Source of the DNA: Squalus acanthias
Taxonomy: Eukaryota
DNA length: 64,000 nt
Direction: 5' to 3'
Assembly: GCA_030390025.1 (NCBI GenBank)
Contig: CM059431.1
Span: 151,406,001 to 151,470,000 of the forward strand
Position numbers and translations under genes: made by a program. Positions 1 to 64,000 of the stretch are shown here, one piece after another. How positions within the stretch are numbered: the stretch's first letter is position 1; the number at the start of each line of letters is the position of its first letter. The notes beneath the pieces are model-generated. The model did not search any database and was not told where the DNA came from. It saw only the letters and a list, made by a program, of their open reading frames with translations.

Positions 1-1790
1 GATGTTAGGGCTAACTGGTCTATAATTTCCAGCCTTCTGCCTACTACCCTTTTTAAATAAGGGTGTTACATTAGCAGTTTTCCAATCTGCCGGGACCTTT
101 GCTGAGTCCAGGAAATTTTGGAAAATTATTACCAAAGCATCCACAATCCCAACTGCCACTTCCCTCAAGACCCTAGGATGTAAGCCATCAGGTCCAGGGG
201 AATTATTCGCCTTGAGTATCATTATTTTACTGAGTACCAATTCCTTAGTGATTTTAATCGTATTTAGCTCCTCACCCCCTAGAGCACCCTGTTTGTCCAG
301 TGTTGGCATATTCTTAGTGTCCACTACTGTAAAGACTGAAAAAAGTATTTGTTCAGCATTTCTGCCATCTCCATGTTTCCCACCATTAATTTCCCGGTCT
401 CATCCTCTAGGGGACCTACGTTTGCCTCAGCCACCGTTTTTCTTTTTATATAACTGTATTAGCACTGTTGCCTCACAGCGCCAGGGACCCGGGTTCGAAT
501 CCGGGCCCCGGGTGACTGTCTGTGTGGAGTTTGCACATTCTCCCCGTGTCTGCGTGGGTTTCCTCCGGGTGCTCTGGTTTCCTCCCACAGTCCAAAGATG
601 TGCGGGGTTAGGTTGATTTATGGCTATGATAAATTGTTCCTTAGTGTTATGGGTTTAAATACGTGTGGTTACGGGGATAGGGTGGGATATGTGTCGGTGC
701 AGGCTCGATGGGCCGAAATGGCCTCTATCTGCACTGTGGGGATTCTGTGAATTATAGAAACACTTGCTGTCTGTTTTTATATTTTTTGCTAATTTATTTT
801 CATAATCTATTTTGCCTACCTTAATCAATCCTTTAGTTAGTTTTTGATGTATTTTGAAGACTTCCCAGTCTTCTATCCTCCCACTAAGTTTGGCTATCTT
901 ATATGTCCTTGTTTTTAGTCTTTTCTTAGCCACGGATGGCTGTCATTTCTTTTACACCGTTTTTTCCTCATTGGAATATGTTTTTTTTTAATGTTGTAAA
1001 ATGACTCCTTAAATGAGCACCACTGCTCATGTATCGCCTTACCTTTTAATCTATTTTCCCATTCCACTTTAATCAATTCCGCTCTCATACCATCATAGTC
1101 TCCTTTATTCAAGCTCAGTACGCTTGTTTGAGAACCAACCTGCTGACTCTGTAATTGGATATGGAATTCAACCATGTTATGATCAATCTTTCCAAGGGGA
1201 TCCTTAACTAGGACATTATTAATTAATCCTGACTCATTACACAGGACCAGGTCCAAGATTGCTTGCCCCCTTGTAGGATCAGTTACATACTGCTCAAGAA
1301 ACCCATCCCTAATACACTCAATGAACTCTTCCTCAAGGCTGCCCTGCCCAATTTGATTTGTCCAGTTAATATGATAGTTAAAATCCCCCATAATCATAGC
1401 TGTTCCCTTATTACATGCCCCAACTATTTCCTGATTAATAATTTTTCCAGCAGAGTTGCAACTATTAGGAGGCCTATATACTACTCCCAGCTAGTGCTTT
1501 TTTCCCCTTATTATTTAATATCTCCACCCAAAATGTTTCATTATCCTGATCCTTTGACCCAATATAATTTCTCTGTATTACAGTGATTCCTTCCTTTATT
1601 AACATAGCCACCCCACCTCCCCTTCCTTCCTGCACGTCCTTCCTGATTGTTAAATACCTTGGTATATTTAATTCCCAGTCGTTGTCACCCTGCAGCCATG
1701 TTTCTGTAATGGCCACAAGATCATACCCATACGTAGTTATTTGTGCCGTTCACTCGTCCATTTTGTTATGAATGCTACGTGCATTCAGAT
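1..1790 (-). mobile_element. CR1 LINE fragment, ORF2 N-terminal part (APE endonuclease and linker), disrupted
   Basis: Minus-strand ORF pieces AITETWLQGD..GRGGGVA (1474-1716) and IMGDFNYHINW..AILDLVL..DHNMVEF (915-1397) are CR1 APE motifs; several frameshifts. Confidence 0.9.
461..751 (+). mobile_element. HE1-like V-SINE inserted in the CR1 fragment
   Basis: tRNA-like head with B box GGTTCGAATCC, V-domain TGTGTGGAGTTTGCACATTCTCCCCGTGTCTGCGTGGGTTTCCTCCGGGTGCTCTGGTTTCCTCCCACAGTCCAAAGATG, CR1-type tail GATGGGCCGAAATGGCCT. Confidence 0.85.
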
Positions 1791-1794
1791 AACG

Positions 1795-3003
1795 GTAATG
1801 CGGTAATGCGGTTGAAGTAGTGTACATGGTTTTCAAAAGGTGTTCGACAAAGTGCCACATAATAGGTTAACCAGCAAAGTTGAAGCCCAAGAAATAAAAG
1901 GGACAGTGGCAGCATGGATACGAAATTGTCTTGGTGACAGAAAACAGAGAATAGTGTTGAATGGTTGTTTTTCGGACTGGAGTAACGTATAGAGTAGTGT
2001 TTCCCAGGGGTCGGTTTTAGGATCAATGTTTTTCTTGATATATATTAATGACTTGTAATTTGGCGTACAGGGCACAATTTCAAAATTTGCAAATGACACA
2101 AATCTTGGAAGTATAGTGAACAGTGAGGAGGAGAGTGATAGACGTCAGGAAGACATAAACATGCATGTGAAATGGGCGGACACGTGGCAGATATTATTTA
2201 ACGGAGAAAAGTCTGAAGTAATTCATTTTGGTAGAAAGTTTGAGGAGAGGACATATAAACTAAATGGTACAATCCTAAAAGTGGTATACGAACAGAAAGA
2301 TCTGGGGGTATATGTGTACAAATCGTTCAGACTGGCAGGGCAGTTTGAGAAAGCAGTTAAAAGGGCTCACGGGATCCTGGGCTTCATAAATAAAGGTATA
2401 GAGTACAAAAGTGTGGAAATTATGGTGAACCTGTATAAAACACTGGTTCGGCCCCAACTGGAGTAAGGTGTACAATTCTGGTCACCATATTTTAGGAAGG
2501 ATGTGAAGGCCTTAGAGAGGGTGCAGAAAAGATTTACGAGAATGTTTCCTGGAATGAGCGACTTCTGTTACGTTGATAGACTAGAGAAGCTGGGGTTGTT
2601 CTCCTTGGAGCAGAGAAGATTGAGAAGAGATGTGTTTGATAGAAATGTTCAAAATCATGGGGGGTCTGGAGAGAGTAGATAGAGAAACAGTGTTCCCTTT
2701 GGCAGACGGGTCGAGAACCAGACGACACAGAATTAAGGTGATTGGCAAAAGAACCAAAGGCGACAGAAGAAAAAACTTTTCTACACAGCGATGGATTAAG
2801 AGCTGGAATGCACTGCCTGAATGAGTGATGGAGGGAGAGTCAATCCTATTTTTCAAACGAGAGTTGGATATGTATCTGAAGGAAAAAAAAATCAGGGCTA
2901 CGGGAAAAGGTGTGGGAGTGGGACTAGCTGAGACTTGGCATGGCTTCGACGGGCCGAATGGCCTTTTTCCCGTGCTTGTATCCATTCTATGATTCCATTC
3001 TAT
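1795..3003 (+). mobile_element. CR1 LINE 3' part (RT, C-terminus, 3' UTR), degenerate; paralogous to ~28810-30120 and ~55840-58290
   Basis: Peptides LYKTLVRPQLE and WNALPE; 3' UTR GGGCCGAATGGCCT with ATTCTATG-type tail. Confidence 0.9.
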
Positions 3004-3348
3004 GAGTCTAACTAGCCCTGCGATCTTCAAAAATGTGTGTACATAACAAGCGGCGCTGAGATTAAGGAGAAGCGAGTCAGATAGGGGACAAGGAATGAGA
3101 TCGAGGAGTAGGGATCAGATTGAAGAGAAGAGTTCAGATTCAGGAGAAAGTGTCATTTCAGTTCGGAGGAGGCTCGGGGCAGGTTGATGGCTGTTAGTGT
3201 GTTTGAGATAGAATGTGCTGAGAAGAGGTGTTGAGCTGAAGAATGGGGTAACGGTGCGTGTACTCAGAGGGCAGCTCCGGACAGGAAGTGTAGGGAAATA
3301 AATTCCCTACCGCAGCCACTCAGTGCCGCTGTTTCATTGGCACTTTAA

Positions 3349-3421
3349 ACCCGAATAGCTCAGTCGGTAGAGCATCAGACTTTTAATCTAAGGATCTAGG
3401 GATCTAGTCCTTGTTCGAGCG
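3349..3421 (+). pseudogene. tRNA-Lys(UUU) pseudogene
   Basis: ACCCGAATAGCTCAGTCGGTAGAGCATCAGACTTTTAATCTAAGG matches vertebrate tRNA-Lys TTT; T arm/B box degraded (GGGATCTAGTCC). Confidence 0.85.
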
Positions 3422-3659
3422 CAGCATAATCAATAGAACTAACAATTTGAAGCACCGACATTGATTATAACCTATCATAAAAATCTTTTTAAAATTGAAA
3501 AATATTCATGTATTTTATTGAGACATAAGGAAAGATCAGCGTGAATTGCTCGTGTTTTATGATTCTCTGGGAAAGTAAGATTTGAAATAAAGAAAGATAA
3601 GATCATGGCTGATCTCTATCCGAACTCCAACCTCCGCCTTGGCTCCATATCCTTTATAT

Positions 3660-4300
3660 GCCCGTGTAAAACCTTACCGATCCTCTCTGGCGAAAGGTGT
3701 GGTGCCAGAGGACTACAGGGCCACTAACGTGGGACCGTTGTTTAAAAAGGGAGAAAGGGATAGACCGAGTAATTACAGTTCAGTAAGAGTAACCTCGGTG
3801 GTGGGACAATTACTGAAAAAATTCTGAGGGACAGGATAAAACTTCATTTGGAAAGACACGGATTAATGAGGGACAGTCAGTGTGGATTTGTTAAGGGAAG
3901 GTCGTGTCTGACTAACTTTATTGAGGCATAGAATAAAGGAGCAGGGAGGTTATGCTTGAACCTGTATAAAACACTAGTTAGACCGCAATTAGAATTCTAC
4001 GTGCAATTCTGTCCGCCACATTACAGGAAGGATGTGATTGCACTCGAGTGGGTGCAGAGGAGGGTTACGTGGATGATGCCTGGGCTGGGGAATTTCCGCA
4101 ATGAGGAAAGATTGGATAGGCTGATGTTGTTTTATTTGTAATAGAGGAAGCTGAGGGGCGACCTAATTAGGGTGTTTAAAATTACGAGGGGCATAGATAG
4201 AGTGAAATAAGAACGAGCTAATTCCCTCAGCAGAAAGATCAATAACCTGGTGGTATAAATTTAAAGTAATTGGTAGATTGTTTAGAGGGGATTTGAGGTT
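3660..4300 (+). mobile_element. CR1 LINE fragments with internal deletion (paralog ~58910-59545)
   Basis: Peptides PLFKKGERDRPSNY and LYKTLVRPQLEF..VQRR. Confidence 0.8.
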
Positions 4301-4463
4301 CGCCCGCTCTAATTAACCTTGGACACCATCAAGGGACATCTTGTACTTGTTGACAATCTGCTCCCCAGACAGTGAGTGTTCGCTTTTAATCAACGTGTTT
4401 CAATATGTGCAACCAAGCTTAGTAATTACCGAAAGGCATGACGTCGCAGGATATTCAGATTGC

Positions 4464-4471
4464 TATAAATA
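4464..4471 (+). promoter_or_regulatory. Candidate TATA box of GPCR copy 1
   Basis: TATAAATA ~85 bp upstream of the exon-1 ATG; the paralog at ~59710 reads TTTAAATA. Confidence 0.4.
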
Positions 4472-4549
4472 TAGACACCCAGACTGCACACTATTATTGT
4501 GTCAGTCAGACATTGTAGCTTCAACAGAGGCTATTAACTCCTGCAAAGG

Positions 4550-4619
4550 ATGGACTTCATGTTGCTGTTCAAAATTCAGCTATATTTCTATTACATCCTT
4601 GCAGTAATCGGTATTCCAG
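4550..4619 (+). pseudogene. GPCR copy 1, coding exon 1 (orphaned)
   Basis: MDFMLLFKIQLYFYYILAVIGIP plus G, then donor GTAAAT; near-identical to exon 1 at 59796; its exon 2 is deleted except 7743-7818. Confidence 0.8.
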
Positions 4620-5127
4620 GTAAATAATATCAGAAATTTGAAAAGAAGAAATTCTCTGAAAATGCTCTATATTGATCAGCCTGTTCCTCTCGTGTCTACC
4701 TCCTCTATATGGTTAATTGTATGTTAGGAATATTTACACCCTCAGGATGAAGCTCTTGTTAGGATTGCATACTAGATAACCATAGAGTATTACAGCAACG
4801 GGGATTCGAAAGAGTGGATAGGAAGAAACTGTTTCCACTGGCACGAGGATCGGTGACCAGGGGCACAGATTTAATGTCATTGGTAAAATAACCAGAAAGG
4901 AGGTTAATTTTTATTTGACGCAACTTTTTGTTGTGATCTGGAATGCACTGCCTGAAAGGGTGATGGAAGCAGATTCAATAGTAACTTTCAAAAGGGAATT
5001 GAATAAATACTTGAAATGAATTGAAAATGTCGGGCTATGGGGAACGAGAAGTGTGAGTGTCATATAATTGGATAGCTCTTTCAAACATCCGGCACAGGCA
5101 AGATGAATCGAATGGACCATTCATTTT

Positions 5128-7008
5128 GTTTATTCATTCTGGGATGTGGGCGCCGCTGGCAAGACGAGCATTTAATGCCCATTCCTAATTGCCCATGAGA
5201 AGGTGGTGGTGAGCAGCCTCCTTGAACAGCTGCAGTCCTTGTGGTGAAGGTACTCCCACAGTGCTGTCACGGAGAGAGTTCCAGGATTATGACCAGCGAC
5301 GATGAAGGAACGGCGATATACTTCCAAGACAGGATGGTGTGTAACTCGGAGGGGTATTTGAAGGTGGTGGTGTTCGCATGAGCCTGTGAACCTTCTCCTT
5401 CTAGGTGGAAGGTGTCGCAGGTTTGGGAGGTGCTGCCGAAGAAGCCTTGGCAAGTTGCTGCAGTGCATCTTGTGGATGATACACACTGCAACCACGTAAC
5501 GTAGGTGGTGGAGGGAGTGAATGCTTATGATTGTGGATGGGATGGAAATCAGGTGGGCTGTTTTGTGCTAGATGGTGTCGAACTTCTTGAGTGCTCTTGG
5601 AGCTGCACTCATCCAGGCAAGTTGAGAATATTCCAACACCCTCCTGACTTGTGCCTTGTAGATGGTGGAAACGCACTGGGAAGTCAGGAGGTGAGACTCT
5701 CGCCGCAGAATACCCAGCCTCTGATCCCATCTTGCTGCCATAATATTGATGTCGTTGGTTCAATTAAGTTTTTGGTCAATGGTGACCCCAGGATGTTGAT
5801 AGTGAGGGATTTGGTGACGGTAATGCCGTTGAATGTCAAGGGGCGGTGCTTAGTCTCTCTCTTGTTGCAGGTAGTCATTGCCTGGCACTTGCATGGCGCG
5901 AATGTCACTTGCCACTTAGCAGATCAAGTCTGAATGTCTTCCAATGGTAACCCCCAGAATGTTAATGGTGAGAGATTCGGCGATGGTAATGCCGTTAAAT
6001 ATCATGTGGAGGTGGTCCTGTTCTGTCTTGTATGGTCCTCTGATTCACAGGAGGATGATATTTCTTCCCACTGTTTCTTTTATTATTTAGTTTATGGCAC
6101 GTAGGCGCCCCTGGCAAGGCCAGCATTTATTGCCCATCCCTAATTGCCCTTGAAATGGTGGTGGTGGGCCGCATTCTTGAACCGCTGCAGTCCGTGTGGT
6201 GATGGTACTCCCACAGTGCTGTTCGGTGTGGTGTTCCAGGATTTTGTCCAGCGACGATGAAGGATCAGCGATATAATTCTAAGTCAGGATTGTGTTTGAC
6301 TTGGGGGGGGGGGGGGATCTTGGAGGTGGTGGTGTTCCCATGCGCCTGCTGTCCTTGCCCTTCTAGTTGGAAGAGTTCGCGGGTTTGTGAGGTGTTGCCG
6401 AAGAGGCAGTGGCGAGTTGCTGCAGTGCATCTTGTAGATGGTACACACTGCAGCCAAGGAACGCCGGTGGTGGAGAGTGTGAATGTTTAAGGTGGTAGAT
6501 CGGTTGCAAATCAAGCGGGCTGTTTTGTCCTGGATGGTGTTGAGCTTCTTGAGTGTTGTTGGAGCTTCACTCTTCCAGGCAAGTAGAGAGTATTCCATCA
6601 CACTCCTAACTTGTGCCTTGTCGATGTTAGAAAGGCTTTGGGGAGTCAGGTGAGACACTCGACGCAGAATACCTAGCCTCTGGCCTGCTCTTGTTGCCAA
6701 ACTATTTAAGTGGCTTTTGCCAGTTAAGTTTCAGTTCAATGGTGACCCCACAGAATGTTGATGGTGGGGGATTCGGCGATGGTAATGCCATTGAATGTCA
6801 TGGGGCGGTGGTTAGACTCACGCTGGCTGGAGATCGTCATTGCCTGGCAATTCTCTGGCGCGAATGTTACCAGCCATTAATCAGCCCAAGCCTGAACGTC
6901 GTCCAGTTCTTGTTGCATGCGGGCTTGGACTGCTTCCTTATCTGAGGGGTTGTGAATGGCACTGAACACTGCAGTCATCAGCGAACATCCCCATTTCTGA
7001 ACTTATGT
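5128..7008 (-). mobile_element. Second CR1-clade LINE family, 3' fragments (two nested or adjacent copies); related copies at ~40075-40950 and ~60035-60930
   Basis: Peptide QRLGILRRVSHLTPQSLSNIDKAQVRSVMEYS..LHHRRSLAAVCTIYKMHC, a CR1-like C-terminus; FADD in the 40693-40944 paralog. Confidence 0.75.
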
Positions 7009-7742
7009 TAGCAAAATACTGCGGATGCTGGAAATCCGAAATAACAACAGAAAACGCTGGAAAAACTCAGCAGGCCAGGCAACATCCGTTGATAGAGAAA
7101 GAGAGTTAACGTTTCAGGTCGAAACCCTTCGTCGGAACTGAGAGAGCAAGACATAAACAGATAAAAATGCAAGGGGGAGGCTGGGGGGAGGAATAAAAGA
7201 ACAAAAGGGATGGACTTTAGTGAGTAGAGACATTGAGAGATGCTCAAGGCAAGACGAGATGGTAATGAGACAGGTAGAGAAACAAAAGGTAAGGTGTGAA
7301 ATGCTGGCAGAATCAAAGACAGCTGCCGTGGGGGGAGAGAGAGAAAAAAAGGAAAAAGGCACGGACCAAAAGAGTGGATAAAATGTATACATATATGGTA
7401 GGGGCCGGGGTTATGATCTGAAATTGTTGAACTCGATATTGAGTCCGGAAGGCTGTAAAGTGCCTAAACGGAAGATGAGGTGCTGTTCCTAGAGCTGACG
7501 ATGCACTTCCGTGGAACAATGCAAGAGGCCGAGGACGGTGAGGTCTGAGTGAGCGTAGAGGGGTGAATTAAAATGACAAGCGACCGGAAGCTCGGGGTCA
7601 ACCTTCCGGACTGAATGGAGGTGTTCCGCAAAGCGGTCACCCAATCTGCGCTTGGTCTCCCCAATGTAGAGGAGACCACATCGTGAGCAGCGAATACAGT
7701 ATACTAAATTGCAAGAAGTACAAGTAAATCGCTGTTTCACCT
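7009..7742 (-). mobile_element. Penelope-like element family B, 3' fragment (GIY-YIG end, 3' UTR, hammerhead remnant)
   Basis: FTCTSCNLVYCIRCSRCGLLYIGETKRRLGDRFAEHL = PLE GIY-YIG; hammerhead-like motif at 7104-7139. Confidence 0.85.
7104..7139 (-). ncRNA. Minimal type I hammerhead ribozyme remnant (core CUGA mutated to CCGA)
   Basis: AGUU-CCGACGA-A-GGGU(UUCG)ACCU-GAAACGUU-AACU on the minus strand. Confidence 0.6.
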
Positions 7743-7818
7743 GTTCAGGAAAGAGCTGCTGAATGGGCTGATATTTCCTTTTGCTGTGATTGCTAAGTTA
7801 GTTAAATTAGTTCAGTGA
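7743..7818 (+). pseudogene. GPCR copy 1, remnant of exon 2 (last ~24 codons)
   Basis: FRKELLNGLIFPFAVIAKLVKLVQ* identical to the C-terminus at 63674-63749; downstream flank also paralogous. Confidence 0.9.
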
Positions 7819-8900
7819 TGTGAACATCAGAATAACTCTGAGGTTTTCCCACCTGTAAACCATTGATCTGAACATTGGCTTCAGCAACGGGTGCTTGTAG
7901 CTGCTTCCTCCCAAACTGCAGCCGTTAGCATCCTGTGCACTCAGCTACTTCCCCTCTTAGACTCAGAGCACATTACAGCCCAGCCAGAGGCCGTTCAGCT
8001 CATTCATTCTGTTCCTTGCTCTACCTAGTTATTTCCACACTCCCTAGCTCTTTCCCCAAAGCCCAGCAAATTGTTTCCGTCAAGTATTTAACCAATACCA
8101 TTTTGAAATCCTTATTTAATCTGCATCCATCTCCCTTCCAGGCAATGCGTTCCAGATCACTTCAACTCGCTGCGTAAAAAAAAAACTCTTCTCATCGTCC
8201 CACTGCTTCCTTTGCCAATTATCTTAAATCTGTGTCCCTTGGTTATTGGCCCAACTGCCAATGGAAAGAGTTTCTCCTCGCCTACTGGAAAAAATCACTT
8301 CATAATTCACAACATCCATATAAAATCTCCAGTTATCCATGTCTGCTCTAAGGCGGACAATCCTAGATTCTCTAGTCTCTCCACATTAATGAAGTACCTC
8401 ACCCCTGGCCTCATTCTGGTGAGTCTACTCTTCGGTGATTCGAATGTCCATCGCAGGCCTTCTACTCCTCTCACTGCTGCAATCACTGCCCCCAGTCCGC
8501 ATGCTTCAATTATTTATCCAATACCCTTTTGAATTTTACGATTGAATCTGCCTTCACCACCCTTTCAAGCAGTTCTTTCCACTTCATAACAACTCACTGC
8601 CCAAAAAATATCTCCTCATGTTGCCTCTGGTTCTTTTGCCAATCACCATCACCCTGTGTCCTCTGGTTACCAACATTTCTGCTACTGGAAACCTGTTCTC
8701 ATTATTTATACTAGCAAAGCCGTCGGTGATTATGACTCGGGGCAGGTTGATGGCTGTCAGTGTGTTTGAGATAGAATGTGCTGAGAAGAAGTGTCGAGCT
8801 GACGTTGCATGTATTTACAGGGCAGCTGTGGGCAAGAAATGAAGCGAATCGCAGTTCTCAACCACTGTCACTCAGTCTCGCTGTTTCGGCGATGCTAAAA

Positions 8901-8971
8901 GCATGGATATTAGTCGGTAGAGCATCAGACTTTTAACCTGAGAATACAGTATTCAAGTCCCTTTTTGGGCG
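8901..8971 (+). pseudogene. tRNA-Lys(UUU) pseudogene
   Basis: TAGTCGGTAGAGCATCAGACTTTTAACCTGAG..TTCAAGTCCC; small deletion in the D stem. Confidence 0.8.
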
Positions 8972-9164
8972 ATGCTTTTATAAATGAAATCACCATTTAA
9001 TATACAATTGAAAGCAACGACCTAAGATTATAAACGGTCATAATATTGTTTTAAGTTGCAAAAAATGAAAAATATTAATGTATTGTATTGAGGCTGCAGG
9101 AAAGAGCAACGAAAATTGCTCGTGTTTTACAGTCCTATAAGGAAGTAAGAATTGAAAATCCTAA

Positions 9165-9237
9165 ACTAAATTAACGCACTTGAACGCTGCACCCTCACAT
9201 TTAAAATCTGATGATTTCCCGACTGAGATAGCCAGGC
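9165..9237 (-). pseudogene. tRNA-Lys-derived pseudogene, highly degenerate
   Basis: Reverse complement GCCTGGCTATCTCAGTCGGGAAATCATCAGATTTTAAATGTGAGGGTGCAGCGTTCAAGT aligns to tRNA-Lys TTT. Confidence 0.7.
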
Positions 9238-9687
9238 TCACGCTTTCAATTTCACACAGCGACCTCCAATGGCTAACATGGAACATTACATCTTTCATAT
9301 TACGCATTTCACGCTCTATTAATCCCGCGTATACAAGCATTTCTCTCTTGTCCCCTCTAGTTCACTTGCCAATCACTATCAATCTGTGTCCTCTGGTTAC
9401 CGACGCTTCAGCCACAGGAAACAGTTTCGCCATTTCTACTCTATCAAAACCATTGGTGATTTTGAACACCTTAATCAAATCTCCTCTTTACCTTCTCTGC
9501 TCTAAGGAGAACAAACCCAGCTTCTAACAACACAGGTGTTAAATCTCCAGTTCGCTATCTCTGCTCAAAGAAGGCAGTCGTAGATTCTGTAGTCTCGCCA
9601 CTTAACTGAAGTCCCTCATCCCTGGTCTCATTATAGTATTGAGAGGTCGCACAACACCAGGTTACAGTCCAACAGTTTTATTTGAAA

Positions 9688-9730
9688 TCACAAGCTTTCG
9701 GAGCTATCGATTTGCTCCTTCCTCAGGTGA
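9688..9730 (-). ncRNA. Minimal type I hammerhead ribozyme, left arm
   Basis: Reverse complement of 14152-14194. Confidence 0.8.
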
Positions 9731-10062
9731 AGTAAATTAGATACAGAATCTCCAAAGCATATATAGGTGGAAAACAAAGCATGTGTACTTTACAATTGCA
9801 GACCAATAAATTAAATCATCCTGACTATCTGCCGAGGTGTGATAAAGTTAATTAAGTCAGCCAGGAAGGTACCACATCAAAGACATAGCAAGATACAACT
9901 GAGACAATGAGGTGTAGTCGCAGGGGTTCCAACGTGTCAAAAGCTGCCGTCTGTATGTAAAACGAAAAGCTTTAACATTTTTTTACTTTTTTACTGGGAA
10001 AATTTTTACTTTTTTACTGGGAATCACATCTGTGAACAAGCTAACGACGACTCGAGTCCGGA

Positions 10063-12488
10063 TCACGTCATGTATCGTGACATAAACCCAAGATCCCGAT
10101 TGAGACCGTCTTCATGAGTGCGGAACTTGGCTATCAGTTTCTGCTCGATGATTTTGCGTTGTCGTGTGTTTCTAAGATTGCCTTGGAGAACGCTTACCCG
10201 CAGATCCGAGGCTGAATGTCCTTGACTGCTGAAGTGTTCCCCGACTGGGAGGTAACAATCCTGCCTGGCGATTGTTGCGCGGTGCTCGTTCATACGTTGT
10301 CTCAGTGTCTGCATGGTCTCGCCGATGTACCATGCCGCGGTGCATTCTTTCCTGCAACGTATGAGGTAGACAACTTTGGCCGAGTCACATGAGTATGTAC
10401 CATGTACCTGGTGGGTAGTGTCCTCACGTGTGATGGTGGTATCTGTGTTGATGATCTGGCATGTCTTGCAGAGTTTGCCATGGCAGGGTTGTGTGGTGTC
10501 GTGGTCGCTGTTATCCTGAAAGCTGGGTAATTTGCTGCGAACGATGGTACTTCTGAGGTTAGGCGGCTGTTTGAAGGCAAGTAGTGGAGGCGTGGGGATG
10601 GCCTTAGCGAAGTGTTTGTCGTCATCGATGACATGTTCAAGGCTGCGAAGAACATGGCGTAGTTTCTCCGCTCCGGGGAAGTACTGGACGACGTAGGGTA
10701 CCCTGTTGGTTGTGTCCCGTGTTTGCCTTCTGAGGAGGTCTATGCGATTTTTCGCTGTGGCCCGTCGGAACTGTCGATCGATGAGTCGAGCGTCATATCC
10801 CGTTCTTACGAGGGCGTTTTTCAGCGTCCGTAGGTGTCCATCGCGTTCCTCCTCGTCTGAGCAGATCCTGTGTATTCGCAGGGCTTGTCCATAGGGGATG
10901 GCTTCTTTAACATGGTTAGGGTGGAAGCTGGAGAAGTGGAGCATCGTGAGGTTGTCCGTGGGCTTGCGGTAGAGTGAAGTGCTGAGGTGTCCGTCTTTGA
11001 TGGAGATTCGTGTGTCCAGGAATGAGACTGATTCTGAGGAGTAGTCCATGGTGAGTTTGATGGTGGGATGGAACATGTTTATGTTATCGTGTAGTCTTTT
11101 CAGTGATCCTTCGCCATGGGTCCAAAGGAAGAAAATGTCGTCGATGTATCTGGTATACAGCGTTGGCTGGAGGTCCTGTGCAGCGAAGAAGTCTTGCTCG
11201 AACTTGTGCATGAAGATGTTGGCGTATTGGGGTGCGAATTTGGTCCCCATGGCTGTTCCGTGTGTTTGGGTAAAAAAATGGTTTTCGAAGGTGAAGACAT
11301 TGTGGTCAAGGATGAAGCGGATGAGTTGTAGGATGGCGTCTGGAGATTGGCTGTTGTTGATGTTGAGTACTGAGGCTGTTGCAGCGATGCCGTCATCGTG
11401 GGGGATACTGGTGTAGAGTGCCGATACGTCCATCGTGGCAAGGAGTGTTCCTGGTTCAACTGGTCCGTGGGTGCTGAGTTTCTGTAAGAAGTCTGTAGTG
11501 TCGCGACAGAAGCTGGGGGTTCCCTGTACGATGGGTTTCAGAATGCCCTCGACGTATCCAGAGAGGTTCTCACACAGGGTTCCATTGCCTGATACGATAG
11601 GACGTCCGGGTGTGTTGGCTTTGTGTATCTTTGGGAGGCAGTAGAAGTCTCCCACGCGGGGATTACGTGGGATGAGAGCGCGTAGGATGTTTTGAAGGTC
11701 TGGATCGAAGGTCTTGATCAGTCTATTGAGTTGGCGGGTGTGTTCTTTGGTCGGATCTGCGGGTAGCTGTCTGTAGTGTTCCTGGTTGTCCAGTTGTCGG
11801 TATGCTTCTTTACAATAGTCCGTTCTGTTCTGTATGACGATGGCTCCTCCTTTGTCCGTTGGTTTGATGACAATGTTGCGGTTGGTCTTGAGAGCGTGGA
11901 TGGCGTTGCGTTGTGCTCGGGTGACATTCTGGACTGTCTTGTGAGTGCGGCTGATGAATCTGGCGTTGATGCATCTCCTGACAGCTTGAGCCTACATGTC
12001 AAGCTTGGGGCAGCGACCCTCCGGAGGGGTCCAGTTTGACTCTTTTTTCTTCGGTTGCTGCACTGCGAGTCCCTCTGTCTGCTGTTCTGGATCATTGATT
12101 GTCTCATTGGGTTTGTTGCTGACATCTTGGGATTTGTGGAAGTATTCCCGGAGCCTCATTCTCCTGATGAATTCCTCCGTGTCTGCCGCGAGGCCGATGG
12201 GGTCCATTTTGGTGGTTGGGCAGAACTTGAGCCCTAGGGCGAGAACTTCGATTTCGTCTGGTTGAAGCGTATGGTCGGACAAGTTGACGATGGACTTCCC
12301 TGTGGTTGCAGCCGTGGTACCGGGGGAGGCTTGGTTGCTGCTGGTGGTGATGCCGAGTTTCTCAAGCTTGCTGTTCTTGATGCGCATGTAGGCAGCGTAG
12401 TTCCGTTGCCTCGTCTGTTTGGTGGTGTCTCGTAACTGGTCTGCTGTGTCCTGAGCACAGGCTGAGAGCATGGACTCTATCTTGGTTG
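10063..12488 (-). pseudogene. Penelope RT + GIY-YIG ORF, 5'-truncated, one in-frame stop at 11992-11994
   Basis: ORFs 11992-12834 and 10063-11655 share a frame; motifs KPTDKGG, FYCLPKIHK, DVSALYTSIP, GTAMG, YIDD, Cys linker CHGKLCKTC (Neptune-type), VVY..YIGET. Confidence 0.9.
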
Positions 12489-13819
12489 ACGGCATCGCTG
12501 CAACAGCCTCAGTACTCAACATCAACAACAGCCAATCTCCAGACGCCATCCTACAACTCATCCGCTTCATCCTTGACCACAATGTCTTCACCTTCGACAA
12601 CCATTTTTTTACCCAAACACACGGAACAGCCATGGGGACCAAATTCGCACCCCAATACGCCAACATCTTCATGCACAAGTTCGAGCAAGACTTCTTCGCT
12701 GCACAGGACCTCCAGCCAACGCTGTATACCAGATACATCGACGACATTTTCTTCCTTTGGACCCATGGCGAAGGATCACTGAAAAGACTACACGATAACA
12801 TAAACATGTTCCATCCCACCATCAAACTCACCATGGACTACTCCTCAGAATCAGTCTCATTCCTGGACACACGAATCTCCATCAAAGACGGACACCTCAG
12901 CACTTCACTCTACCGCAAGCCCACGGACAACCTCACGATGCTCCACTTCTCCAGCTTCCACCCTAACCATGTTAAAGAAGCCATCCCCTATGGACAAGCC
13001 CTGCGAATACACAGGATCTGCTCAGACGAGGAGGAACGCGATGGACACCTACGGACGCTGAAAAACGCCCTCGTAAGAACGGGATATGACGCTCGACTCA
13101 TCGATCGACAGTTCCGACGGGCCACAGCGAAAAATCGCATAGACCTCCTCAGAAGGCAAACACGGGACACAACCAACAGGGTACCCTACGTCGTCCAGTA
13201 CTTCCCCGGAGCGGAGAAACTACGCCATGTTCTTCGCAGCCTTCAACATGTCATCGATGACGACAAACACCTCACTAAGGCCATCCCCACGCCTCCACTA
13301 CTTGCCTTCAAACAGCCGCCTAACCTCAGAAGTACCATCGTTCGCAGCAAATTACCCAGCTTTCAGGATAACAGCGACCACGACACCACACAACCCTGCC
13401 ATGGCAAACTCTGCAAGACATGCCAGATCATCAACACAGATACCACCATCACACGTGAGGACACTACCCACCAGGTACATGGTACATACTCATGTGACTC
13501 GGCCAACGTTGTCTACCTCATACGTTGCAGGAAAGAATGCACCGCGGCATGGTACATCGGCGAGACCATGCAGACACTGAGACAACGTATGAACGAGCAC
13601 CACGCAACAATCGCCAGGCAGGATTGTTACCTCCCAGTCGGGGAACACTTCAGCAGTCAAGGACATTCAGCCTCGGATCTGCGGGTAAGCGTTCTCCAAG
13701 GCAACCTTAGAAACACACGACAACGCAAAATCATCGAGCAGAAACTGATAGCCATGTTCCGCACTCATGAAGACGGTCTCAATCGGGATCTTGGGTTTAT
13801 GTCACGATACATGACGTGA
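12470..13819 (+). CDS. Penelope ORF C-terminal part (partial RT, GIY-YIG) in the right arm; first 6 codons come from the antisense of the left arm
   Basis: 449-aa open frame nearly identical to the left-arm protein from DGIAATAS onward; lacks N-terminal RT motifs. Confidence 0.7.
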   Translation: MDSILVDGIAATASVLNINNSQSPDAILQLIRFILDHNVFTFDNHFFTQTHGTAMGTKFAPQYANIFMHKFEQDFFAAQDLQPTLYTRYIDDIFFLWTHGEGSLKRLHDNINMFHPTIKLTMDYSSESVSFLDTRISIKDGHLSTSLYRKPTDNLTMLHFSSFHPNHVKEAIPYGQALRIHRICSDEEERDGHLRTLKNALVRTGYDARLIDRQFRRATAKNRIDLLRRQTRDTTNRVPYVVQYFPGAEKLRHVLRSLQHVIDDDKHLTKAIPTPPLLAFKQPPNLRSTIVRSKLPSFQDNSDHDTTQPCHGKLCKTCQIINTDTTITREDTTHQVHGTYSCDSANVVYLIRCRKECTAAWYIGETMQTLRQRMNEHHATIARQDCYLPVGEHFSSQGHSASDLRVSVLQGNLRNTRQRKIIEQKLIAMFRTHEDGLNRDLGFMSRYMT

Positions 13820-14151
13820 TCCGGACTCGAGTCGTCGTTAGCTTGTTCACAGATGTGATTCCCAGTAAAAAAGTAAAAATTTTCCCAGTAAAAAAGTAAA
13901 AAAATGTTAAAGCTTTTCGGTTTACATACAGACGGCAGCTTTTGACACGTTGGAACCCCTGCGACTACACCTCATTGTCTCAGTTGTATCTTGCTATGTC
14001 TTTGATGTGGTACCTTCCTGGCTGACTTAATTAACTTTATCACACCTCGGCAGATAGTCAGGATGATTTAATTTATTGGTCTGCAATTGTAAAGTACACA
14101 TGCTTTGTTTTCCACCTATATCTGCTTTGGAGATTCTGTATCTAATTTACT

Positions 14152-14194
14152 TCACCTGAGGAAGGAGCAAATCGATAGCTCCGAAAGCTTGTGA
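14152..14194 (+). ncRNA. Minimal type I hammerhead ribozyme, right arm
   Basis: UCAC-CUGAGGA-A-GGAGC(AAAUCGAUA)GCUCC-GAAAGCUU-GUGA: intact core, stem I UCAC/GUGA, palindromic AAGCUU stem III; followed by AATAAA. Confidence 0.85.
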
Positions 14195-15357
14195 TTTCAA
14201 ATAAAACTGTTGGACTATAACCTGGTGTTGTGCGACCTCTCAATTTTGTCCACCCCAGTCCAACACCGGCATCTCCGCATCATGCTCATTATAGTAACCA
14301 TGATGTGAATATGCCGGTGTTGGACTGGTGTGGACAAAAGTGAGAAGTCGCACAACACCAGGTTATAGCCTCAGCAGCCAGGAGAAGGGGAAGGAGAATG
14401 AGCAGCAGCAGCAGAGTGGTGGTCTCTGTGACCAGGAAGAGGAGAAGGAGACCAGACAGCAGACCACTACCAACACATCCACAACAACAACTGAGGTGCC
14501 TGGAGAGAGAGGACAGGAGAGGAGAAAGAAAAGCAAAGAAGGCCAAGGCCATCAACAGCAGAGGAGAGGCCTTTCCATCACTGCCTCCTCAATTGGCCTC
14601 CATTTTAGGAGAGGGAGAGAGGGGAGAAAACATCCCAACAACCATCAACTGTTTGGAAGGAGGGAGGAAGGAAAGAATATCAGCTACAGGTGGGTGTGAT
14701 TCTGGTGCACTCTCCCAGAGACTTTGTTTTGTAGGTGGGGGGAGGAAAGAAGAAAAGAAGAGGGCCAAAACATCCAAGGGGTGTGTGTGTGTGTGTGGCT
14801 TTTGTAAAAACTAGGCCGCACACACCATATTAAACACCCCTTTCCCATTGCCTGGCCTGGGACAGCTGGAGCTGCCTAGGTGAAGTTACCCAATTTAAGT
14901 TCATCTAATTGGGCATCGTTAAGACCTGGTGCAGGACTGAGCCTGGGCATCTCCAGCTTTCCCAGGTGAAGACATCTTCTCCCCCCACCAGAAGACCACC
15001 ACCAAAGACTTTTATTTACATCGGAGAGTGCACCCCCTGCCAACACCCACCCACCAACCAGCCTGAGTGGCGACCCTGCCCTTGCGGCTTCCCTCCTTCC
15101 CACCCCCTCTCTCTCTCTCTTTGTCTCTTGTCTCTCTCTGCCTCTCTCTCTAAGAGGCACCTCAATTTACTTTTAATTAAGTACCCATTGAGCAGAGGGG
15201 AGAAGGCCCCTCTCCCAATTCAATCAAATAAAGGGAGAGGTGTGCCTTCAATTTAAGAGCTCCCTCTGCTCAGGGGAAAACAAATACAAAACCGAGGCCA
15301 TTAACAACTTCAGGCCTGTGACTTGGGGTGAGTGTAGCCCTTAAAGACCCGTCCATT

Positions 15358-17517
15358 ATGGCGAGCACATCTTCGTCGGTGGCGGGGGCAGCGAGGACGT
15401 ATGCGAGTGTGGCAGCCGCGGCCACGGCCGCAGCCAGGAGTCCTCCTGTTACCCCGTCACCTTTTGCCCTCCTTACGAGGAGGAATGGGGTGAAGAGCTA
15501 CACTCACCCCAATATGACAATAGAGGCGTGCGTGAAAGCAATGGCTGGGGTTATCGGCCCTTCAGCCATCGTCGCCGCCTCTAAAATGTACGGCAAGGCT
15601 ATGTTCTTCCTGGGGTCAGAGCGGGCGGTGTCCCTGGCCAGCGAGAAGGGGCTCACCGTGGGCGGGACCTTCCTGCCGGTGGACCCCCTTGAGGCCACCG
15701 CGCAAAGGATTGTTGTTTCCAACGTCCCGCCCTTTGTTCCGGGTGAGCTCCTCCTCCCCCACCTATGTCAACTGGGGGAGGTGAGGTCGGGGATCACACC
15801 CATCCCGCTCGGCTTCCGGGAATCCAGCCTTCGGCACGTCTTCTCCTTCCGGCGCCAGCTTTTCGTCCGGCTGGCGCGGGAGGAGGACGCGGACGGCGCG
15901 TTCACGGTGCTCCACGGGGGGACCGCCCACCGCGTCTTCTGGACCTCGGACGGCATGCGGTGCTACGCCTGTAAGGAGGTGGGGCACGTCCGCAAAAACT
16001 GCCCCGCCTCCAAGGCTGCCACGACACCTAGCGCGGCCAGGGCTGGCGCCGCCGTCCCCCTCCCCCTGATACTGTCCACGCGTCGAGGGCGACGGATGCG
16101 TGGTCGAAATCGGAGGCCAACACCATCACGGCCTCCGGCGGGGGGGAGGGAGAGCGTCCGAGGGTGAAGAAGGCGCTTAGAAAGACTAAACACGTAAGGG
16201 CGGATCCCCTCGTGGAGGAAACATCCGATTTGCCCGAACTCACGCCTGCGTACATCGCGGAGTTGACCGGGACGCGTGAGACTGGGGGGGTCCTCGTGCC
16301 CGGGCCCGTGACCGTGACCGCAACTGCCAAGGCAGCTAAATCAAGACCTGCTGCCGGGCTCGGGCCCGAGGGGCCCAAGAAACCCAGTCATCGGAAGGGG
16401 GCAGAGAGGGAGGCCCCAGCAGACATGGAGGCCTCCCCCTCTCCGGGCCCCAACATGTTAAAAAGGAAGCTCCACCCCCAGGAGGAGGACTGCGAGGAGG
16501 AAGGTCCCTCCGCAGAAGGGGGGGAGTCGCCCGCCGTGGGTGCTGCGCCCCACTCCACCAACGTCATCGTCGTGCGCGAGCGGCAGGGGTCGCCTGTCCC
16601 TCGGGAGGGTTAGACAGCCGAGTCTGTCCGACCTGTGCCTCCCGGGGATGGGGAAGTGACCCTGCCCGTGGGGGGGGGGGCGCGGAACAACCCGCGGATA
16701 TTAATAATAAAAATCCTGAACCGTTGCTACTCGCCGGGTCGGGCGTCCTGGGGACTGGGGCGGGCGAGGCCAAAGAGGCTGAAGCCGAGCCCGCCTTTTA
16801 CAACCCAGATATCTCCCAGGGACTTCTCGACCTGGTGGAGGAGTACAACAATCCCCAGCCCGCTGGGTCGGAGGTTTGTGGCGGGGAGACAGAAAGCCCC
16901 CTGACTCCGTCTCTGATGTTGGCGCCAGACGTACAGGAGGACTTTGAGATTATTTTCTCCCTGGTTTCTCCGGTCGCTCCGGCGCCCGAGGCGGGGGGGG
17001 GGGCCCCGAACCGCCGCCGCCTCCCGGCCCGGCGCCCCTGAAGGAGCCCAGGGTGGACTCCTCTGCCACCGATCCTCGGGGTGGGATCGTAACGGAGGCG
17101 GGGCCGGCCGGTGCGGCCGAGCCGTTCGCTGCACCCCGTGCGACGGACGGGTTGGCCGCCGGTGATGACCTCCCGGAGGAGGACGGGGACTCGGTGTTGG
17201 GCACCGAGGACGATTTGGAGTCCATCGGCAGCGAGGCGATGGACGCCCTCGTGCCCTTCACTGACTCTCCCCTCATCCCCGTAGGGGAACTCCGGGATTT
17301 TATGGCCACGAGCCAGGGTCGTCACAAGAAGATCCGGCTGGCCCTCGACAAGTGGTCGGAGCTGGCGTTGCTCGTCGTGTCCATCCGCGCCGCCGTTAAA
17401 ATCATGGGCGCGGACAAGGACGTTGGCCGGCTCGAGCTGCGTCGGCTCAAGAGTTTCCACACTGGGCTGCTGAGGGAGTGGCGGTCTTCAGTGACCGCGC
17501 TCCCTCCCCTCCGTTAG
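15358..17517 (+). pseudogene. Tx1 ORF1 (CCHC zinc-knuckle nucleic-acid-binding protein), frameshifted
   Basis: MASTSSS..LTRRNGVK..AASKMYGKAMFFL..IVVSNVPPFV..SFRRQLFVRL..CYACKEVGHVRKNC; continues through pieces 16164-16613, 16724-17041 and 17053-17517. Confidence 0.85.
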
Positions 17518-17542
17518 GTAATGGTTGCACTATGCTTCTGAG

Positions 17543-20500
17543 ATGAAGATAACCATAGCCAGCCTCAACATCAACGGCAGCAGGGAGGCGCGCCGTAGAT
17601 TCAATAACTTCTCGGTCCTTCGGGACGGGAAATATGCGGTGTGCTTCCTGCAAGAAACCCACACCGTTCCGGGAGACGAGGCCACGTGGCTCCTGGAGTG
17701 GCAAGGAGGGGTCAGCATGAGTCACCTCTCCAACAATTCCTGCGGGGTGGCTGTCTTGCTGGTCCCGCATTTTCAGCCGGAGATCTTGAGGGTCAAGGAG
17801 CACGTGCCGGGCCGCTGGCTCCAGGTCACTGTTTGCCTGGGAGACGTGCCGCTCCATTTAGTGAACGTGTACGCCCCCCGGACCGGTGCGCAGCAACTGC
17901 GCTTCTTCGGAGAAGTGTCCGCTCATCTGGGCTCCATCGACGTGGGCAAGTGCGTCATCCTCGGGGGGGATTTCAATTGTACCCTCGAGGCGCGGGACCG
18001 GTCGGGTCCCCCGCGAAGCCCGGCGGCGATGGAGAAGTTGCGGGACCTGGTCGGGTCCTTCGACTTGGTGGACGTCTGGCGAAATCTCCATCCCGACTCC
18101 AGCGCCTTCACGAGTGTGAGGTCTGGAGGAGGAAGGTCCAGAATCGACCGCCTTTACATTTCCCGGGCGTACGTCTCCTGCGTTCCGGCGGCTTCCATGC
18201 GGCTGGTGCCGTGCACGGACCACCACCTGGTGTGGGCGGAGCTCGCTCCGCTGCACGCACGGTGGGGAGTCCGCGTACTGGCATTTTAACAACCTGCTGC
18301 TGGAGGACGCGCGGTTCCGGGATTCGTTTCGCCGGTTCTGGGCCGACTGGAGAAGGAAGCGGGGAGGCTTCCCCTCCTTGAGGCTTTGGTGGGACGTGGG
18401 CAAGGCTCACGTCCGTGTCTTCTGTCAGGAGTACGCGAAGGGGTCGACCAAGAGGCGGGAGGCCCGGGTCGGGCGATTGGAGAAAGAAGTGCTCGACCTG
18501 GAGTCCCGTCTCGGTCAGGTCGTCGAGGACCCGGCCCTGCGGAAGGTGTACGAAGAGAAGAAGGGCGCGCTGAAGGGCCTGCAGCTGGTCGGGTCCCGAG
18601 GCGCGTAAGTGAGGTCGCGGATCCAGTTCCTGCGGGACCTGGACCGCGGCTCCCCCTTCTTCTACTCGCTGGAAAAATGACGGGGGGTCCTTAAGCAGCT
18701 CTTGGGGCTGCTGGCCGACGACGGATCTCTGGTCTCGGATCCGGAGGGCATCAGCGCGGAGGCCCGGGCCTATTACGGGGCTCTGTTCTCTTCGGATCCG
18801 TCCAGCGAGGATGCGCGCAGAGTTTTGTGGGAGGACCTGCCGAAGGTCGGCCCGGAGGGCGCCGGGAATTTGGAAGCTCCGCTAAGCCTGGCGGAGCTGA
18901 CCGGTGCCCTGCGCCAGCTCTCGAGGGGCAAGTCCCCGGGCCTGGATGGGCTGACCGTGGAGTTCCACAGGGCGTTCTGGGACGTCTTGGGGGACGACTA
19001 CGCGCGGGTCCTGGGGGAAAGTCTGGCGACCGGGCAGATGCCCCTCTCTTGGCGCAGGGCGGTCATCGTCCTGCTGCCCAAGAAGGGCAATCTCCGCCTA
19101 CTTAAGAACTGGCGCCCGGTCTCCCTCCTCAGCACGGACTACAAAATTTTCGCCAGGGCTATGTCTGCTCGCCTTGGCACCGTGCTGGCCCACATGATCC
19201 ACCCCGACCAGTCCTACACGGTCCCGGGCCGGACAATCCACGACAACATCCATCTGGTCCGGGACCTGGTCCACCATTCCCAGAGGGCTGGTCTGTCGGT
19301 CGCCTTCCTTTCCCTAGATCAGGAGAAGGCGTTCGACAGGGTGGATCACGAGTATCTTTTCGGGACTCTGCGCGCATTCGGGTTCGGGACGCATTTCGTC
19401 ACCCGGATCCGACTTCTGTACGCCGCCGCGGAGTGTCTGATTAAAGTTAACGGGTCTTTGACTGCGCCCCTTTGCTTCGGGAGGGGGGTGCGTCAGGGAT
19501 GCCCCATGTCCGGTCAGTTATACGCCGTTTGCGTGGAGCCTTTCCTGCGCCTCTTGCGGAAGAGGTTGATGGGACTGGCTCTGCAAGGGCCGGGTGTGGA
19601 GGTGGTCCTCTCGGCTTATGCCGATGACGTGCTCCTCGCGGTCACGGATCCCGTCGACTTGCGGAGGATGCGAGAATGCCAGCAGATTTACTCGGACGCA
19701 TCCTCCGCCAAGATCAACTGGCAGAAATGTTCTGGACTCCTGATGGGGCCATGGCAGGTGGACTCCCTGCCGGAGGAGTTCGGGCCTTCCGCCTGGAGCA
19801 CCACGCACCTCTTCTACCTGGGAGTCTACCTCAGCCCGGCCGAGGATGCCTGGCCGGCGAACTGGCAAGAGCTGGAGGCCAAAGTCAACTCTCGCCTAGG
19901 GCGCTGGACAGGACTGCTCCGAGTGATGTCCTACAGGGGTCGAGCGCTGGTCATAAACCAGCTGGTGGCCGCCATGTTGTGGTACCGGTTGGTCACTTTG
20001 ATCCCTCCCCCTGCGTTTGTCGCCAAGATGCAGAAGAAGCTCGTCGCCTTCTTCTGGGACAAAAGGAAGCACTGGGTCTCTGCCGTGGTTTTGAGTCTCC
20101 CGCTTAGGGAGGGCGGTCAGGCGTTGGTGTGCCTTCGCACCCAGGCGGCAACTTTCCGTCTTCAGACGCTGCAGAGATACCTGTACGTGGAGAATCCTCC
20201 TAGGTGGCGTGCGCTGGCGACGTATTTCTTCCGCCAGCTGCACGGCCTCAATTACGACACGCAGCTCCTGTTTGTGAGAGTGGGTGGCACGCGTGCCAGC
20301 CTGTGGGAGCTGCCTGTCTTCTACCAGGAACTGCTATGGGTTTGGAACAGCGTCGCCTCCGAGCGCAGTTCTCCCCCGTCAGGAGCGGCGGCCGTCCTTC
20401 GGGAGCCGCTGTTCAGGAATCCGCACCTCCACGACCGCGGGTTCGGCTGGCTGGCGGAGGGCAGGGCTGTGCCCGGTAAGGTGACCAGAGTCGGGGACCT

Positions 20501-21443
20501 GCTCGATGGCGGAGGAGCAGGCTGGATGGCGCCGGAGGAGTTGGCGAGGCGCATGTCCTGGGTCAACGTCCGGCTCGCGGTCAAAGCCATCGAGTCGCTA
20601 AAAGTGGCACTGGGCCCTGTCTCCACTAGGTGTGTCGAGGAGGCTCAAGCACGTGGGGCGATCCCGTCCGAACTGACCCCCGTTCGGACGGAATTCCTTA
20701 TCGGCGCCCGGCCCCGAATCCTCCCTCGGGAGCCGCCGCCTCACCACTTGAGCCTTCTCGGAGAAATGCCCTCCGTGCCCTTTCAATCCGCACGGAGGCG
20801 TTTCCTGTATGGGCTGCTCCTGCACACTCTCCACTTTGCCATCTTCGTCTGCCATCCGGACACGCCTTGGCGTACCATCCTGCCGTCCGGCGGAGGCGAA
20901 GGTCCCCATTGGAAGGCTCTCTACGCGGGAGTCTTCCCTTGTTCTATTGGGGACTTGGCCTGGAGGGTGTTGCACAGAGCAGTCCCGTGCAATAGGGTTT
21001 TAAATAGGTTTACAGACTCCCAGGCTGCTTGCCATTTCTGCGGCCTGGAGGAGTCCGTCTATCACATTTATATTGAATGTGAGAGGTTGCAGCCCCTCTT
21101 TCATTATTTGAAGGGGCTGCTCCTCAATTTCTGGTTGCACTTCAGCCCCACGCTCCTGATCTACGGTCACCCGGTGCGGAGGGGAGCGGGTAGGTCGGAG
21201 GACCTCCTCGTAGGACTGCTCCTGGGCCTGGCCAAGAAAGCCATTAATTGGTCCAGGCAGCGGGCGGTCGAGGGGGTCGTTCGGCCCGATTGCCTGCCTC
21301 TCTTCCGCGGCCATGTTCGCGCCCGGGTGGCCCTGGAGATGGAGCACGCGGTGTCCGCCGGCACGCTTGAGTTTTTCCGCGACCGGTGGGCGCCACGGGG
21401 ACTGGAGTGCATCGTCACCCCGGACTTCCAAATTTTAATTTGA
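17543..21443 (+). pseudogene. Tx1 ORF2 (APE endonuclease, RT, C-terminal zinc finger), disrupted
   Basis: MKITIASLNING, FLQETH, GGDFNC, SRIDR, TDHH; frameshift near 18265, stops at 18606-18608 and 18678-18680; KSPGLDG, NWRPVSLL, LDQEKAFD, QGCPMS, YADD, CHFCGLEESVYHIYIEC. Confidence 0.92.
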
Positions 21444-21879
21444 TTTATTAAGTTTCATTTAAAGTTTTAATTGATTTACAGTTAATTTGGGTTCTGTCCA
21501 ACCAAAAAGAGGAACACCAGGTTATAGTACAACAGCTGTACTTGAAATCACAAGCTTTTGGAGCGCTGCTCCTTCGTCACTTCAGCACTCCGAAAATTTG
21601 TGATTTCAGATAAAGCTGCTGGAATATAACCTGGTGTTGTGCCACTTCCCTCATTATAGTAAGTATTTCCTTCGGGGATGCGAATCTCCATCGCATGTCT
21701 TCTCTCTTCGCTGCAATCTCTGCCCCACTAGTCCGCATAATTATGTTCCTCCATAGTAAATCTCCAAGTAAATTCACAGCCAACCCCTTGGATCTTATGT
21801 TAAAATCTGTTCAAGGGTAGTGACTTTTCATCAATGTATTCAATGTATTGATAGTCAAATAAGAAAATCATATTGAAAT

Positions 21880-22810
21880 TGGGAAGTGACGATGCGGGGC
21901 AGAAGCTAAAGTAATGTTGGCCATTCTCACAAGGGGACTGGAATACAAATGGGTGGAATTTATGTGACATTTATACAAAGCTCTGGTTAGACCCCGTTTA
22001 GAGCACGGCGATCAGTTCGGCGCAGGGCACCTCAGGAAGGACACATTGGCATTGGAGCGGTGCAGCGCAGATTCACCAGAATGATAATGACGTTAAAAGA
22101 TTTCAATTATGAAGACAGGCTGCACGGACCAGGATTGTATTCCTTTGAGTAAATATGATGAAATTATGGTCTAATTGACGTGTTTAAGATGATTAAAGGA
22201 GTTGATTGGGTAAATAGAGAGAAACTAATTCCTCCGGTCTGGAATTGTAGAAGAAAGGGGCAGAATCTTAACATTAGAGCTAAACTGTTCAGGGTGATGT
22301 CCGGATATCTACTTCACACAAAGGTTAGTGGAAATCTACAACTCTCTCCCGCAGTAATCTGTTAAGGCTCAGTCAACTGAAAATTTTAAAACTGAGATTT
22401 GTAGATTTTTTTAGGCAAGATTATTTAGGGTTCGGGAACCAAGGCAGTTAATTGGAGTCGAGAGGCAGATCAGCCATGATCTATTTGAATGGGGGAACTG
22501 GCGTGAAGTGCTGAATGGCCTCCTCCTGTTCCTATATTCATAGAGTTACTACATTCCTAGACTAAGAAGGGACGGTAATATTCAGGGAAATATATAAGGA
22601 CATAAGAAATGGAGCAGGAATAGGCCTTATGGACCCTCGAACCTGCTCCGCCATTCAGTAAGATCATGGCTGATCTTCGACCTCAACTCCACTTTCTCGT
22701 AAGATCCCATTTCCCGTGATTCCGCTGCAGTCCAAAATCCATCTATCTCAGAATTGAATATACTCAAGGACTAATTTTCCATACTCCTCTGGGTTAGAGA
22801 ATTCCAAAGA
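21880..22810. mobile_element. Old CR1 3' fragments in both orientations (paralog ~46550-48225)
   Basis: Peptide VFKMIKGVDWVNREKLIP; CR1 3' UTR TGAATGGCCTCCTCCTGTTCCTAT. Confidence 0.7.
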
Positions 22811-22934
22811 TTTATATAAAATGTTTACATTTTAAATTGCTCTCATTTTGAAAATCACTTATTAAATATCAGGTTATGTTGCAATTTCTAAAACTATATT
22901 TAATATCTGTTTTAAAGATACAGTAGGAAACATA

Positions 22935-23255
22935 TTTGAACACATTTGGCACGGAGCCACAAAAGGAGATATTACATCAGATGACCATGAGGTAGGTGTT
23001 AAGGAGTGCCTTAAAGGAGGAGAGAGGAATATAAAGGCGGAGAGCATTTGGGAGGGAATTCCAGAGCTTTGAGCCGAGGCAGCTGTAGGCCATGGCCGCC
23101 AATGACGGGGCGAATAAAATCTGGGGCAGGGGGTGCGCAAGAGGCCAGAATTGGAGGAGCACGGCGAACGTCGAGGGTTGCAGGGCTGGAGGAGGTGACA
23201 GTGATCGGGAGCGGACGAGGGCCATGGAGGATTTGAAAACAAGGATGGGAAAATG
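22935..23255 (-). mobile_element. L2 LINE 3' fragment (paralog ~48350-48665)
   Basis: AYSCLGSKLWNSLPNALRLYIPLSSFKALLNTYL resembles the L2 ORF2 C-terminus. Confidence 0.7.
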
Positions 23256-23459
23256 AGAAGGTTGAGAGCAGATTTGAAGGAGGTGCTCAAAATCAAGAGG
23301 GATCTGGACAGAGTCGATAGAGTCGAAACTGTTCCCACTGAGGGAAGGGTCGAGAACCAAAGGACACAGATTGAAGGTGATTGGCGAAAGCACCAAAGGC
23401 GAAGAAAGAACACATTTCTTTATGCGTTGAGTGATTAAGATCTGGAAAGCGCTGTACGA

Positions 23460-23802
23460 AACGCAGCAACCAATTTCGAACAGCAAGTTCTCTCAAAAAA
23501 CAATGCGATAATGTTCAGACAATCTCTTCTTTTGTGGGGTAAATATTGGTCCAGGACACTTGTGATCTGCTCTACTCTTCTCTCCAACATTGGGGTGAGA
23601 TTGATTATGTCCACCTGAGAGAGCAGAAGCAGTTTAACGTCTCGTCCAGAAGACGGAATTGCTGACTGTGCAGCGCTCTCTTCGTACTGCACTGGATTGT
23701 GAGCCCAGATTAGGTGCTTAAATCCCTGGAGTGAGACTTGAACCCAGGACTAATTCGCGGCTTTAGATGTGAGTGCCCTAACAACTGAGCCCAGGCTGGC
23801 GC
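23460..23802 (-). mobile_element. tRNA-headed Deu-domain SINE (SacSINE1-like); paralog ~48872-49217
   Basis: Reverse complement of the SINE at 25667: A box GGCTCAGTTG, B box GGTTCAAGTC, Deu-like core. Confidence 0.7.
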
Positions 23803-24747
23803 AGTAAAAGATCACAACTTTAGAGAAGAGCAGGGAATTCTCACCGGTGTCCTTGAGAAAGTATTTAATTGTCTGTAAAACTCTTTCCGACGTCCCGTGG
23901 ACGTGATAGACGCAGTATAAATGCAACTCATTCTTACACTTTTAAATTATTCTCACATTTGCATTGTCTCTCTCTGTCTGAGCACTGCTGCACATCGGAG
24001 TAAGGGAAGTTTGTTTATTTTCCATTCCCAGAACAGTGTCGGCAACAGATAGACAACGCCAGGCCATTCCGGAGAGACGTTCGGAAAGATTTCTTCATGC
24101 AAAGGATGGTGGAAGTGTGGAATTCTCTCCGACAGATGTGAGTGCGCCACCAACTGAGCCAAGGCTGGCGCAGTAATGAGAAGAGTAGGAGAGTTCTCCC
24201 GGTGTCTTACAGAAAGTATTTAATTGGCTGTAAAACGCTTTGCGACGTCCTGTGGGAGTGATAGGCGCTGTATAAATGCAACTCCTCCTTACACTTTTAA
24301 ATTGTTCTCAGATTCCCATTGTCTCTCTCTGTCTGAGGTCTGTTGCACATCGGAGTAGTGGTAAGTTTCAGCACCAGATAGACAAAGCCAGGCCATTCTG
24401 GAGAGAATTTAGGAAACATTTCTTCATGCAAAGGATGGTGGAAGTGTGGAATTCTCTCCGACAGAAAACTGTTCAATCAATTATTTTAAATCGGATATCG
24501 GTTGAGTTTTGCTAGGCAAGGGTATAAAAGGACATGGAGCCAAGAAGAGAAGAAGGTGGGGATGAAGGTCGGATACAGATCAGCAATGATCTTATCTTTC
24601 TTTCTTTCAAACCTTACTTTCCTAGAGGAACATAAAACGCCAGCAATTTGTTTCTGCCTGAATATTTTTCAATTGAAACCAATTTTTGTGGTAGCCTATA
24701 ATCTAACGTCGGTGCTGTAAATTGCTGTTTCCATTGAGTGGAAGCAG

Positions 24748-24820
24748 CGCTCGAAGAGGGACTTGAACCTTGGAACCTCACGTTAAAATTCTGCGGCTCT
24801 ACCGACTGAACATTCCGGAC
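24748..24820 (-). pseudogene. tRNA-Lys(UUU) pseudogene
   Basis: rc GTCCGGAATGTTCAGTCGGTAGAGCCGCAGAATTTTAACGTGAGGTTCCAAGGTTCAAGTCCCTCTTCGAGCG; anticodon stem broken. Confidence 0.8.
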
Positions 24821-25047
24821 ACGGAAGTGCAAATGAAACAGCGGCACTGAGTGGCTGTTTCAGGAATTACATTTCCTTCACTTCCTGTCACAGCTGCCAT
24901 CACCGTCACCCAATTGCTTCAGCTCGACACCTCTTCAAGCTGATTCTATCTCAAAAATACGAACAGCCATCAACCTGCCCCGAGTCTGCACCGAACTGAA
25001 ATGAACCTTTCTCCTGAATCTGAACTCTTCTCTTCAATCTGATACAT

Positions 25048-25175
25048 AAAGAAAATACAGCAGATGCTGGAAATCTGAAATAAAAACAGAAAATGCTGGT
25101 GATACTCAGCCGGTCAGGCAGCATCTGTGAAGAGAGAAACAGAGTTAACGTTTCAGATCGATGATCTTTCGTTCG
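25048..25175 (-). mobile_element. Penelope family B terminal fragment with half a hammerhead (paralog ~50148-50275)
   Basis: GATGCTGGAAATCTGAAATAAAAACAGAAAATGCTGG..GTTAACGTTTCAG similar to 7010-7120. Confidence 0.7.
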
Positions 25176-25666
25176 GGAGTTCATGTCCACAGATCCCTCA
25201 AGGTAGCAGAATAGGTAGACAAGACGGTGAAGGAGGCATAAGGGGTACTTGCCTTTATTAGCCGAGGCATAGAATATAAGAGCTGGGAAGTTATGCTAGA
25301 ATTGCGTGAAACTCTAGTTTCGCCACTGCTTGAATACTGCGTGCAGTTGTGGTCACCACATTAGAAGAGGGATGTGATTGCACTAGAGAGAGCTAGTGCA
25401 GGGCTACGGGAGAAGTGCTTGGGTGTGGGACTAGCTGACAGAAGGCACGGGTTCGACAGGCCGAATGGCCTTGTCCCGTGAAGCAAACATTCTATGATTC
25501 CATTCTATAATTCTAACTTGTCCTGCCACCTTCAAAAGTGTGTGTACTTAACACCCCAGCGTTGAGATTTACGAGAAGGGAGTCAGATTGTGGACAAGGA
25601 ATGAGATTGAAGAGTAAGGGTAAGATTGAAGAGAACTGCTCTTCTGCAAAGATGAAAATTTTTATT

Positions 25667-26112
25667 GCGCCAGCCTTGGCTCAGTTGGTAGGCCATTCAC
25701 ATCTGAAGTCGCGAATTAGTCCTGGGTTCAAGTCTCTCTCCATGGATTTAAGCACCTAATCTAGGCTGACAATGCAGTGCAGTACCAAGAGAGCGCTGCA
25801 CAGTCAGCAATTCCGTCTTTTGGATGAGACGTTAAATCGCTTCTGCCCTCTCAGGTGGACATAAGCAATGTCACGCCCACATTTGGAGAGAAGTGAAGAG
25901 GAGTTCTCCCCAGTGCCCTGGCCCAATATTTACCACACTAAAGAAGAGCTTGTCAGATCATCGTGGCATTGTTGTTTGTGGGATCTTGCTGTTCGAAAAT
26001 TGGTTGCTGCCTGTCCTGCATTTCAATAGTTCAAAAGTACTTCATGGTTTGTAAGGCGCTTTGTGACGTCTGTGGTTGTAAAAGGCGCTATATTAATGCA
26101 AATTATTTCTTC
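25667..26112 (+). mobile_element. Deu-domain SINE (SacSINE1-like); paralogs ~31117-31560 and ~50769-51215
   Basis: TGGCTCAGTTGG A box, GGTTCAAGTC B box, core GCTGACAATGCAGTGCAGTAC..GTCTTTTGGATGAGACGTTAAA..CTCTCAGGTGGAC, tail GGCGCTATATTAATGCAA. Confidence 0.75.
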
Positions 26113-26589
26113 GAATATTGCAATGGGATCTTCCACATCCATCTGAGAGGGCATCCATTAATGGGAATAAGAAGCATGTGTGATATATAAGGGGGCAGCC
26201 GTTTCGCTATCGCCCGTTTCACACCATCGCACTGAGTCAATATTACCGGATTATCACAGCATTCAGTCTGGAACCAGTCCCCAGGTTGGGAAATGCACCG
26301 GTGTGAATGCTGGGTTCACTGATTAGATTCGCACGGCAATAGTGTCTTGGTGACACGCTGGAGAGTTCCTGTCACCCGCGCTCTGTTAACTAAGGTAACA
26401 CACAGTGAGGGGGATGGAGAGAACAAAACAGGCCTTTTTCAATATATTCGCAGAATGCTTCATTTATTGTAATGCAACATAAATTATCTTTCAATATATC
26501 AGGGCACAGAACGTCAGGAGACTATTGCCCAGTTGCTTTTTATCTATATCTACGAAAGGAGCCGCTTCTGGTTGTGTTTTTTAAAGTTT

Positions 26590-27690
26590 TACAGCATCAG
26601 ATATTTGCAGATGATACATAACTTGGCGTAGTCGTTGATAATGAAGAATAAAGGTGCGGACTGAAGGAAGATATCAATGGACTGGGCTGGTGGGAAGTAC
26701 AGCGGTAAATTGAATTCAATCTGGAGAAGTGTGAGGTAACACATTTGGGGAGGACTAACACGGCAACGGAATACACAATAAATGGCAGGAAACTGAGAAG
26801 TGCAGAGGATCATAGGGACCTTGGAGTGCATGTCCACAGATCCCTGAAGATAGCAGGACAGGTAGACACCATGGTGAAGAAGGCATATGTGATATTTGCC
26901 GTTATAAGCCGAGGCATAGAAAATAAGAGCAGGGAGGTTATGTTAGAATTGCATAAATCACTAGTTAGGCCACAACTTGAATACTGCGTGCAGTTGTGGT
27001 CACCACATTACAGGAAGGATGTGATTGCACCAGAGAAAGTGCAGAGGAGATTTACGAGGATGTTGCCTGGGTTGGGGAATTTTAGCTGTGAGGAAAGTTT
27101 GGATAGGCTGGGTTGTTTCCATTGATACAGAGGAGGATGAGTGGAGACCTAATTGAGATGTATAAAATTATGAAAAGCCTAGATAGAGTGGTTAGGAAGG
27201 ACGTATTTCGCTCAGCAAAAGTGTCCCAAATCAGGGGGGATAGACTTAAAGTAATTGGTAGGAGGTTTGGGATTTAAGGGGAAATGTTTTCACCCAGAGG
27301 GTGGTGGGGTTCTGATAACTCATTTCCTGAAAGAATGGTAGAAGCAGAAACCCTCATCACATTGAAAAAGTACTTGGATATGAAATTGATGTGCCATAAA
27401 CTACAAGGCTGCGGGCCAAGTGCTGGAGTGTGGGTTTAGGTTTTATAGCTCTGTTTCGGCCGGCATGGACAAGATGTGCCAAATGGTCTCCTTCTGTGCT
27501 GTAGGTTTCTATGAATGCAGGAATAGCATAGATGCATTTAAAGGAAGCTGGATAAAAACATGAGGGAGATAGGTATTGAAGGATATGCTGAATGGGTTGG
27601 ATGAAGAGGGGGTTTGAAGGAGGCTCGTGTGGAGCATAAACATCAGCACAGAGAATTAGGGCCGAATGGCCTGTGTCTGTGTTGTAGACT
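26590..27690 (+). mobile_element. CR1 3' fragments (paralogs ~32035-33140 and ~51690-54370)
   Basis: FADD remnant, RDLGVHVHRSLK, LVRPQLEYCVQLWSPHYRKD, 3' UTR. Confidence 0.85.
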
Positions 27691-28299
27691 CGCTGTAACA
27701 CGAGCATATGAAGTAAAGTTTGGAAGCATTTTCCACTATATAAAAGCCTCGAATGCGCACCCAAAATAACTGAGCGGACGCGGAACACTTTTCAAACTAA
27801 TAAGTCCGGATATAAATAAGGTGTATTTCAAATATTGACTGATCCGCAATTCCGAAAGCTACAGGCGAGTATTTGGTGAAAAGAAACATCTGAGAGCCAA
27901 GAGGGAACTTTATGAAACATGACAGGAAGCAGTCAGAAGGAAGAGTAATACAAACTAACACCGCCCCGTACACAGAAACATTTGTTCGAATCAATCAATC
28001 GAATTTCAATAAAAGCACTCAGAGTGTTGCCAACAATAGAAGCAAACACTGAACTTTTCCCCTGAGATCTGTTCTGATTGGGTGGCGTTTCAGTCAACTG
28101 ACAATCTGTCGTCACACACTGAAAATGATTCATATTTATATTGATATTTATATCTGTAGGCATTCCAATTACACAATGATTTACATTCGTCACTCTCACT
28201 GGAACAAATAGATTCAGACACCATCTGGTGTTGTTTTGATATTAATAAGTCGGTTAAACACTTTATATGCACTGCCTGAAGGTAGATAAAGGTCTGAAT

Positions 28300-28640
28300 G
28301 ATTACAGTGTGAAACAGGGAGACACCAGCAGAGTGAGATAGATAAAGGTGAGACTCAATGCAGTGAGTGATACAGGGAGACACCAGCAGAGGGAGAGAGA
28401 TACAGGTGTGAGTGAGAAAAGTGAGTGATACAGAGAGACACCAGCAGAGTGAGATAGATAAAGGTGAGACTCAGCGCTGTGAGTGATACAGGGAGACACC
28501 ATCAGAGGAAGAGAGATACAGGTGGGAGTGAGAAAAGTGAGTGATACAGAGAGACACCAACAGAGGGATGTAGATAAAGGTGAGATTGAGAACAGTCAGT
28601 GAAAGAGCCAGACACCAGCAGAGGGAGATGGATAAAGGTA
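28300..28640. repeat. ~58-bp purine-rich minisatellite
   Basis: Unit GAGACACCAGCAGAGGGAGAGAGATAAAGGTGAGACTGAGTACAGTGAGTGATACAG; about 6 copies. Confidence 0.85.
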
Positions 28641-28647
28641 TTCCAGA

Positions 28648-28708
28648 ACCCAGATAGCTCAGTCGGTAGCGTATCAGACTTTGAATCTGAGAAACCAGAG
28701 TTCAAGTC
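28648..28708 (+). pseudogene. 3'-truncated tRNA-Lys-derived pseudogene
   Basis: ACCCAGATAGCTCAGTCGGTAGCGTATCAGACTTTGAATCTGAGAAACCAGAGTTCAAGTC. Confidence 0.75.
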
Positions 28709-28809
28709 AATAGGAACAACAATTCCAAGCAATAACATGAGATTATAACCAGTTCAATTCACCTCGGTAGTGGGGAATCTACGATATAACATTAAAATGA
28801 CAAAATTAA

Positions 28810-30120
28810 AAGTCACTTGGATAGGTTTGGATTAATTAAGGAAAGCCAGAACGGATTTCTTAAAGCCCAATCCAGTTTAACCAACTCGGTCGAGTATTTT
28901 GATAAGGTAACAGAGAGGGTTGATGAGAGTACTGCGTTTGATGTAGTGTATATGGATTTCCAAAAGGCGTTCGATAAACTGCCACATAATAGGATCGCAA
29001 GCAAAGTTGAAAGCCATAGAATAATAGGGACTGTGGCACATGGATACGAAATTGGCTAAATGACAAGAAACAGAGAATAGTAGTGAAGGGTAGTTTTTCG
29101 GACTGGAGGAACGTATAGAGTGGTGTTCCCCAGGGGTCGGTTCTAGGACCACAGCTTTTCTTGATATATATTAATGAATTTGACGATGGATGTACAGTGC
29201 ACAATTTCAAATTAGCAGATGACACAAAACTTGGAGGTATATTGAATAGTGAGGAGGAGAGTGCTAGACATCAGGAAGACATAAGAAGTCTGTTGAAATG
29301 GGCGGACACGTGGCAGATGAATTTTAACGCAGATAAGTGTGAAGTGATACATTTTGGTAGAACGTATGAGCAGAGGACTTATGTACTAATTGGTACAAGA
29401 ATAAAGGGTGTGCACGATCAGAGAGACCTGCGGGTATATGTGTACAAATCGTTCAACGTTTCAGGGCAGTTTCAAAAAGCAGTTAAAAATGCTTACGGGA
29501 TCCTGGGCTTCATAAATAGAGTACAGAACTGTGGAATGTATGATTAACCTGTGTAAAAAATTGGTTCGGCCCCAACTGGAGTAATGTGTCCAATTCTGGG
29601 CATCACACTTTAGGAAGGATATGAAGGTGTTAGAGAGGGTGCAGAAAAGATTTAAGAGAACGATTCCAAGAATGAGGGACTTTAGTTACATTGATAGACT
29701 GGAGAAGCTGGGTTGTTCTCCTTGCATCTGAGAAGATCCAGAGGAGATTTGATAGATATGCTCAAAATTATGAGGGGTCTGGACAGAGTAGATAGAGATA
29801 AACTGTTCCCATTGACGGAAGGGTCCAGAACCAGGGGACACAGATTTAAGTTGATTGGCAAAAGAATCAAAGGCAACGTAACAAAAAACTGTTTAAAGCA
29901 GCGAGAGATTAAGATCTGGAATGCACTGCCTGAAAGCGTGGTGAAGGCAGAGTCAATCTTACCTTTCAAAAGGGAGTTGGATGAGCATCTGAAGGGTAAA
30001 CAATTGCAGGGCTAAGGGGAAAGGGCTGGGTAGTGGGACTAGCTGAGAGGCGGCACGGGTTCGACGGGCCGAATGGCCTTGTTCCGAGCTCTATCCATTC
30101 TATGATTCCATTCTTTGATT
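28810..30120 (+). mobile_element. CR1 RT to 3' UTR, degenerate
   Basis: DVVYMDFQKAFDK, LADDTKLGG, WNALPE, 3' UTR. Confidence 0.9.
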
Positions 30121-30445
30121 CTAACTTCTCCTGCCCCCTTCAAAGATTTGTGTGCATAACCCCCGGGCGGTGAGATTAAGGAGAAGGGAGTCAGATTGTG
30201 GACAAGGAATGAGATTGAGGAGTAAGGATCAGATTGAAGTGAAGAGTTAAGATTCAGGAGATAGGGTCATTTCAGTTCGGAGCAGACTCGGGGTAGGTTG
30301 ATGGCTGTTAATATGTTTGAGGTAGAAAGTGCTTGAAGAGGGGTCGAGCTGATGCAATGGAGTGATGGTGCGTGTCTTCAAGGAGTGAAGGAAATGTAAT
30401 TACTGCAACAGCCACTCAGTGCCGCTGTTTTATTTGCATTTCAGA

Positions 30446-30518
30446 GTCCGGATAACTCAATCGGTAGACCATTAGACATTTAAGCTGAGGGTCCAGGGTT
30501 GAAGTCCCTTTTCAGGCT
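30446..30518 (+). pseudogene. tRNA-Lys(UUU) pseudogene
   Basis: GTCCGGATAACTCAATCGGTAGACCATTAGACATTTAAGCTGAGGGTCCAGGGTTGAAGTCCCTTTTCAGGC. Confidence 0.8.
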
Positions 30519-33371
30519 CTGCTTGTAATCAATGGAAATAGCAATTTACAGCACCGACGTCAGATTATAACCTATTACAAAAATCGTTTTAAATTGAAAA
30601 ATATTCATGTATTTTATTGAGAGAGCAGAAACGAATTGCTCGTTTTTTATGGTCCTCTAAGAAAGTAAGATTTGAAAGAATGAAAGATACGGTCATGGCT
30701 GATCTGTATCCGAACTCCAACCCCCAGCCTTGGCTCCATATCCTTTTATAACCTTGTCTAGCAAAACTCAATCGATCTCCGTTTTAAAATGATTATATGA
30801 ACTGTTTTCTGTGGGAGAGAATTCCACACTTCCACGAACCTTTGCATGAAGAAGTGTTTCCTAAGTTCTCTCCAGAATGGCCTAGCTTTGTCTATCTGGT
30901 GCTGACACTTGCCACTACTCCGATGAGCAGCAGTCCTCAGACCGAGAGACACAATGGAAATCATAGAAAAATTTAAAAGTGTAAGGAGGAGTTGCATTTA
31001 TACAGCGCCTATCACTCCCACAGGACGTCGCAAAACGTTTTACAGCCAATTACATACATTCTCAAAGACACCGGGAAGAAGTCCCCTACTCTTCTCATTA
31101 GATGAGTAACTTTATTGCGCCAGACTTGGCTCAGTTTTTAGGGGACTCACATCTGAAGTCGCGAATTATTCCTGGCTTCAAGTCTCACTCCAGGGATTTA
31201 AGCACCTCAATCTAGGCTGACAATGCAGTGCAGTACCAAGAGAGCGCTGCACTGAGGCAATTCCGTCTTTTGGAAGAGACGTTAAACCACGTCTCACTCT
31301 CAGGTGGACATAACCAATCTCACAGTCACACTTGGAGAGAAGTTTAGAGGAGTTCTGCCAAGTGTCTTGGCCCAATATTTACCCTACTAAAGAAGAGATC
31401 GTCTGATCATTATCGCATTGTTGTTTGTGGGATCTTGCTGTTCGAAAATTGGTTGCTACCTTTCCTACATTCCCACAGTTCAAAAGTACTTCATTGGCTG
31501 TAAGGCGCTTTGGGACGTCTGTGTTGTAAAAGGCGCTATATTAATGCAAATTCTTTCTTCGAATAGTGCCATGGGATCTTCCACATCCAACTGAGAGGGC
31601 AGCATTGAATGGCAATAAAAACAATGAGGGATGTAGAAGGGGGCAGTCGTTTCGCTATCGCCGATTTCATACCATCGCAATAAGTCAATATTACCGCTTT
31701 ATCACTGCATTTATTGTGGAACCAATCCCCGGGCTGGGAAATGCACCGGTGAGAATGCTGGGCTCACTGACGAGACTCGCACGGCAATAGTGTCTTGGTG
31801 ACACGCTGGAGAGTTCCTGGCACCCGCGCTCTGTTAACTAAGATAACACACAATGACGGGGAAGGAGAGAACAAAACAGGCCTTTTTCAATATATTCACA
31901 GAATGCTTCATTTATTGAAATGCAAACTTAATCATCTTACAGTTTATCGGGACACAGAACGTCAGGGGACAATTGCCCAGTTGCTCAATTAAGATCTACT
32001 AAAAGGAGTCGCTTCTGGTTAGTTTTTTAAAGCTTTACAGCATCAGAAGTTTGCAGATGATACAAAAATAGGCCGTATTGTTGATAATGAAGAATAAAGC
32101 TGCAGACTGAAGTAATATATCAGCAGACTGGTCTGGTGGGAAGAACAGCGGTAAATGGAATTCAATCCGGTGAATGGTGAGGTAATGCATTTGGGGAGGG
32201 CTAACAAGCCAAGCGAATATACAATGAATGGCCGGCACCTGAGAAGTGCAGCGGATCAGAGGGACCTTGGAGTGCATGTCCACAGATCCCTGAAGGTAGC
32301 AGGACAGGTAGACAAGATGTTGAAGAAGGCATACAGGATACTTGCCTTTATTTGGCGATGCATATAATATAAGAGCAGGGAGGTTATGCTAGAATTGCAT
32401 AAAACACTAGTTAGGCCACAACTTGAATACTGCGTGCAGTTCTGATCAGCACACTACAGGAAGAATGTGATTGATTAGAGAGGGTGCAGAGGAGATTTAC
32501 GAGGATGTGGCTGGAGCTGGGGAAATTTAGATATGAGGTAAGATTGGATAGGCTGGGGTTGCTTTCATTGGAACAGATGAGTCTGAGGGGAGACCTAATT
32601 GAGGTGTATAAAATTATGAGGGTCCTAGAGAGAGTGGGTAGGAAGGACCTATTTCGGTTAGCAGAGTGATAAATAACCAGGGGGCATAGACGTAAAGTAA
32701 CTGGTAGTTGGTTTAGAGAGAAGTTGAGGGGAAAGTATTTCACCCAGATGGTGATGGGTGGTGTGAGAACTCATTTCCTTAAAGAATGGTAGAAGCAGAA
32801 ATTCTCATCACATTTTAAAAGTACTTAGATATGAAATTGATGTGCCATAAACTAAAGCGCTGCGGGGCAAGTGCTGTGGTGTGGGATTAGGTTTGATAAC
32901 TCTTTGTCGGCCGACATGGACAAGATGGGACAAATGGCCTCCTTTTGTGCTGTGAGTTTCTATGATTCCATGACTAGCATAGATGCATTTAAAGGAAGCT
33001 GGATACACATTTGAGGGAGATCGGAATAGAAGGATGTACTGATTGGGTTGGATGAAGAGGAGATTTGGAAGAGGCTTGTGTGGAGCATAAACATCAGCAC
33101 AGACAATTAGGGCGGAATGGCTTGTGTCTGTGTTGTAGACTCGCTGTAACACGAGGATATGAAGTAAAGTTTGGGAGCATTTTCCTCTATATGGAAGCCA
33201 CGAATGCTCACCGAAAAAACCTGAGCGTTTGCGGAACACTTTTCAAACTGCTAAGTCCGGAAACCAGAAAGGGTTATTTCAAATATTGCCTGATCCGAAA
33301 CTCCGAAAGGTACACGCAAGGAGTTGGGGGATAAAAACAGTTGAGAGCGGAAAGGGATCTTTATCAAACAT

Positions 33372-33511
33372 AAATGAGAAGTCGCACAACACCAGGTTAT
33401 AGTCCAAAAGATTTATTTAAAATTACAAGCTTTCGGAGCTGTCGCCCCTTCCTCACGTAGAGTTACTGTGAGAGTCCACCCCAGTCCAACGCCGGCATCT
33501 CCACATCATGA
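33372..33511. mobile_element. 140-bp Penelope-terminus insertion (inverted arm plus tail), TSD TTTAT(C/A)AAACAT
   Basis: TSD at 33360-33371 and 33512-33523; empty paralog TTTATGAAACATGACAGG at ~27909. Confidence 0.85.
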
Positions 33512-33934
33512 TTTATAAAACATTACAGGAAGCAATTAGAAAGAAGAGTAATACAGACTGACACCGCCCCGTACACAGAAAGACTTGTTCCAATCAATCA
33601 ATCGATCTTCAATAGCTGCAGTCAGATTGTAGCCAAGATTAAAGCCAATCATTGACATTTCCCCTGAGATGTGATCTGATTGGGCGGCGTTTCAGGCAAC
33701 TGACCATCTGTCGTAACACGCTGAAAATGATTCATATTTATTTTCACATTTATATCTCTAGGAATCCTTCCCGGGGACAGTCCGATTACACAATGATTTA
33801 CATTTGTCACTCTCACTTAAACAAAGAGATTTCAGCCACCATCTGGTGTTGTTTAGCTATTATTAATTCAGTTAAAACTTTATATGCACAACCTGAAGGT
33901 AGATAGTGATGTGTCTGAGTATAGTGAGAGATTA

Positions 33935-34412
33935 AGGGAGACATCAACAGAGGGAGATAGATAAAGGTGAGACTGAGTTAAGTGAGTGATGCAGGGAGAC
34001 ACCAGCATAGGGAGATAGCTGAAGGTGAGAATGTGTACAGTGAGTGATACCGAGAGACACCGGCAGAGGGAGATGGATAAAGGGGAGTCTGAGTACAGTG
34101 AGTGATCCAGAGAGACACCAACAGAATGGGAGAGATAAAGGTGAGATGGAACACAATAATCCAGGGAGACTCAAGCACAGGAGATATATAAAGGTGAAAC
34201 TGAGTACTGTGAGCGAAACAGAGAAACAACAACAGAGAAAGATCGTTAAAGGTGAGACTGAGTACAGTGAGTGATACAGAGAGACATCAGCAGAGGGTGA
34301 TAGATAAAGGAGAGACTGAGTACAGTAATACAGGGAGAAACCAGCAGAGGGAGATAATTAAAAGTGTGACTGATAAAGTGATACAGAGTGTTACCAACAG
34401 AGGGAGATAGAT
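33935..34412. repeat. ~58-bp minisatellite, diverged copy
   Basis: Same unit as 28300 and 54975. Confidence 0.8.
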
Positions 34413-34689
34413 AATTCGAATAATTTTATTACCATGACCACAAGTGACCTGATTTCCCTCCTAAACACTTCCCTTTCCCCAAAACACAAGTGATCAATCT
34501 GACATATTCCAGAAATGACTGAGTAACTCTTACACCATGCTATGTTTCTGTGAAGATGTTCTTGCTTAAGGCCTCGTTACAGAATTCAACCCACGCACAG
34601 CTTGAAGCTCGTTTAAATCACCATGTTCCGATCCCACAGACTGAACAGAAAGAACATCGAGCTACCCAGGAAGTGTGAACCCTCGTTCC

Positions 34690-35215
34690 CACAAACCAAG
34701 TATGCAGTAAGTGTCTGCCTTTCGAGCAACTTCAGTTCAGAGTTGTTGAGCAGGAGACCGAGGTGCAGAGTTTACGGGGCATCAGGGAGGGTAGAGTGAC
34801 CCGGACACGTTGAACCAGAAGGCAATCACAGCCTTAGGTTAGGTAGTGGTATAGATCTGTTAGTGGTCGTGGCAAGATGCTATGACTTCCAGTTCGAAAG
34901 GTAAGGGGACCCCAGGTGTAGTGTTGGAAGAGCATCGGCCTTTACCCTTATCCACCAGGTACGAGCTTCTTGCTGCCTGTATGGATGAGGGCAAAGTCTG
35001 CCGGGTGGATGCGCAAACTAACTATGATACGGTGGTTTCAAGTGTGGGAGGGAAAAGAACTGTGGTACTGATAGGGGGCAGTATATTCAGAGGGATTCAT
35101 GCTGTTCTCTGCAGCCATGACTGGGAATTCCGAAGACTGCATCGCCTGCCCAGTGCCAGGACTGAGGACATTGCCTCGCACCAGGAGAAGATATTGCTGT
35201 GGGAGGGGGAGGACT
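34690..35215 (+). mobile_element. CR1 ORF1 remnant (zinc finger/leucine zipper and SGNH esterase-like)
   Basis: VCSKCLPFEQLQFRVVEQETEVQSLRGIREG, then PLPLSTRYELL..VVLIGGSIFRG..LPSARTEDI. Confidence 0.7.
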
Positions 35216-36407
35216 GTTGTTTCCCCAATATTTCTGGAAGCTTTTCTGTGTCTTCTACCGGGAAAGTAGTTACGAAGTAGTCATTTAATGTCTCTGCCAA
35301 TTCCTTATTCCCCATTATAACTTCTCCTGCCTCTGCCTTTAAGGGACCCACGTTTCTTTCGCTAACCTCTTACTTTTTACATACCTTTAGAAGCTTTCAC
35401 AATCTTTATTTATGTCTCTTGCTCGTTTACTCTCATATTCTCGTTTCTTTTTCTTGATAAATTTCTTGGTCATCCTTTGCTGAATTCTAATATCCTCCAA
35501 ATCCTCGGGCTTACTGCTCCTTTAGACAACATTATAAGCCTGTACTCCATCACAGCTGTATCTATTTCTCTCTGATGATGTCTCTCTGTATCATTATATT
35601 CAGTCTCAATTTTATCTATCTCTTCCTGTTCTGGTATCTTTCTGTAATACTGTACTCAGTGTCATTTTATCTATCTCCGTCTGTTGATGCATTTTTTTCT
35701 ATCATGGGTTGTGGACGTCGCTTTAAGGGCCAGCATTTAATGCCCATCCCTGATTGCCATTGGGAAGGTGGTGTTAAGCCGCCTTATAAGAACATAAGAA
35801 ACAAGAGCAGGAGTAGACCAATCGGCCCCACGAGCCTGCTCCACCATTCAATAAGATGATTGCTGATGCAATCTTGTCCTCAACATCACTTTCCCGCTGT
35901 CTCCACATACCCCTTCACTCCCTTGTATTTCAATTGTCTGACAATCTCCACTTTGAATATGTTCAATGACTCCGCCTCCACAGCTCTCTGGGGTAGAGAA
36001 TTCCAAAGACTCACCACCCTCTGAGAGAAGAAATTACTCCTCATCTGCGTCTTGAATGGGCGACCCCTTATTCTGAAATTATGTCCCCTCGTTCTAGATA
36101 CCCCCACTAGGGGAAACATCTTCTCAGTAACCACCCTGTCAATCCCCCACAGAATCTCAGATGTTTCAATAAGATCACCTCTTATTCTTCTAAACTACAA
36201 GGAGTATAGGCCCAACCTACTCAACCTTTCGTCATACGTCAGCCCCCTCATCCCAGGAATCAACCTAGTGAACCTTCTCTGCACTGCCTCCAATGCAAGT
36301 ATCTCCTTCCTTAAATATGGAGACCACAACTGTACGCAGTCCTCCAGGTGCGGTCGTACAATTGCTTCAAAATTCCCTACTTTTATACTCCATACCCCTT
36401 GTAATAT

Positions 36408-37537
36408 AAAAATGAGAAGTCGCACAACACCAAGTTATAGTCCAATATATTTATTTAAAATTACAAGCTTTCGGAGCTATCGATCGCCCCTTCTTCAGGT
36501 AAAGTTACAATGAGTGAATCTACAAAAGTTCACAGAATATAAACACAGAAAATGCGAGATACAATCTTTCCTTACATCAAAGACACACCAAGAGCACAGC
36601 CAAGACAATGAGATGTGTCCCAGGGCTAAGGCTATCCCAAGGCTCCACTATTCGCCTTCAAGAAGCCGCCTAACCTCAAAAGTACCATCGTTCGCGACAA
36701 ATTACCCAGCTGTCAGGAGAACAGCGACCACGACACCACACAACCCTGCCACGGCAACCTCTGCAAGACATGCCAGATCATGAAAACAGATACCGTCATC
36801 ACACGTGAGGACACTACCCACCAGATACATGGAACTTACTCATGTGACTCGGCCAACGTTGCTAACCTGATACGTTGCAGGAAAGGAAGCCCCAGAGCAT
36901 TGTACATCGGCGAGACCATGTGGACACTGAGACAACGTATGAACGGACACCGCTCAACAATCGCCAGGCAGGATGGTTGCCTCCCAGTCGGGGAACACTT
37001 CAGCAGTCAAGGGCATTCAGCCTCGGATCTGCGGGTTAGCGTTCTCCAAGGCGGCCTTCGAGACATACGACAACGCAAAATCATCGAGCAGAAACTGATA
37101 GCCAAGTTCCGCACTCATGAGGATGGCCTCAATAGGGATACCGGGTTCATGTCACGCTACAGAATGTGACTTGAAATCGTTGTCTGTCTTTCCAGTTTTT
37201 AAAAAACAACCACAAAAAAAAAGGACGGAGAGAGAGGAAGGGATATGGAGAGGATATGCAGACAGCAGGATTTGACAGGTTGGATCCTCTGGGACACAAC
37301 TCATTGTTTTGGATGTGCTCTTGATGTGTCTTTGATGTAAGGAAAGATAGTATCTCTGCAATTACTGTGTTTATATTCTGTGAACTTTTGTAGATTCACT
37401 CATTGTAACTTTACCTGAAGAAGGGGCGATCGATAGCTCCGAAACCTTGTAATTTTAAATAAATCTGTTGGACTATAAACTGGTGTTGTGCGACTTCTCA
37501 TTTTTGTCCACCCCAGTCCAACGCCGGCCTCTTCGCA
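36408..37537 (+). mobile_element. 5'-truncated Neptune-like Penelope copy with inverted terminal arm (36408-36624 vs ~37288-37505), TSD CCTTGTAAT
   Basis: GIY-YIG ORF 36780-37169 homologous to the 12470-13819 C-terminus; TSD at 36397-36405 and 37538-37546. Confidence 0.9.
36461..36502 (-). ncRNA. Minimal hammerhead ribozyme (sister copy 37411-37452 on +, stem III mutated)
   Basis: rc UUAC-CUGAAGA-A-GGGGC(GAUCGAUA)GCUCC-GAAAGCUU-GUAA. Confidence 0.8.
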
Positions 37538-40500
37538 CCTTGTAATTTTGGCCAACGTTCCATTAGCCGTCCTAATTACTTGCTGTAACTGAATGCTAAG
37601 TTTTTGTGTATCATGTACTATGACCCCCAGATCCCTTTTTACCTCAGCATTTTATAATCTCACTCCGTTTAAATAATAAATTACTTTTTAATTCTTCTTT
37701 CCAAAGTGGATTACCTCACATTTTACCACATTGTACTCCATCTACCAAATTCTTGCCACTCACTTAACCTATCTATATCCCTTTGCAGACTCTCTTATTC
37801 TCACAACTTGCTAACCCACCTATATTTATATCATTAGCAAACCTGGCTAGTGTACACTCGGTCCCTTCATCCAAGTCATTAATATAGATTGTAAATAGTT
37901 GAAGTCCAGCACTGTTCCATGTGGAACCCTGCTAGTAAATGGTTGCCAACAGGAAAATTACCCATTTATGCCGACTCTCTGTTCTCTGTTAGTTAGCCAA
38001 TCCCCTATCCATGCCTAAATATTACCCCCAACCCCGTGCACTCTTATCTTGTGCAGTAACCTTTTATGTGGCACCTTATCGAATGACTTCTGGAAATCCA
38101 AATACACCACATCTACTGGTTCCCCTTTATCCACCCTGTTTGTTAAATCCTCGAAAACTCCAGCAAATTTGTCAAACCCGATTTCACTTTCATAAAACCA
38201 TGTTGACTCTGCTTGATTTTCTTATGATTTTCTAAATGTCCTGCTATTACCTCCTTAATAATGGATTCCAGCATTTTCCCAATGACAGATGTTGGTCTAA
38301 CTGGTCTACAATTTCCTGCTTTCTGTCTCCCTCCTTTTTGAATAGTGGCGTTACATTTGCGGTTTTCCAATCCGCTGGGCGCTCTCCAGTATCCAGGAAA
38401 TGTTGGTAGATTACAACCACCGCATCCGCTATCTATGCAGCCACATCTTTTAAGACCCTGGGATGCAGGCCGTCAGGTCCAGTGGACTTGTCGGCCTTCA
38501 GTCCCATTAGATTGCCTAGTACTTTTTCTCTAATTTGAGAGATTGTTACACGTTCCTCCCTCCCTATAGCCCCTTTATTATCTATTATTATTGGGATGTT
38601 TTTAATCTCTTCTACCGTGAAGACCGATCCAAACGAATTGTTTAGAGTCTCTGCGATTTCTATATTTCCCATTATTAATTATCCGTTCTCATCCTCTAAG
38701 GGACCAACGTTTACTGTAGCTGCTCTCTTCCTTTTGATACACCTCAAGAAGCTCTTACTGTCTGTTTTTATATTATTTTCTAGTTTACTCTCATACTCTA
38801 TCTTCTCCCTCTTTATAATGTTTTTAGTCATCCTTTGCTGGTTTCTAAAATGGTACCCCTCTGGCCTACCACTAATCTTCGCAAAATTGTATGCCTTTTC
38901 TTTCAATTTGATACCATTCTTAACTTCCTGAGTTAGCTATGGATGGTGCATCATTTCTTTCTCACTGGAATACACCTTTGATGAGATTTAGGAAATATCT
39001 CTTTAAATATCTGCCACTGCTGATCTACCGTCTTACTCTTTAATCTATTTTCCCTGTCCACTTTACCCATCTCTGTCCTCATACCCTTGTAATTGCCTTT
39101 ATTTAAGTCTGGGACACTAGTTTCAGACTCAAATTTCTCACCCTCAAACTGAATTTGATATTCTGCCATTCTATGATGACTCTTTCCGAGGGGATCCTTT
39201 ACTATGAGATCATTAATTAATTCTGTCTCATCACACATTACCAGATCAAAAATAGCTTATTCCCTGGATGGTTCGTCAACGTATTGCTTTAAGATACCAT
39301 CCCGAATACATTCTATGACCTCGTCCTCAAGGCTAAACTTGCCAATTTGATTTGTCCAATCTATATGATAATTAAAATCGCCCATGATTATTGCAGTGCC
39401 TTTCTTACAAGCCCAATTTATTTCTTGATTTATACTCTGTCCTACAGAGTAGCTACTGTTAGGGGGCCTACATACAACTCCCACCAGTAACTTTTTACCC
39501 TTACTATTTATTAACTCCACCCAAACTGATTCTACATCTTGAGCTTCTGAGCCAATATCATTCCTCACCACTGCAGTGATCTCATCCTTTATTAACAGAG
39601 CTACCCCACCTCCTTTCCCTTTCGGCCTATCTCTCCGAAATGTCAAATAACCCTGAATATTCAGTTTCCAGCCATGGTCACCTTTCACCAACTTCTCTGT
39701 AATGGCTATCAGATCATATCATGTATTTCTATTCGTTCCGTCAACTCAGCTATCTTGTTACGAATGCTGCGTGCATTCAGATAAAGATCCTTTAATATTG
39801 CCTGAGCATTTTTCCTTACTCTGACTCTTTTTTCTGGTGCACTCTTGTGCTCGTACGCTCTGCCCCTTCCTGATACATTCTGGTTATCGTTACCCCTGTC
39901 GTTGCTCTGCTATATTGCCTTCTCCTTTATCTTTGCCTTCCTATTTCAAGCTGAGCATGTTTCCCCTCGCTTCTACCCTCAAATTCCCATCCCCCTGCCA
40001 AGCTAGCTTCAACATCCCAAACAGCACTAGCAAACCCTCCCGCGAGGGTATTGGTCAAGTGCCCGTTGAGGTGCAGCGACGATGAGGGGTCAGCGATATA
40101 CTTCTAAGTCAGGATGGTGTGTGACTTGAAGGGGCTCTTGGAGGTGGTGGTGTTCCCATGCGCCTGCTGCCCTTGCCCTTCTAGGTGGAAGCGTTCGCGT
40201 GTTTGTGAGGTGTTGCCGAAGAGGCAGTGGCGAGTTGCTGCTGTGCATATTGTAGATGGTGCACACTGCAGCCACGGTACGCCGGTGGTGGAGGGTGTGA
40301 ATGTTAAAGTTGGTAGATCGGTTGCCAATCAAGCGGGCTGTTTTGAACTGGATGGTGTTGAGCTTCTTGAGTGTTGTTGGAGCTTCACTCATTCAGGCAA
40401 GTGGGGAGTATTCCAGCACAATCCTAACTTGTGCCTTGTAGAAGTTAGAAAGGCTTTGGGGAGTCAGGTGAGACACTCGACGCAGAATACCTAGCCACTG

Positions 40501-41329
40501 ACCTGCTCTTGTTGCCAAAGTATTTATGTGGCTGGTCCAGTTAAGTTTCAGTTCCATGGTGACCCCCAGGATGTTGATAGTGGGAGATTCGGCGATGGTA
40601 ATGCAATTGAATATCATGGGGCGGTGGTTAGACTCACGCTTGTTGGAGATAGGCATTTCCTGGTACTTCTGCGGCGCGAATGTTACCAGCCATTAACAAG
40701 CCCAAGCCTGAACGTCGTCCAGGTCTTGTTGCATGCGGGCTTGGACTGCTTCATTATCTGAGGAGTTGTGAATGGCACTGAACACTGTGCAGTCATCAGC
40801 GAACATCCCCATTTCTGACCTTATGTTGGAGGGAAGGTCATTGATGAAGCAGCTGGAGATAGTTGGGCCGAGGACACTGACCTGAGGAACTCCGGCAGCG
40901 ATGTTCTGCGGCTGACACGGTTGACCGTCAATCATCACAACCATCTTCTATATGGAGTCTTCCTCAGGGCAATCGAAAATCAATCCCAATCCCCAGTTCT
41001 ATGTGCCATTGCCCTCTGATGAGATTGATTTCGGACACCAGTGAAGAACTTTACGTTGAGCATTTGGTGAACGTGTGAATTCAGTGTTGAGTAGAAGAGA
41101 AACTGTGGGTGAGTTATACATAAATTGAATTTTCATTTTAATGTCAAATGAAATTTAAAATTTATTTCTTACTTAATGAATCGCTAATCGGCTGGCAGCT
41201 CAGTGTCAGTTACCAGTCTAGTTACCATTCATTGGCCAAGTCGTAAATAGACAGAGTGTGATTGGGGGCGAACTGACAAGCTGAAAGTGAAGTGTTTTAG
41301 GACCTCACGAGATCGCTATGTAGCATGAA

Positions 41330-42845
41330 AGAAATACAGGCATTTTACAGGACCTTTCACGACCTTAGGAAATCCTAAACACTTGGCACCAAATCAAGAG
41401 CTTTTGAAGTGCATTCTCTGTTGTAATGTAGCCAATTGTTCTGTCCCACGAACAGCAATGCAGTCCTCTGTTTTAGTGCGGCTGGTTGAGGGATAAATCT
41501 TGTACAGGATAACCTACTCTTCCAATAGTGCCATATCATCGTTTACGTCCACAAGAGAGGGCAGACGGGCCTCGGTTTAAAATCTCATCCGAAAAATGGA
41601 ACCTCCGATAGTGCAGCGCTCCATCAGTCCTGCCCCACCGAAAGTGCAGCGCTCCCTCAGTACTGCCTCTCCGACTGCGGCGCACCCTCAGAACTGCCAC
41701 TGCAAAAGTGCACCGCTCCCTCAGTTATGCCCTTCCGACAGTGTAGCGCTCCCTCAGTACTGCCCCTCCGACTGTGTAGCGCTCCCTCAGTACTGCCCCA
41801 GCCAATAGTGCAGCGCTCCCTCAGTACTGCCCCTCCGACTGTGCAGCGCTCCCTCAACACTGCCCCTCCGACAGTGCAGTGCTATTCAGTACTGCCCCTC
41901 CGACTGTGCAGCGCTCCCTCAGTACTGCCACTCCGAAAGTGCAGCGCACCCTCAGTCCTGCCCCACCGAAAGTGCAGCGCTCCCTCAGTACTGCCTCTCC
42001 GACTGCGGCGCACCCTCAGAACTGCCACTGCAAAAGTGCACCGCTCCCTCAGTTATGCCCTTCCGACAGTGTAGCGCTCCCTCAGTACTGCCCCTCCGAC
42101 TGTGTAGCGCTCCCTCAGTACTGCCCCAGCCAATAGTGCAGCGCTCCCTCAGTACTGCCCCTCTGACTGTGCAGCGCTCCCTCAACACTGCCCCTCCGAC
42201 AGTGCAGTGCTATTCAGTACTGCCCCTCCGGCTGTGCAGCGCTCCCTCAGTACTGCCACTCCGACAGTGCAGCGCACCCTCAGTACTGCATCTCCGAGAG
42301 TGCAGCGCTCCCTCAGTGTTGCCCCTCCGACTGCGGCGCTCCCTCAGTACTGACCCTCCGACAGTGCAGCGCTCCCTCAACACTGCCCCTCCGACAGTGC
42401 AGTGCTCCCTCAGTACTGCCCCTCCGACTGTGCAGCGCTCCCTCAGTACTGCCCCTCTGACAATGCAGTGCTCCCTCAGTACTGTCCCTCCGACAGTGCA
42501 GCGCCCCCTCAGTACTGCATCTCCGACAGTGCAGCACTCCCTCAGTACTGCCCATCCAACTGTTCAGCGCTCCCTCAGTACTGCCCCTTCAATAGAGCAG
42601 CGCTCCCTCAGTACTGGCCTTCCGACAGTGCAGCGCTCCCTCAGAACTGCCCGTGCAACAGTGCAACGCTCCCTCAGTACTGCCCCTGCGACAGTGGCGC
42701 TACCTCAGAGCTGCCCCTGTTACAGTGCAGCACTCCCTCAGAACTGGAAATTGAATTTTTGTCCACACATTATGCTTAAGTCTCTGGATAGGGACTTGAA
42801 CCCACAACCTTCTGATTCAGAGGAGACCCGCTGATCCACAGCTGA
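41330..42845 (-). mobile_element. Deu-domain SINE with internal minisatellite expansion, in the GPCR intron
   Basis: tRNA head rc at ~42790-42845 (GACTTGAACCCACAACCTTCTGATTCAGAGG), Deu-like core and tail at 41330-41600. Confidence 0.7.
41600..42745. repeat. 33-bp GC-rich minisatellite (~35 units) with a 328-bp higher-order duplication
   Basis: Unit CTCCGACAGTGCAGCGCTCCCTCAGTACTGCCC; near-identical ORF pairs offset by 328 bp (41657/41985, 41727/42055). Confidence 0.95.
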
Positions 42846-43026
42846 CACCATAAAACGCCAAGTTTTTTTAATCTTTCTAATGTTGCAAGATGGATCAAGG
42901 TTTAAACCCCCAATGGCATAGTCGGTGGAAAGTCGCGGAACATTGATCAAACATGTATTTTTCTTTAAGTCTGTGTATAATATGATCAGTCACTTGCTTT
43001 GATCATTCTGTTTCTCTTTCTTGCAG

Positions 43027-43930
43027 CGAATTTTGTGACCATTGTCATCCTGTGCCGAGGCCAATTTGGTCTCACCAAATCGGTCACTCTCTACTTGTTG
43101 ACCATGGCTCTCTCGGATCTCCTCGTCATCTCCTTTTTCGTTATATTTGATTACCTCGCCTATTTCCACGTCGCATCTTTAATATTTCTTTCTACCGCCG
43201 TCTGTACTGTCAACGAGTTCATGAAATCTGCCTTCATGGACTGTTCCGTTTGGTCCACGGTGGCTTTCACCTTCGATCGCTTCGTGGCTATCTGTCACCA
43301 GGGGCTCAAAGCCAAATATTGTACCTTGAGAATGGTGGCCACCGTCCTCGCGACCATCTGGGTGGTGAGCATCCTGAGGAACATCCCCGAATTCTTTAAA
43401 GATGAGCCTATCGTCACGCAAGACCATTAAGGGTGGGGCTGCCGAGTGAGATTCACCTTTCAGTATCAACTGGCATGGGTCATCTTTGACTGGGTCCATC
43501 ACCTACTGACGCCGCTCATTCCATACCTCTCCATCCTCCTCTTCAACTGCCTCACCATCAAGCACATCTTGGCAGCCAGTTTGGACCAGAGGAGACTCCG
43601 GAGTCAAACCGGCACCAGCGATGTCGAGATAACAAACCGGAGAAAATCTTCATTCTACTCTTCAGCATATCGGCTAGCTTCATCCTGCTGTGGATGCCCA
43701 ATGTCATTCGTCTCAACCAGGACCGAATTGCCAAGCTTTATTACAGCTCAGCTGACTTTACACACCCCTTGGCCATTCTCCACCAGACTGGATACACGTT
43801 GATGATTCTGAGTTCGTGTGTCAATACCTTTATTTATGCCTTGACTCAAACTAAGTTCAGGAAAGAGCTGCTGAATGGGCTGATATTTCCTTTTGCTGTG
43901 ATTGCTAAGTTAGTTAAATTAGTTCAGTGA
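43027..43930 (+). pseudogene. GPCR copy 2, exon 2 pseudogene (GPR139/GPR142-like)
   Basis: Acceptor TTTCTTGCAG; nonsense TAA at 43428-43430 (CAA in the intact copy); 1-bp deletion near 43648; no exon 1 seen upstream within this cassette copy. Confidence 0.9.
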
Positions 43931-45372
43931 TGTGAACATCAGAATATCCCTGAGGTTTACCCACCTGTCAACGATTGATCTGAACATTGGCTTCAGCAAC
44001 GGGTGCTTGTAGCTGCTTGCTCCCAAACTTTAGCCGTTCGGAACCTGTGCACTCAGCTACTTCCCCTCTTAGACTCAGAGCACATTACAGCACAGCCAGA
44101 GGCCGTTCAGTCCATCCTTTCTGTTCCCTGCACTACCTAGTTATTTCCACCCTCCCTTGCTCTTTCCACAAAGCCCAGCAAATTGATTCCGTCAAGTATT
44201 TATCCAATTCCCTTTTGAAATCCTTATTAATCTGCATCCAAGTCCCTTTAAGGTAGTGCGTACCAGATCACTGCAACTCGCTGAGTAAAAAAAAACACTT
44301 CTCATCGTCCCTCATCTTCCTTTGCAAATTATCTTAAATCTGTCTCCTTTGGTTATTGGCCCAACTGCCAGTGGAAAGAGTTTCTCCTCGCCTACTGGAG
44401 CAAATCCCTTCATAATTCACAACATCCATATTAAATCTCCAGTTATCCATCTCCGCTCTAAGGCGGAATATCCTAGATTCTCTAGTCTCTCCACATAACT
44501 GAAGTCACTCACCCCTGGCCTCACTCTGGTGAGTCTCCTCTTCGGTGATGCGAATCTCCATCGCAGATCTTCTACTCCTCTCACTGCTGCAATCACTGCC
44601 CCCAGTCCACATGCTTCAATTATTTATTTTACGATTGAATCTGCCTTTACCACCCACACAACATTCCCAGCTTCTCCAGTCTCTCCTCATAACTGAAGTC
44701 CATCATCCCGGGTAAATCTCTAGTAAATCTCTTCTGTACCCTCCACAAAGCCTTGATATCCTTCCTAAAGTGCGACGCCCAGAACAGTAATCCAGCTGAG
44801 GCCTAGCCAATGATTTATGCCACTTTAGCATAGTGTCCTTGCTTTGTACTCTGATCCTCTATTAATAAAGCCGAGGTTTGTTTTTTTAAGTACTTTCTCA
44901 ACTTGTCCTGCTACGTTCAACAATAAGTGTACATAAACACCGCCGGTGACATTAAGGAGTCAGATATCAAAAGGGAAAAAAATTGCAGGGCTACGGGGAC
45001 AGGGTGGTGGAGTGGGAATAGCTGAAGTACGCTTGCAGAGATCCGGCAAGTGCTGGACGGGCCGATAGGCCTCCTTCTGTGCTTTAGCTATTCTATGATT
45101 TGGGAGAAGGGAATAGATTGAGAAGTAGGGATCAGATTGATGAGTAGGGATCAAATTGAAGAGGAGAGTTCAGAGTCAGGAGAAAGGGTCATTTCAGTTC
45201 GGAGCAGACTCGGGGCAGGTTGATGGCTGTCAGTGTGTTTGAGATAGAATGTGCTGAGAAGAGTCTCGAGCTGACGTTGCATGCATTCACAGGGCAGCTG
45301 TGGGCAAGAAATGAAGCGAATCGCAGTTCTCAACCACTGTCACTCAGTCTCGCTGTTTCGGCGATGCTAAAA

Positions 45373-45442
45373 GCCAGATATTAGTCGGTAGAGCATCAGA
45401 CTTTTAATCTGAGAATACAGTATTCAAGTCCCTTTTTGGGCG
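45373..45442 (+). pseudogene. tRNA-Lys(UUU) pseudogene (paralog of 8901)
   Basis: GCCAGATATTAGTCGGTAGAGCATCAGACTTTTAATCTGAGAATACAGTATTCAAGTCCC. Confidence 0.8.
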
Positions 45443-45632
45443 ATGCTCTTATAAAAGAAATCACCATTTAATATACAATTTAAAGCAACGACGTTAGATT
45501 ATAAACGCTCATAATATTGTTTTAAGTTGCAAAAAATGAAAAAAATATTAATGTATTGAGGCTGCAGGAAAGATCAATGTGAATTGCTCGTGTTCTACAG
45601 TCCTATAAGGAAGTAAGATTTGAAAATCCTAA

Positions 45633-45705
45633 ACTAAATTAACGCACTTGAACGCTGCACCCTCTCATTTAAAATCTGATGATTCCCCGACTGAGATAGC
45701 CAGGC
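45633..45705 (-). pseudogene. tRNA-Lys-derived pseudogene (paralog of 9165)
   Basis: rc GCCTGGCTATCTCAGTCGGGGAATCATCAGATTTTAAATGAGAGGGTGCAGCGTTCAAGT. Confidence 0.7.
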
Positions 45706-46108
45706 TCACGCATGCAATTTCACACAGCGACCTCCATGGCTAACCTGGAACATTACATCCTTCACATACCGCATTTCACGCTACATTAACCCCGCGTGTA
45801 CAAGGCATTTCTCTCTTGTCCCCTCTAGTTCACTTGCCAATCACTACCAATCTGTGTCCTCTGGTAACCGACGCTTCAACCACATGCAAACAGTTTCGCC
45901 ATTTCTACTCTATCAAAACCATTGGTGATTTTGAACACCTCAATCAAATCTCCTCTTGACCTTCACTGCTCTAAAGAGAACAACCCCAGCTTCTAACAAC
46001 ACAGGTGTTAGATCTCCAGTTCGCTATCTCTGCTCAAAGAAGACAGTCCTAGATTCTCTAGTCTCGCCACTTAACTGAAGTCCCTCATCCCTGGTCTCAT
46101 TATAGTAA

Positions 46109-46316
46109 CCATGATGTGGAGATGCCGGTTTTGGTCTGGGGTGGACAAATGTGAGATGTCGCACAACACCAGGTTATAGTCCAACGGCATTATTTGAAAT
46201 CACAAGCTTTCGGAGCGCTGCTCCTTCGTCACTTAACCTGACGAAGGAGCAGCGCTCCGAAAACTTGTGATTTCAGATAAAGCTGTTGGAATATAACCTG
46301 GTGTTGTGCTACTTCT
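46109..46316. mobile_element. Penelope-terminus palindromic mini-element with two opposed hammerhead motifs
   Basis: TCACAAGCTTTCGGAGCGCTGCTCCTTCGTCA / CTGACGAAGGAGCAGCGCTCCGAAAACTTGTGA; diverged TSD CTCATTATAGTAA (46096) vs CTGATTAGAGTAA (46317). Confidence 0.85.
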
Positions 46317-46756
46317 CTGATTAGAGTAAGTCTTTGCTTCGGGGATGCGAATGTCCATCGCAGATCTTCTCTCTTCGCTGCAATCAATGCCCCACCAGTC
46401 CACTTGATTATTTTCCTCCATAGTAAATCTCCAAGCCAAATTCAGAGCCAAACACTTGGATCTAATGTTAAAATCTGTTCAAGGGCTGTGACTGTTCCTC
46501 AATTTATTCAATATATTGATAGTCAAATAAGAAAATCATATTGAAATTGGGAAGTGACGATGCGTTGCAGAAGCTAATGTAATGTTGGCCATTCTCTCAA
46601 GGGACTGGAACACAAAGGGGTGGCAGTTACGTGACATTTATACAAAGCTCTGGTTAGACCCCATTTAGAGCACGGCGATCAGTTCGGCGCAGGGCACCTC
46701 AGGGAGCACACATTGGCATTGGAGCGGGTGCAGCGCAGATTCACCAGAATGATAAT

Positions 46757-47517
46757 GGCCCAGAAATTGGACTTCGATGGTTGCCGCGGGGGTAAGGATC
46801 TGCCGCGATATCGCACTCCGCGACTGCCTTTATGGTTTTGGCCCACACGAACTTCAGTTCCTGGGCCTCTCCCTGGTGCCGGCGCACAGTGTGTGCGTGT
46901 CCCAGAGGCGCAGTTAGTGCGATGCGACCCCGGGATCACGTGAGCCAGTTAGAACCAATGGCAGCACAACATCTTTCATTCATAGTTTTGACAGGAAGAG
47001 CTGTCAAAGCTATGAATACAAATTGCCCCCAAAAGACAGCTAAACCTTAATTAAATAAAAAAAAATCCATCACATTAATAAAATAACTACAGTTAAGAAA
47101 ATTAAACACTTTAAACAAAAATTTAAATTTTTGAAAAAATTTAAATTCTTTTTAAAATTTATAAAATTAAACTTACCTTTCTTTAAAGTCTCTAAAAAAG
47201 ATAAACCTGTTGAAAAAAAATTAAAATAATACTTAATTAACTACTTAGCTTGTTAAAAGAGGGTCTTACGGCTGCTTTTTCATGTTTAAAATCTTCAACA
47301 CTGACGTTCGCGTTCAAACCTGAAAAAAAAACTGCGTGTGCTGCATGCGCACAGCCTGTAGTGCGCACACGGTTCACTTAGGAACCGCCCCCTTCGCAAT
47401 ATCGGAAGTGCCGGTGTCCCGCGCATGCGCAGTGCATGCAGGAAACCGGTACTTCGGGACGAAATATGTGTGAGTACACAGTGCGTACTCTCCCGTATTC
47501 AGACGAATTTCTGTGCC
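46757..47517. mobile_element. Non-autonomous DNA transposon (MITE), PIF/Harbinger-like
   Basis: TIR GGCCCAGAAATT vs rc GGCACAGAAATT, 3-bp TSD AAT, absent from the paralog at ~22085. Confidence 0.8.
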
Positions 47518-49838
47518 AATGACGCTAAAAGGGTTAAATTATGAAGACAGGCTGCACGGAAGAGGATTGTATTCCTTTGAGTAAATATGATGTGTTTAAG
47601 ATGATTAAAGGAGTTGGTTGTGTCAATAGGGAGAAACTGTTTCCTCCGGTCAGGAATTGTAGAAGAAAGGGGCACAAACTTAAGATTAGAGCTAAACGGT
47701 TCAGGGTGATGTCCGGGTACCTTCTTCACACAAAGGTTAGTGGAAATATACAACTCTCTCTCGCAGTAATTTGTTGAGGCTCGGTCAATTGAAAATTTTA
47801 AAACTGAGATTAGTAGATTTTTTTAGGCAAATTATTTAGGGTTTGGGAACCAAGGCGGTTAATTGGAGTCGAGAGACAGATCAGCCATGATCTATTTGAA
47901 TGGCGGACTGGCGTGATGCGCTGAATGGCCTCCTCGTGTTCCTATATTCATAGAATTGCTACATTCCGAGACTAAGAAGGGTCGGTAAGATTCACGGAAA
48001 TAGAAACCATAAGGACGTAAGAAATGGAGCAGGAATAGGCCTTACGGACCCTCGAACCTGCTCCGCCATTCAATAAGATCATGGCTGATCTTCGACCTCA
48101 ACTTCACTTTCTCGTCCGATCCCCATTTCCCGTGATTCCCCTGCAGTCCAAAATCCATCTATCTCAGACTTGAATATACTAATGGATTGATTTTCCATAC
48201 CCCTCTGGGTTACAGAATTCCAAAGTTTGTATAAAATGTTTACATTTTAAATTGCTCTCATTTTGAAAATCACTTATTAAATATCAGGTTGTGTTGCAAT
48301 TTCTAAAACATATTTAACATATGTTTTAAAGATACAGTAGGAAACATATTTGAACACATTTGACACCGAGCCACAAAAGGAGATATTACGTCAGATGACC
48401 ATGAGGTAGTTGTTAAGGAGTGCCTTAAAGGAGGAGAGAGGAATATAAACGCGGAGAGCTTTAGGGAGGGAATTCCAAAGCTTTGAGCTGAGGCAGCTGT
48501 AGGCCATGGCCGTCAATGTTGGGGCGTGTAAAATCGGTGGCAGGGGGTGCGCAAGAGGCCAGAATTGGAGGAACACGGCGAACGTCGAGGGTTGTAGGGC
48601 TGGAGGAGGTGACAGTAATCGGGAGCGGACGAGGGCCATGGAGGATTTGAAAACAAGGATGGGAAATGAGAAGGTTTAGAGGAGATTCGATGGAGGTGCT
48701 CAAAATCATGAGGGTTCTGGACAGAGTCGATAGAGAGAAACTGTTCCCACTGGGGGAAGGGTCGAGAACCAAAGGACACAGATTTAAGGTGATTTGCAAA
48801 AGAACCAAAGGCGACGTAAGAACACATTTCTTTATGCGTTGAGTGATTAAGATCTGGAAAGAACTGTACGAAACGCAGCAACCAATTTTCGAACAGCAAG
48901 ATCTCTCAAAAAACAATGCGATAATGTTCAGACAATCTCTTCTTTAGTGGGGTAAATATTGGGCCAGGACACTTGGGAGAACTGCTCTACTCTTCTCTCC
49001 AACAGTGGGGTGAGATTGATTATGTCCACCTGAGAGAGCAGAAGCAGTTTAACGTCTCGTCCAAAAGACGGAATTGCTGACTGTGCAGCGCTCTCTTGTT
49101 ACTGCACTGGATTGTCAGCCTAGATTAGGTGCTTAAATCCCTGGAGTGAGACTTGAACCCAGGACTAATTCGCGGCTTTAGATGTGAGTGCCCTTCCAAC
49201 TGAGCCCAGACTGGCGCAGTAAAAGATCACAACTTTAAAGAAGAGCACTGGAGTTCTCACCGGTGTCCTTGAGATAGTATTTAATTGGCTGTAAAACTCT
49301 TTGCGACGTCCCGTGGACGTGATAGCCGCAGTATAAATGCAACTCCTTCTTACACTTTTAAATTATTCTCACATTTCCATTGTCTCTTTCACTGTCTGAG
49401 CACTGCTGCACATCGGAGTAAGGGAAGTTATATTTATTTTCCATTCCCAGAACAGTGTCAGAACCAGATAGACAAAGCCAGGACATTCAGGAGAGAAGTT
49501 AGGAAACACTTCTTCCTGCAAAGGATGGGAGAAGTGTGGAATTCTCTCCGTCAGAAAACTGTTCAATCAATTATTTTAAATCGGAGGTCGGTTTAGTTTT
49601 GCTAGACAAGTGTAGAAAAGGACATGGAGCCAAGAAGAGAAGAAGGTGGGGGATGGAGATCGGATACAGATCAGCAATGATCTTATCTTTCTATCTTTCA
49701 AATCTTACTTTCCTGGAGAACCATAAAACGCGAGCAATTCATTTCTGCATGAATATTTTTCAATTTAATACGATTTTTGTGGTAGGCTATAATCTAACGT
49801 CGGTGCTGTAAATTGCTGAATCCATTAATTAGAAGCAG

Positions 49839-49911
49839 CGCTCGAAGAGGTACTTGAACCCTGGAACCTCACGTTAAAATTCTGCGGCTCTACCGACTGA
49901 ACTATCCGGAC
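49839..49911 (-). pseudogene. tRNA-Lys(UUU) pseudogene (paralog of 24748)
   Basis: rc GTCCGGATAGTTCAGTCGGTAGAGCCGCAGAATTTTAACGTGAGGTTCCAGGGTTCAAGTACCTCTTCGAGCG; A/B boxes kept, anticodon stem broken. Confidence 0.8.
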
Positions 49912-51859
49912 ACGGAAGTGGAAACGAAACAGCGGCACTGAGAGGCTGTTTTAGGAATTACATTTCCTTCACTTCCTGCTCACAGCTGCCCTCTGAACAC
50001 ACGCATCGTCACCCCTTTGCTTCAGCTCGACACCTCATCTCAGCACATTCTTCTTAAACATACGAACAGCCATCAACCTGCCCCGAGTCTGCTCGAACTG
50101 AAATGAACCTTTCTCCTGAATCTGACCACTTCTCTTCAATCTGATACAAAAAGAAAATACAGCAGATGCTGGAAATCTGAAATAAAAACAGAAAATTCTG
50201 GTGATACTCAGCCGGTCAGGCAGCATCTGTGAAGAGAGAAACAGAGTTAACGTATCAGATCGATGATCTTTCGTTCTGGAGTGCATGTCCACAGATCCCT
50301 GAAGGTAGCAGAACAGGTAGACAAGATGGTGAAGGAGGCATACGGAATACTTGCCTTTATTAGCCGAGGCATAGAATATAAGAGCTGGGAAGTTATGCTA
50401 GAATTGCGTAAAACTCAAGTTTGGCCACTACTTGAAAACTCCGTGCAATTGTGGTCACCACATTGCAAGAGGGATGTGATTGCACTAGAGAGGGCTAGTG
50501 CAGGGCTACGGGGAAAGTGCTTGGGCGTGGGAGAAGCTGAGAGAAGGCACGGCTACGACGGGCCGAATGGCCTTGTCCCGGGATGCTTACATTCTATGAT
50601 TCCATTCTATTATTCTAACTTGTCCTGCCGCCTTCAAAAAATTGTGTACTTAACACTCCAGCGGTGAGATTAAGGAGAAGGGAGTCAGATTGTGGGCAAG
50701 GAATGAGATTGACAAGGAAGGGTCAGGTTGAAGAGAACTGCTCTTCTCCAAAGATGAGAAATTTTATTGCGCCAGCCTTGGCTCAGTTGGTAGGGCATTC
50801 AAATATGAAGTCGCGAATTAGTCCTGGGTTCAAGTCTCACTCCAGGGATTTAAGCACCTCAATCTAGGCTGACAATGCAGTGCAGTATCAAGAGAGCGCT
50901 GTACTGTCGGCAATTCGGTCTTTTGGAAGAGACGCTAAACCGCGTCTGCCCTCTCAGGTGGGCATAAACAATCTCACAGCTACACTTGGAGAGAAGAGTA
51001 GAGGAGTTATCCCAAGTGTCCTGGCCCAATATTTACCCCACTAAAGAAGAGATTGTCTGATCATTATCGCATTGTTGTTTGTGGGATCTTGCTGTTCGAA
51101 AATTGATTGCTGCGTTTCCTACATTCCAACAGTTCATAAGTATCTCATTGATTGTAAGGCGCTTTGGGACGTCTGTGATTGTGGAAGGCGCTATATCAAT
51201 GCAAATTCTTTCTTCGAATAGTGCCATGGGATCTTTCACATCTCCCTGAGCGGGCAGCATTGAATGGCAATAAAAACCAGGAGAGAGATATAAGGGGGCA
51301 GCCGTTTCGCTATCGCCGATTTCACACTATCGCACAAAGTCAATATTACCAGACTTTCACTGCATTTAGTCTGGAACCAGTCCCCGGGATGGGAATTGCA
51401 CTGGTGTGAATGCCGTGCTCACTGACTAGACTCGCACGGCAATAGTGTCTTGGTGACACGCTGGAGAGTTCCTGGCACCCGCGCTCTGTTAACTAAGATA
51501 ACAAACAGTGAGGGGGAAGGAGAGAACAATACAGGCCTTTTCCAATATATTCGCAGAATGCTTCATTTAGTGTAATGCAAAGTCAATAAACTTACAGTAT
51601 ATCAGGACACAGAACGTCAGGGGACTATTGTCCAGTTGCTCAATCAAGATCTACTAAAGGAGTCGCTTCTGGTTATGTTTTTAAAGCTTTACAGCATCAG
51701 ACGTTTTCAGATGATACAAAACTTGGCCGTGTGGTTGATAATGAAGAATAAAGCTGCAGACTGAAGGAAGATATCAATGGACTGGTCAGGTGGGAAGAAC
51801 AGTGGTAAATGCAATTCAATCTGGAGAAGTGTGAGGTAATGCATTTTGGAGGGCTAACA

Positions 51860-53438
51860 TAGAAACAGAGAACATAGGAGCAGTAGTAGTCCATTTGGCC
51901 CCTCGAGCCTGCTCCGCCATTCGATGAGATCATGGCTGATCATCCAAACTCAGTACACTGTACCTGCTTTTCCCCCATATCCCTTGATATCTTTAGCTCT
52001 AAGAAATATTTCTAACTCATTCTTGAATATATTTAATGACTTGTCCTCACCTACCTTCTGTGGTCAAGAATTCCACAGGTTAACCACTCTCTGGGTGAAT
52101 AAATTCTTCCTCATTTCTGTCCTAAACGGCTTACCCCTTATCCTTAGATTATGACCCCTGGTTCTGGACTCTCCGACGATCGGGAACATTCTTCCTGCAT
52201 CTAGTTTGTGCAGACCTGTCAGAATTGTATATGATTCGATGAGATCCCCACTCATTCTTCTATAATCCAGCGAGTATAAGCCCAATCGACCCAATCTCTC
52301 CTCATATGTCATTCCTGCAATCCCAGGTATCAGCCTTGTGAATCTTCGCTGAACTCCTTCCATGGCAAGAACATCCTTCCTCAGATAATGCTTACAAAAC
52401 TGCACACAGTACTCAAGGTGTGGTCTCACCAAGGCCCTGTACAACTGCAGCAGGACATCCCTGAACCTATACTCAAACCCTTTCGCTATGAAGGCCAACA
52501 TACCATTTGCCTTCTTCTCCACCTGCTGCACCTGCATGCTGACCTTCAGCGACTGGTGCACAAGGACACCCAGGTCTCGTTGCACTTCCCCTTCTCCCAA
52601 TCTATTGCCATTCAGATAAAAGTCTGCCTTTCTATTTTTGACATCAAAGTGGATAACCTCACATTTATACACGTTCTGTTGCATCTGCCACGCTTCTGCC
52701 CACTTATCCAACCTGTCCAAATCATCCTGGAGTTTATGGGTATCCGCCCCGTAGCACACACTCCGAATCAGCTTTGTGTCATCTGCAAACTTGGAGATAT
52801 TACATTTAGTTCCCTTATCTAGATCATTAATGTATATTGTGAATAGCTGGGGGCCAAGGACCGATCCCTGTGGTACCCCACTAGTCACTCTTGCCACTCG
52901 GAAAAAAGACTCATTACTTTCTACTCTCTGCTTTCTGTCCGCCAACCAGTTCTCTATCCAAGTCAATACCTTTCCTCCAATCCCATGTGCCTTAAATTTA
53001 CACGCAAATTTCTGATGTGGGACTTTATCGAAAGCCTTTTCAAAGTCCTAATACACCACATTTACTGGTTCTCCCTAATCTATTTTTCCAGTTACATCCT
53101 CAAAAAATTCCAGTAGATTAGTCAAGCACGATATAACTTTTGTAAATCAATGTTGACTTTGTCCGATCCTGTCACTGTGTTTTAAGTGCTCAGCTATTAC
53201 ATCCTTTATAATGGACTCGAGCATTTTGCCCACTACCGATGTCAGGCTTACCGGTCTGTAATTCCCCGCTTTCTCTCTACCACCCTTTTTGAAAAGTGGG
53301 GTAACATAATCCATGGGTACAGTTCCAGATTCCATCGAATGTTGGAAGATGATCAGCAATGCATCTACTGTTTCTAGGACCACTTCCTTAAGTACCCTAG
53401 GCTGTAGATTATCAGGACCTGGGGTTTTATCGGCCTTC
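51860..53438 (-). mobile_element. Younger 5'-truncated CR1 inserted into an older CR1
   Basis: 300-aa RT frame 52064-52966 (GVPQGSVLGP, FADD), 3' tail at 51860; absent from paralogs at ~26760 and ~32205. Confidence 0.9.
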
Positions 53439-54974
53439 AAGGCAAGCGAATACACAATAAATGGCAGGAAAATGAGAAGTGCAGAGGATCAGAGGGACCT
53501 TAACGTGCATGTCCACAGATCCCTGAAGGTAGCATTCCAGGTAAACAAGATGTTGAAGAAGGCATACAGGATACTTGTTTTTATTTGCCGATGCATATAA
53601 TATAAGAGCAGGGAGGTTATGCTAGAATTGCATAAAACACTAGTTAGGCAACAACTTGAATACTGCGTGCAGTTGTGGTCACCACATTACAGGAAGGATG
53701 CGATTGCACTAGAGAGGGTGCAGAGGAGGTTTACGAGGATGTTGCCTGGGCTGGGGAAATTTAGATATGAGGTAAGAATGGATAGGATGGGGTTGTTTTC
53801 ATTGGACCAGATGAGGCTGAGGGGAGACATATTTTAGGTATATAAATTTATGAGGTCCTAGAGAGAGTGGGTAGGAAGAACCTATTTCGCTTAGCAGAAG
53901 GATCAATAACCAAGGGGCATAGACGTAAAGTAACTGTTAGTTGGTTCGAGGGAAGTTAAGGGAAAAGTATTTCACCCATATGGTGATGGGGGGTCTGAGA
54001 ACTCATTTCCTGAAATGATCTTAGAAGCAAAAACACGAATCACATTTAAAAAGTACTTGGATATGAAATTGACAAGCCATAAACTACAGCGCTGCGGACC
54101 AAGTGCTGGGGTGTGATATTAGGGTTGATAACTCTTTGTCGGCTACCATGGACAAGATGGGAGAAATGGCCTCCTTTTGTGCTGTGAGTTTCTATGATTT
54201 AATAACTAGCATAGATGCATTCAAAGGAAGCTAGATACACACTTGAGGGAGATAGGAATAGAAGGATATGCTGATTGGGTTGGATGAAGAGGGGATTTAA
54301 AGAGGCTCGTGTGGAGCATAAACTTCAGCACAGAGAATTAGGGCAGAATGGCTTGTGTCTGTGTTGAAGACTCGCTGTAACACGAGGATATGAAGTAAAG
54401 TTTGGGAGCATGATCCTCTGTATGAAAGCCACGAATGCTCACTCAAAATAACTGAGTGGTTGCGGAACACTTTTCAAACTGCTAAGTCCGGAAATCAGTA
54501 AGGTATATTTCAAATATTGCCTTATCCGAAATTTCGAAAGTTACAGGCGAGGAATTGGGGAAAAGAAACATTTGAGAGCGGAAAGGAAACTTTAGAATAC
54601 ATGACAGGAAGCAATCAGAAAGAAGAGTAATACAGACTAACAAAGCCCCATACTCAGAACGTCTAGTTCGAATCAATCAATCGAAATTCAATAGATGCAC
54701 TCAGATTGTAGCCAACAATAGAAGCAATCATTGATCTTTCCCCTGAGATCTGTTCTGATTGGGCGGCCTTTCAGGCAACTGATTATCTGTCGCCACATGC
54801 TGAAAATGATTCATATTTATATTGCCATTTATATCTCTAGGAAACCTCACTTGGGACAGTCCGAGTAGACAATGATTTACATTAGTCACCCTCACTGGAC
54901 CAAACAGATTCAGACACCATATGGTGTTGTTTTGATATTAATAATTCGGTTAAACACTTTATATGCACTGCCTG

Positions 54975-55805
54975 AAGGTAGATAAAGGTGTAACTGAGTA
55001 CAGTGAATGAAACAGGGAGACGCCAGCAGAGGGAGAGAGATAAAGGTGAGACTGAGTACAGTGATAGAGAGAGACACCAGCAGAGGGAGAGAGATAAAGG
55101 TGAAACTTAGTACAGTGATAGAGAGATACACCAGCAGAGGGAGAGAGATAAAGGTGAGACTGAGGACAGTGATAGAGACAGACACCAGCAGAGGGAGGGA
55201 GATAAAGGTGAAACTGAGTACAGTGAGTGATAGAGAGAGACACCAGCAGCGGGAGAGAGATAAAGGTGAAACTGAGTACAGTGAGTGATAGAGAGAGACA
55301 CCAGCAGAGGGAGAGAGATAAAGGTGATACTGAGTACAGTGAGTGATAGAGAGAGATACCAGCAGAGGGAGAGAGATGAAGGTGAAACTGAGTACAGTGA
55401 GTGATAGAGAGAGACACCAGCAGAGGGAGAGAGATAAAGGTGAGACTGAGTAAAGTGAGTGATAGAGAGACAACAACAGAGGGAGAGAGATAAAGGTGGG
55501 ACTGAGTACAGTGATAGAGAGAGACACCAGCAGAGAGAGATAGATAAAGGTGCAAATGAATACAGTGATAGAGAGAGACACCAGCAGAGGGAGAAAGATA
55601 AAGGTGAAAATGAGTACAGTGAGTGACTGAGAGAGACACCAGCAGAGGGAGAGAGATAAAGGTGAGCCTGAGTACAGTGAGTGATAGAGAGACACCAGCA
55701 GAGGGAGAGAGATAAAGGTGAGACTGAGTACAGTGATAGAGAGAGACACCAGCAGAGGGAGAGAGATAAAGGTGACACTCAGTACAGTGAGTGATACAGG
55801 GAGAC
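54975..55805. repeat. 54-58 bp purine-rich minisatellite, homogenised (~15 units)
   Basis: GAGAGAGACACCAGCAGAGGGAGAGAGATAAAGGTGAGACTGAGTACAGT(GAGT)GATA. Confidence 0.95.
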
Positions 55806-56619
55806 GGTAAAAACATTAATCGGGACAAAATTTACAGTCACTTGGATAGGTTTGGATTCATTAAGGAAGCCAGCACCGATTTCTTAAAGACAAATGCTGT
55901 TTACCCAATTTGGTCGAGTATTTTGATGAGGTAACAGAGAGGGTTGATAAGGGTAATATGATTGATATAGTATCATGGATTTCCAAAAGGCGTTCGACAA
56001 AGTGCCACATAAAAGGATCGCCAGCAAAGTTGAAGGCCATGGAATAAAAGGGACAGTGGCAACATGGATACGAAATTGGCTAATTGATAAGAAACAGAGA
56101 ATAGTGGTGAAGGGTCTTTATTCCGTCTGGAGGAACGTATAAAGTGGAGTTCACCAGATGTCGGTTCTAGGACCACTGCTTTTTTTGATATATATCAATG
56201 ACTTTCACGTTGGTGTAAAGGGAACAATTTCAAAATTTGCAGATGACACAAAACTTGTAAGTAACGTGAACAGTGAGGACGAGAGTGATAGACTTAAGGA
56301 AGATATAAACAGGATGGTGAAATGGGCGGACAAGTGACAGATGAATTTTAACGCAGATAAATGTGAAGGGATACATTTTGGTAGAACGTATGAGCAGAGA
56401 ACATATAAATTAAATGGTAAAATAATAAAGTGGGTGCACGAGCAGAGACATCTGGGGTTTATGTGTACAAATCGTTGAAGGTGGCAGGGCAGTTTGAGAA
56501 AACAGTTAAAAAATGCATAGGGTTCCTGGGCTTCATAAATAGAGTACAAAAGTCTGTAAGTTATGATGAACCTGTATAAAACACTGGTTCGGCCCCAACT
56601 GGAGTAAGGTGTCCAATTT

Positions 56620-57760
56620 TGGAGTCCATTATTAAGGACACAGTAACAGGACATTTGGATAATCATAATTTAATAGGACAAAGTCAGCATGGTTTTACGA
56701 AGGGGAAGTCATGTTTGACAAATTTGCTGGAGTTCTTTGAGGAAGTAACATATAGAGTGGATAAAGGGGAACCAGTGGACGTAGTGTATTTAGACTTCCA
56801 AAAGGCATTTGACAAGGTGCCACACAAAAGATTATTGCTTAAGCTAAAAAATCACGGGATTGGGGGTAATATTCTGGCATGGATAGAGGATTGGCTATCT
56901 AACAGAAAGCAAAGAGTTGGGATAAATGGTTCATTCTCAGACTGGCAATCAGTAACTAGTGGTGTTCCACAGGGGTCAGTGCTGGGTCCCCAACTCTTCA
57001 CAATCTATATTAACGATTTGGAGGAAGGGACCAAGTGTAACATATCAAAATTTGCAGATGATACAAAGATGGGAGGGAAAGTAGTGAGTGAGGAGGATAT
57101 AAAAAACCTGCAAGGGGACATAGACAGGCTAAGTAAGTGGGCAGAGATTTGGCAGATGGAATACAACACTGGAAAGTGTGAGGTGATGCACTTTGGCAGG
57201 AAAAATCCTAGAGCAATTTATTATCTTAATGGCAAGAAACTGGAGAGTACTGAAGTGCAAAGGGATCTGGGGGTCCTGGTGCACGAAACTCAAAAGGTTA
57301 GTATGCAGGTGCAGCAAGTGATTAAGAAGGCAAATGGAATGTTGGCTTTCATTGCTAGGGGGATAGAATATAAAAATAGGGAGGTATTGCTTCAGTTGTA
57401 CAAGGTATTGGTGAGACCGCACCTGGAATACTGCATACAGTTTTGGTGTCCTTACTTAAGGAAAGACATCCTTGCTCTCGAGGCAGTGCAAAAAAGGTTC
57501 ACTCGGTTAATCCCGGGGATGAGGGGGTGGTCATATGAGGAGAGGTTGGGTAGATTGGGACTCTACTCATTGGAGTTCAGAAGAATGAGAGGCGATCTTA
57601 TTGAAACATATAAGATTGTGAAGGGGTTGGATCGGGTGGATGCGGGGAGGATGTTCCCGATGACGGGTGAGACGAGAACTAGGGGACATAGTCTTAGAAT
57701 AAGGGGCTGCTCTTTCAAAACTGAGATGAGGAGGAACTACTTCACTCAGAGGGTGGTAGG
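56620..57760 (+). mobile_element. Young CR1 RT fragment (uninterrupted ~380 codons) nested in an older CR1, truncated at both ends
   Basis: SQHGFTKGKSCLTNL, YLDFQKAFDKV, GVPQGSVLGP, FADD, ends at FTQRVV with no 3' UTR; absent at paralogs ~2478 and ~29595. Confidence 0.9.
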
Positions 57761-58641
57761 TCCATGATTTTGGGCAGCAAACTTTAGGAAGGATAAGAAG
57801 GCCTTAGAGAGAGAGTGCAGAAAAGATGTAGGAGAATTATTCCAGGATGAGGGACTTCAGTTACATTGATAGACTGGAGAAGCTGGGGTTTTTATCCTCG
57901 GAGCAGCGAAGATTGAGAGGAGATTTGATCGATGTGGTCAAAATCATGAGGGGCCTGGAAGGAGTAGATAGAGAGAAACTGTTCCCTTTGGCAGAGGGGT
58001 CGAGAACCAGAGGACACAGATTTATGGTGATTGGCAAAAGAACCAAAGGCCACGTAAGAAAACACTTTTCTACACTGCGATGGATTAAGATCTGGAATGC
58101 ACTGCCTGAATGAGTGGTAGAGGCAGAGTCAATCTTATCTTTCAAACGGGAGTTGGATATATATCTGAAGGAAAATGAAATCAGGGCTACGGGAAAAGTC
58201 GTGGGAGTGGGTCTAGCTGAGAGTCGGCATGGGTTCGATGGGCCGAATGGCCTTGTTCCGTGCTTGTAACCATTCTATGATTTCATTCTATGACTCTAAC
58301 TAGTCCTGCGATCTTCAAAAATTTGTCTACATAACACCCCGGCGGTGAGATTAAGGAGAAGGGAGTCAGATTGGGGACAAGGAATGAGATCGAGGAGTCA
58401 GGGATCAGATTGAAGAGAAGAGTTCAGATTCAGGAGAAAGTGCGATTTCAGTTCTGAGGAGACTCGGGGCAATTTGATGCCTGTTAGTGTGTTTGAGATA
58501 GATTGTGCTGAGAAGAGGAGTCGAACTGAAGCCATGAAGTGACGGTGCGTGTGTTCAGAGGGCAGCTGTGGCCAGGAAGTGAAGGGAATTGTAATTCCCT
58601 ACCACAGCCATTCAGTGCCGCTGTTTCATTAGCACCTTCGA

Positions 58642-58714
58642 GCCCGGATAGCTCAGTCGGTAGAGCATCAGACTTTTAATTTGAGTGTCTAGCGATCTCG
58701 TCCCTGTTCGAGTG
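58642..58714 (+). pseudogene. tRNA-Lys(UUU) pseudogene (paralog of 3349)
   Basis: 5' half perfect (GCCCGGATAGCTCAGTCGGTAGAGCATCAGACTTTTAAT); T loop/B box destroyed (GCGATCTCGTCC). Confidence 0.85.
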
Positions 58715-59795
58715 CTGCTTTAATCAATGGAAACAACAATTTGAGCACCAACGTTGATTATAACCTATCATAAAAATCGTTTTAAAATTGAAAAATATTC
58801 ATGTATTTTATTGAGACATAAGTAAGATTTGAAATAAAGAAAGATAAAATCATGGCTGATCTATATCCGATCTCCATCCTCCGCCTTGGCTCCATATCCT
58901 TTATATGCCCGTGTAAAACCTTACCGATCCTCTCTTGCTGCAGGTGTGGTGTCAGAGGACTAGAGGACTGCTAACGTGGGACCGTTGTTTAAAAAGGGAG
59001 AAAGGGACAGATCGAGTAAAAAAAAGGTCAGTCTGTGTAACCTCGGTAGTGGGACAATTACTGAAAAATTTCTGAGGGACAGGATAAAACTTCATTTGGA
59101 AAGACACGGATTAATGAGGGACAGTCAGTATGGATTTGTTAAGGGAAGGTCGTGTCTGACTACCTTGATTGAGGCATAGAATATAAGAGCAGGGAGGTTA
59201 TGCTTGAACCTGTATAAAACACTAGTTAGGACGCAATGTGAATACTACGTGCAATTCTGTTCGCCAGATTACAGGAAGAATGTGATTGCATTCGAGTTGG
59301 TGCAGAGGAGGTTTCCGAGGATGATGCCTGGGCTGGGGAATTTCCGCAATGAGGAAAGATTGGATAGGCTGATGTTGTTTTATTTGGAATAGAGGAGGCT
59401 GAGGGGAGACCTTATTGAGTGTTTAAAATTATGACGGGCCTAGATAGAGTGAATAGGAACGACCTAATTCCCTCAGCAGAAGGATCAATAACCAGGTGGC
59501 AAAAATTTAAAGTAATTGGTAGAAGGTTTAGAGGGGATTTGAGGTGCGCCAGCTCTAATTAACCCTGGACACCATCAAGGGACATCTTATATTTGTTGTC
59601 AATCTGCTCCCCAGACAGTGAGTGTTCGCATTTAATCAACGTGTTTCAATATGTGCAACCAAGCTTAGTAATTACCGAAAGGAATGAACTCGCAGGATAT
59701 TCAGATTGCTTTAAATATAGACACCCAGACTGCACACTATTATTGCGTCAGTCAGACCTTGTAGCTTCAACAGAGGCCATTAACTCCTGCAAAGG

Positions 59796-59865
59796 ATGGA
59801 CTTCATGTTGCTGTTCAAAATTCAGCTACATTTCTATTACATCCTTGCTGTAATCGGTATTCCAG
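59796..59865 (+). CDS. GPCR copy 3, coding exon 1
   Basis: ATG..MDFMLLFKIQLHFYYILAVIGIP plus G, donor GTAAAT (phase 1); supplies the first half of TM1. Confidence 0.85.
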
Positions 59866-61309
59866 GTAAATAATAATTGAAATTTGAAAAGAAGAAATTA
59901 TCTGTTTAATGCTCTATATTGATCAGCCTGTTACTCTCGTGTCTACCACCTCTATATGGTTAATTGTATGTTAGGAATATTTACGCCCTCAGGATGAAGC
60001 ACTTGTTAGGATTGTATACTAGATAACCATAGAGTTGGTGTTCCAGGATTTTGTCCAGCGACGATGAAGCATCAGCGATATACTTCTAAGTCAGGATGGT
60101 GTTTGACTTGGGGGGGATCTTGGAGGTGGTGGTCTTCCCATGCGCCTGCTGTCCTTGCACTTCTAGGTGGAAGAGTTCGCGGGGTTGGGGGGTGTTGCCG
60201 AAGTGGCAGTGGCGAGTTGCTGCAGTGCATCTTGTAGATGGTACACACTGCAGCCAAGGTACGACGGTGGTGGAGGGTGTGAATGTTTAAGGTGGTAGAT
60301 TGGTTGCCAATCAAGCGGGCTGTTATGTCCTGCATGGTGTTGAGCTTCTTGAGTGTTGTTGGAGCTTCACTCTTCCAGGCAAGTGGAGAGTATTCCATCA
60401 CACTCCTAACTTGTGCCTTGTCGATGTTAGAAAGGCTTTGGGGAGTCAGGTGAGACACTCGACGCAGAATACATAGTCTCTGGCCTGCTGTTGTTACAAA
60501 AGTAGTTATGTGGCTTGTCCAGTTAAGATTTAGTTCAATGGTGACCCCCCAGAATGTTGATGGTGGGGGATTCGGCGATGGTAATGCTATTGAATGTCAT
60601 GGGGCGGTGGTTAGACTCACGCTTGCTGGAGATCGTCATTGCCTGGCACTTCTCTGGCGCGAATGTTACCAGCCATTAATCAGCCTAATCCTGAACGTCG
60701 CCCAGTTCTTGTTGCATGCGGGCTTGGACTGCTTCATTATCTGAGGAGTTGTGAATGGCAATGAACTCTATGCAGTCATCAGCGAACATCCCCATTTCTG
60801 ACCTTATGTTGGAGGGAAGGTCATTGATGATAAGATGGAGATAGTTGTGCCTAGGACACTGACCTGAGGAACTCCTTCAGCGATGTCCTGCGGCTGAGAC
60901 GATTGACCGTCAATCATCAAAACCATCTTCTATATGGAGTCTTCCTCTGGGCAATCGAAAATCAATCCCAATCCCCAGTTCTATGTGCCATTGCCCTCTG
61001 ATGAGATTGATCTCGGACAACAGTGAAGAACTTTACGCTGAGCATTTGATAAAAGTGGGAATTCAGTGTTGAGTAGAAGGGAGAGTGTGGTGAGCTATAC
61101 ATAAATTGTGTTTTCATTTTAATTCGAAATTAAATTTAAAGTTAATTTCTTACTTAAGGAATCGCTCATCGGCTGGCAGCTAAGCGTCAGTTAGCAGTCT
61201 AGTTACTACTCATTGGCCAAGTCGTAAATAGACAGAGTGTGATTGGGGGCGAACTGACAAGCTGAAAGTGACGTTTTTTGGGACGTCCCGAGGTCGCCAT
61301 GTAGCATGA

Positions 61310-62665
61310 AAGAAAGACACGCATTTTACACGACCTTTCACGACCTCAGGACATCCTCAACACTTTGCACCAAATCAAGAGCTTTTGAAGTGCAGTCTCT
61401 GTTGTAATGTAGCCAATTGTTCTGTCCCACGAACAGCAATGCGGTCCTCTGTTTCAGTGCGGCTGGTTGAGGGTTAAATGTTGTCCAGGATAACCTACTC
61501 TTCCAATAGCGCCATATCATCTTTTACGTCCCCAAGAGAGGGCAGACGGGCCTCGGTTTAAAATCTCATCCGAAAAATGGAACCTCCGATACTGCAGCGC
61601 TCCATCAGTCCTGCCACTCCGAAAGTGCAGCGCTCCCTCAGTACTGCCTCTCCGACAGTGCATTGCTCCCTCAGAACTGCCCCTGCAACAGTGCAGCGCT
61701 CCCTCAGTAATGCCCCTCCGACTGCAGCGCACCCTCAGAACTGCCACTGCAATAGTGCAGCGGTCCCTCAGTTATGCCCTTCCGACAGTGTAGCGCTCCC
61801 TCAGTACGGCCCCTCCGACTGTGCAGCGCACCCTCAGTACTGCCCCTCCGACATTGCGGTGCTCCATCAGAACTGTCTCTGCTACAGTGCAGCGCTCCCT
61901 CAGTCCTGCCCCTCCGACTGGGGCGCTCCCTCAGAACTGCCACTGCAGCAGGGCAGCGCTCCCTCAGTACTGCCCCACCAATAGTGCAGCGTTTTCTCGG
62001 TACTGCCCGTCCGACTGTGCAGCGCTCCCTCAGTACTGCCCCTCCGATAGTGCAGTGCTCCCTCAGTACTGCCCCTCCGACAGTGCAGCGCTGCCTCAGT
62101 ACTGCCCCTCCGACAGTGCAGTTCTCCCCCAGTACTGTCCCTCCGACAGTGCAGCGCACCCTCAGTACTGCATCTCCGACAGTGCAGCGCTCCCTCAGTC
62201 CTGCCCCTCCGACTGCGGCGCTCCCTCAGAACTGCCACTGCAATTGTGCAGCGCTCCCTCAGTACTGCCCCTCCAACAGTGCAGCGCTCCCTCAGTACTG
62301 CTGCACCGACTGTGCAGTGCCTCCTAAGTACTGCCCCTCCGACAGTGCAGCGCTCCCTCAGTCCTGACCCTTCGACAGTGCAGCGCTCCCTCAGTAATGC
62401 CCCTGCGACTGTTCAGCGCTCCCTCAGTACTGCCCCTTCAATAGTGCAGCGCTCCCTCAGTACTGTCCTTCCGACAGTGCAGCGCTTACTCAGTTCAGCC
62501 CCTCCAACAGTGTGGCGCTCCCTCAGAGCTGCCCCTGTTACAGTGCAGCGCACCCTCAGTACTGGAATTGGAATTTTTGTCCAGACATTATGCTTACGTT
62601 TCTGGATAGGGGCTTGAACCCACAACCTTCTCATTCAGAGGAGACCCGCTGAGCCACCGCTGACA
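61310..62665 (-). repeat. Intronic Deu-domain SINE with 33-bp minisatellite (~61580-62565)
   Basis: Paralog of 41330-42845, same unit, different array composition. Confidence 0.9.
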
Positions 62666-62844
62666 CCATACAAGGCCAAGTTTTTTTTAAGCTTTCTAAT
62701 CCTTTGACAAGGATCCATGTTTATCCCACAATAGAACAGTCGGTGGAAAGTCGCGGAACATTGATCAAACATGTCTTTTTCTTTAATTCTGAGTATAATA
62801 TGATCAGACACTTGCTCTTATCATTCGGTTTCTCTTTCTTGCAG

Positions 62845-63749
62845 CGAATTTTGTGACCATTGTCATCCTGTGCCGAGGCAAATGTGGTCTCACGAAGTCG
62901 GTCACTCTCTACTTGTTGACCATGTCTCTCTCGGATCTCCTCGTCATCTCCTTTTTCGTTATATTTGATTACCTCGCCTATTTCCACGTCGCATCTTTAG
63001 TATTTTTTTCTACGGCCGTCTGTACTGTCAACGAGTTCATGAAATCTGCCTTCATGGACTGTTCCGTTTGGTCCACGGTTGCTTTCACCTTCGATCGTTT
63101 CGTGGCTATCTGTCACCAGGGGCTCAAAGCCAAATATTGTACCTTGAGAATGGTGGCCACCGTCCTCGCGACCATCTGGGTGGTGAGCATCCTGAGGAAC
63201 ATCCCCGAATTGTTGAAATACGAGCCTATCGTCACGAAAGACCATCAAGGGTGGGGCTGCCGAGTGAGATTCACCTTTGATTATCTATTGGCATGGGTCA
63301 TCTTTGACTGGGTCCATCACCTACTGACGCCGCTCATTCCATACCTCTCCATCCTCCTCTTCAACTGCCTCACCGTCAAGCACATCTTGGCGGCCAGTTT
63401 GGCCCGGAGGAGAATCCGGAGTCAAACCGGCACCAGCGATGTCGAGATGAGAAACCGGAGAAAATCTATCATTCTGCTCTTCAGCATATCGGCTAGCTTC
63501 ATCCTGCTGTGGATGCCCAATGTAATTCGTTTCACCCTGGACCGAATTGCCAAGCTTTATTACAGCCCGGCTGACTTTACACACCCCTTGGCCATTCTCC
63601 GCCAGACTGGAAACATGTTGATGCTTCTGAGTTCGTGTGTCAATACGTTTATTTATGCCTTGACTCAAACTAAGTTCAGGAAAGAGCTGCTGAATGGGCT
63701 GATATTTCCTTTTGCTGTGATTGCTAAGTTAGTTAAATTAGTTCAGTGA
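62845..63749 (+). CDS. GPCR copy 3, coding exon 2; intact class A 7TM receptor, GPR139/GPR142-like (324 aa spliced)
   Basis: Acceptor TTTCTCTTTCTTGCAG; G+CG gives IGIPANFVTIVIL; LSDLLV (TM2), TFDRFVAICH (DRY equivalent), FILLWMP (TM6), NTFIY (NPxxY equivalent); no stops. Confidence 0.9.
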
Positions 63750-64000
63750 TGTGAACATCAGAATATCCCTGAGGTTTTCCCACCTATAAACCATTGATCT
63801 GTACATGGGCTTCAGCAACGGGTGCCTGTAGCTGCTTCCTCTCAAAATTTAGCCGTTTGCATCCTGTGCACTCAGCTACTTCCCCTCTTAGACTCAGAGC
63901 ACATTACAGCCCAGCCAGAGGCCGTTCAGCCCATCCTTTCTGTTCCCTGCTCTACCTAGTTATTTCCACACTCCCTTGCTCTTTCCCCAAAGCCCAGCAA

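What the first reader, a model, noticed from the sequence alone, without database searches (positions are those of the whole stretch)
14369..15357. Tx1 5' leader can fold into a ~900-nt nested multi-helix RNA
Seen: the leader looks like low-complexity sequence but contains complementary segments in strictly nested order. These are TGAGGTGCCT 14492-14501/15155-15164; GAGAGAGAGG 14503-14512/15141-15150; GAGAGAGGGG 14615-14624/15104-15113; GGAAGGAGGGA 14655-14665/15090-15100; GGTGGGTGT 14689-14697/15043-15051; GGTGCACTCTCC 14704-14715/15023-15034; and GGTGGGGGGAG 14734-14744/14979-14989. They enclose two apical arms: AAGGGGTGT 14776-14784/14834-14842, and a 25-bp stem 14856-14880/14942-14966 (22 Watson-Crick pairs plus one GU). 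A separate three-helix hairpin follows (15189-15199/15262-15272, GAAGGC/GCCTTC, CCTCTCCC/GGGAGAGG) about 85 nt before ORF1. A-rich linkers are left unpaired, so this is not a simple DNA palindrome. Inference: an evolved structured RNA element (IRES or shunt, RNP packaging scaffold, or processing element). I know of no description of this for Tx1 leaders.
Basis: partly seen in the sequence, partly recalled or inferred. Interest (0 to 1): 0.82.

Follow-up and report, generated by a model that had tools for sequence, protein, structure and literature searches.

The report
Highly folded retrotransposon RNA leader
The 1-kb start of a young jumping-gene (Tx1-type LINE) family carries nested complementary segments that are kept across its subfamilies, lacks start codons, and is predicted to fold, like the rest of its transcript, far more than chance allows, likely to compact and shield the RNA and to ration it between translation and packaging.

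Summary
All ten helices are exact. The fold beats global, local and block-order shuffles (z -5.6 to -14).

The region is the 5' leader of a young Tx1-clade LINE (ORF2 50% identical to Xenopus Tx1; 1,147 exact copies of a leader motif). Across subfamilies helix letters stay 90-99% identical while linkers turn over. Inherited changes avoid paired sites (p=0.002). Clean compensatory changes are few, about five.

Three results change the reading. (1) The leader is almost AUG-free, has no short uORF and no ribozyme motif, so a classic shunt, picornavirus-type IRES or self-cleaver is not supported. [quoted passage not shown] (3) The 25-bp stem is dispensable: one young subfamily deleted an arm, and that subfamily inserts antisense into the apex of its sister's leader.

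Best reading: the long-range 5' domain of a transcript folded end to end, scanned slowly from a cap, with an apical purine loop as a candidate packaging site. Function is untested and all folds are predictions.

The parts
14369..21513 (+). Full-length Tx1-clade LINE copy (subfamily A); both ORFs are frameshifted in this copy, intact in sister copies
14355..14368 (+). Left target-site duplication (14 bp); right copy at 21514-21527; the target is the end of a Penelope-like terminal repeat
14369..15357 (+). 5' leader: one ATG (14388), CpG observed/expected 0.11
14416..14470 (+).
14492..15164 (+). Long-range nested domain closed by 14492-14501/15155-15164; inner helices 14503-12/15141-50, 14615-24/15104-13, 14655-65/15090-100, 14689-97/15043-51, 14704-15/15023-34, 14734-44/14979-89
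14745..14764 (+). Unpaired purine run at the top of the long stem; a purine run at this place in 120 of 128 leaders; candidate ORF1p site (inferred)
14776..14842 (+). Apical arm 1 with (GT)n; 14779-14787 is the site at which subfamily B inserts antisense into other subfamily A leaders
14856..14966 (+). Apical arm 2 (25-bp interrupted stem); its 5' strand can also form a local hairpin 14856-14880; the 5' strand is deleted in young subfamily B
14914..14976 (+). Most conserved sequence block of the apex, matched in 120 of 128 leaders and kept in subfamily B
15189..15272 (+). Three-helix hairpin before ORF1; outer helix 99% paired in 27 leaders, inner helices lost in some subfamilies
15313..15342 (+). 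Conserved block 15 nt before the start codon
15358..17517 (+). ORF1 (CCHC zinc knuckle PF00098); start codon with A at -3 in 76 of 80 loci examined
17543..21443 (+). ORF2 (endonuclease PF03372, RT PF00078, zf-RVT PF13966); over-folded along its length
14152..14193 (+). Minimal hammerhead-like motif in the Penelope-like target repeat, 175 nt upstream of the element (not part of the leader)

Best explanation
The region is the 5' leader of a young Tx1-clade LINE whose paired segments are conserved across subfamilies, and it is predicted to be the long-range 5' domain of a sense transcript selected to fold end to end, likely to compact and shield the RNA, while ribosomes likely scan it slowly from a 5' cap and ORF1 protein would bind the purine loop at its apex to divert the RNA into the retrotransposition particle. 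Shown: complementarity, nested order, conservation of helix letters, depletion of inherited changes at paired sites, near absence of AUG, excess predicted folding of both ORFs. Inferred: that the helices form in cells; that initiation is cap-dependent and linear (short helices of 13-18 bp at most would be opened one after another); that the apical purine run binds the CCHC protein, by analogy with plant pararetrovirus leaders; that the purpose is shielding from host RNA surveillance, by analogy with genome-scale ordered structure in RNA viruses.
For: Fold beats four kinds of null, also in 7 of 7 diverged leaders tested, z -6.4 to -13.9. Helix letters 90-99% identical to the window in 8 subfamily representatives against 62-88% for unpaired sites and 73-92% for four-fold sites of ORF1. 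In 15 full-length copies private changes hit paired and unpaired leader sites alike (43/531, 34/310) but shared changes do not (17/531, 42/310), p=0.002. On a tree of 128 leaders inherited changes end in a pair 22:15, tip changes 74:132, p=0.010. Compensatory changes at 14706:15032, 14697:15043, 14796:14818, 14797:14817. ORFs fold 13.2% and 15.2% better than shuffles that keep protein, codons and dinucleotides, 20 of 20 windows; four other ORFs of the window -5.1 to 0.4%. Sense strand above antisense in 16 of 20 windows. ATG 0 against 8.6 expected in the core, 0-3 in 29 of 29 leaders; depleted in all four parts of the leader; 1 gain in 425 inherited changes against 24 in 1,251 tip changes, p=0.010. 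Apical purine run in 120 of 128 leaders; ORF1 has a CCHC knuckle.
Against: Covariation is thin: RNAalifold covariation term -1.4 kcal/mol, 6 of 121 pairs; pairs with a double change 14 against 11.4 shuffled, 72 of 500 shuffles as high. G-U is not significantly favoured over A-C among inherited changes (10:5 against 54:42, p=0.58; ORFs 25:28 and 39:32). At four-fold sites alone the ORF test is not significant (p=0.18; all third positions p=0.014). GAT is almost as depleted as ATG, so part of the AUG signal may follow from G being confined to stems. Subfamily B lacks the 5' strand of the 25-bp stem yet is young and abundant. Antisense MFE is lower than sense in 3 of 7 diverged leaders. No binding, probing or translation data exist. 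All close relatives come from one genome.
Confidence: 0.45

Rival explanations
1. The leader is an internal ribosome entry site, or is jumped by a shunt without a uORF, so that ORF1 is made from uncapped or read-through transcripts that start in the target repeat.
For: A fold near -370 kcal/mol is hard to scan (general knowledge, recalled). Pyrimidine tracts and a conserved hairpin and motif lie before the start codon. 19 of 30 subfamily A copies begin with a head derived from the target repeat, and this copy sits 175 nt downstream of a minimal hammerhead-like motif. Transcription from flanks is discussed for Tx1-mobilised SINEU (PMC4494074, passages).
Against: AUG is depleted inside the domain that would be bypassed (5' arm 2/13.7, apex 3/21.2, 3' arm 0/7.3), whereas picornavirus IRES leaders hold many AUGs (PMC3894237, passage). 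No Rfam IRES match. Pairing to the 18S 3' end is at chance level. Other subfamilies with the same fold sit in other targets and several start at a fixed GAGTG end.
Confidence: 0.2
2. The complementary blocks are DNA promoter motifs (G-rich and GA-rich boxes in both orientations) left by an old inverted duplication; selection keeps the motifs, and the RNA fold is a by-product.
For: Helix arms are conserved mostly by identity, with few compensatory changes. LINE leaders act as internal promoters (PMC5381506, passages). Antisense insertions into the leader happen now. The leader is CpG-poor (0.11) while the ORFs are not (0.87).
Against: Facing linkers differ in length and are not mirror images (T 19 of 94 against A 46 of 108, p=0.0008). 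Inherited changes keep pairing more often than tip changes. Double changes that keep a pair occur. The ORFs, which are no promoter, are over-folded too, more on the sense strand.
Confidence: 0.15
3. The self-complementarity is made and kept by mutation, not selection: the reverse transcriptase switches template between paired arms and copies one arm from the other.
For: Template switching can create and repair stems (PMC8794818, abstract and opening). Helices are nearly pure Watson-Crick (13 G-U of 203 confident pairs). Double changes at ORF pairs are about three times the independent expectation (49 against 14.8; 37 against 13.9) with no G-U bias. Repair during each retrotransposition round would also lower inherited changes at paired sites.
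Against: Copying alone would let both arms drift together; instead helix letters are conserved like second codon positions. Sense-strand excess exceeds antisense. Most distant Tx1-like elements lack the excess (median 4.0%).
Confidence: 0.12
4. The fold is a self-limiting double-stranded RNA source (Dicer or ADAR substrate) that damps the element.
For: About 60% of leader bases are predicted paired. Shared A>G changes exceed T>C on the sense strand of the ORFs (32/1015 against 9/1182).
Against: The longest uninterrupted helices are 13-18 bp in 8 of 8 leaders and 9-15 bp in ORF windows, short for these enzymes (recalled). No A>G excess at paired leader sites.
Confidence: 0.08

Closest known systems
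Xenopus laevis Tx1L and other transposon-targeting Tx1 families (Tx1-Mar; PMC4494074, passages)
   Same: Two ORFs, APE plus RT; ORF2 50% identical over 1,299 aa; insertion into another mobile element at a fixed site.
   Different: Targets here are a Penelope-like terminal repeat (subfamily A) and the leader of a sister Tx1 subfamily (subfamily B). No folded leader was found described in my searches. The DNA of Tx1L itself was not examined.
Pregenomic RNA leaders of plant pararetroviruses (CaMV, RTBV) and prototype foamy virus (PMC5902531, passages and section 9; PMC2761275, abstract)
   Same: Long leader folded as one elongated branched hairpin on an RNA that is both mRNA and RT template; purine-rich run exposed at the top; partner protein with a CCHC knuckle; AU-rich stretch after the base.
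   Different: Those leaders carry several short uORFs and need one before the stem; this leader has none. It is longer (about 990 nt against 445-600) and belongs to a non-LTR element.
[quoted passage not shown]
   Same: Excess folding along the whole coding region: 11.6% by dinucleotide shuffle in this copy, 13-15% in intact ORFs, against 15% for SARS-CoV-2, 7-9% for HCV and 1.1% for unstructured viruses; fewer inherited changes at paired sites.
   Different: A chromosomal retrotransposon, not a virus; the leader helices span up to 670 nt and keep their positions between subfamilies, whereas viral GORS is local and poorly conserved in position. Window size and shuffle differ slightly from the published method.
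Ribozyme-bearing 5' ends of R2 and hammerheads of Penelope-like elements (PMC4209133, passages; the R2 ribozyme seen only as a cited title in PMC4494074)
   Same: Structured RNA at the 5' end of a target-specific retroelement.
   Different: No hammerhead core, no HDV-like match and no Rfam ribozyme in the leader; the hammerhead-like motif lies in the target.

Membership tests
Tx1 clade of LINEs | ORF2 with AP endonuclease, RT and C-terminal zinc motif; ORF1 with CCHC knuckle | tested here: met
   Pfam PF03372, PF00078, PF13966 (just below its cut-off), PF00098
Tx1 clade of LINEs | ORF2 close to named Tx1 members | tested here: met
   50% over 1,299 aa to the X. laevis Tx1 149-kDa protein; 55% over residues 1-800 against about 41-42% for teleost relatives
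Tx1 clade of LINEs | Target-sequence preference with target-site duplication | tested here: met
   28 of 30 subfamily A copies follow the same motif; 14-bp duplication in the window
Tx1 clade of LINEs | Placement on an RT tree with reference clades | not tested
   No reference tree was built
Short-uORF ribosome shunt (CaMV, RTBV, foamy virus) | Short AUG uORF ending just before the base of the stem | tested here: not met
   The one ATG (14388) reads GTG in sister copies; 0-3 ATG in 29 of 29 core leaders
Short-uORF ribosome shunt (CaMV, RTBV, foamy virus) | Large stable stem-loop with purine-rich run on top | tested here: met
   Predicted fold; purine run in 120 of 128 leaders
Short-uORF ribosome shunt (CaMV, RTBV, foamy virus) | Unstructured UA-rich landing site after the stem | tested here: inconclusive
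   15165-15188 is AU-rich but is followed by a second stable hairpin
uORF-independent shunt (adenovirus type) | Complementarity to the 3' end of 18S rRNA | tested here: not met
   Best match 7-8 nt, reached by 28-85% of shuffles in 8 of 8 leaders
IRES (picornavirus type and Rfam families) | Match to a described IRES; upstream AUGs tolerated | tested here: not met
   No Rfam match near a gathering score; AUG depleted throughout
IRES (picornavirus type and Rfam families) | Cap-independent initiation | not testable with these tools
   Needs RNA reporter assays
Self-cleaving ribozyme leader | Hammerhead core or HDV-like double pseudoknot | tested here: not met
   No CUGANGA on either strand; own strict HDV-like descriptor found nothing in 8 of 8 leaders; Rfam negative. 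An unknown ribozyme class is not excluded.
Genome-scale ordered RNA structure | High folding excess across the coding regions | tested here: met
   20 of 20 windows positive, means 13.2% and 15.2%
Genome-scale ordered RNA structure | Lower variation at paired silent sites | tested here: inconclusive
   All ORF sites p=3e-7, third positions p=0.014, four-fold sites alone p=0.18
Genome-scale ordered RNA structure | Reduced recognition by innate RNA sensors | not testable with these tools
   Needs cell assays

The most novel reading that the evidence does not exclude
A LINE lineage has evolved a virus-like RNA architecture: genome-scale ordered structure over 7 kb plus a pararetrovirus-like leader whose apex switches between two folds to sort the RNA between translation and packaging, and a sister subfamily parasitises it by inserting antisense into that apex while altering the same site in its own leader.
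Probability: 0.25. Interest if true: 0.87.

Novelty: new variant of a known kind. Interest (0 to 1): 0.7.

Why it matters
LINE leaders are treated as DNA promoters, and LINE RNA is usually thought of as weakly structured. A currently amplifying vertebrate LINE whose leader and coding regions are both selected for folding offers a natural test of whether ordered RNA structure shields a retroelement from host surveillance, how ORF1 is translated through a 1-kb structured leader, and what RNA signal ORF1 protein recognises. More than a thousand copies in several subfamilies give ready-made variants. The subfamily that inserts into its sister's leader is a clean case of one Tx1 family targeting another.

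Tried and rejected
Rfam: only weak matches far below gathering scores in the window region and 10 loci. Reading frames in the leader: none long on either strand. Hammerhead core, twister and pistol word patterns (recalled, rough) and an HDV-like descriptor: nothing. 18S pairing: chance level. Expression: no RNA holder listed; four runs of guessed kind from two other coded organisms, kept as contigs, cover the leader in pieces and show no large skip; none of the 26 leader differences shown breaks a Watson-Crick pair of a named helix, but only 40 of 139 rows were shown, so this is not counted. Other Tx1 lineages in the own genome: four ORF1 queries returned the same lineage. A metagenome scan with ORF1 found no relative. 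The DNA around the turtle, sturgeon and Xenopus relatives was not obtained, so the fold is untested outside this genome's lineage. First AUG-gain test was blurred by chimeric rows and was repeated without 6 of 134 rows. G-U against A-C bias as proof of strand: not significant. One search timed out after 33 ORFs of 80 loci. Earlier findings of the scan: none returned. Simple DNA palindrome and low-complexity artefact: rejected.

Full report
1. The observation. All ten segment pairs are in the sequence as stated. The leader folds at -414.1 kcal/mol, z -9.1 against 20 dinucleotide shuffles. Because the 5' half is purine-rich and the 3' half pyrimidine-rich, I used stricter nulls on the core 14485-15280. 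Shuffling inside 25- to 800-nt windows gives z -10.0 to -11.4. Reordering intact blocks of 15, 25 or 40 nt gives z -9.3, -8.3, -5.6. No shuffle of 20 per test reached the native energy. Facing linkers differ in length and composition, so this is not a decayed palindrome.

2. What it is. The region is the whole 5' leader of a LINE at 14369-21513, with a 14-bp target-site duplication. ORF1 has a CCHC knuckle, ORF2 endonuclease and RT domains. An intact sister ORF2 is 50% identical over 1,299 aa to the Xenopus laevis Tx1 protein. The host is likely a cartilaginous fish (inferred: a 68% identical protein piece is from a stingray). The family is young and large: 40 best copies are 93-98% identical, many lie in 7.1-kb tandem arrays, and a 28-nt leader motif occurs 1,147 times, control 0. 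28 of 30 copies follow the same motif at the end of a Penelope-like repeat. ORF1 and leader searches gave sister subfamilies, here B to E, 68-80% identical in the leader.

3. Is the pairing selected? Seven of seven diverged leaders tested fold at z -6.4 to -13.9 against local shuffles. RNAalifold finds a covariation term of only -1.4. With arms anchored by sequence, clean double changes are 14706:15032 (U-A to G-C, 7 of 27), 14697:15043 (U-A to G-U, 7 of 27), 14796:14818 and 14797:14817 (through G-U); the C-U mismatch of the 25-bp stem is U-A in subfamily E. Helix letters are 90-99% identical to the window (arms under 60% identity were dropped, which raises the figure), against 62-88% for unpaired sites and 73-92% for four-fold ORF1 sites. 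The cleanest test uses 15 full-length copies: private changes fall on paired and unpaired leader sites at similar rates (43/531, 34/310), shared changes do not (17/531, 42/310), p=0.002. On a tree of 128 leaders (134 distinct, 6 chimeric dropped), changes inherited by five or more tips end in a pair 22:15 and tip changes 74:132, p=0.010. Against: G-U is not significantly preferred over A-C (10:5 against 54:42). So selection on the paired segments is well supported, strict covariation is modest.

4. Not every helix is needed. Young subfamily B lacks the 5' strand of the 25-bp stem; subfamily E lost one inner helix of the last hairpin. That 5' strand can also fold on itself, and the best covarying pair of the alignment supports this local hairpin (U-A in 15, C-G in 10, no break), though the long stem is predicted 15-25 kcal/mol more stable. 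Two folds at the apex are possible, not shown.

5. The fold is not confined to the leader. As a control I folded the rest of the element: 800-nt windows over the ORFs give z -2.3 to -11.0, five outside windows and a Penelope ORF window +0.8 to -2.1. With shuffles that keep protein, codon usage and all dinucleotides, intact ORF2 and ORF1 fold 13.2% and 15.2% better, 20 of 20 windows positive; six sister-subfamily ORF pieces give 8.3-23.1% (four more had no long frame); four other ORFs in the window give -5.1 to 0.4%. The sense strand exceeds the antisense in 16 of 20 windows. Published values by a similar measure are 15% for SARS-CoV-2, 7-9% for HCV and 1.1% for unstructured viruses (PMC7642675, passages); such structure lowered interferon induction in cells (PMC3950689, abstract). 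It is not a general Tx1 trait: 33 distant Tx1-like ORF2s (24-36% identical; run stopped before the end of 80 loci) have a median of 4.0% and 2 of 33 reach 12%; the stretches upstream of ORF1 in 25 of 27 such loci reach at most 15.7%, against about 36% for this leader. Shared changes also avoid paired ORF sites (p=3e-7), but at four-fold sites alone p=0.18.

6. How it is likely translated. The core leader has no ATG where 8.6 are expected, and 29 of 29 leaders have 0-3; this holds under local shuffles and in all four parts of the leader. ATG is the trinucleotide least often gained on inherited branches (1 of 425 against 24 of 1,251). The start codon has A at -3 in 76 of 80 loci. GAT is nearly as depleted, so composition may contribute. 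The pattern fits linear cap-dependent scanning. It does not fit the short-uORF shunt of pararetroviruses and foamy virus, which needs a uORF before the stem (PMC5902531, passages and section 9; PMC2761275, abstract), nor an 18S-pairing shunt, nor picornavirus-type IRES leaders with many AUGs (PMC3894237, first third and passages). No uninterrupted helix exceeds 18 bp in 8 leaders, so stepwise opening is plausible (inference). No ribozyme was found.

7. Mechanism I commit to (0.45). The transcript is selected to fold along its length; the leader is its long-range 5' domain. It would compact and shield the RNA, slow ORF1 translation, and present a purine run (120 of 128 leaders) at its apex to the CCHC-bearing ORF1 protein, as the CaMV leader presents a purine-rich packaging signal to coat protein (PMC5902531). 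Rivals: IRES or uORF-free shunt (0.2), promoter motifs in an old inverted repeat (0.15), template-switch copying (0.12; PMC8794818, abstract and opening), self-silencing dsRNA (0.08).

8. A second finding at the same spot. Of 22 subfamily B 5' ends listed, 18 directly follow the antisense 3' half of a sister leader, cut at the (CA)nCCCC motif (window 14779-14787). Of 7 B tails seen in 10 fetched 3' flanks, 6 run on into the antisense 5' half of that leader and 1 into a CA microsatellite. 12 of 21 B copies carry an altered version of the site in their own leader. Tx1 families that target other transposons are known (PMC4494074, passages).

9. Novelty. Searches for Tx1 with 5' UTR, stem-loop, ribozyme, target, Penelope, shark, Tx1L, and for GORS with retrotransposon or LINE-1 (listings only) showed no paper on a folded Tx1 leader or on genome-scale structure in a LINE. 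A survey of vertebrate L1 folded only spacer regions in the passages seen (PMC5381506); a base-composition survey notes GC-rich Tx1 sequences (PMC7140322, passages). The library lacks most subscription journals and Repbase Reports, and I did not read the supplements of PMC4494074, which list Tx1 targets. Verdict: real, selected, new variant of known kinds; function untested; all close evidence from one genome.

Noticed in passing
L054-L080, L112, L116, L119, L200; L201-L210; site equals window 14779-14787: Subfamily B inserts antisense at the (CA)nCCCC motif in the leader of subfamily A, with a short CAC(AC)CCC duplication; 12 of 21 B copies have changed that site in their own leader.
   Followed up: partly
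window 15358-21443; L047, L050: Both ORFs fold 13-15% better than strict shuffles, GC3 0.77-0.79.
   Followed up: yes
window 14369-15357 against 15358-21443: CpG observed/expected 0.11 in the leader but 0.87 in both ORFs, the reverse of mammalian L1; ORF CpGs decay fast after insertion (212 private transitions at 1,158 sites) yet are kept in the active lineage.
   Followed up: partly
L002-L030, 5' ends: Two 5' heads in subfamily A: 9 of 30 as in the window, 19 of 30 a head made of target-repeat sequence joined to part of its opposite arm. Other subfamilies have other heads and targets; several start at GAGTG.
   Followed up: partly
window 9640-14368 and 21514-21640: Head-to-head partial duplication of a Penelope-like element (ORFs 10063-11655 minus, 12470-13819 plus) with minimal hammerhead-like motifs at 14152-14193 and near 9690-9730 minus; the Tx1 copy sits in the terminal repeat.
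   Followed up: partly
L050 and 14 other full-length copies: Shared A>G changes exceed T>C on the sense strand of the ORFs (32/1015 against 9/1182); editing, RT bias or selection not told apart.
   Followed up: no
L201, L202, L204-L206, L209, L210: Subfamily B has a long GC-rich repeated 3' region and ends in a poly(A)-signal-like motif, unlike the short U-rich tail of subfamily A.
   Followed up: no
L249, L266, L235: Two distant Tx1-like ORF2s from metagenome contigs also fold 12.7-14.5% above shuffles, and one upstream region scores z -7.1.
   Followed up: no
P0026, P0027, P0084, P0086, P0095, P0141: Very long proteins (2,449-5,500 aa) with 3-5 repeats of the Tx1 ORF1 N-terminal domain; possibly domesticated.
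   Followed up: no
window 62853-63749: Single-exon ORF of 298 aa that reads like a seven-transmembrane receptor (by eye); used only as a folding control.
   Followed up: no

Follow-up and report, generated by a model that had tools for sequence, protein, structure and literature searches.

In the window, that is, the whole 64-kb stretch of DNA that was analysed, a full-length but now broken LINE of the Tx1 clade sits antisense in an old Penelope-like element (PLE), inside its 3′ terminal repeat. The LINE spans 7,144 bp (14369-21512), and its flanks and relatives argue that the family to which it belongs is probably sequence-specific for the PLE 3′ terminal site. The same target base is used by the window copy, by one contig from organism C and by two 5′-truncated joints from organism A, these being small numbers in which the truncated joints fall within 1-4 nt. 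Targeting of other transposons by Tx1 elements, including DNA transposons and LTR retrotransposons, is already established; a PLE target would be new, and no Tx1 family with such a target was found in the literature searched.

The 15-bp duplication AACACCAGGTTATAG is exact at both flanks of the LINE and can be extended on neither side, in agreement with an earlier sequence-only reading that had placed the target-site duplication in the PLE 3′-terminal motif. Sequences within two mismatches of AACACCAGGTTATAG occur 11 times in the 64 kb, compared with a chance expectation of 0.08, and ten of the 11 fall within the PLE terminal motif, the exception lying at 4240. With the duplicated pair counted once, the window holds nine PLE target sites, one filled and eight empty; six of the empty ones (9653, 14215, 33388, 36426, 37473 and 46165) had been named in that reading and were all found, whereas those at 21624 and 46291 had escaped it. 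The uninterrupted site that it had located at about 46160-46185 proved to lie in the empty paralog of the relic, and once the LINE is removed relic and paralog share 207 of 229 aligned bases (90%). In this single case, the filled arm matches the target at 15 of 15 positions and the unfilled arm, 110 bp off, at 14 of 15. The LINE has no second match anywhere in the window, itself included, and thus no terminal repeats. The window as a whole is composed of segmental duplicates.

The target can be assigned, from its predicted protein and terminal motifs, to the EN+ Penelope-like elements, as it combines a PLE-type reverse transcriptase (RT), C-terminal GIY-YIG motifs and a terminal repeat with a minimal hammerhead. 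A younger PLE abuts the edge of the relic and is bordered by a 12-bp duplication (9627-9638 / 14285-14296). Its protein is recognised as RVT_1 by Pfam, carries the motifs VVYLIRC, YIGET and RMNEH, and is 84-91% identical to proteins of Scyliorhinus and Heptranchias, which points to a shark as host. No Pfam GIY-YIG match was obtained for this protein; several homologues carry PF01541, the GIY-YIG family. The hammerhead boxes of the young copy are intact (14152-14193) and helices I and II are present, with a folding z-score of only -1.1, and at the Rfam gathering threshold the window yielded no hammerhead and only two tRNA matches. In the relic, the hammerhead stem begins 20 nt past the 3′ duplication and 35 nt past the LINE end, as the proposed distance of about 20-35 nt had anticipated. 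What had been taken for a conserved 3′ hairpin of the PLE is really a pair of short PLE ends inverted relative to each other, as has been seen elsewhere (PMC4209133); the second end holds an empty 14/15 target at 21624-21638. A 29-codon open frame crosses the target, without a convincing match to any full-length PLE protein. The window PLEs resemble metazoan hammerhead PLEs (PMC4209133, PMC11167929) in joining RT with GIY-YIG-like motifs, in the boxes CUGAnGA and GAAA with a palindromic helix III, in ending at either of two 3′ positions separated by about 41 nt, and in the occurrence of inverted short copies and AT-rich duplications; in the portions of those two articles available, a LINE targeting the PLE terminal repeat is not described. 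With the target some 11-25 nt away from the shorter PLE end, almost all truncated PLE copies retain it, and it would offer an abundant landing site that does little harm in most cases.

The LINE itself comprises two open reading frames between untranslated regions (Table 1), the 5′ UTR including a CT microsatellite at 15107-15151. The zf-CCHC match of ORF1 (1.1e-4) passes the curated Pfam cut-off, and comparison with contigs of public sequencing runs traced its frameshifts to extra bases at 16670 and 16993; the reading frames suggest a third break near 16050-16150. ORF2 opens with an N-terminal apurinic-like endonuclease (APE; Exo_endo_phos, 9.5e-12), followed by RVT_1 (1e-37), with the RT at about 19077-19826 and zf-RVT at about 20904-21086; the PDB matches of the APE domain are L1 endonuclease structures. 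The lesions of ORF2, a frameshift at 18263 and stops at 18606 and 18678, are all private to the window copy in comparison with the run contigs. The endonuclease had been expected to need repair, but this domain remains open despite the frameshifts and two stops that disrupt the rest of the copy. The 3′ UTR has neither a poly(A) tail nor AATAAA/ATTAAA, and a stem between it and the target was not significant on folding (z -0.8).

Table 1. Features of the Tx1 LINE, its target and the neighbouring PLE copies in the window
Feature	Coordinates	Strand	Remarks
Young PLE, 5′-truncated, partly inverted	9639..14284	.	RT and GIY-YIG-like C-terminus
Old PLE relic arm 1, outer end with optional 'tail'	14298..14353	-	tail as in PMC11167929
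Target-site duplication, 5′ copy	14354..14368	+	15 bp
Tx1 5′ UTR, about 1 kb, CpG-poor	14369..15357	+	spanned by family contigs in all four runs
ORF1 with CCHC zinc knuckle, frameshifted	15358..17517	+	Pfam; indels from run contigs
ORF2 (APE, RT, zf-RVT)	17543..21443	+	Pfam and run contigs
ORF2 APE endonuclease domain, open, catalytic motifs present	17543..18232	+	sequence and structure matches
Endonuclease beta-hairpin loop	18113..18136	+	8 residues, 11 in Tx1L
Tx1 3′ UTR, 69 bp	21444..21512	+	sequence read-out
Target-site duplication, 3′ copy	21513..21527	+	15 bp
Old PLE relic arm 1, inner part, degenerate minimal hammerhead	21528..21582	-	both core boxes mutated
Old PLE relic arm 2, inverted	21583..21649	+	hammerhead core gone in 15-bp deletion
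Uninterrupted paralog of the relic, in segmental duplicate	46109..46317	.	empty target 46165-46179

The closest full-length named relatives of the LINE are Xenopus Tx1L and turtle elements, at 50-51% over ORF2. Relative to Tx1L, ORF2 shows 50% identity at 100% query coverage, rising to 63% in the RT core and falling to 46% in the endonuclease. A phylogenetic placement of the APE/RT had been proposed as a check, and in the RT tree (41 rows from 96 sequences covering the RT core, midpoint-rooted, without an L1 outgroup) the window element falls within a 17-row clade (support 100/100) that also holds Tx1L and turtle rows. Outside that clade lies the only alligator protein of the tree, P0030, of unassigned family. 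Tx1L of Xenopus laevis (P14381) inserts into Tx1D, an apparent DNA transposon (PMC1950540, PMC1919474), and its endonuclease is sequence-specific (PMC1950540). The two share an architecture of two ORFs with APE and RT, as well as a fixed site in another mobile element, but the window family occupies a PLE terminal repeat and not a DNA transposon, and the inferred nick is followed on its 3′ side by GTGC, where Tx1L has AGTT (PMC1950540). Identity with Tx1L itself was rejected, as the flank is a PLE end and not Tx1D and the hairpin loop has 8 residues and not 11.

Insertion would proceed by target-primed reverse transcription, as known for APE LINEs. The endonuclease would nick the PLE sense strand at GGTGTT^GTGCG, the freed 3′ end would prime reverse transcription of the LINE RNA, and a second nick on the other strand, 15 bp off, would give rise to the duplication. 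Because the LINE is without a poly(A) tail or signal, its RNA probably reads through into the target, where it may pair with the primer. The same lack would suit a reading in which genuine targeting depends chiefly on RNA-DNA pairing, with read-through RNA that includes target sequence annealing on nicked PLE ends, perhaps at a nick made by the PLE endonuclease; a lizard PLE protein does nick its own terminal repeat in vitro (PMC11167929). This is unlikely, given that the endonuclease motifs of the LINE are intact and that the Tx1L endonuclease alone nicks nearly exclusively its own target (PMC1950540). Moreover, PLE cleavage favours AT-rich DNA (PMC11167929), and the PLE duplications in the window are AT-rich, unlike the LINE site.

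Targeting by the LINE family was assessed on contigs of four public runs (X1, X3, X8 and X15). These gave 275 joints, 86 between-letter rows and 2,395 loose ends, of which 15, 12 and 24, respectively, were listed and are considered here; on-target joints are easier to spot than random flanks in such contigs. In run X8 (organism C), a single contig of 1,147 nt (record 32) corresponds to 20395-21535 with 16 differences and one gap, reading out of ORF2 and across the 3′ end into the target at a depth of 15.5, compared with 13.9-17.9 for long ORF2 contigs. It extends 23 nt into the target, where the bridge threshold is 31 letters, and could be an orthologous old insertion. In run X1 (organism A), the joints 14367->21271 and 14364->20488 represent two copies with different 5′ truncations at the same upstream target. 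Two other X1 joints, 14366->21542 and 14368->21620, were considered as insertions and are read instead as empty or deleted sites. Likewise, 14 metagenome-contig matches to the last 18 bases of the LINE were rejected as off-target copies, all being chance matches with no other similarity to the LINE, and none of 20 pattern matches for protein-level relatives in metagenome contigs was confirmed. Summed contig depth, which is not copy number, climbs towards the LINE 3′ end in X1 and X3, as 5′ truncation predicts.

A loose preference or plain chance, with a widely inserting family whose window copy struck an abundant repeat, is an improbable account of these observations. PLE ends do occupy 984 of the 56,841 other bases of the window, which gives one insertion a chance of 1.7% of falling anywhere in a PLE end and of 7.9e-5 of falling at the exact base and strand, and the joints and loose ends listed are a minority of those in the runs. 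A family of about 1,000 copies, an assumed number, would by chance place about 0.7 within 4 nt of a target, so that the two truncated X1 joints alone are not decisive. Chance is opposed, however, by the recurrence of the same base register in a contig from another organism, beside the two truncated copies, and by the site specificity of the nearest characterised relative. Among the 24 of 2,395 loose ends listed, which include rows elsewhere with 34-67 contigs, there is none at 21512, and the share of contigs running on into unlike sequence is near zero (0 in X1, 0 in X3, 0.03 in X8 and 0.06 in X15). The proposal that the family targets PLE termini is therefore supported by both the position of the element beside Tx1L and independent public-run copies at the same site.

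It is very improbable that the shared junction reflects amplification of a single old Tx1-in-PLE insertion, by segmental duplication or carriage by the PLE, and not repeated targeting. The duplicated make-up of the window would permit it, as would the X8 flank, which is too short to assign a locus, but the duplicate of the LINE locus is empty, copies with differing 5′ truncation points join the same target, and relic and paralog diverge by about 10%, compared with about 1.4-2.5% in ORF2 between the window LINE and family contigs. A reading in which the target matters for its hammerhead, which would trim read-through LINE RNA to a defined 3′ end, is scarcely credible: the motif begins 35 nt past the end of a LINE devoid of poly(A), but the RNA would carry its reverse complement, the sense hammerhead of arm 2 is without a core, and in vitro cleavage by single minimal hammerheads was below detection (PMC4209133). 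With both core boxes of arm 1 mutated and its orientation opposite to that of the LINE, the hammerhead probably has no role in targeting. Nothing connects either it or the supposed hairpin to targeting, a weaker position than the sequence-only reading had implied.

That reading had also presented the insertion as a candidate case of a retrotransposon targeting a retrotransposon, which probably holds here and is already known in the clade, Tx1-8_Crp and Tx1-4_AMi favouring LTR retrotransposons (PMC4494074). Among the other crocodilian families, Tx1-Mar targets Mariner-N4_AMi and Tx1-9_AMi targets Harbinger (PMC4494074). Like the window family, these favour set positions in transposons that are abundant and largely dead, retrotransposons among them (PMC4494074), and the 16-bp duplication of SINEU-3 (PMC4494074) is similar in length to the 15 bp seen here; they differ in their targets, and the word 'Penelope' is absent from the main text of that article.

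The short endonuclease hairpin loop is a trait of a shark-and-skate clade and may contribute to the change of target. Short-loop relatives occur in Rhincodon, Heterodontus and Amblyraja (P0282, P0277, P0275), and turtle and sturgeon families have loops of 11 residues. A more far-reaching scenario, tentative and rather doubtful, is that a shark-and-skate branch of the Tx1L lineage shortened the loop from 11 to 7-8 residues and with this moved from DNA transposons to retroelement ends (here those of a PLE and, in another family, perhaps a CR1 promoter), becoming a true hyperparasite that cuts PLE templates beside the start sites of reverse transcription. If true, this branch would constitute a natural series on how APE endonucleases get retargeted. 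Targeting by the window family would extend the list of Tx1 LINE targets to Penelope-like elements and would show a safe-haven strategy directed at a still-active shark retroelement. The determinant of APE endonuclease specificity was left open by the grafts in PMC1950540, and the window element, closely related to Tx1L, whose biochemistry has been studied, yet differing from it in target and in its shorter loop, would allow a direct loop-swap test of that specificity.

The Tx1-clade LINE interrupts an old Penelope-like element (PLE) relic and is flanked on both sides by an exact 15-bp duplication, AACACCAGGTTATAG (14354-14368 and 21513-21527), which cannot be extended in either direction. This 15-mer occurs 11 times within the window at up to two mismatches, against 0.08 occurrences expected by chance, and 10 of the 11 belong to a single motif that marks PLE ends. 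Target sites in the PLE motif number nine in the window, one filled and eight empty, and PLE ends make up 984 of the 56,841 other window bases. The window is composed of segmental duplicates, and the duplicate of the LINE locus carries an empty target at 46165-46179, where 207 of 229 aligned bases are identical to the LINE-free site. Given the exact duplication and this matching empty copy, the 15-bp repeat is the trace of a genuine LINE insertion into a pre-existing PLE end. Both the duplication and an uninterrupted site near 46160-46185 had been proposed by the sequence-only reading, and both hold. Two further short PLE insertions (33368-33510 and 36408-37537) are bordered by AT-rich imperfect duplications, and their targets are empty.

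Coordinates of the LINE and of the neighbouring young PLE
Feature	Position	Description
Young PLE	9639-14284	Intact end present
Young PLE hammerhead	14152-14193	Boxes CUGAGGA and GAAA, palindromic helix III
LINE, complete	14369-21512	7,144 bp
5' UTR	14369-15357	1 kb
ORF1	15358-17517	Zinc knuckle
ORF2	17543-21443	APE endonuclease, RT, zf-RVT
Endonuclease beta-hairpin loop	18113-18136	8 residues
3' UTR		69 bp, without poly(A) tail or poly(A) signal

In the young PLE end, the hammerhead is followed by the target and then by two alternative 3' ends with a spacing of about 41 nt, which agrees with the minimal hammerheads and optional tail of PLEs described in PMC4209133 and PMC11167929. With about 11-25 nt between it and the shorter end, the target is retained by even tiny truncated PLE copies. 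An open frame of 29 codons that ends in ATG (14198-14284) crosses the target up to the longer end and may form the beginning of the PLE ORF, in the manner of a lizard PLE; no protein match confirming this was found. The LINE entered an old relic of 200 bp that consists of two PLE ends in inverted orientation. The LINE does sit in a PLE end as first claimed, and the supposed conserved 3' hairpin resolves into the two inverted ends of the relic. No role for the ribozyme in targeting was seen, since the LINE runs antisense to the arm that it entered, the hammerhead of that arm carries mutations in both core boxes, and a 15-bp deletion has removed the core from the other arm.

Divergence of about 10% for the segmental duplication and about 2% for the LINE, together with 99.4% identity between the young PLE arms, suggests that relic insertion was followed by segmental duplication, LINE insertion and finally young PLE insertion. 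The young PLE and the older relic used the same duplication, CTCATTATAGTA (9627-9638, 14285-14297 and 21650-21662), an AT-rich site where two PLE insertions of unlike age occurred at one place. Duplicated segments also contain a rhodopsin-family GPCR open frame (62799-63749; 7tm_1, 1.2e-27) and two tRNA-Lys(TTT)-like sequences (3349-3422 and 58642-58715), either tRNA genes or SINE heads.

Target specificity was assessed in public sequencing runs; scans of metagenomes yielded no usable match. Between 36 and 53% of the sampled words of the LINE were present in 20 of 24 listed runs from 12 studies, and the contigs of four of those 20 were mapped onto 14250-21700: X1 and X3 (both organism A, from two studies, either of which may be the source of the window), X8 (organism C) and X15 (organism F). 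Coverage reached 30 of 30 bins in each. A 1,147-nt X8 contig (20395-21535) passes the LINE 3' end and extends a further 23 nt, inside the target, with a depth resembling that of the ORF2 contigs; this flank is shorter than the 31-letter bridge rule, and the contig might represent an orthologous insertion. In X1, the upstream target is linked to internal LINE positions 21271 and 20488; these joints are read as two independent insertions, both 5'-truncated, that lie 1-4 nt or less from one and the same junction. For one event, the chance is 7.9e-5 of striking the exact base and 7.1e-4 of landing within 4 nt; thus, about 0.7 such joints would be expected from 1,000 random copies. The records listed comprised 15 of 275 joints, 12 of 86 between-letter rows, 24 of 2,395 loose ends and 32 of 48,427 pieces; among them, no loose end lay at 21512 and no X15 record spanned the 3' junction. 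The share of contigs continuing into unlike sequence was 0, 0, 0.03 and 0.06 in X1, X3, X8 and X15, respectively. Considered together with a site-specific nearest relative, these results make it highly probable that a Tx1L-related family aims at a single base of shark PLE ends, and the X8 junction contig and the two truncated X1 joints lend weight to the earlier inference that PLE termini are its target. In another X1 contig, the initial 333 bp of the 5' UTR (to 14701) are followed by four other letters and then directly by the target at 21513; this contig may represent a short non-autonomous derivative with the same target site.

Compared over ORF2, the best full-length named relatives are Xenopus Tx1L, at 50% over the entire query, and proteins of turtles, at 51%. 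An RT tree was built from 41 rows, picked from 96 covering the RT core and leaving the closer partial matches P0005 and P0120 outside; in it the LINE grouped with Tx1L and turtle rows with a clade support of 100/100, in line with its original Tx1 assignment. The adjacent PLE protein shares 91% identity with a Heptranchias protein and 84% with a Scyliorhinus protein, which points to a shark as host. RT fragments of a different LINE, distant from Tx1, are found at 56580-57767 and 52766-53440.

Both ORFs of the window copy are broken. The frameshifts at 16670, 16993 and 18263 and the two stops are private to this copy, as the former are missing from the long X8 and X15 contigs, which differ from it by 1.4-2.5% across ORF2, and the latter from nearly all contig depth in the four runs. 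The 5' UTR is CpG-poor (o/e 0.11), in contrast to the GC- and CpG-rich ORF1 and ORF2 (o/e 0.87); the mammalian L1 promoter, unlike this 5' UTR, is a CpG island.

From target-primed reverse transcription and the LINE orientation, the endonuclease would nick the PLE sense strand within GGTGTT^GTGCG, the freed 3' end would be extended by the RT with LINE RNA as template, and a second nick 15 bp off would generate the duplication. The lack of poly(A) suggests a read-through RNA which, we propose, may pair with the primer. The Tx1L endonuclease nicks nearly exclusively its own target in vitro (PMC1950540), with a recognition length of about 10 bp (PMC1919474).

The beta-hairpin loop is implicated in target selection by PMC1950540, and the loop gap of the LINE maps within the grafted Tx1L loop of structure 2v0r. 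The loop has 11 residues in 61 of the 64 scorable among 120 ORF2 matches, and in 69 of the 72 scorable among 105 further endonuclease matches. No indel interrupts the loop in the long contigs of X8 and X15, so its shortness in the LINE is a family trait. A quick endonuclease tree of 32 rows places the LINE inside an 8-row clade (SH-aLRT 99) whose named members come from Rhincodon (whale shark), Amblyraja (skate) and Heterodontus (horn shark). A loop of 7-8 residues occurs in each of the seven clade rows where it can be scored; one unrelated long-branch row likewise has 7. A tie between the short loop and a changed target is offered as a lead only.

LINEs that target other transposons, retrotransposons among them, are already known: Tx1L inserts into Tx1D, and among crocodilian Tx1 families the preferred sites are in Mariner, Harbinger, LTR retrotransposons or microsatellites (PMC4494074). 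The window LINE sits at a PLE end, whereas Tx1L lies in Tx1D. A PLE target of a Tx1 LINE was not found among the listings from full-text searches of open papers, nor in passages of PMC4640811, PMC8869645, PMC8455134 and PMC6719617. The PLE target is thus new to the literature searched, and the short loop provides a testable structural correlate.
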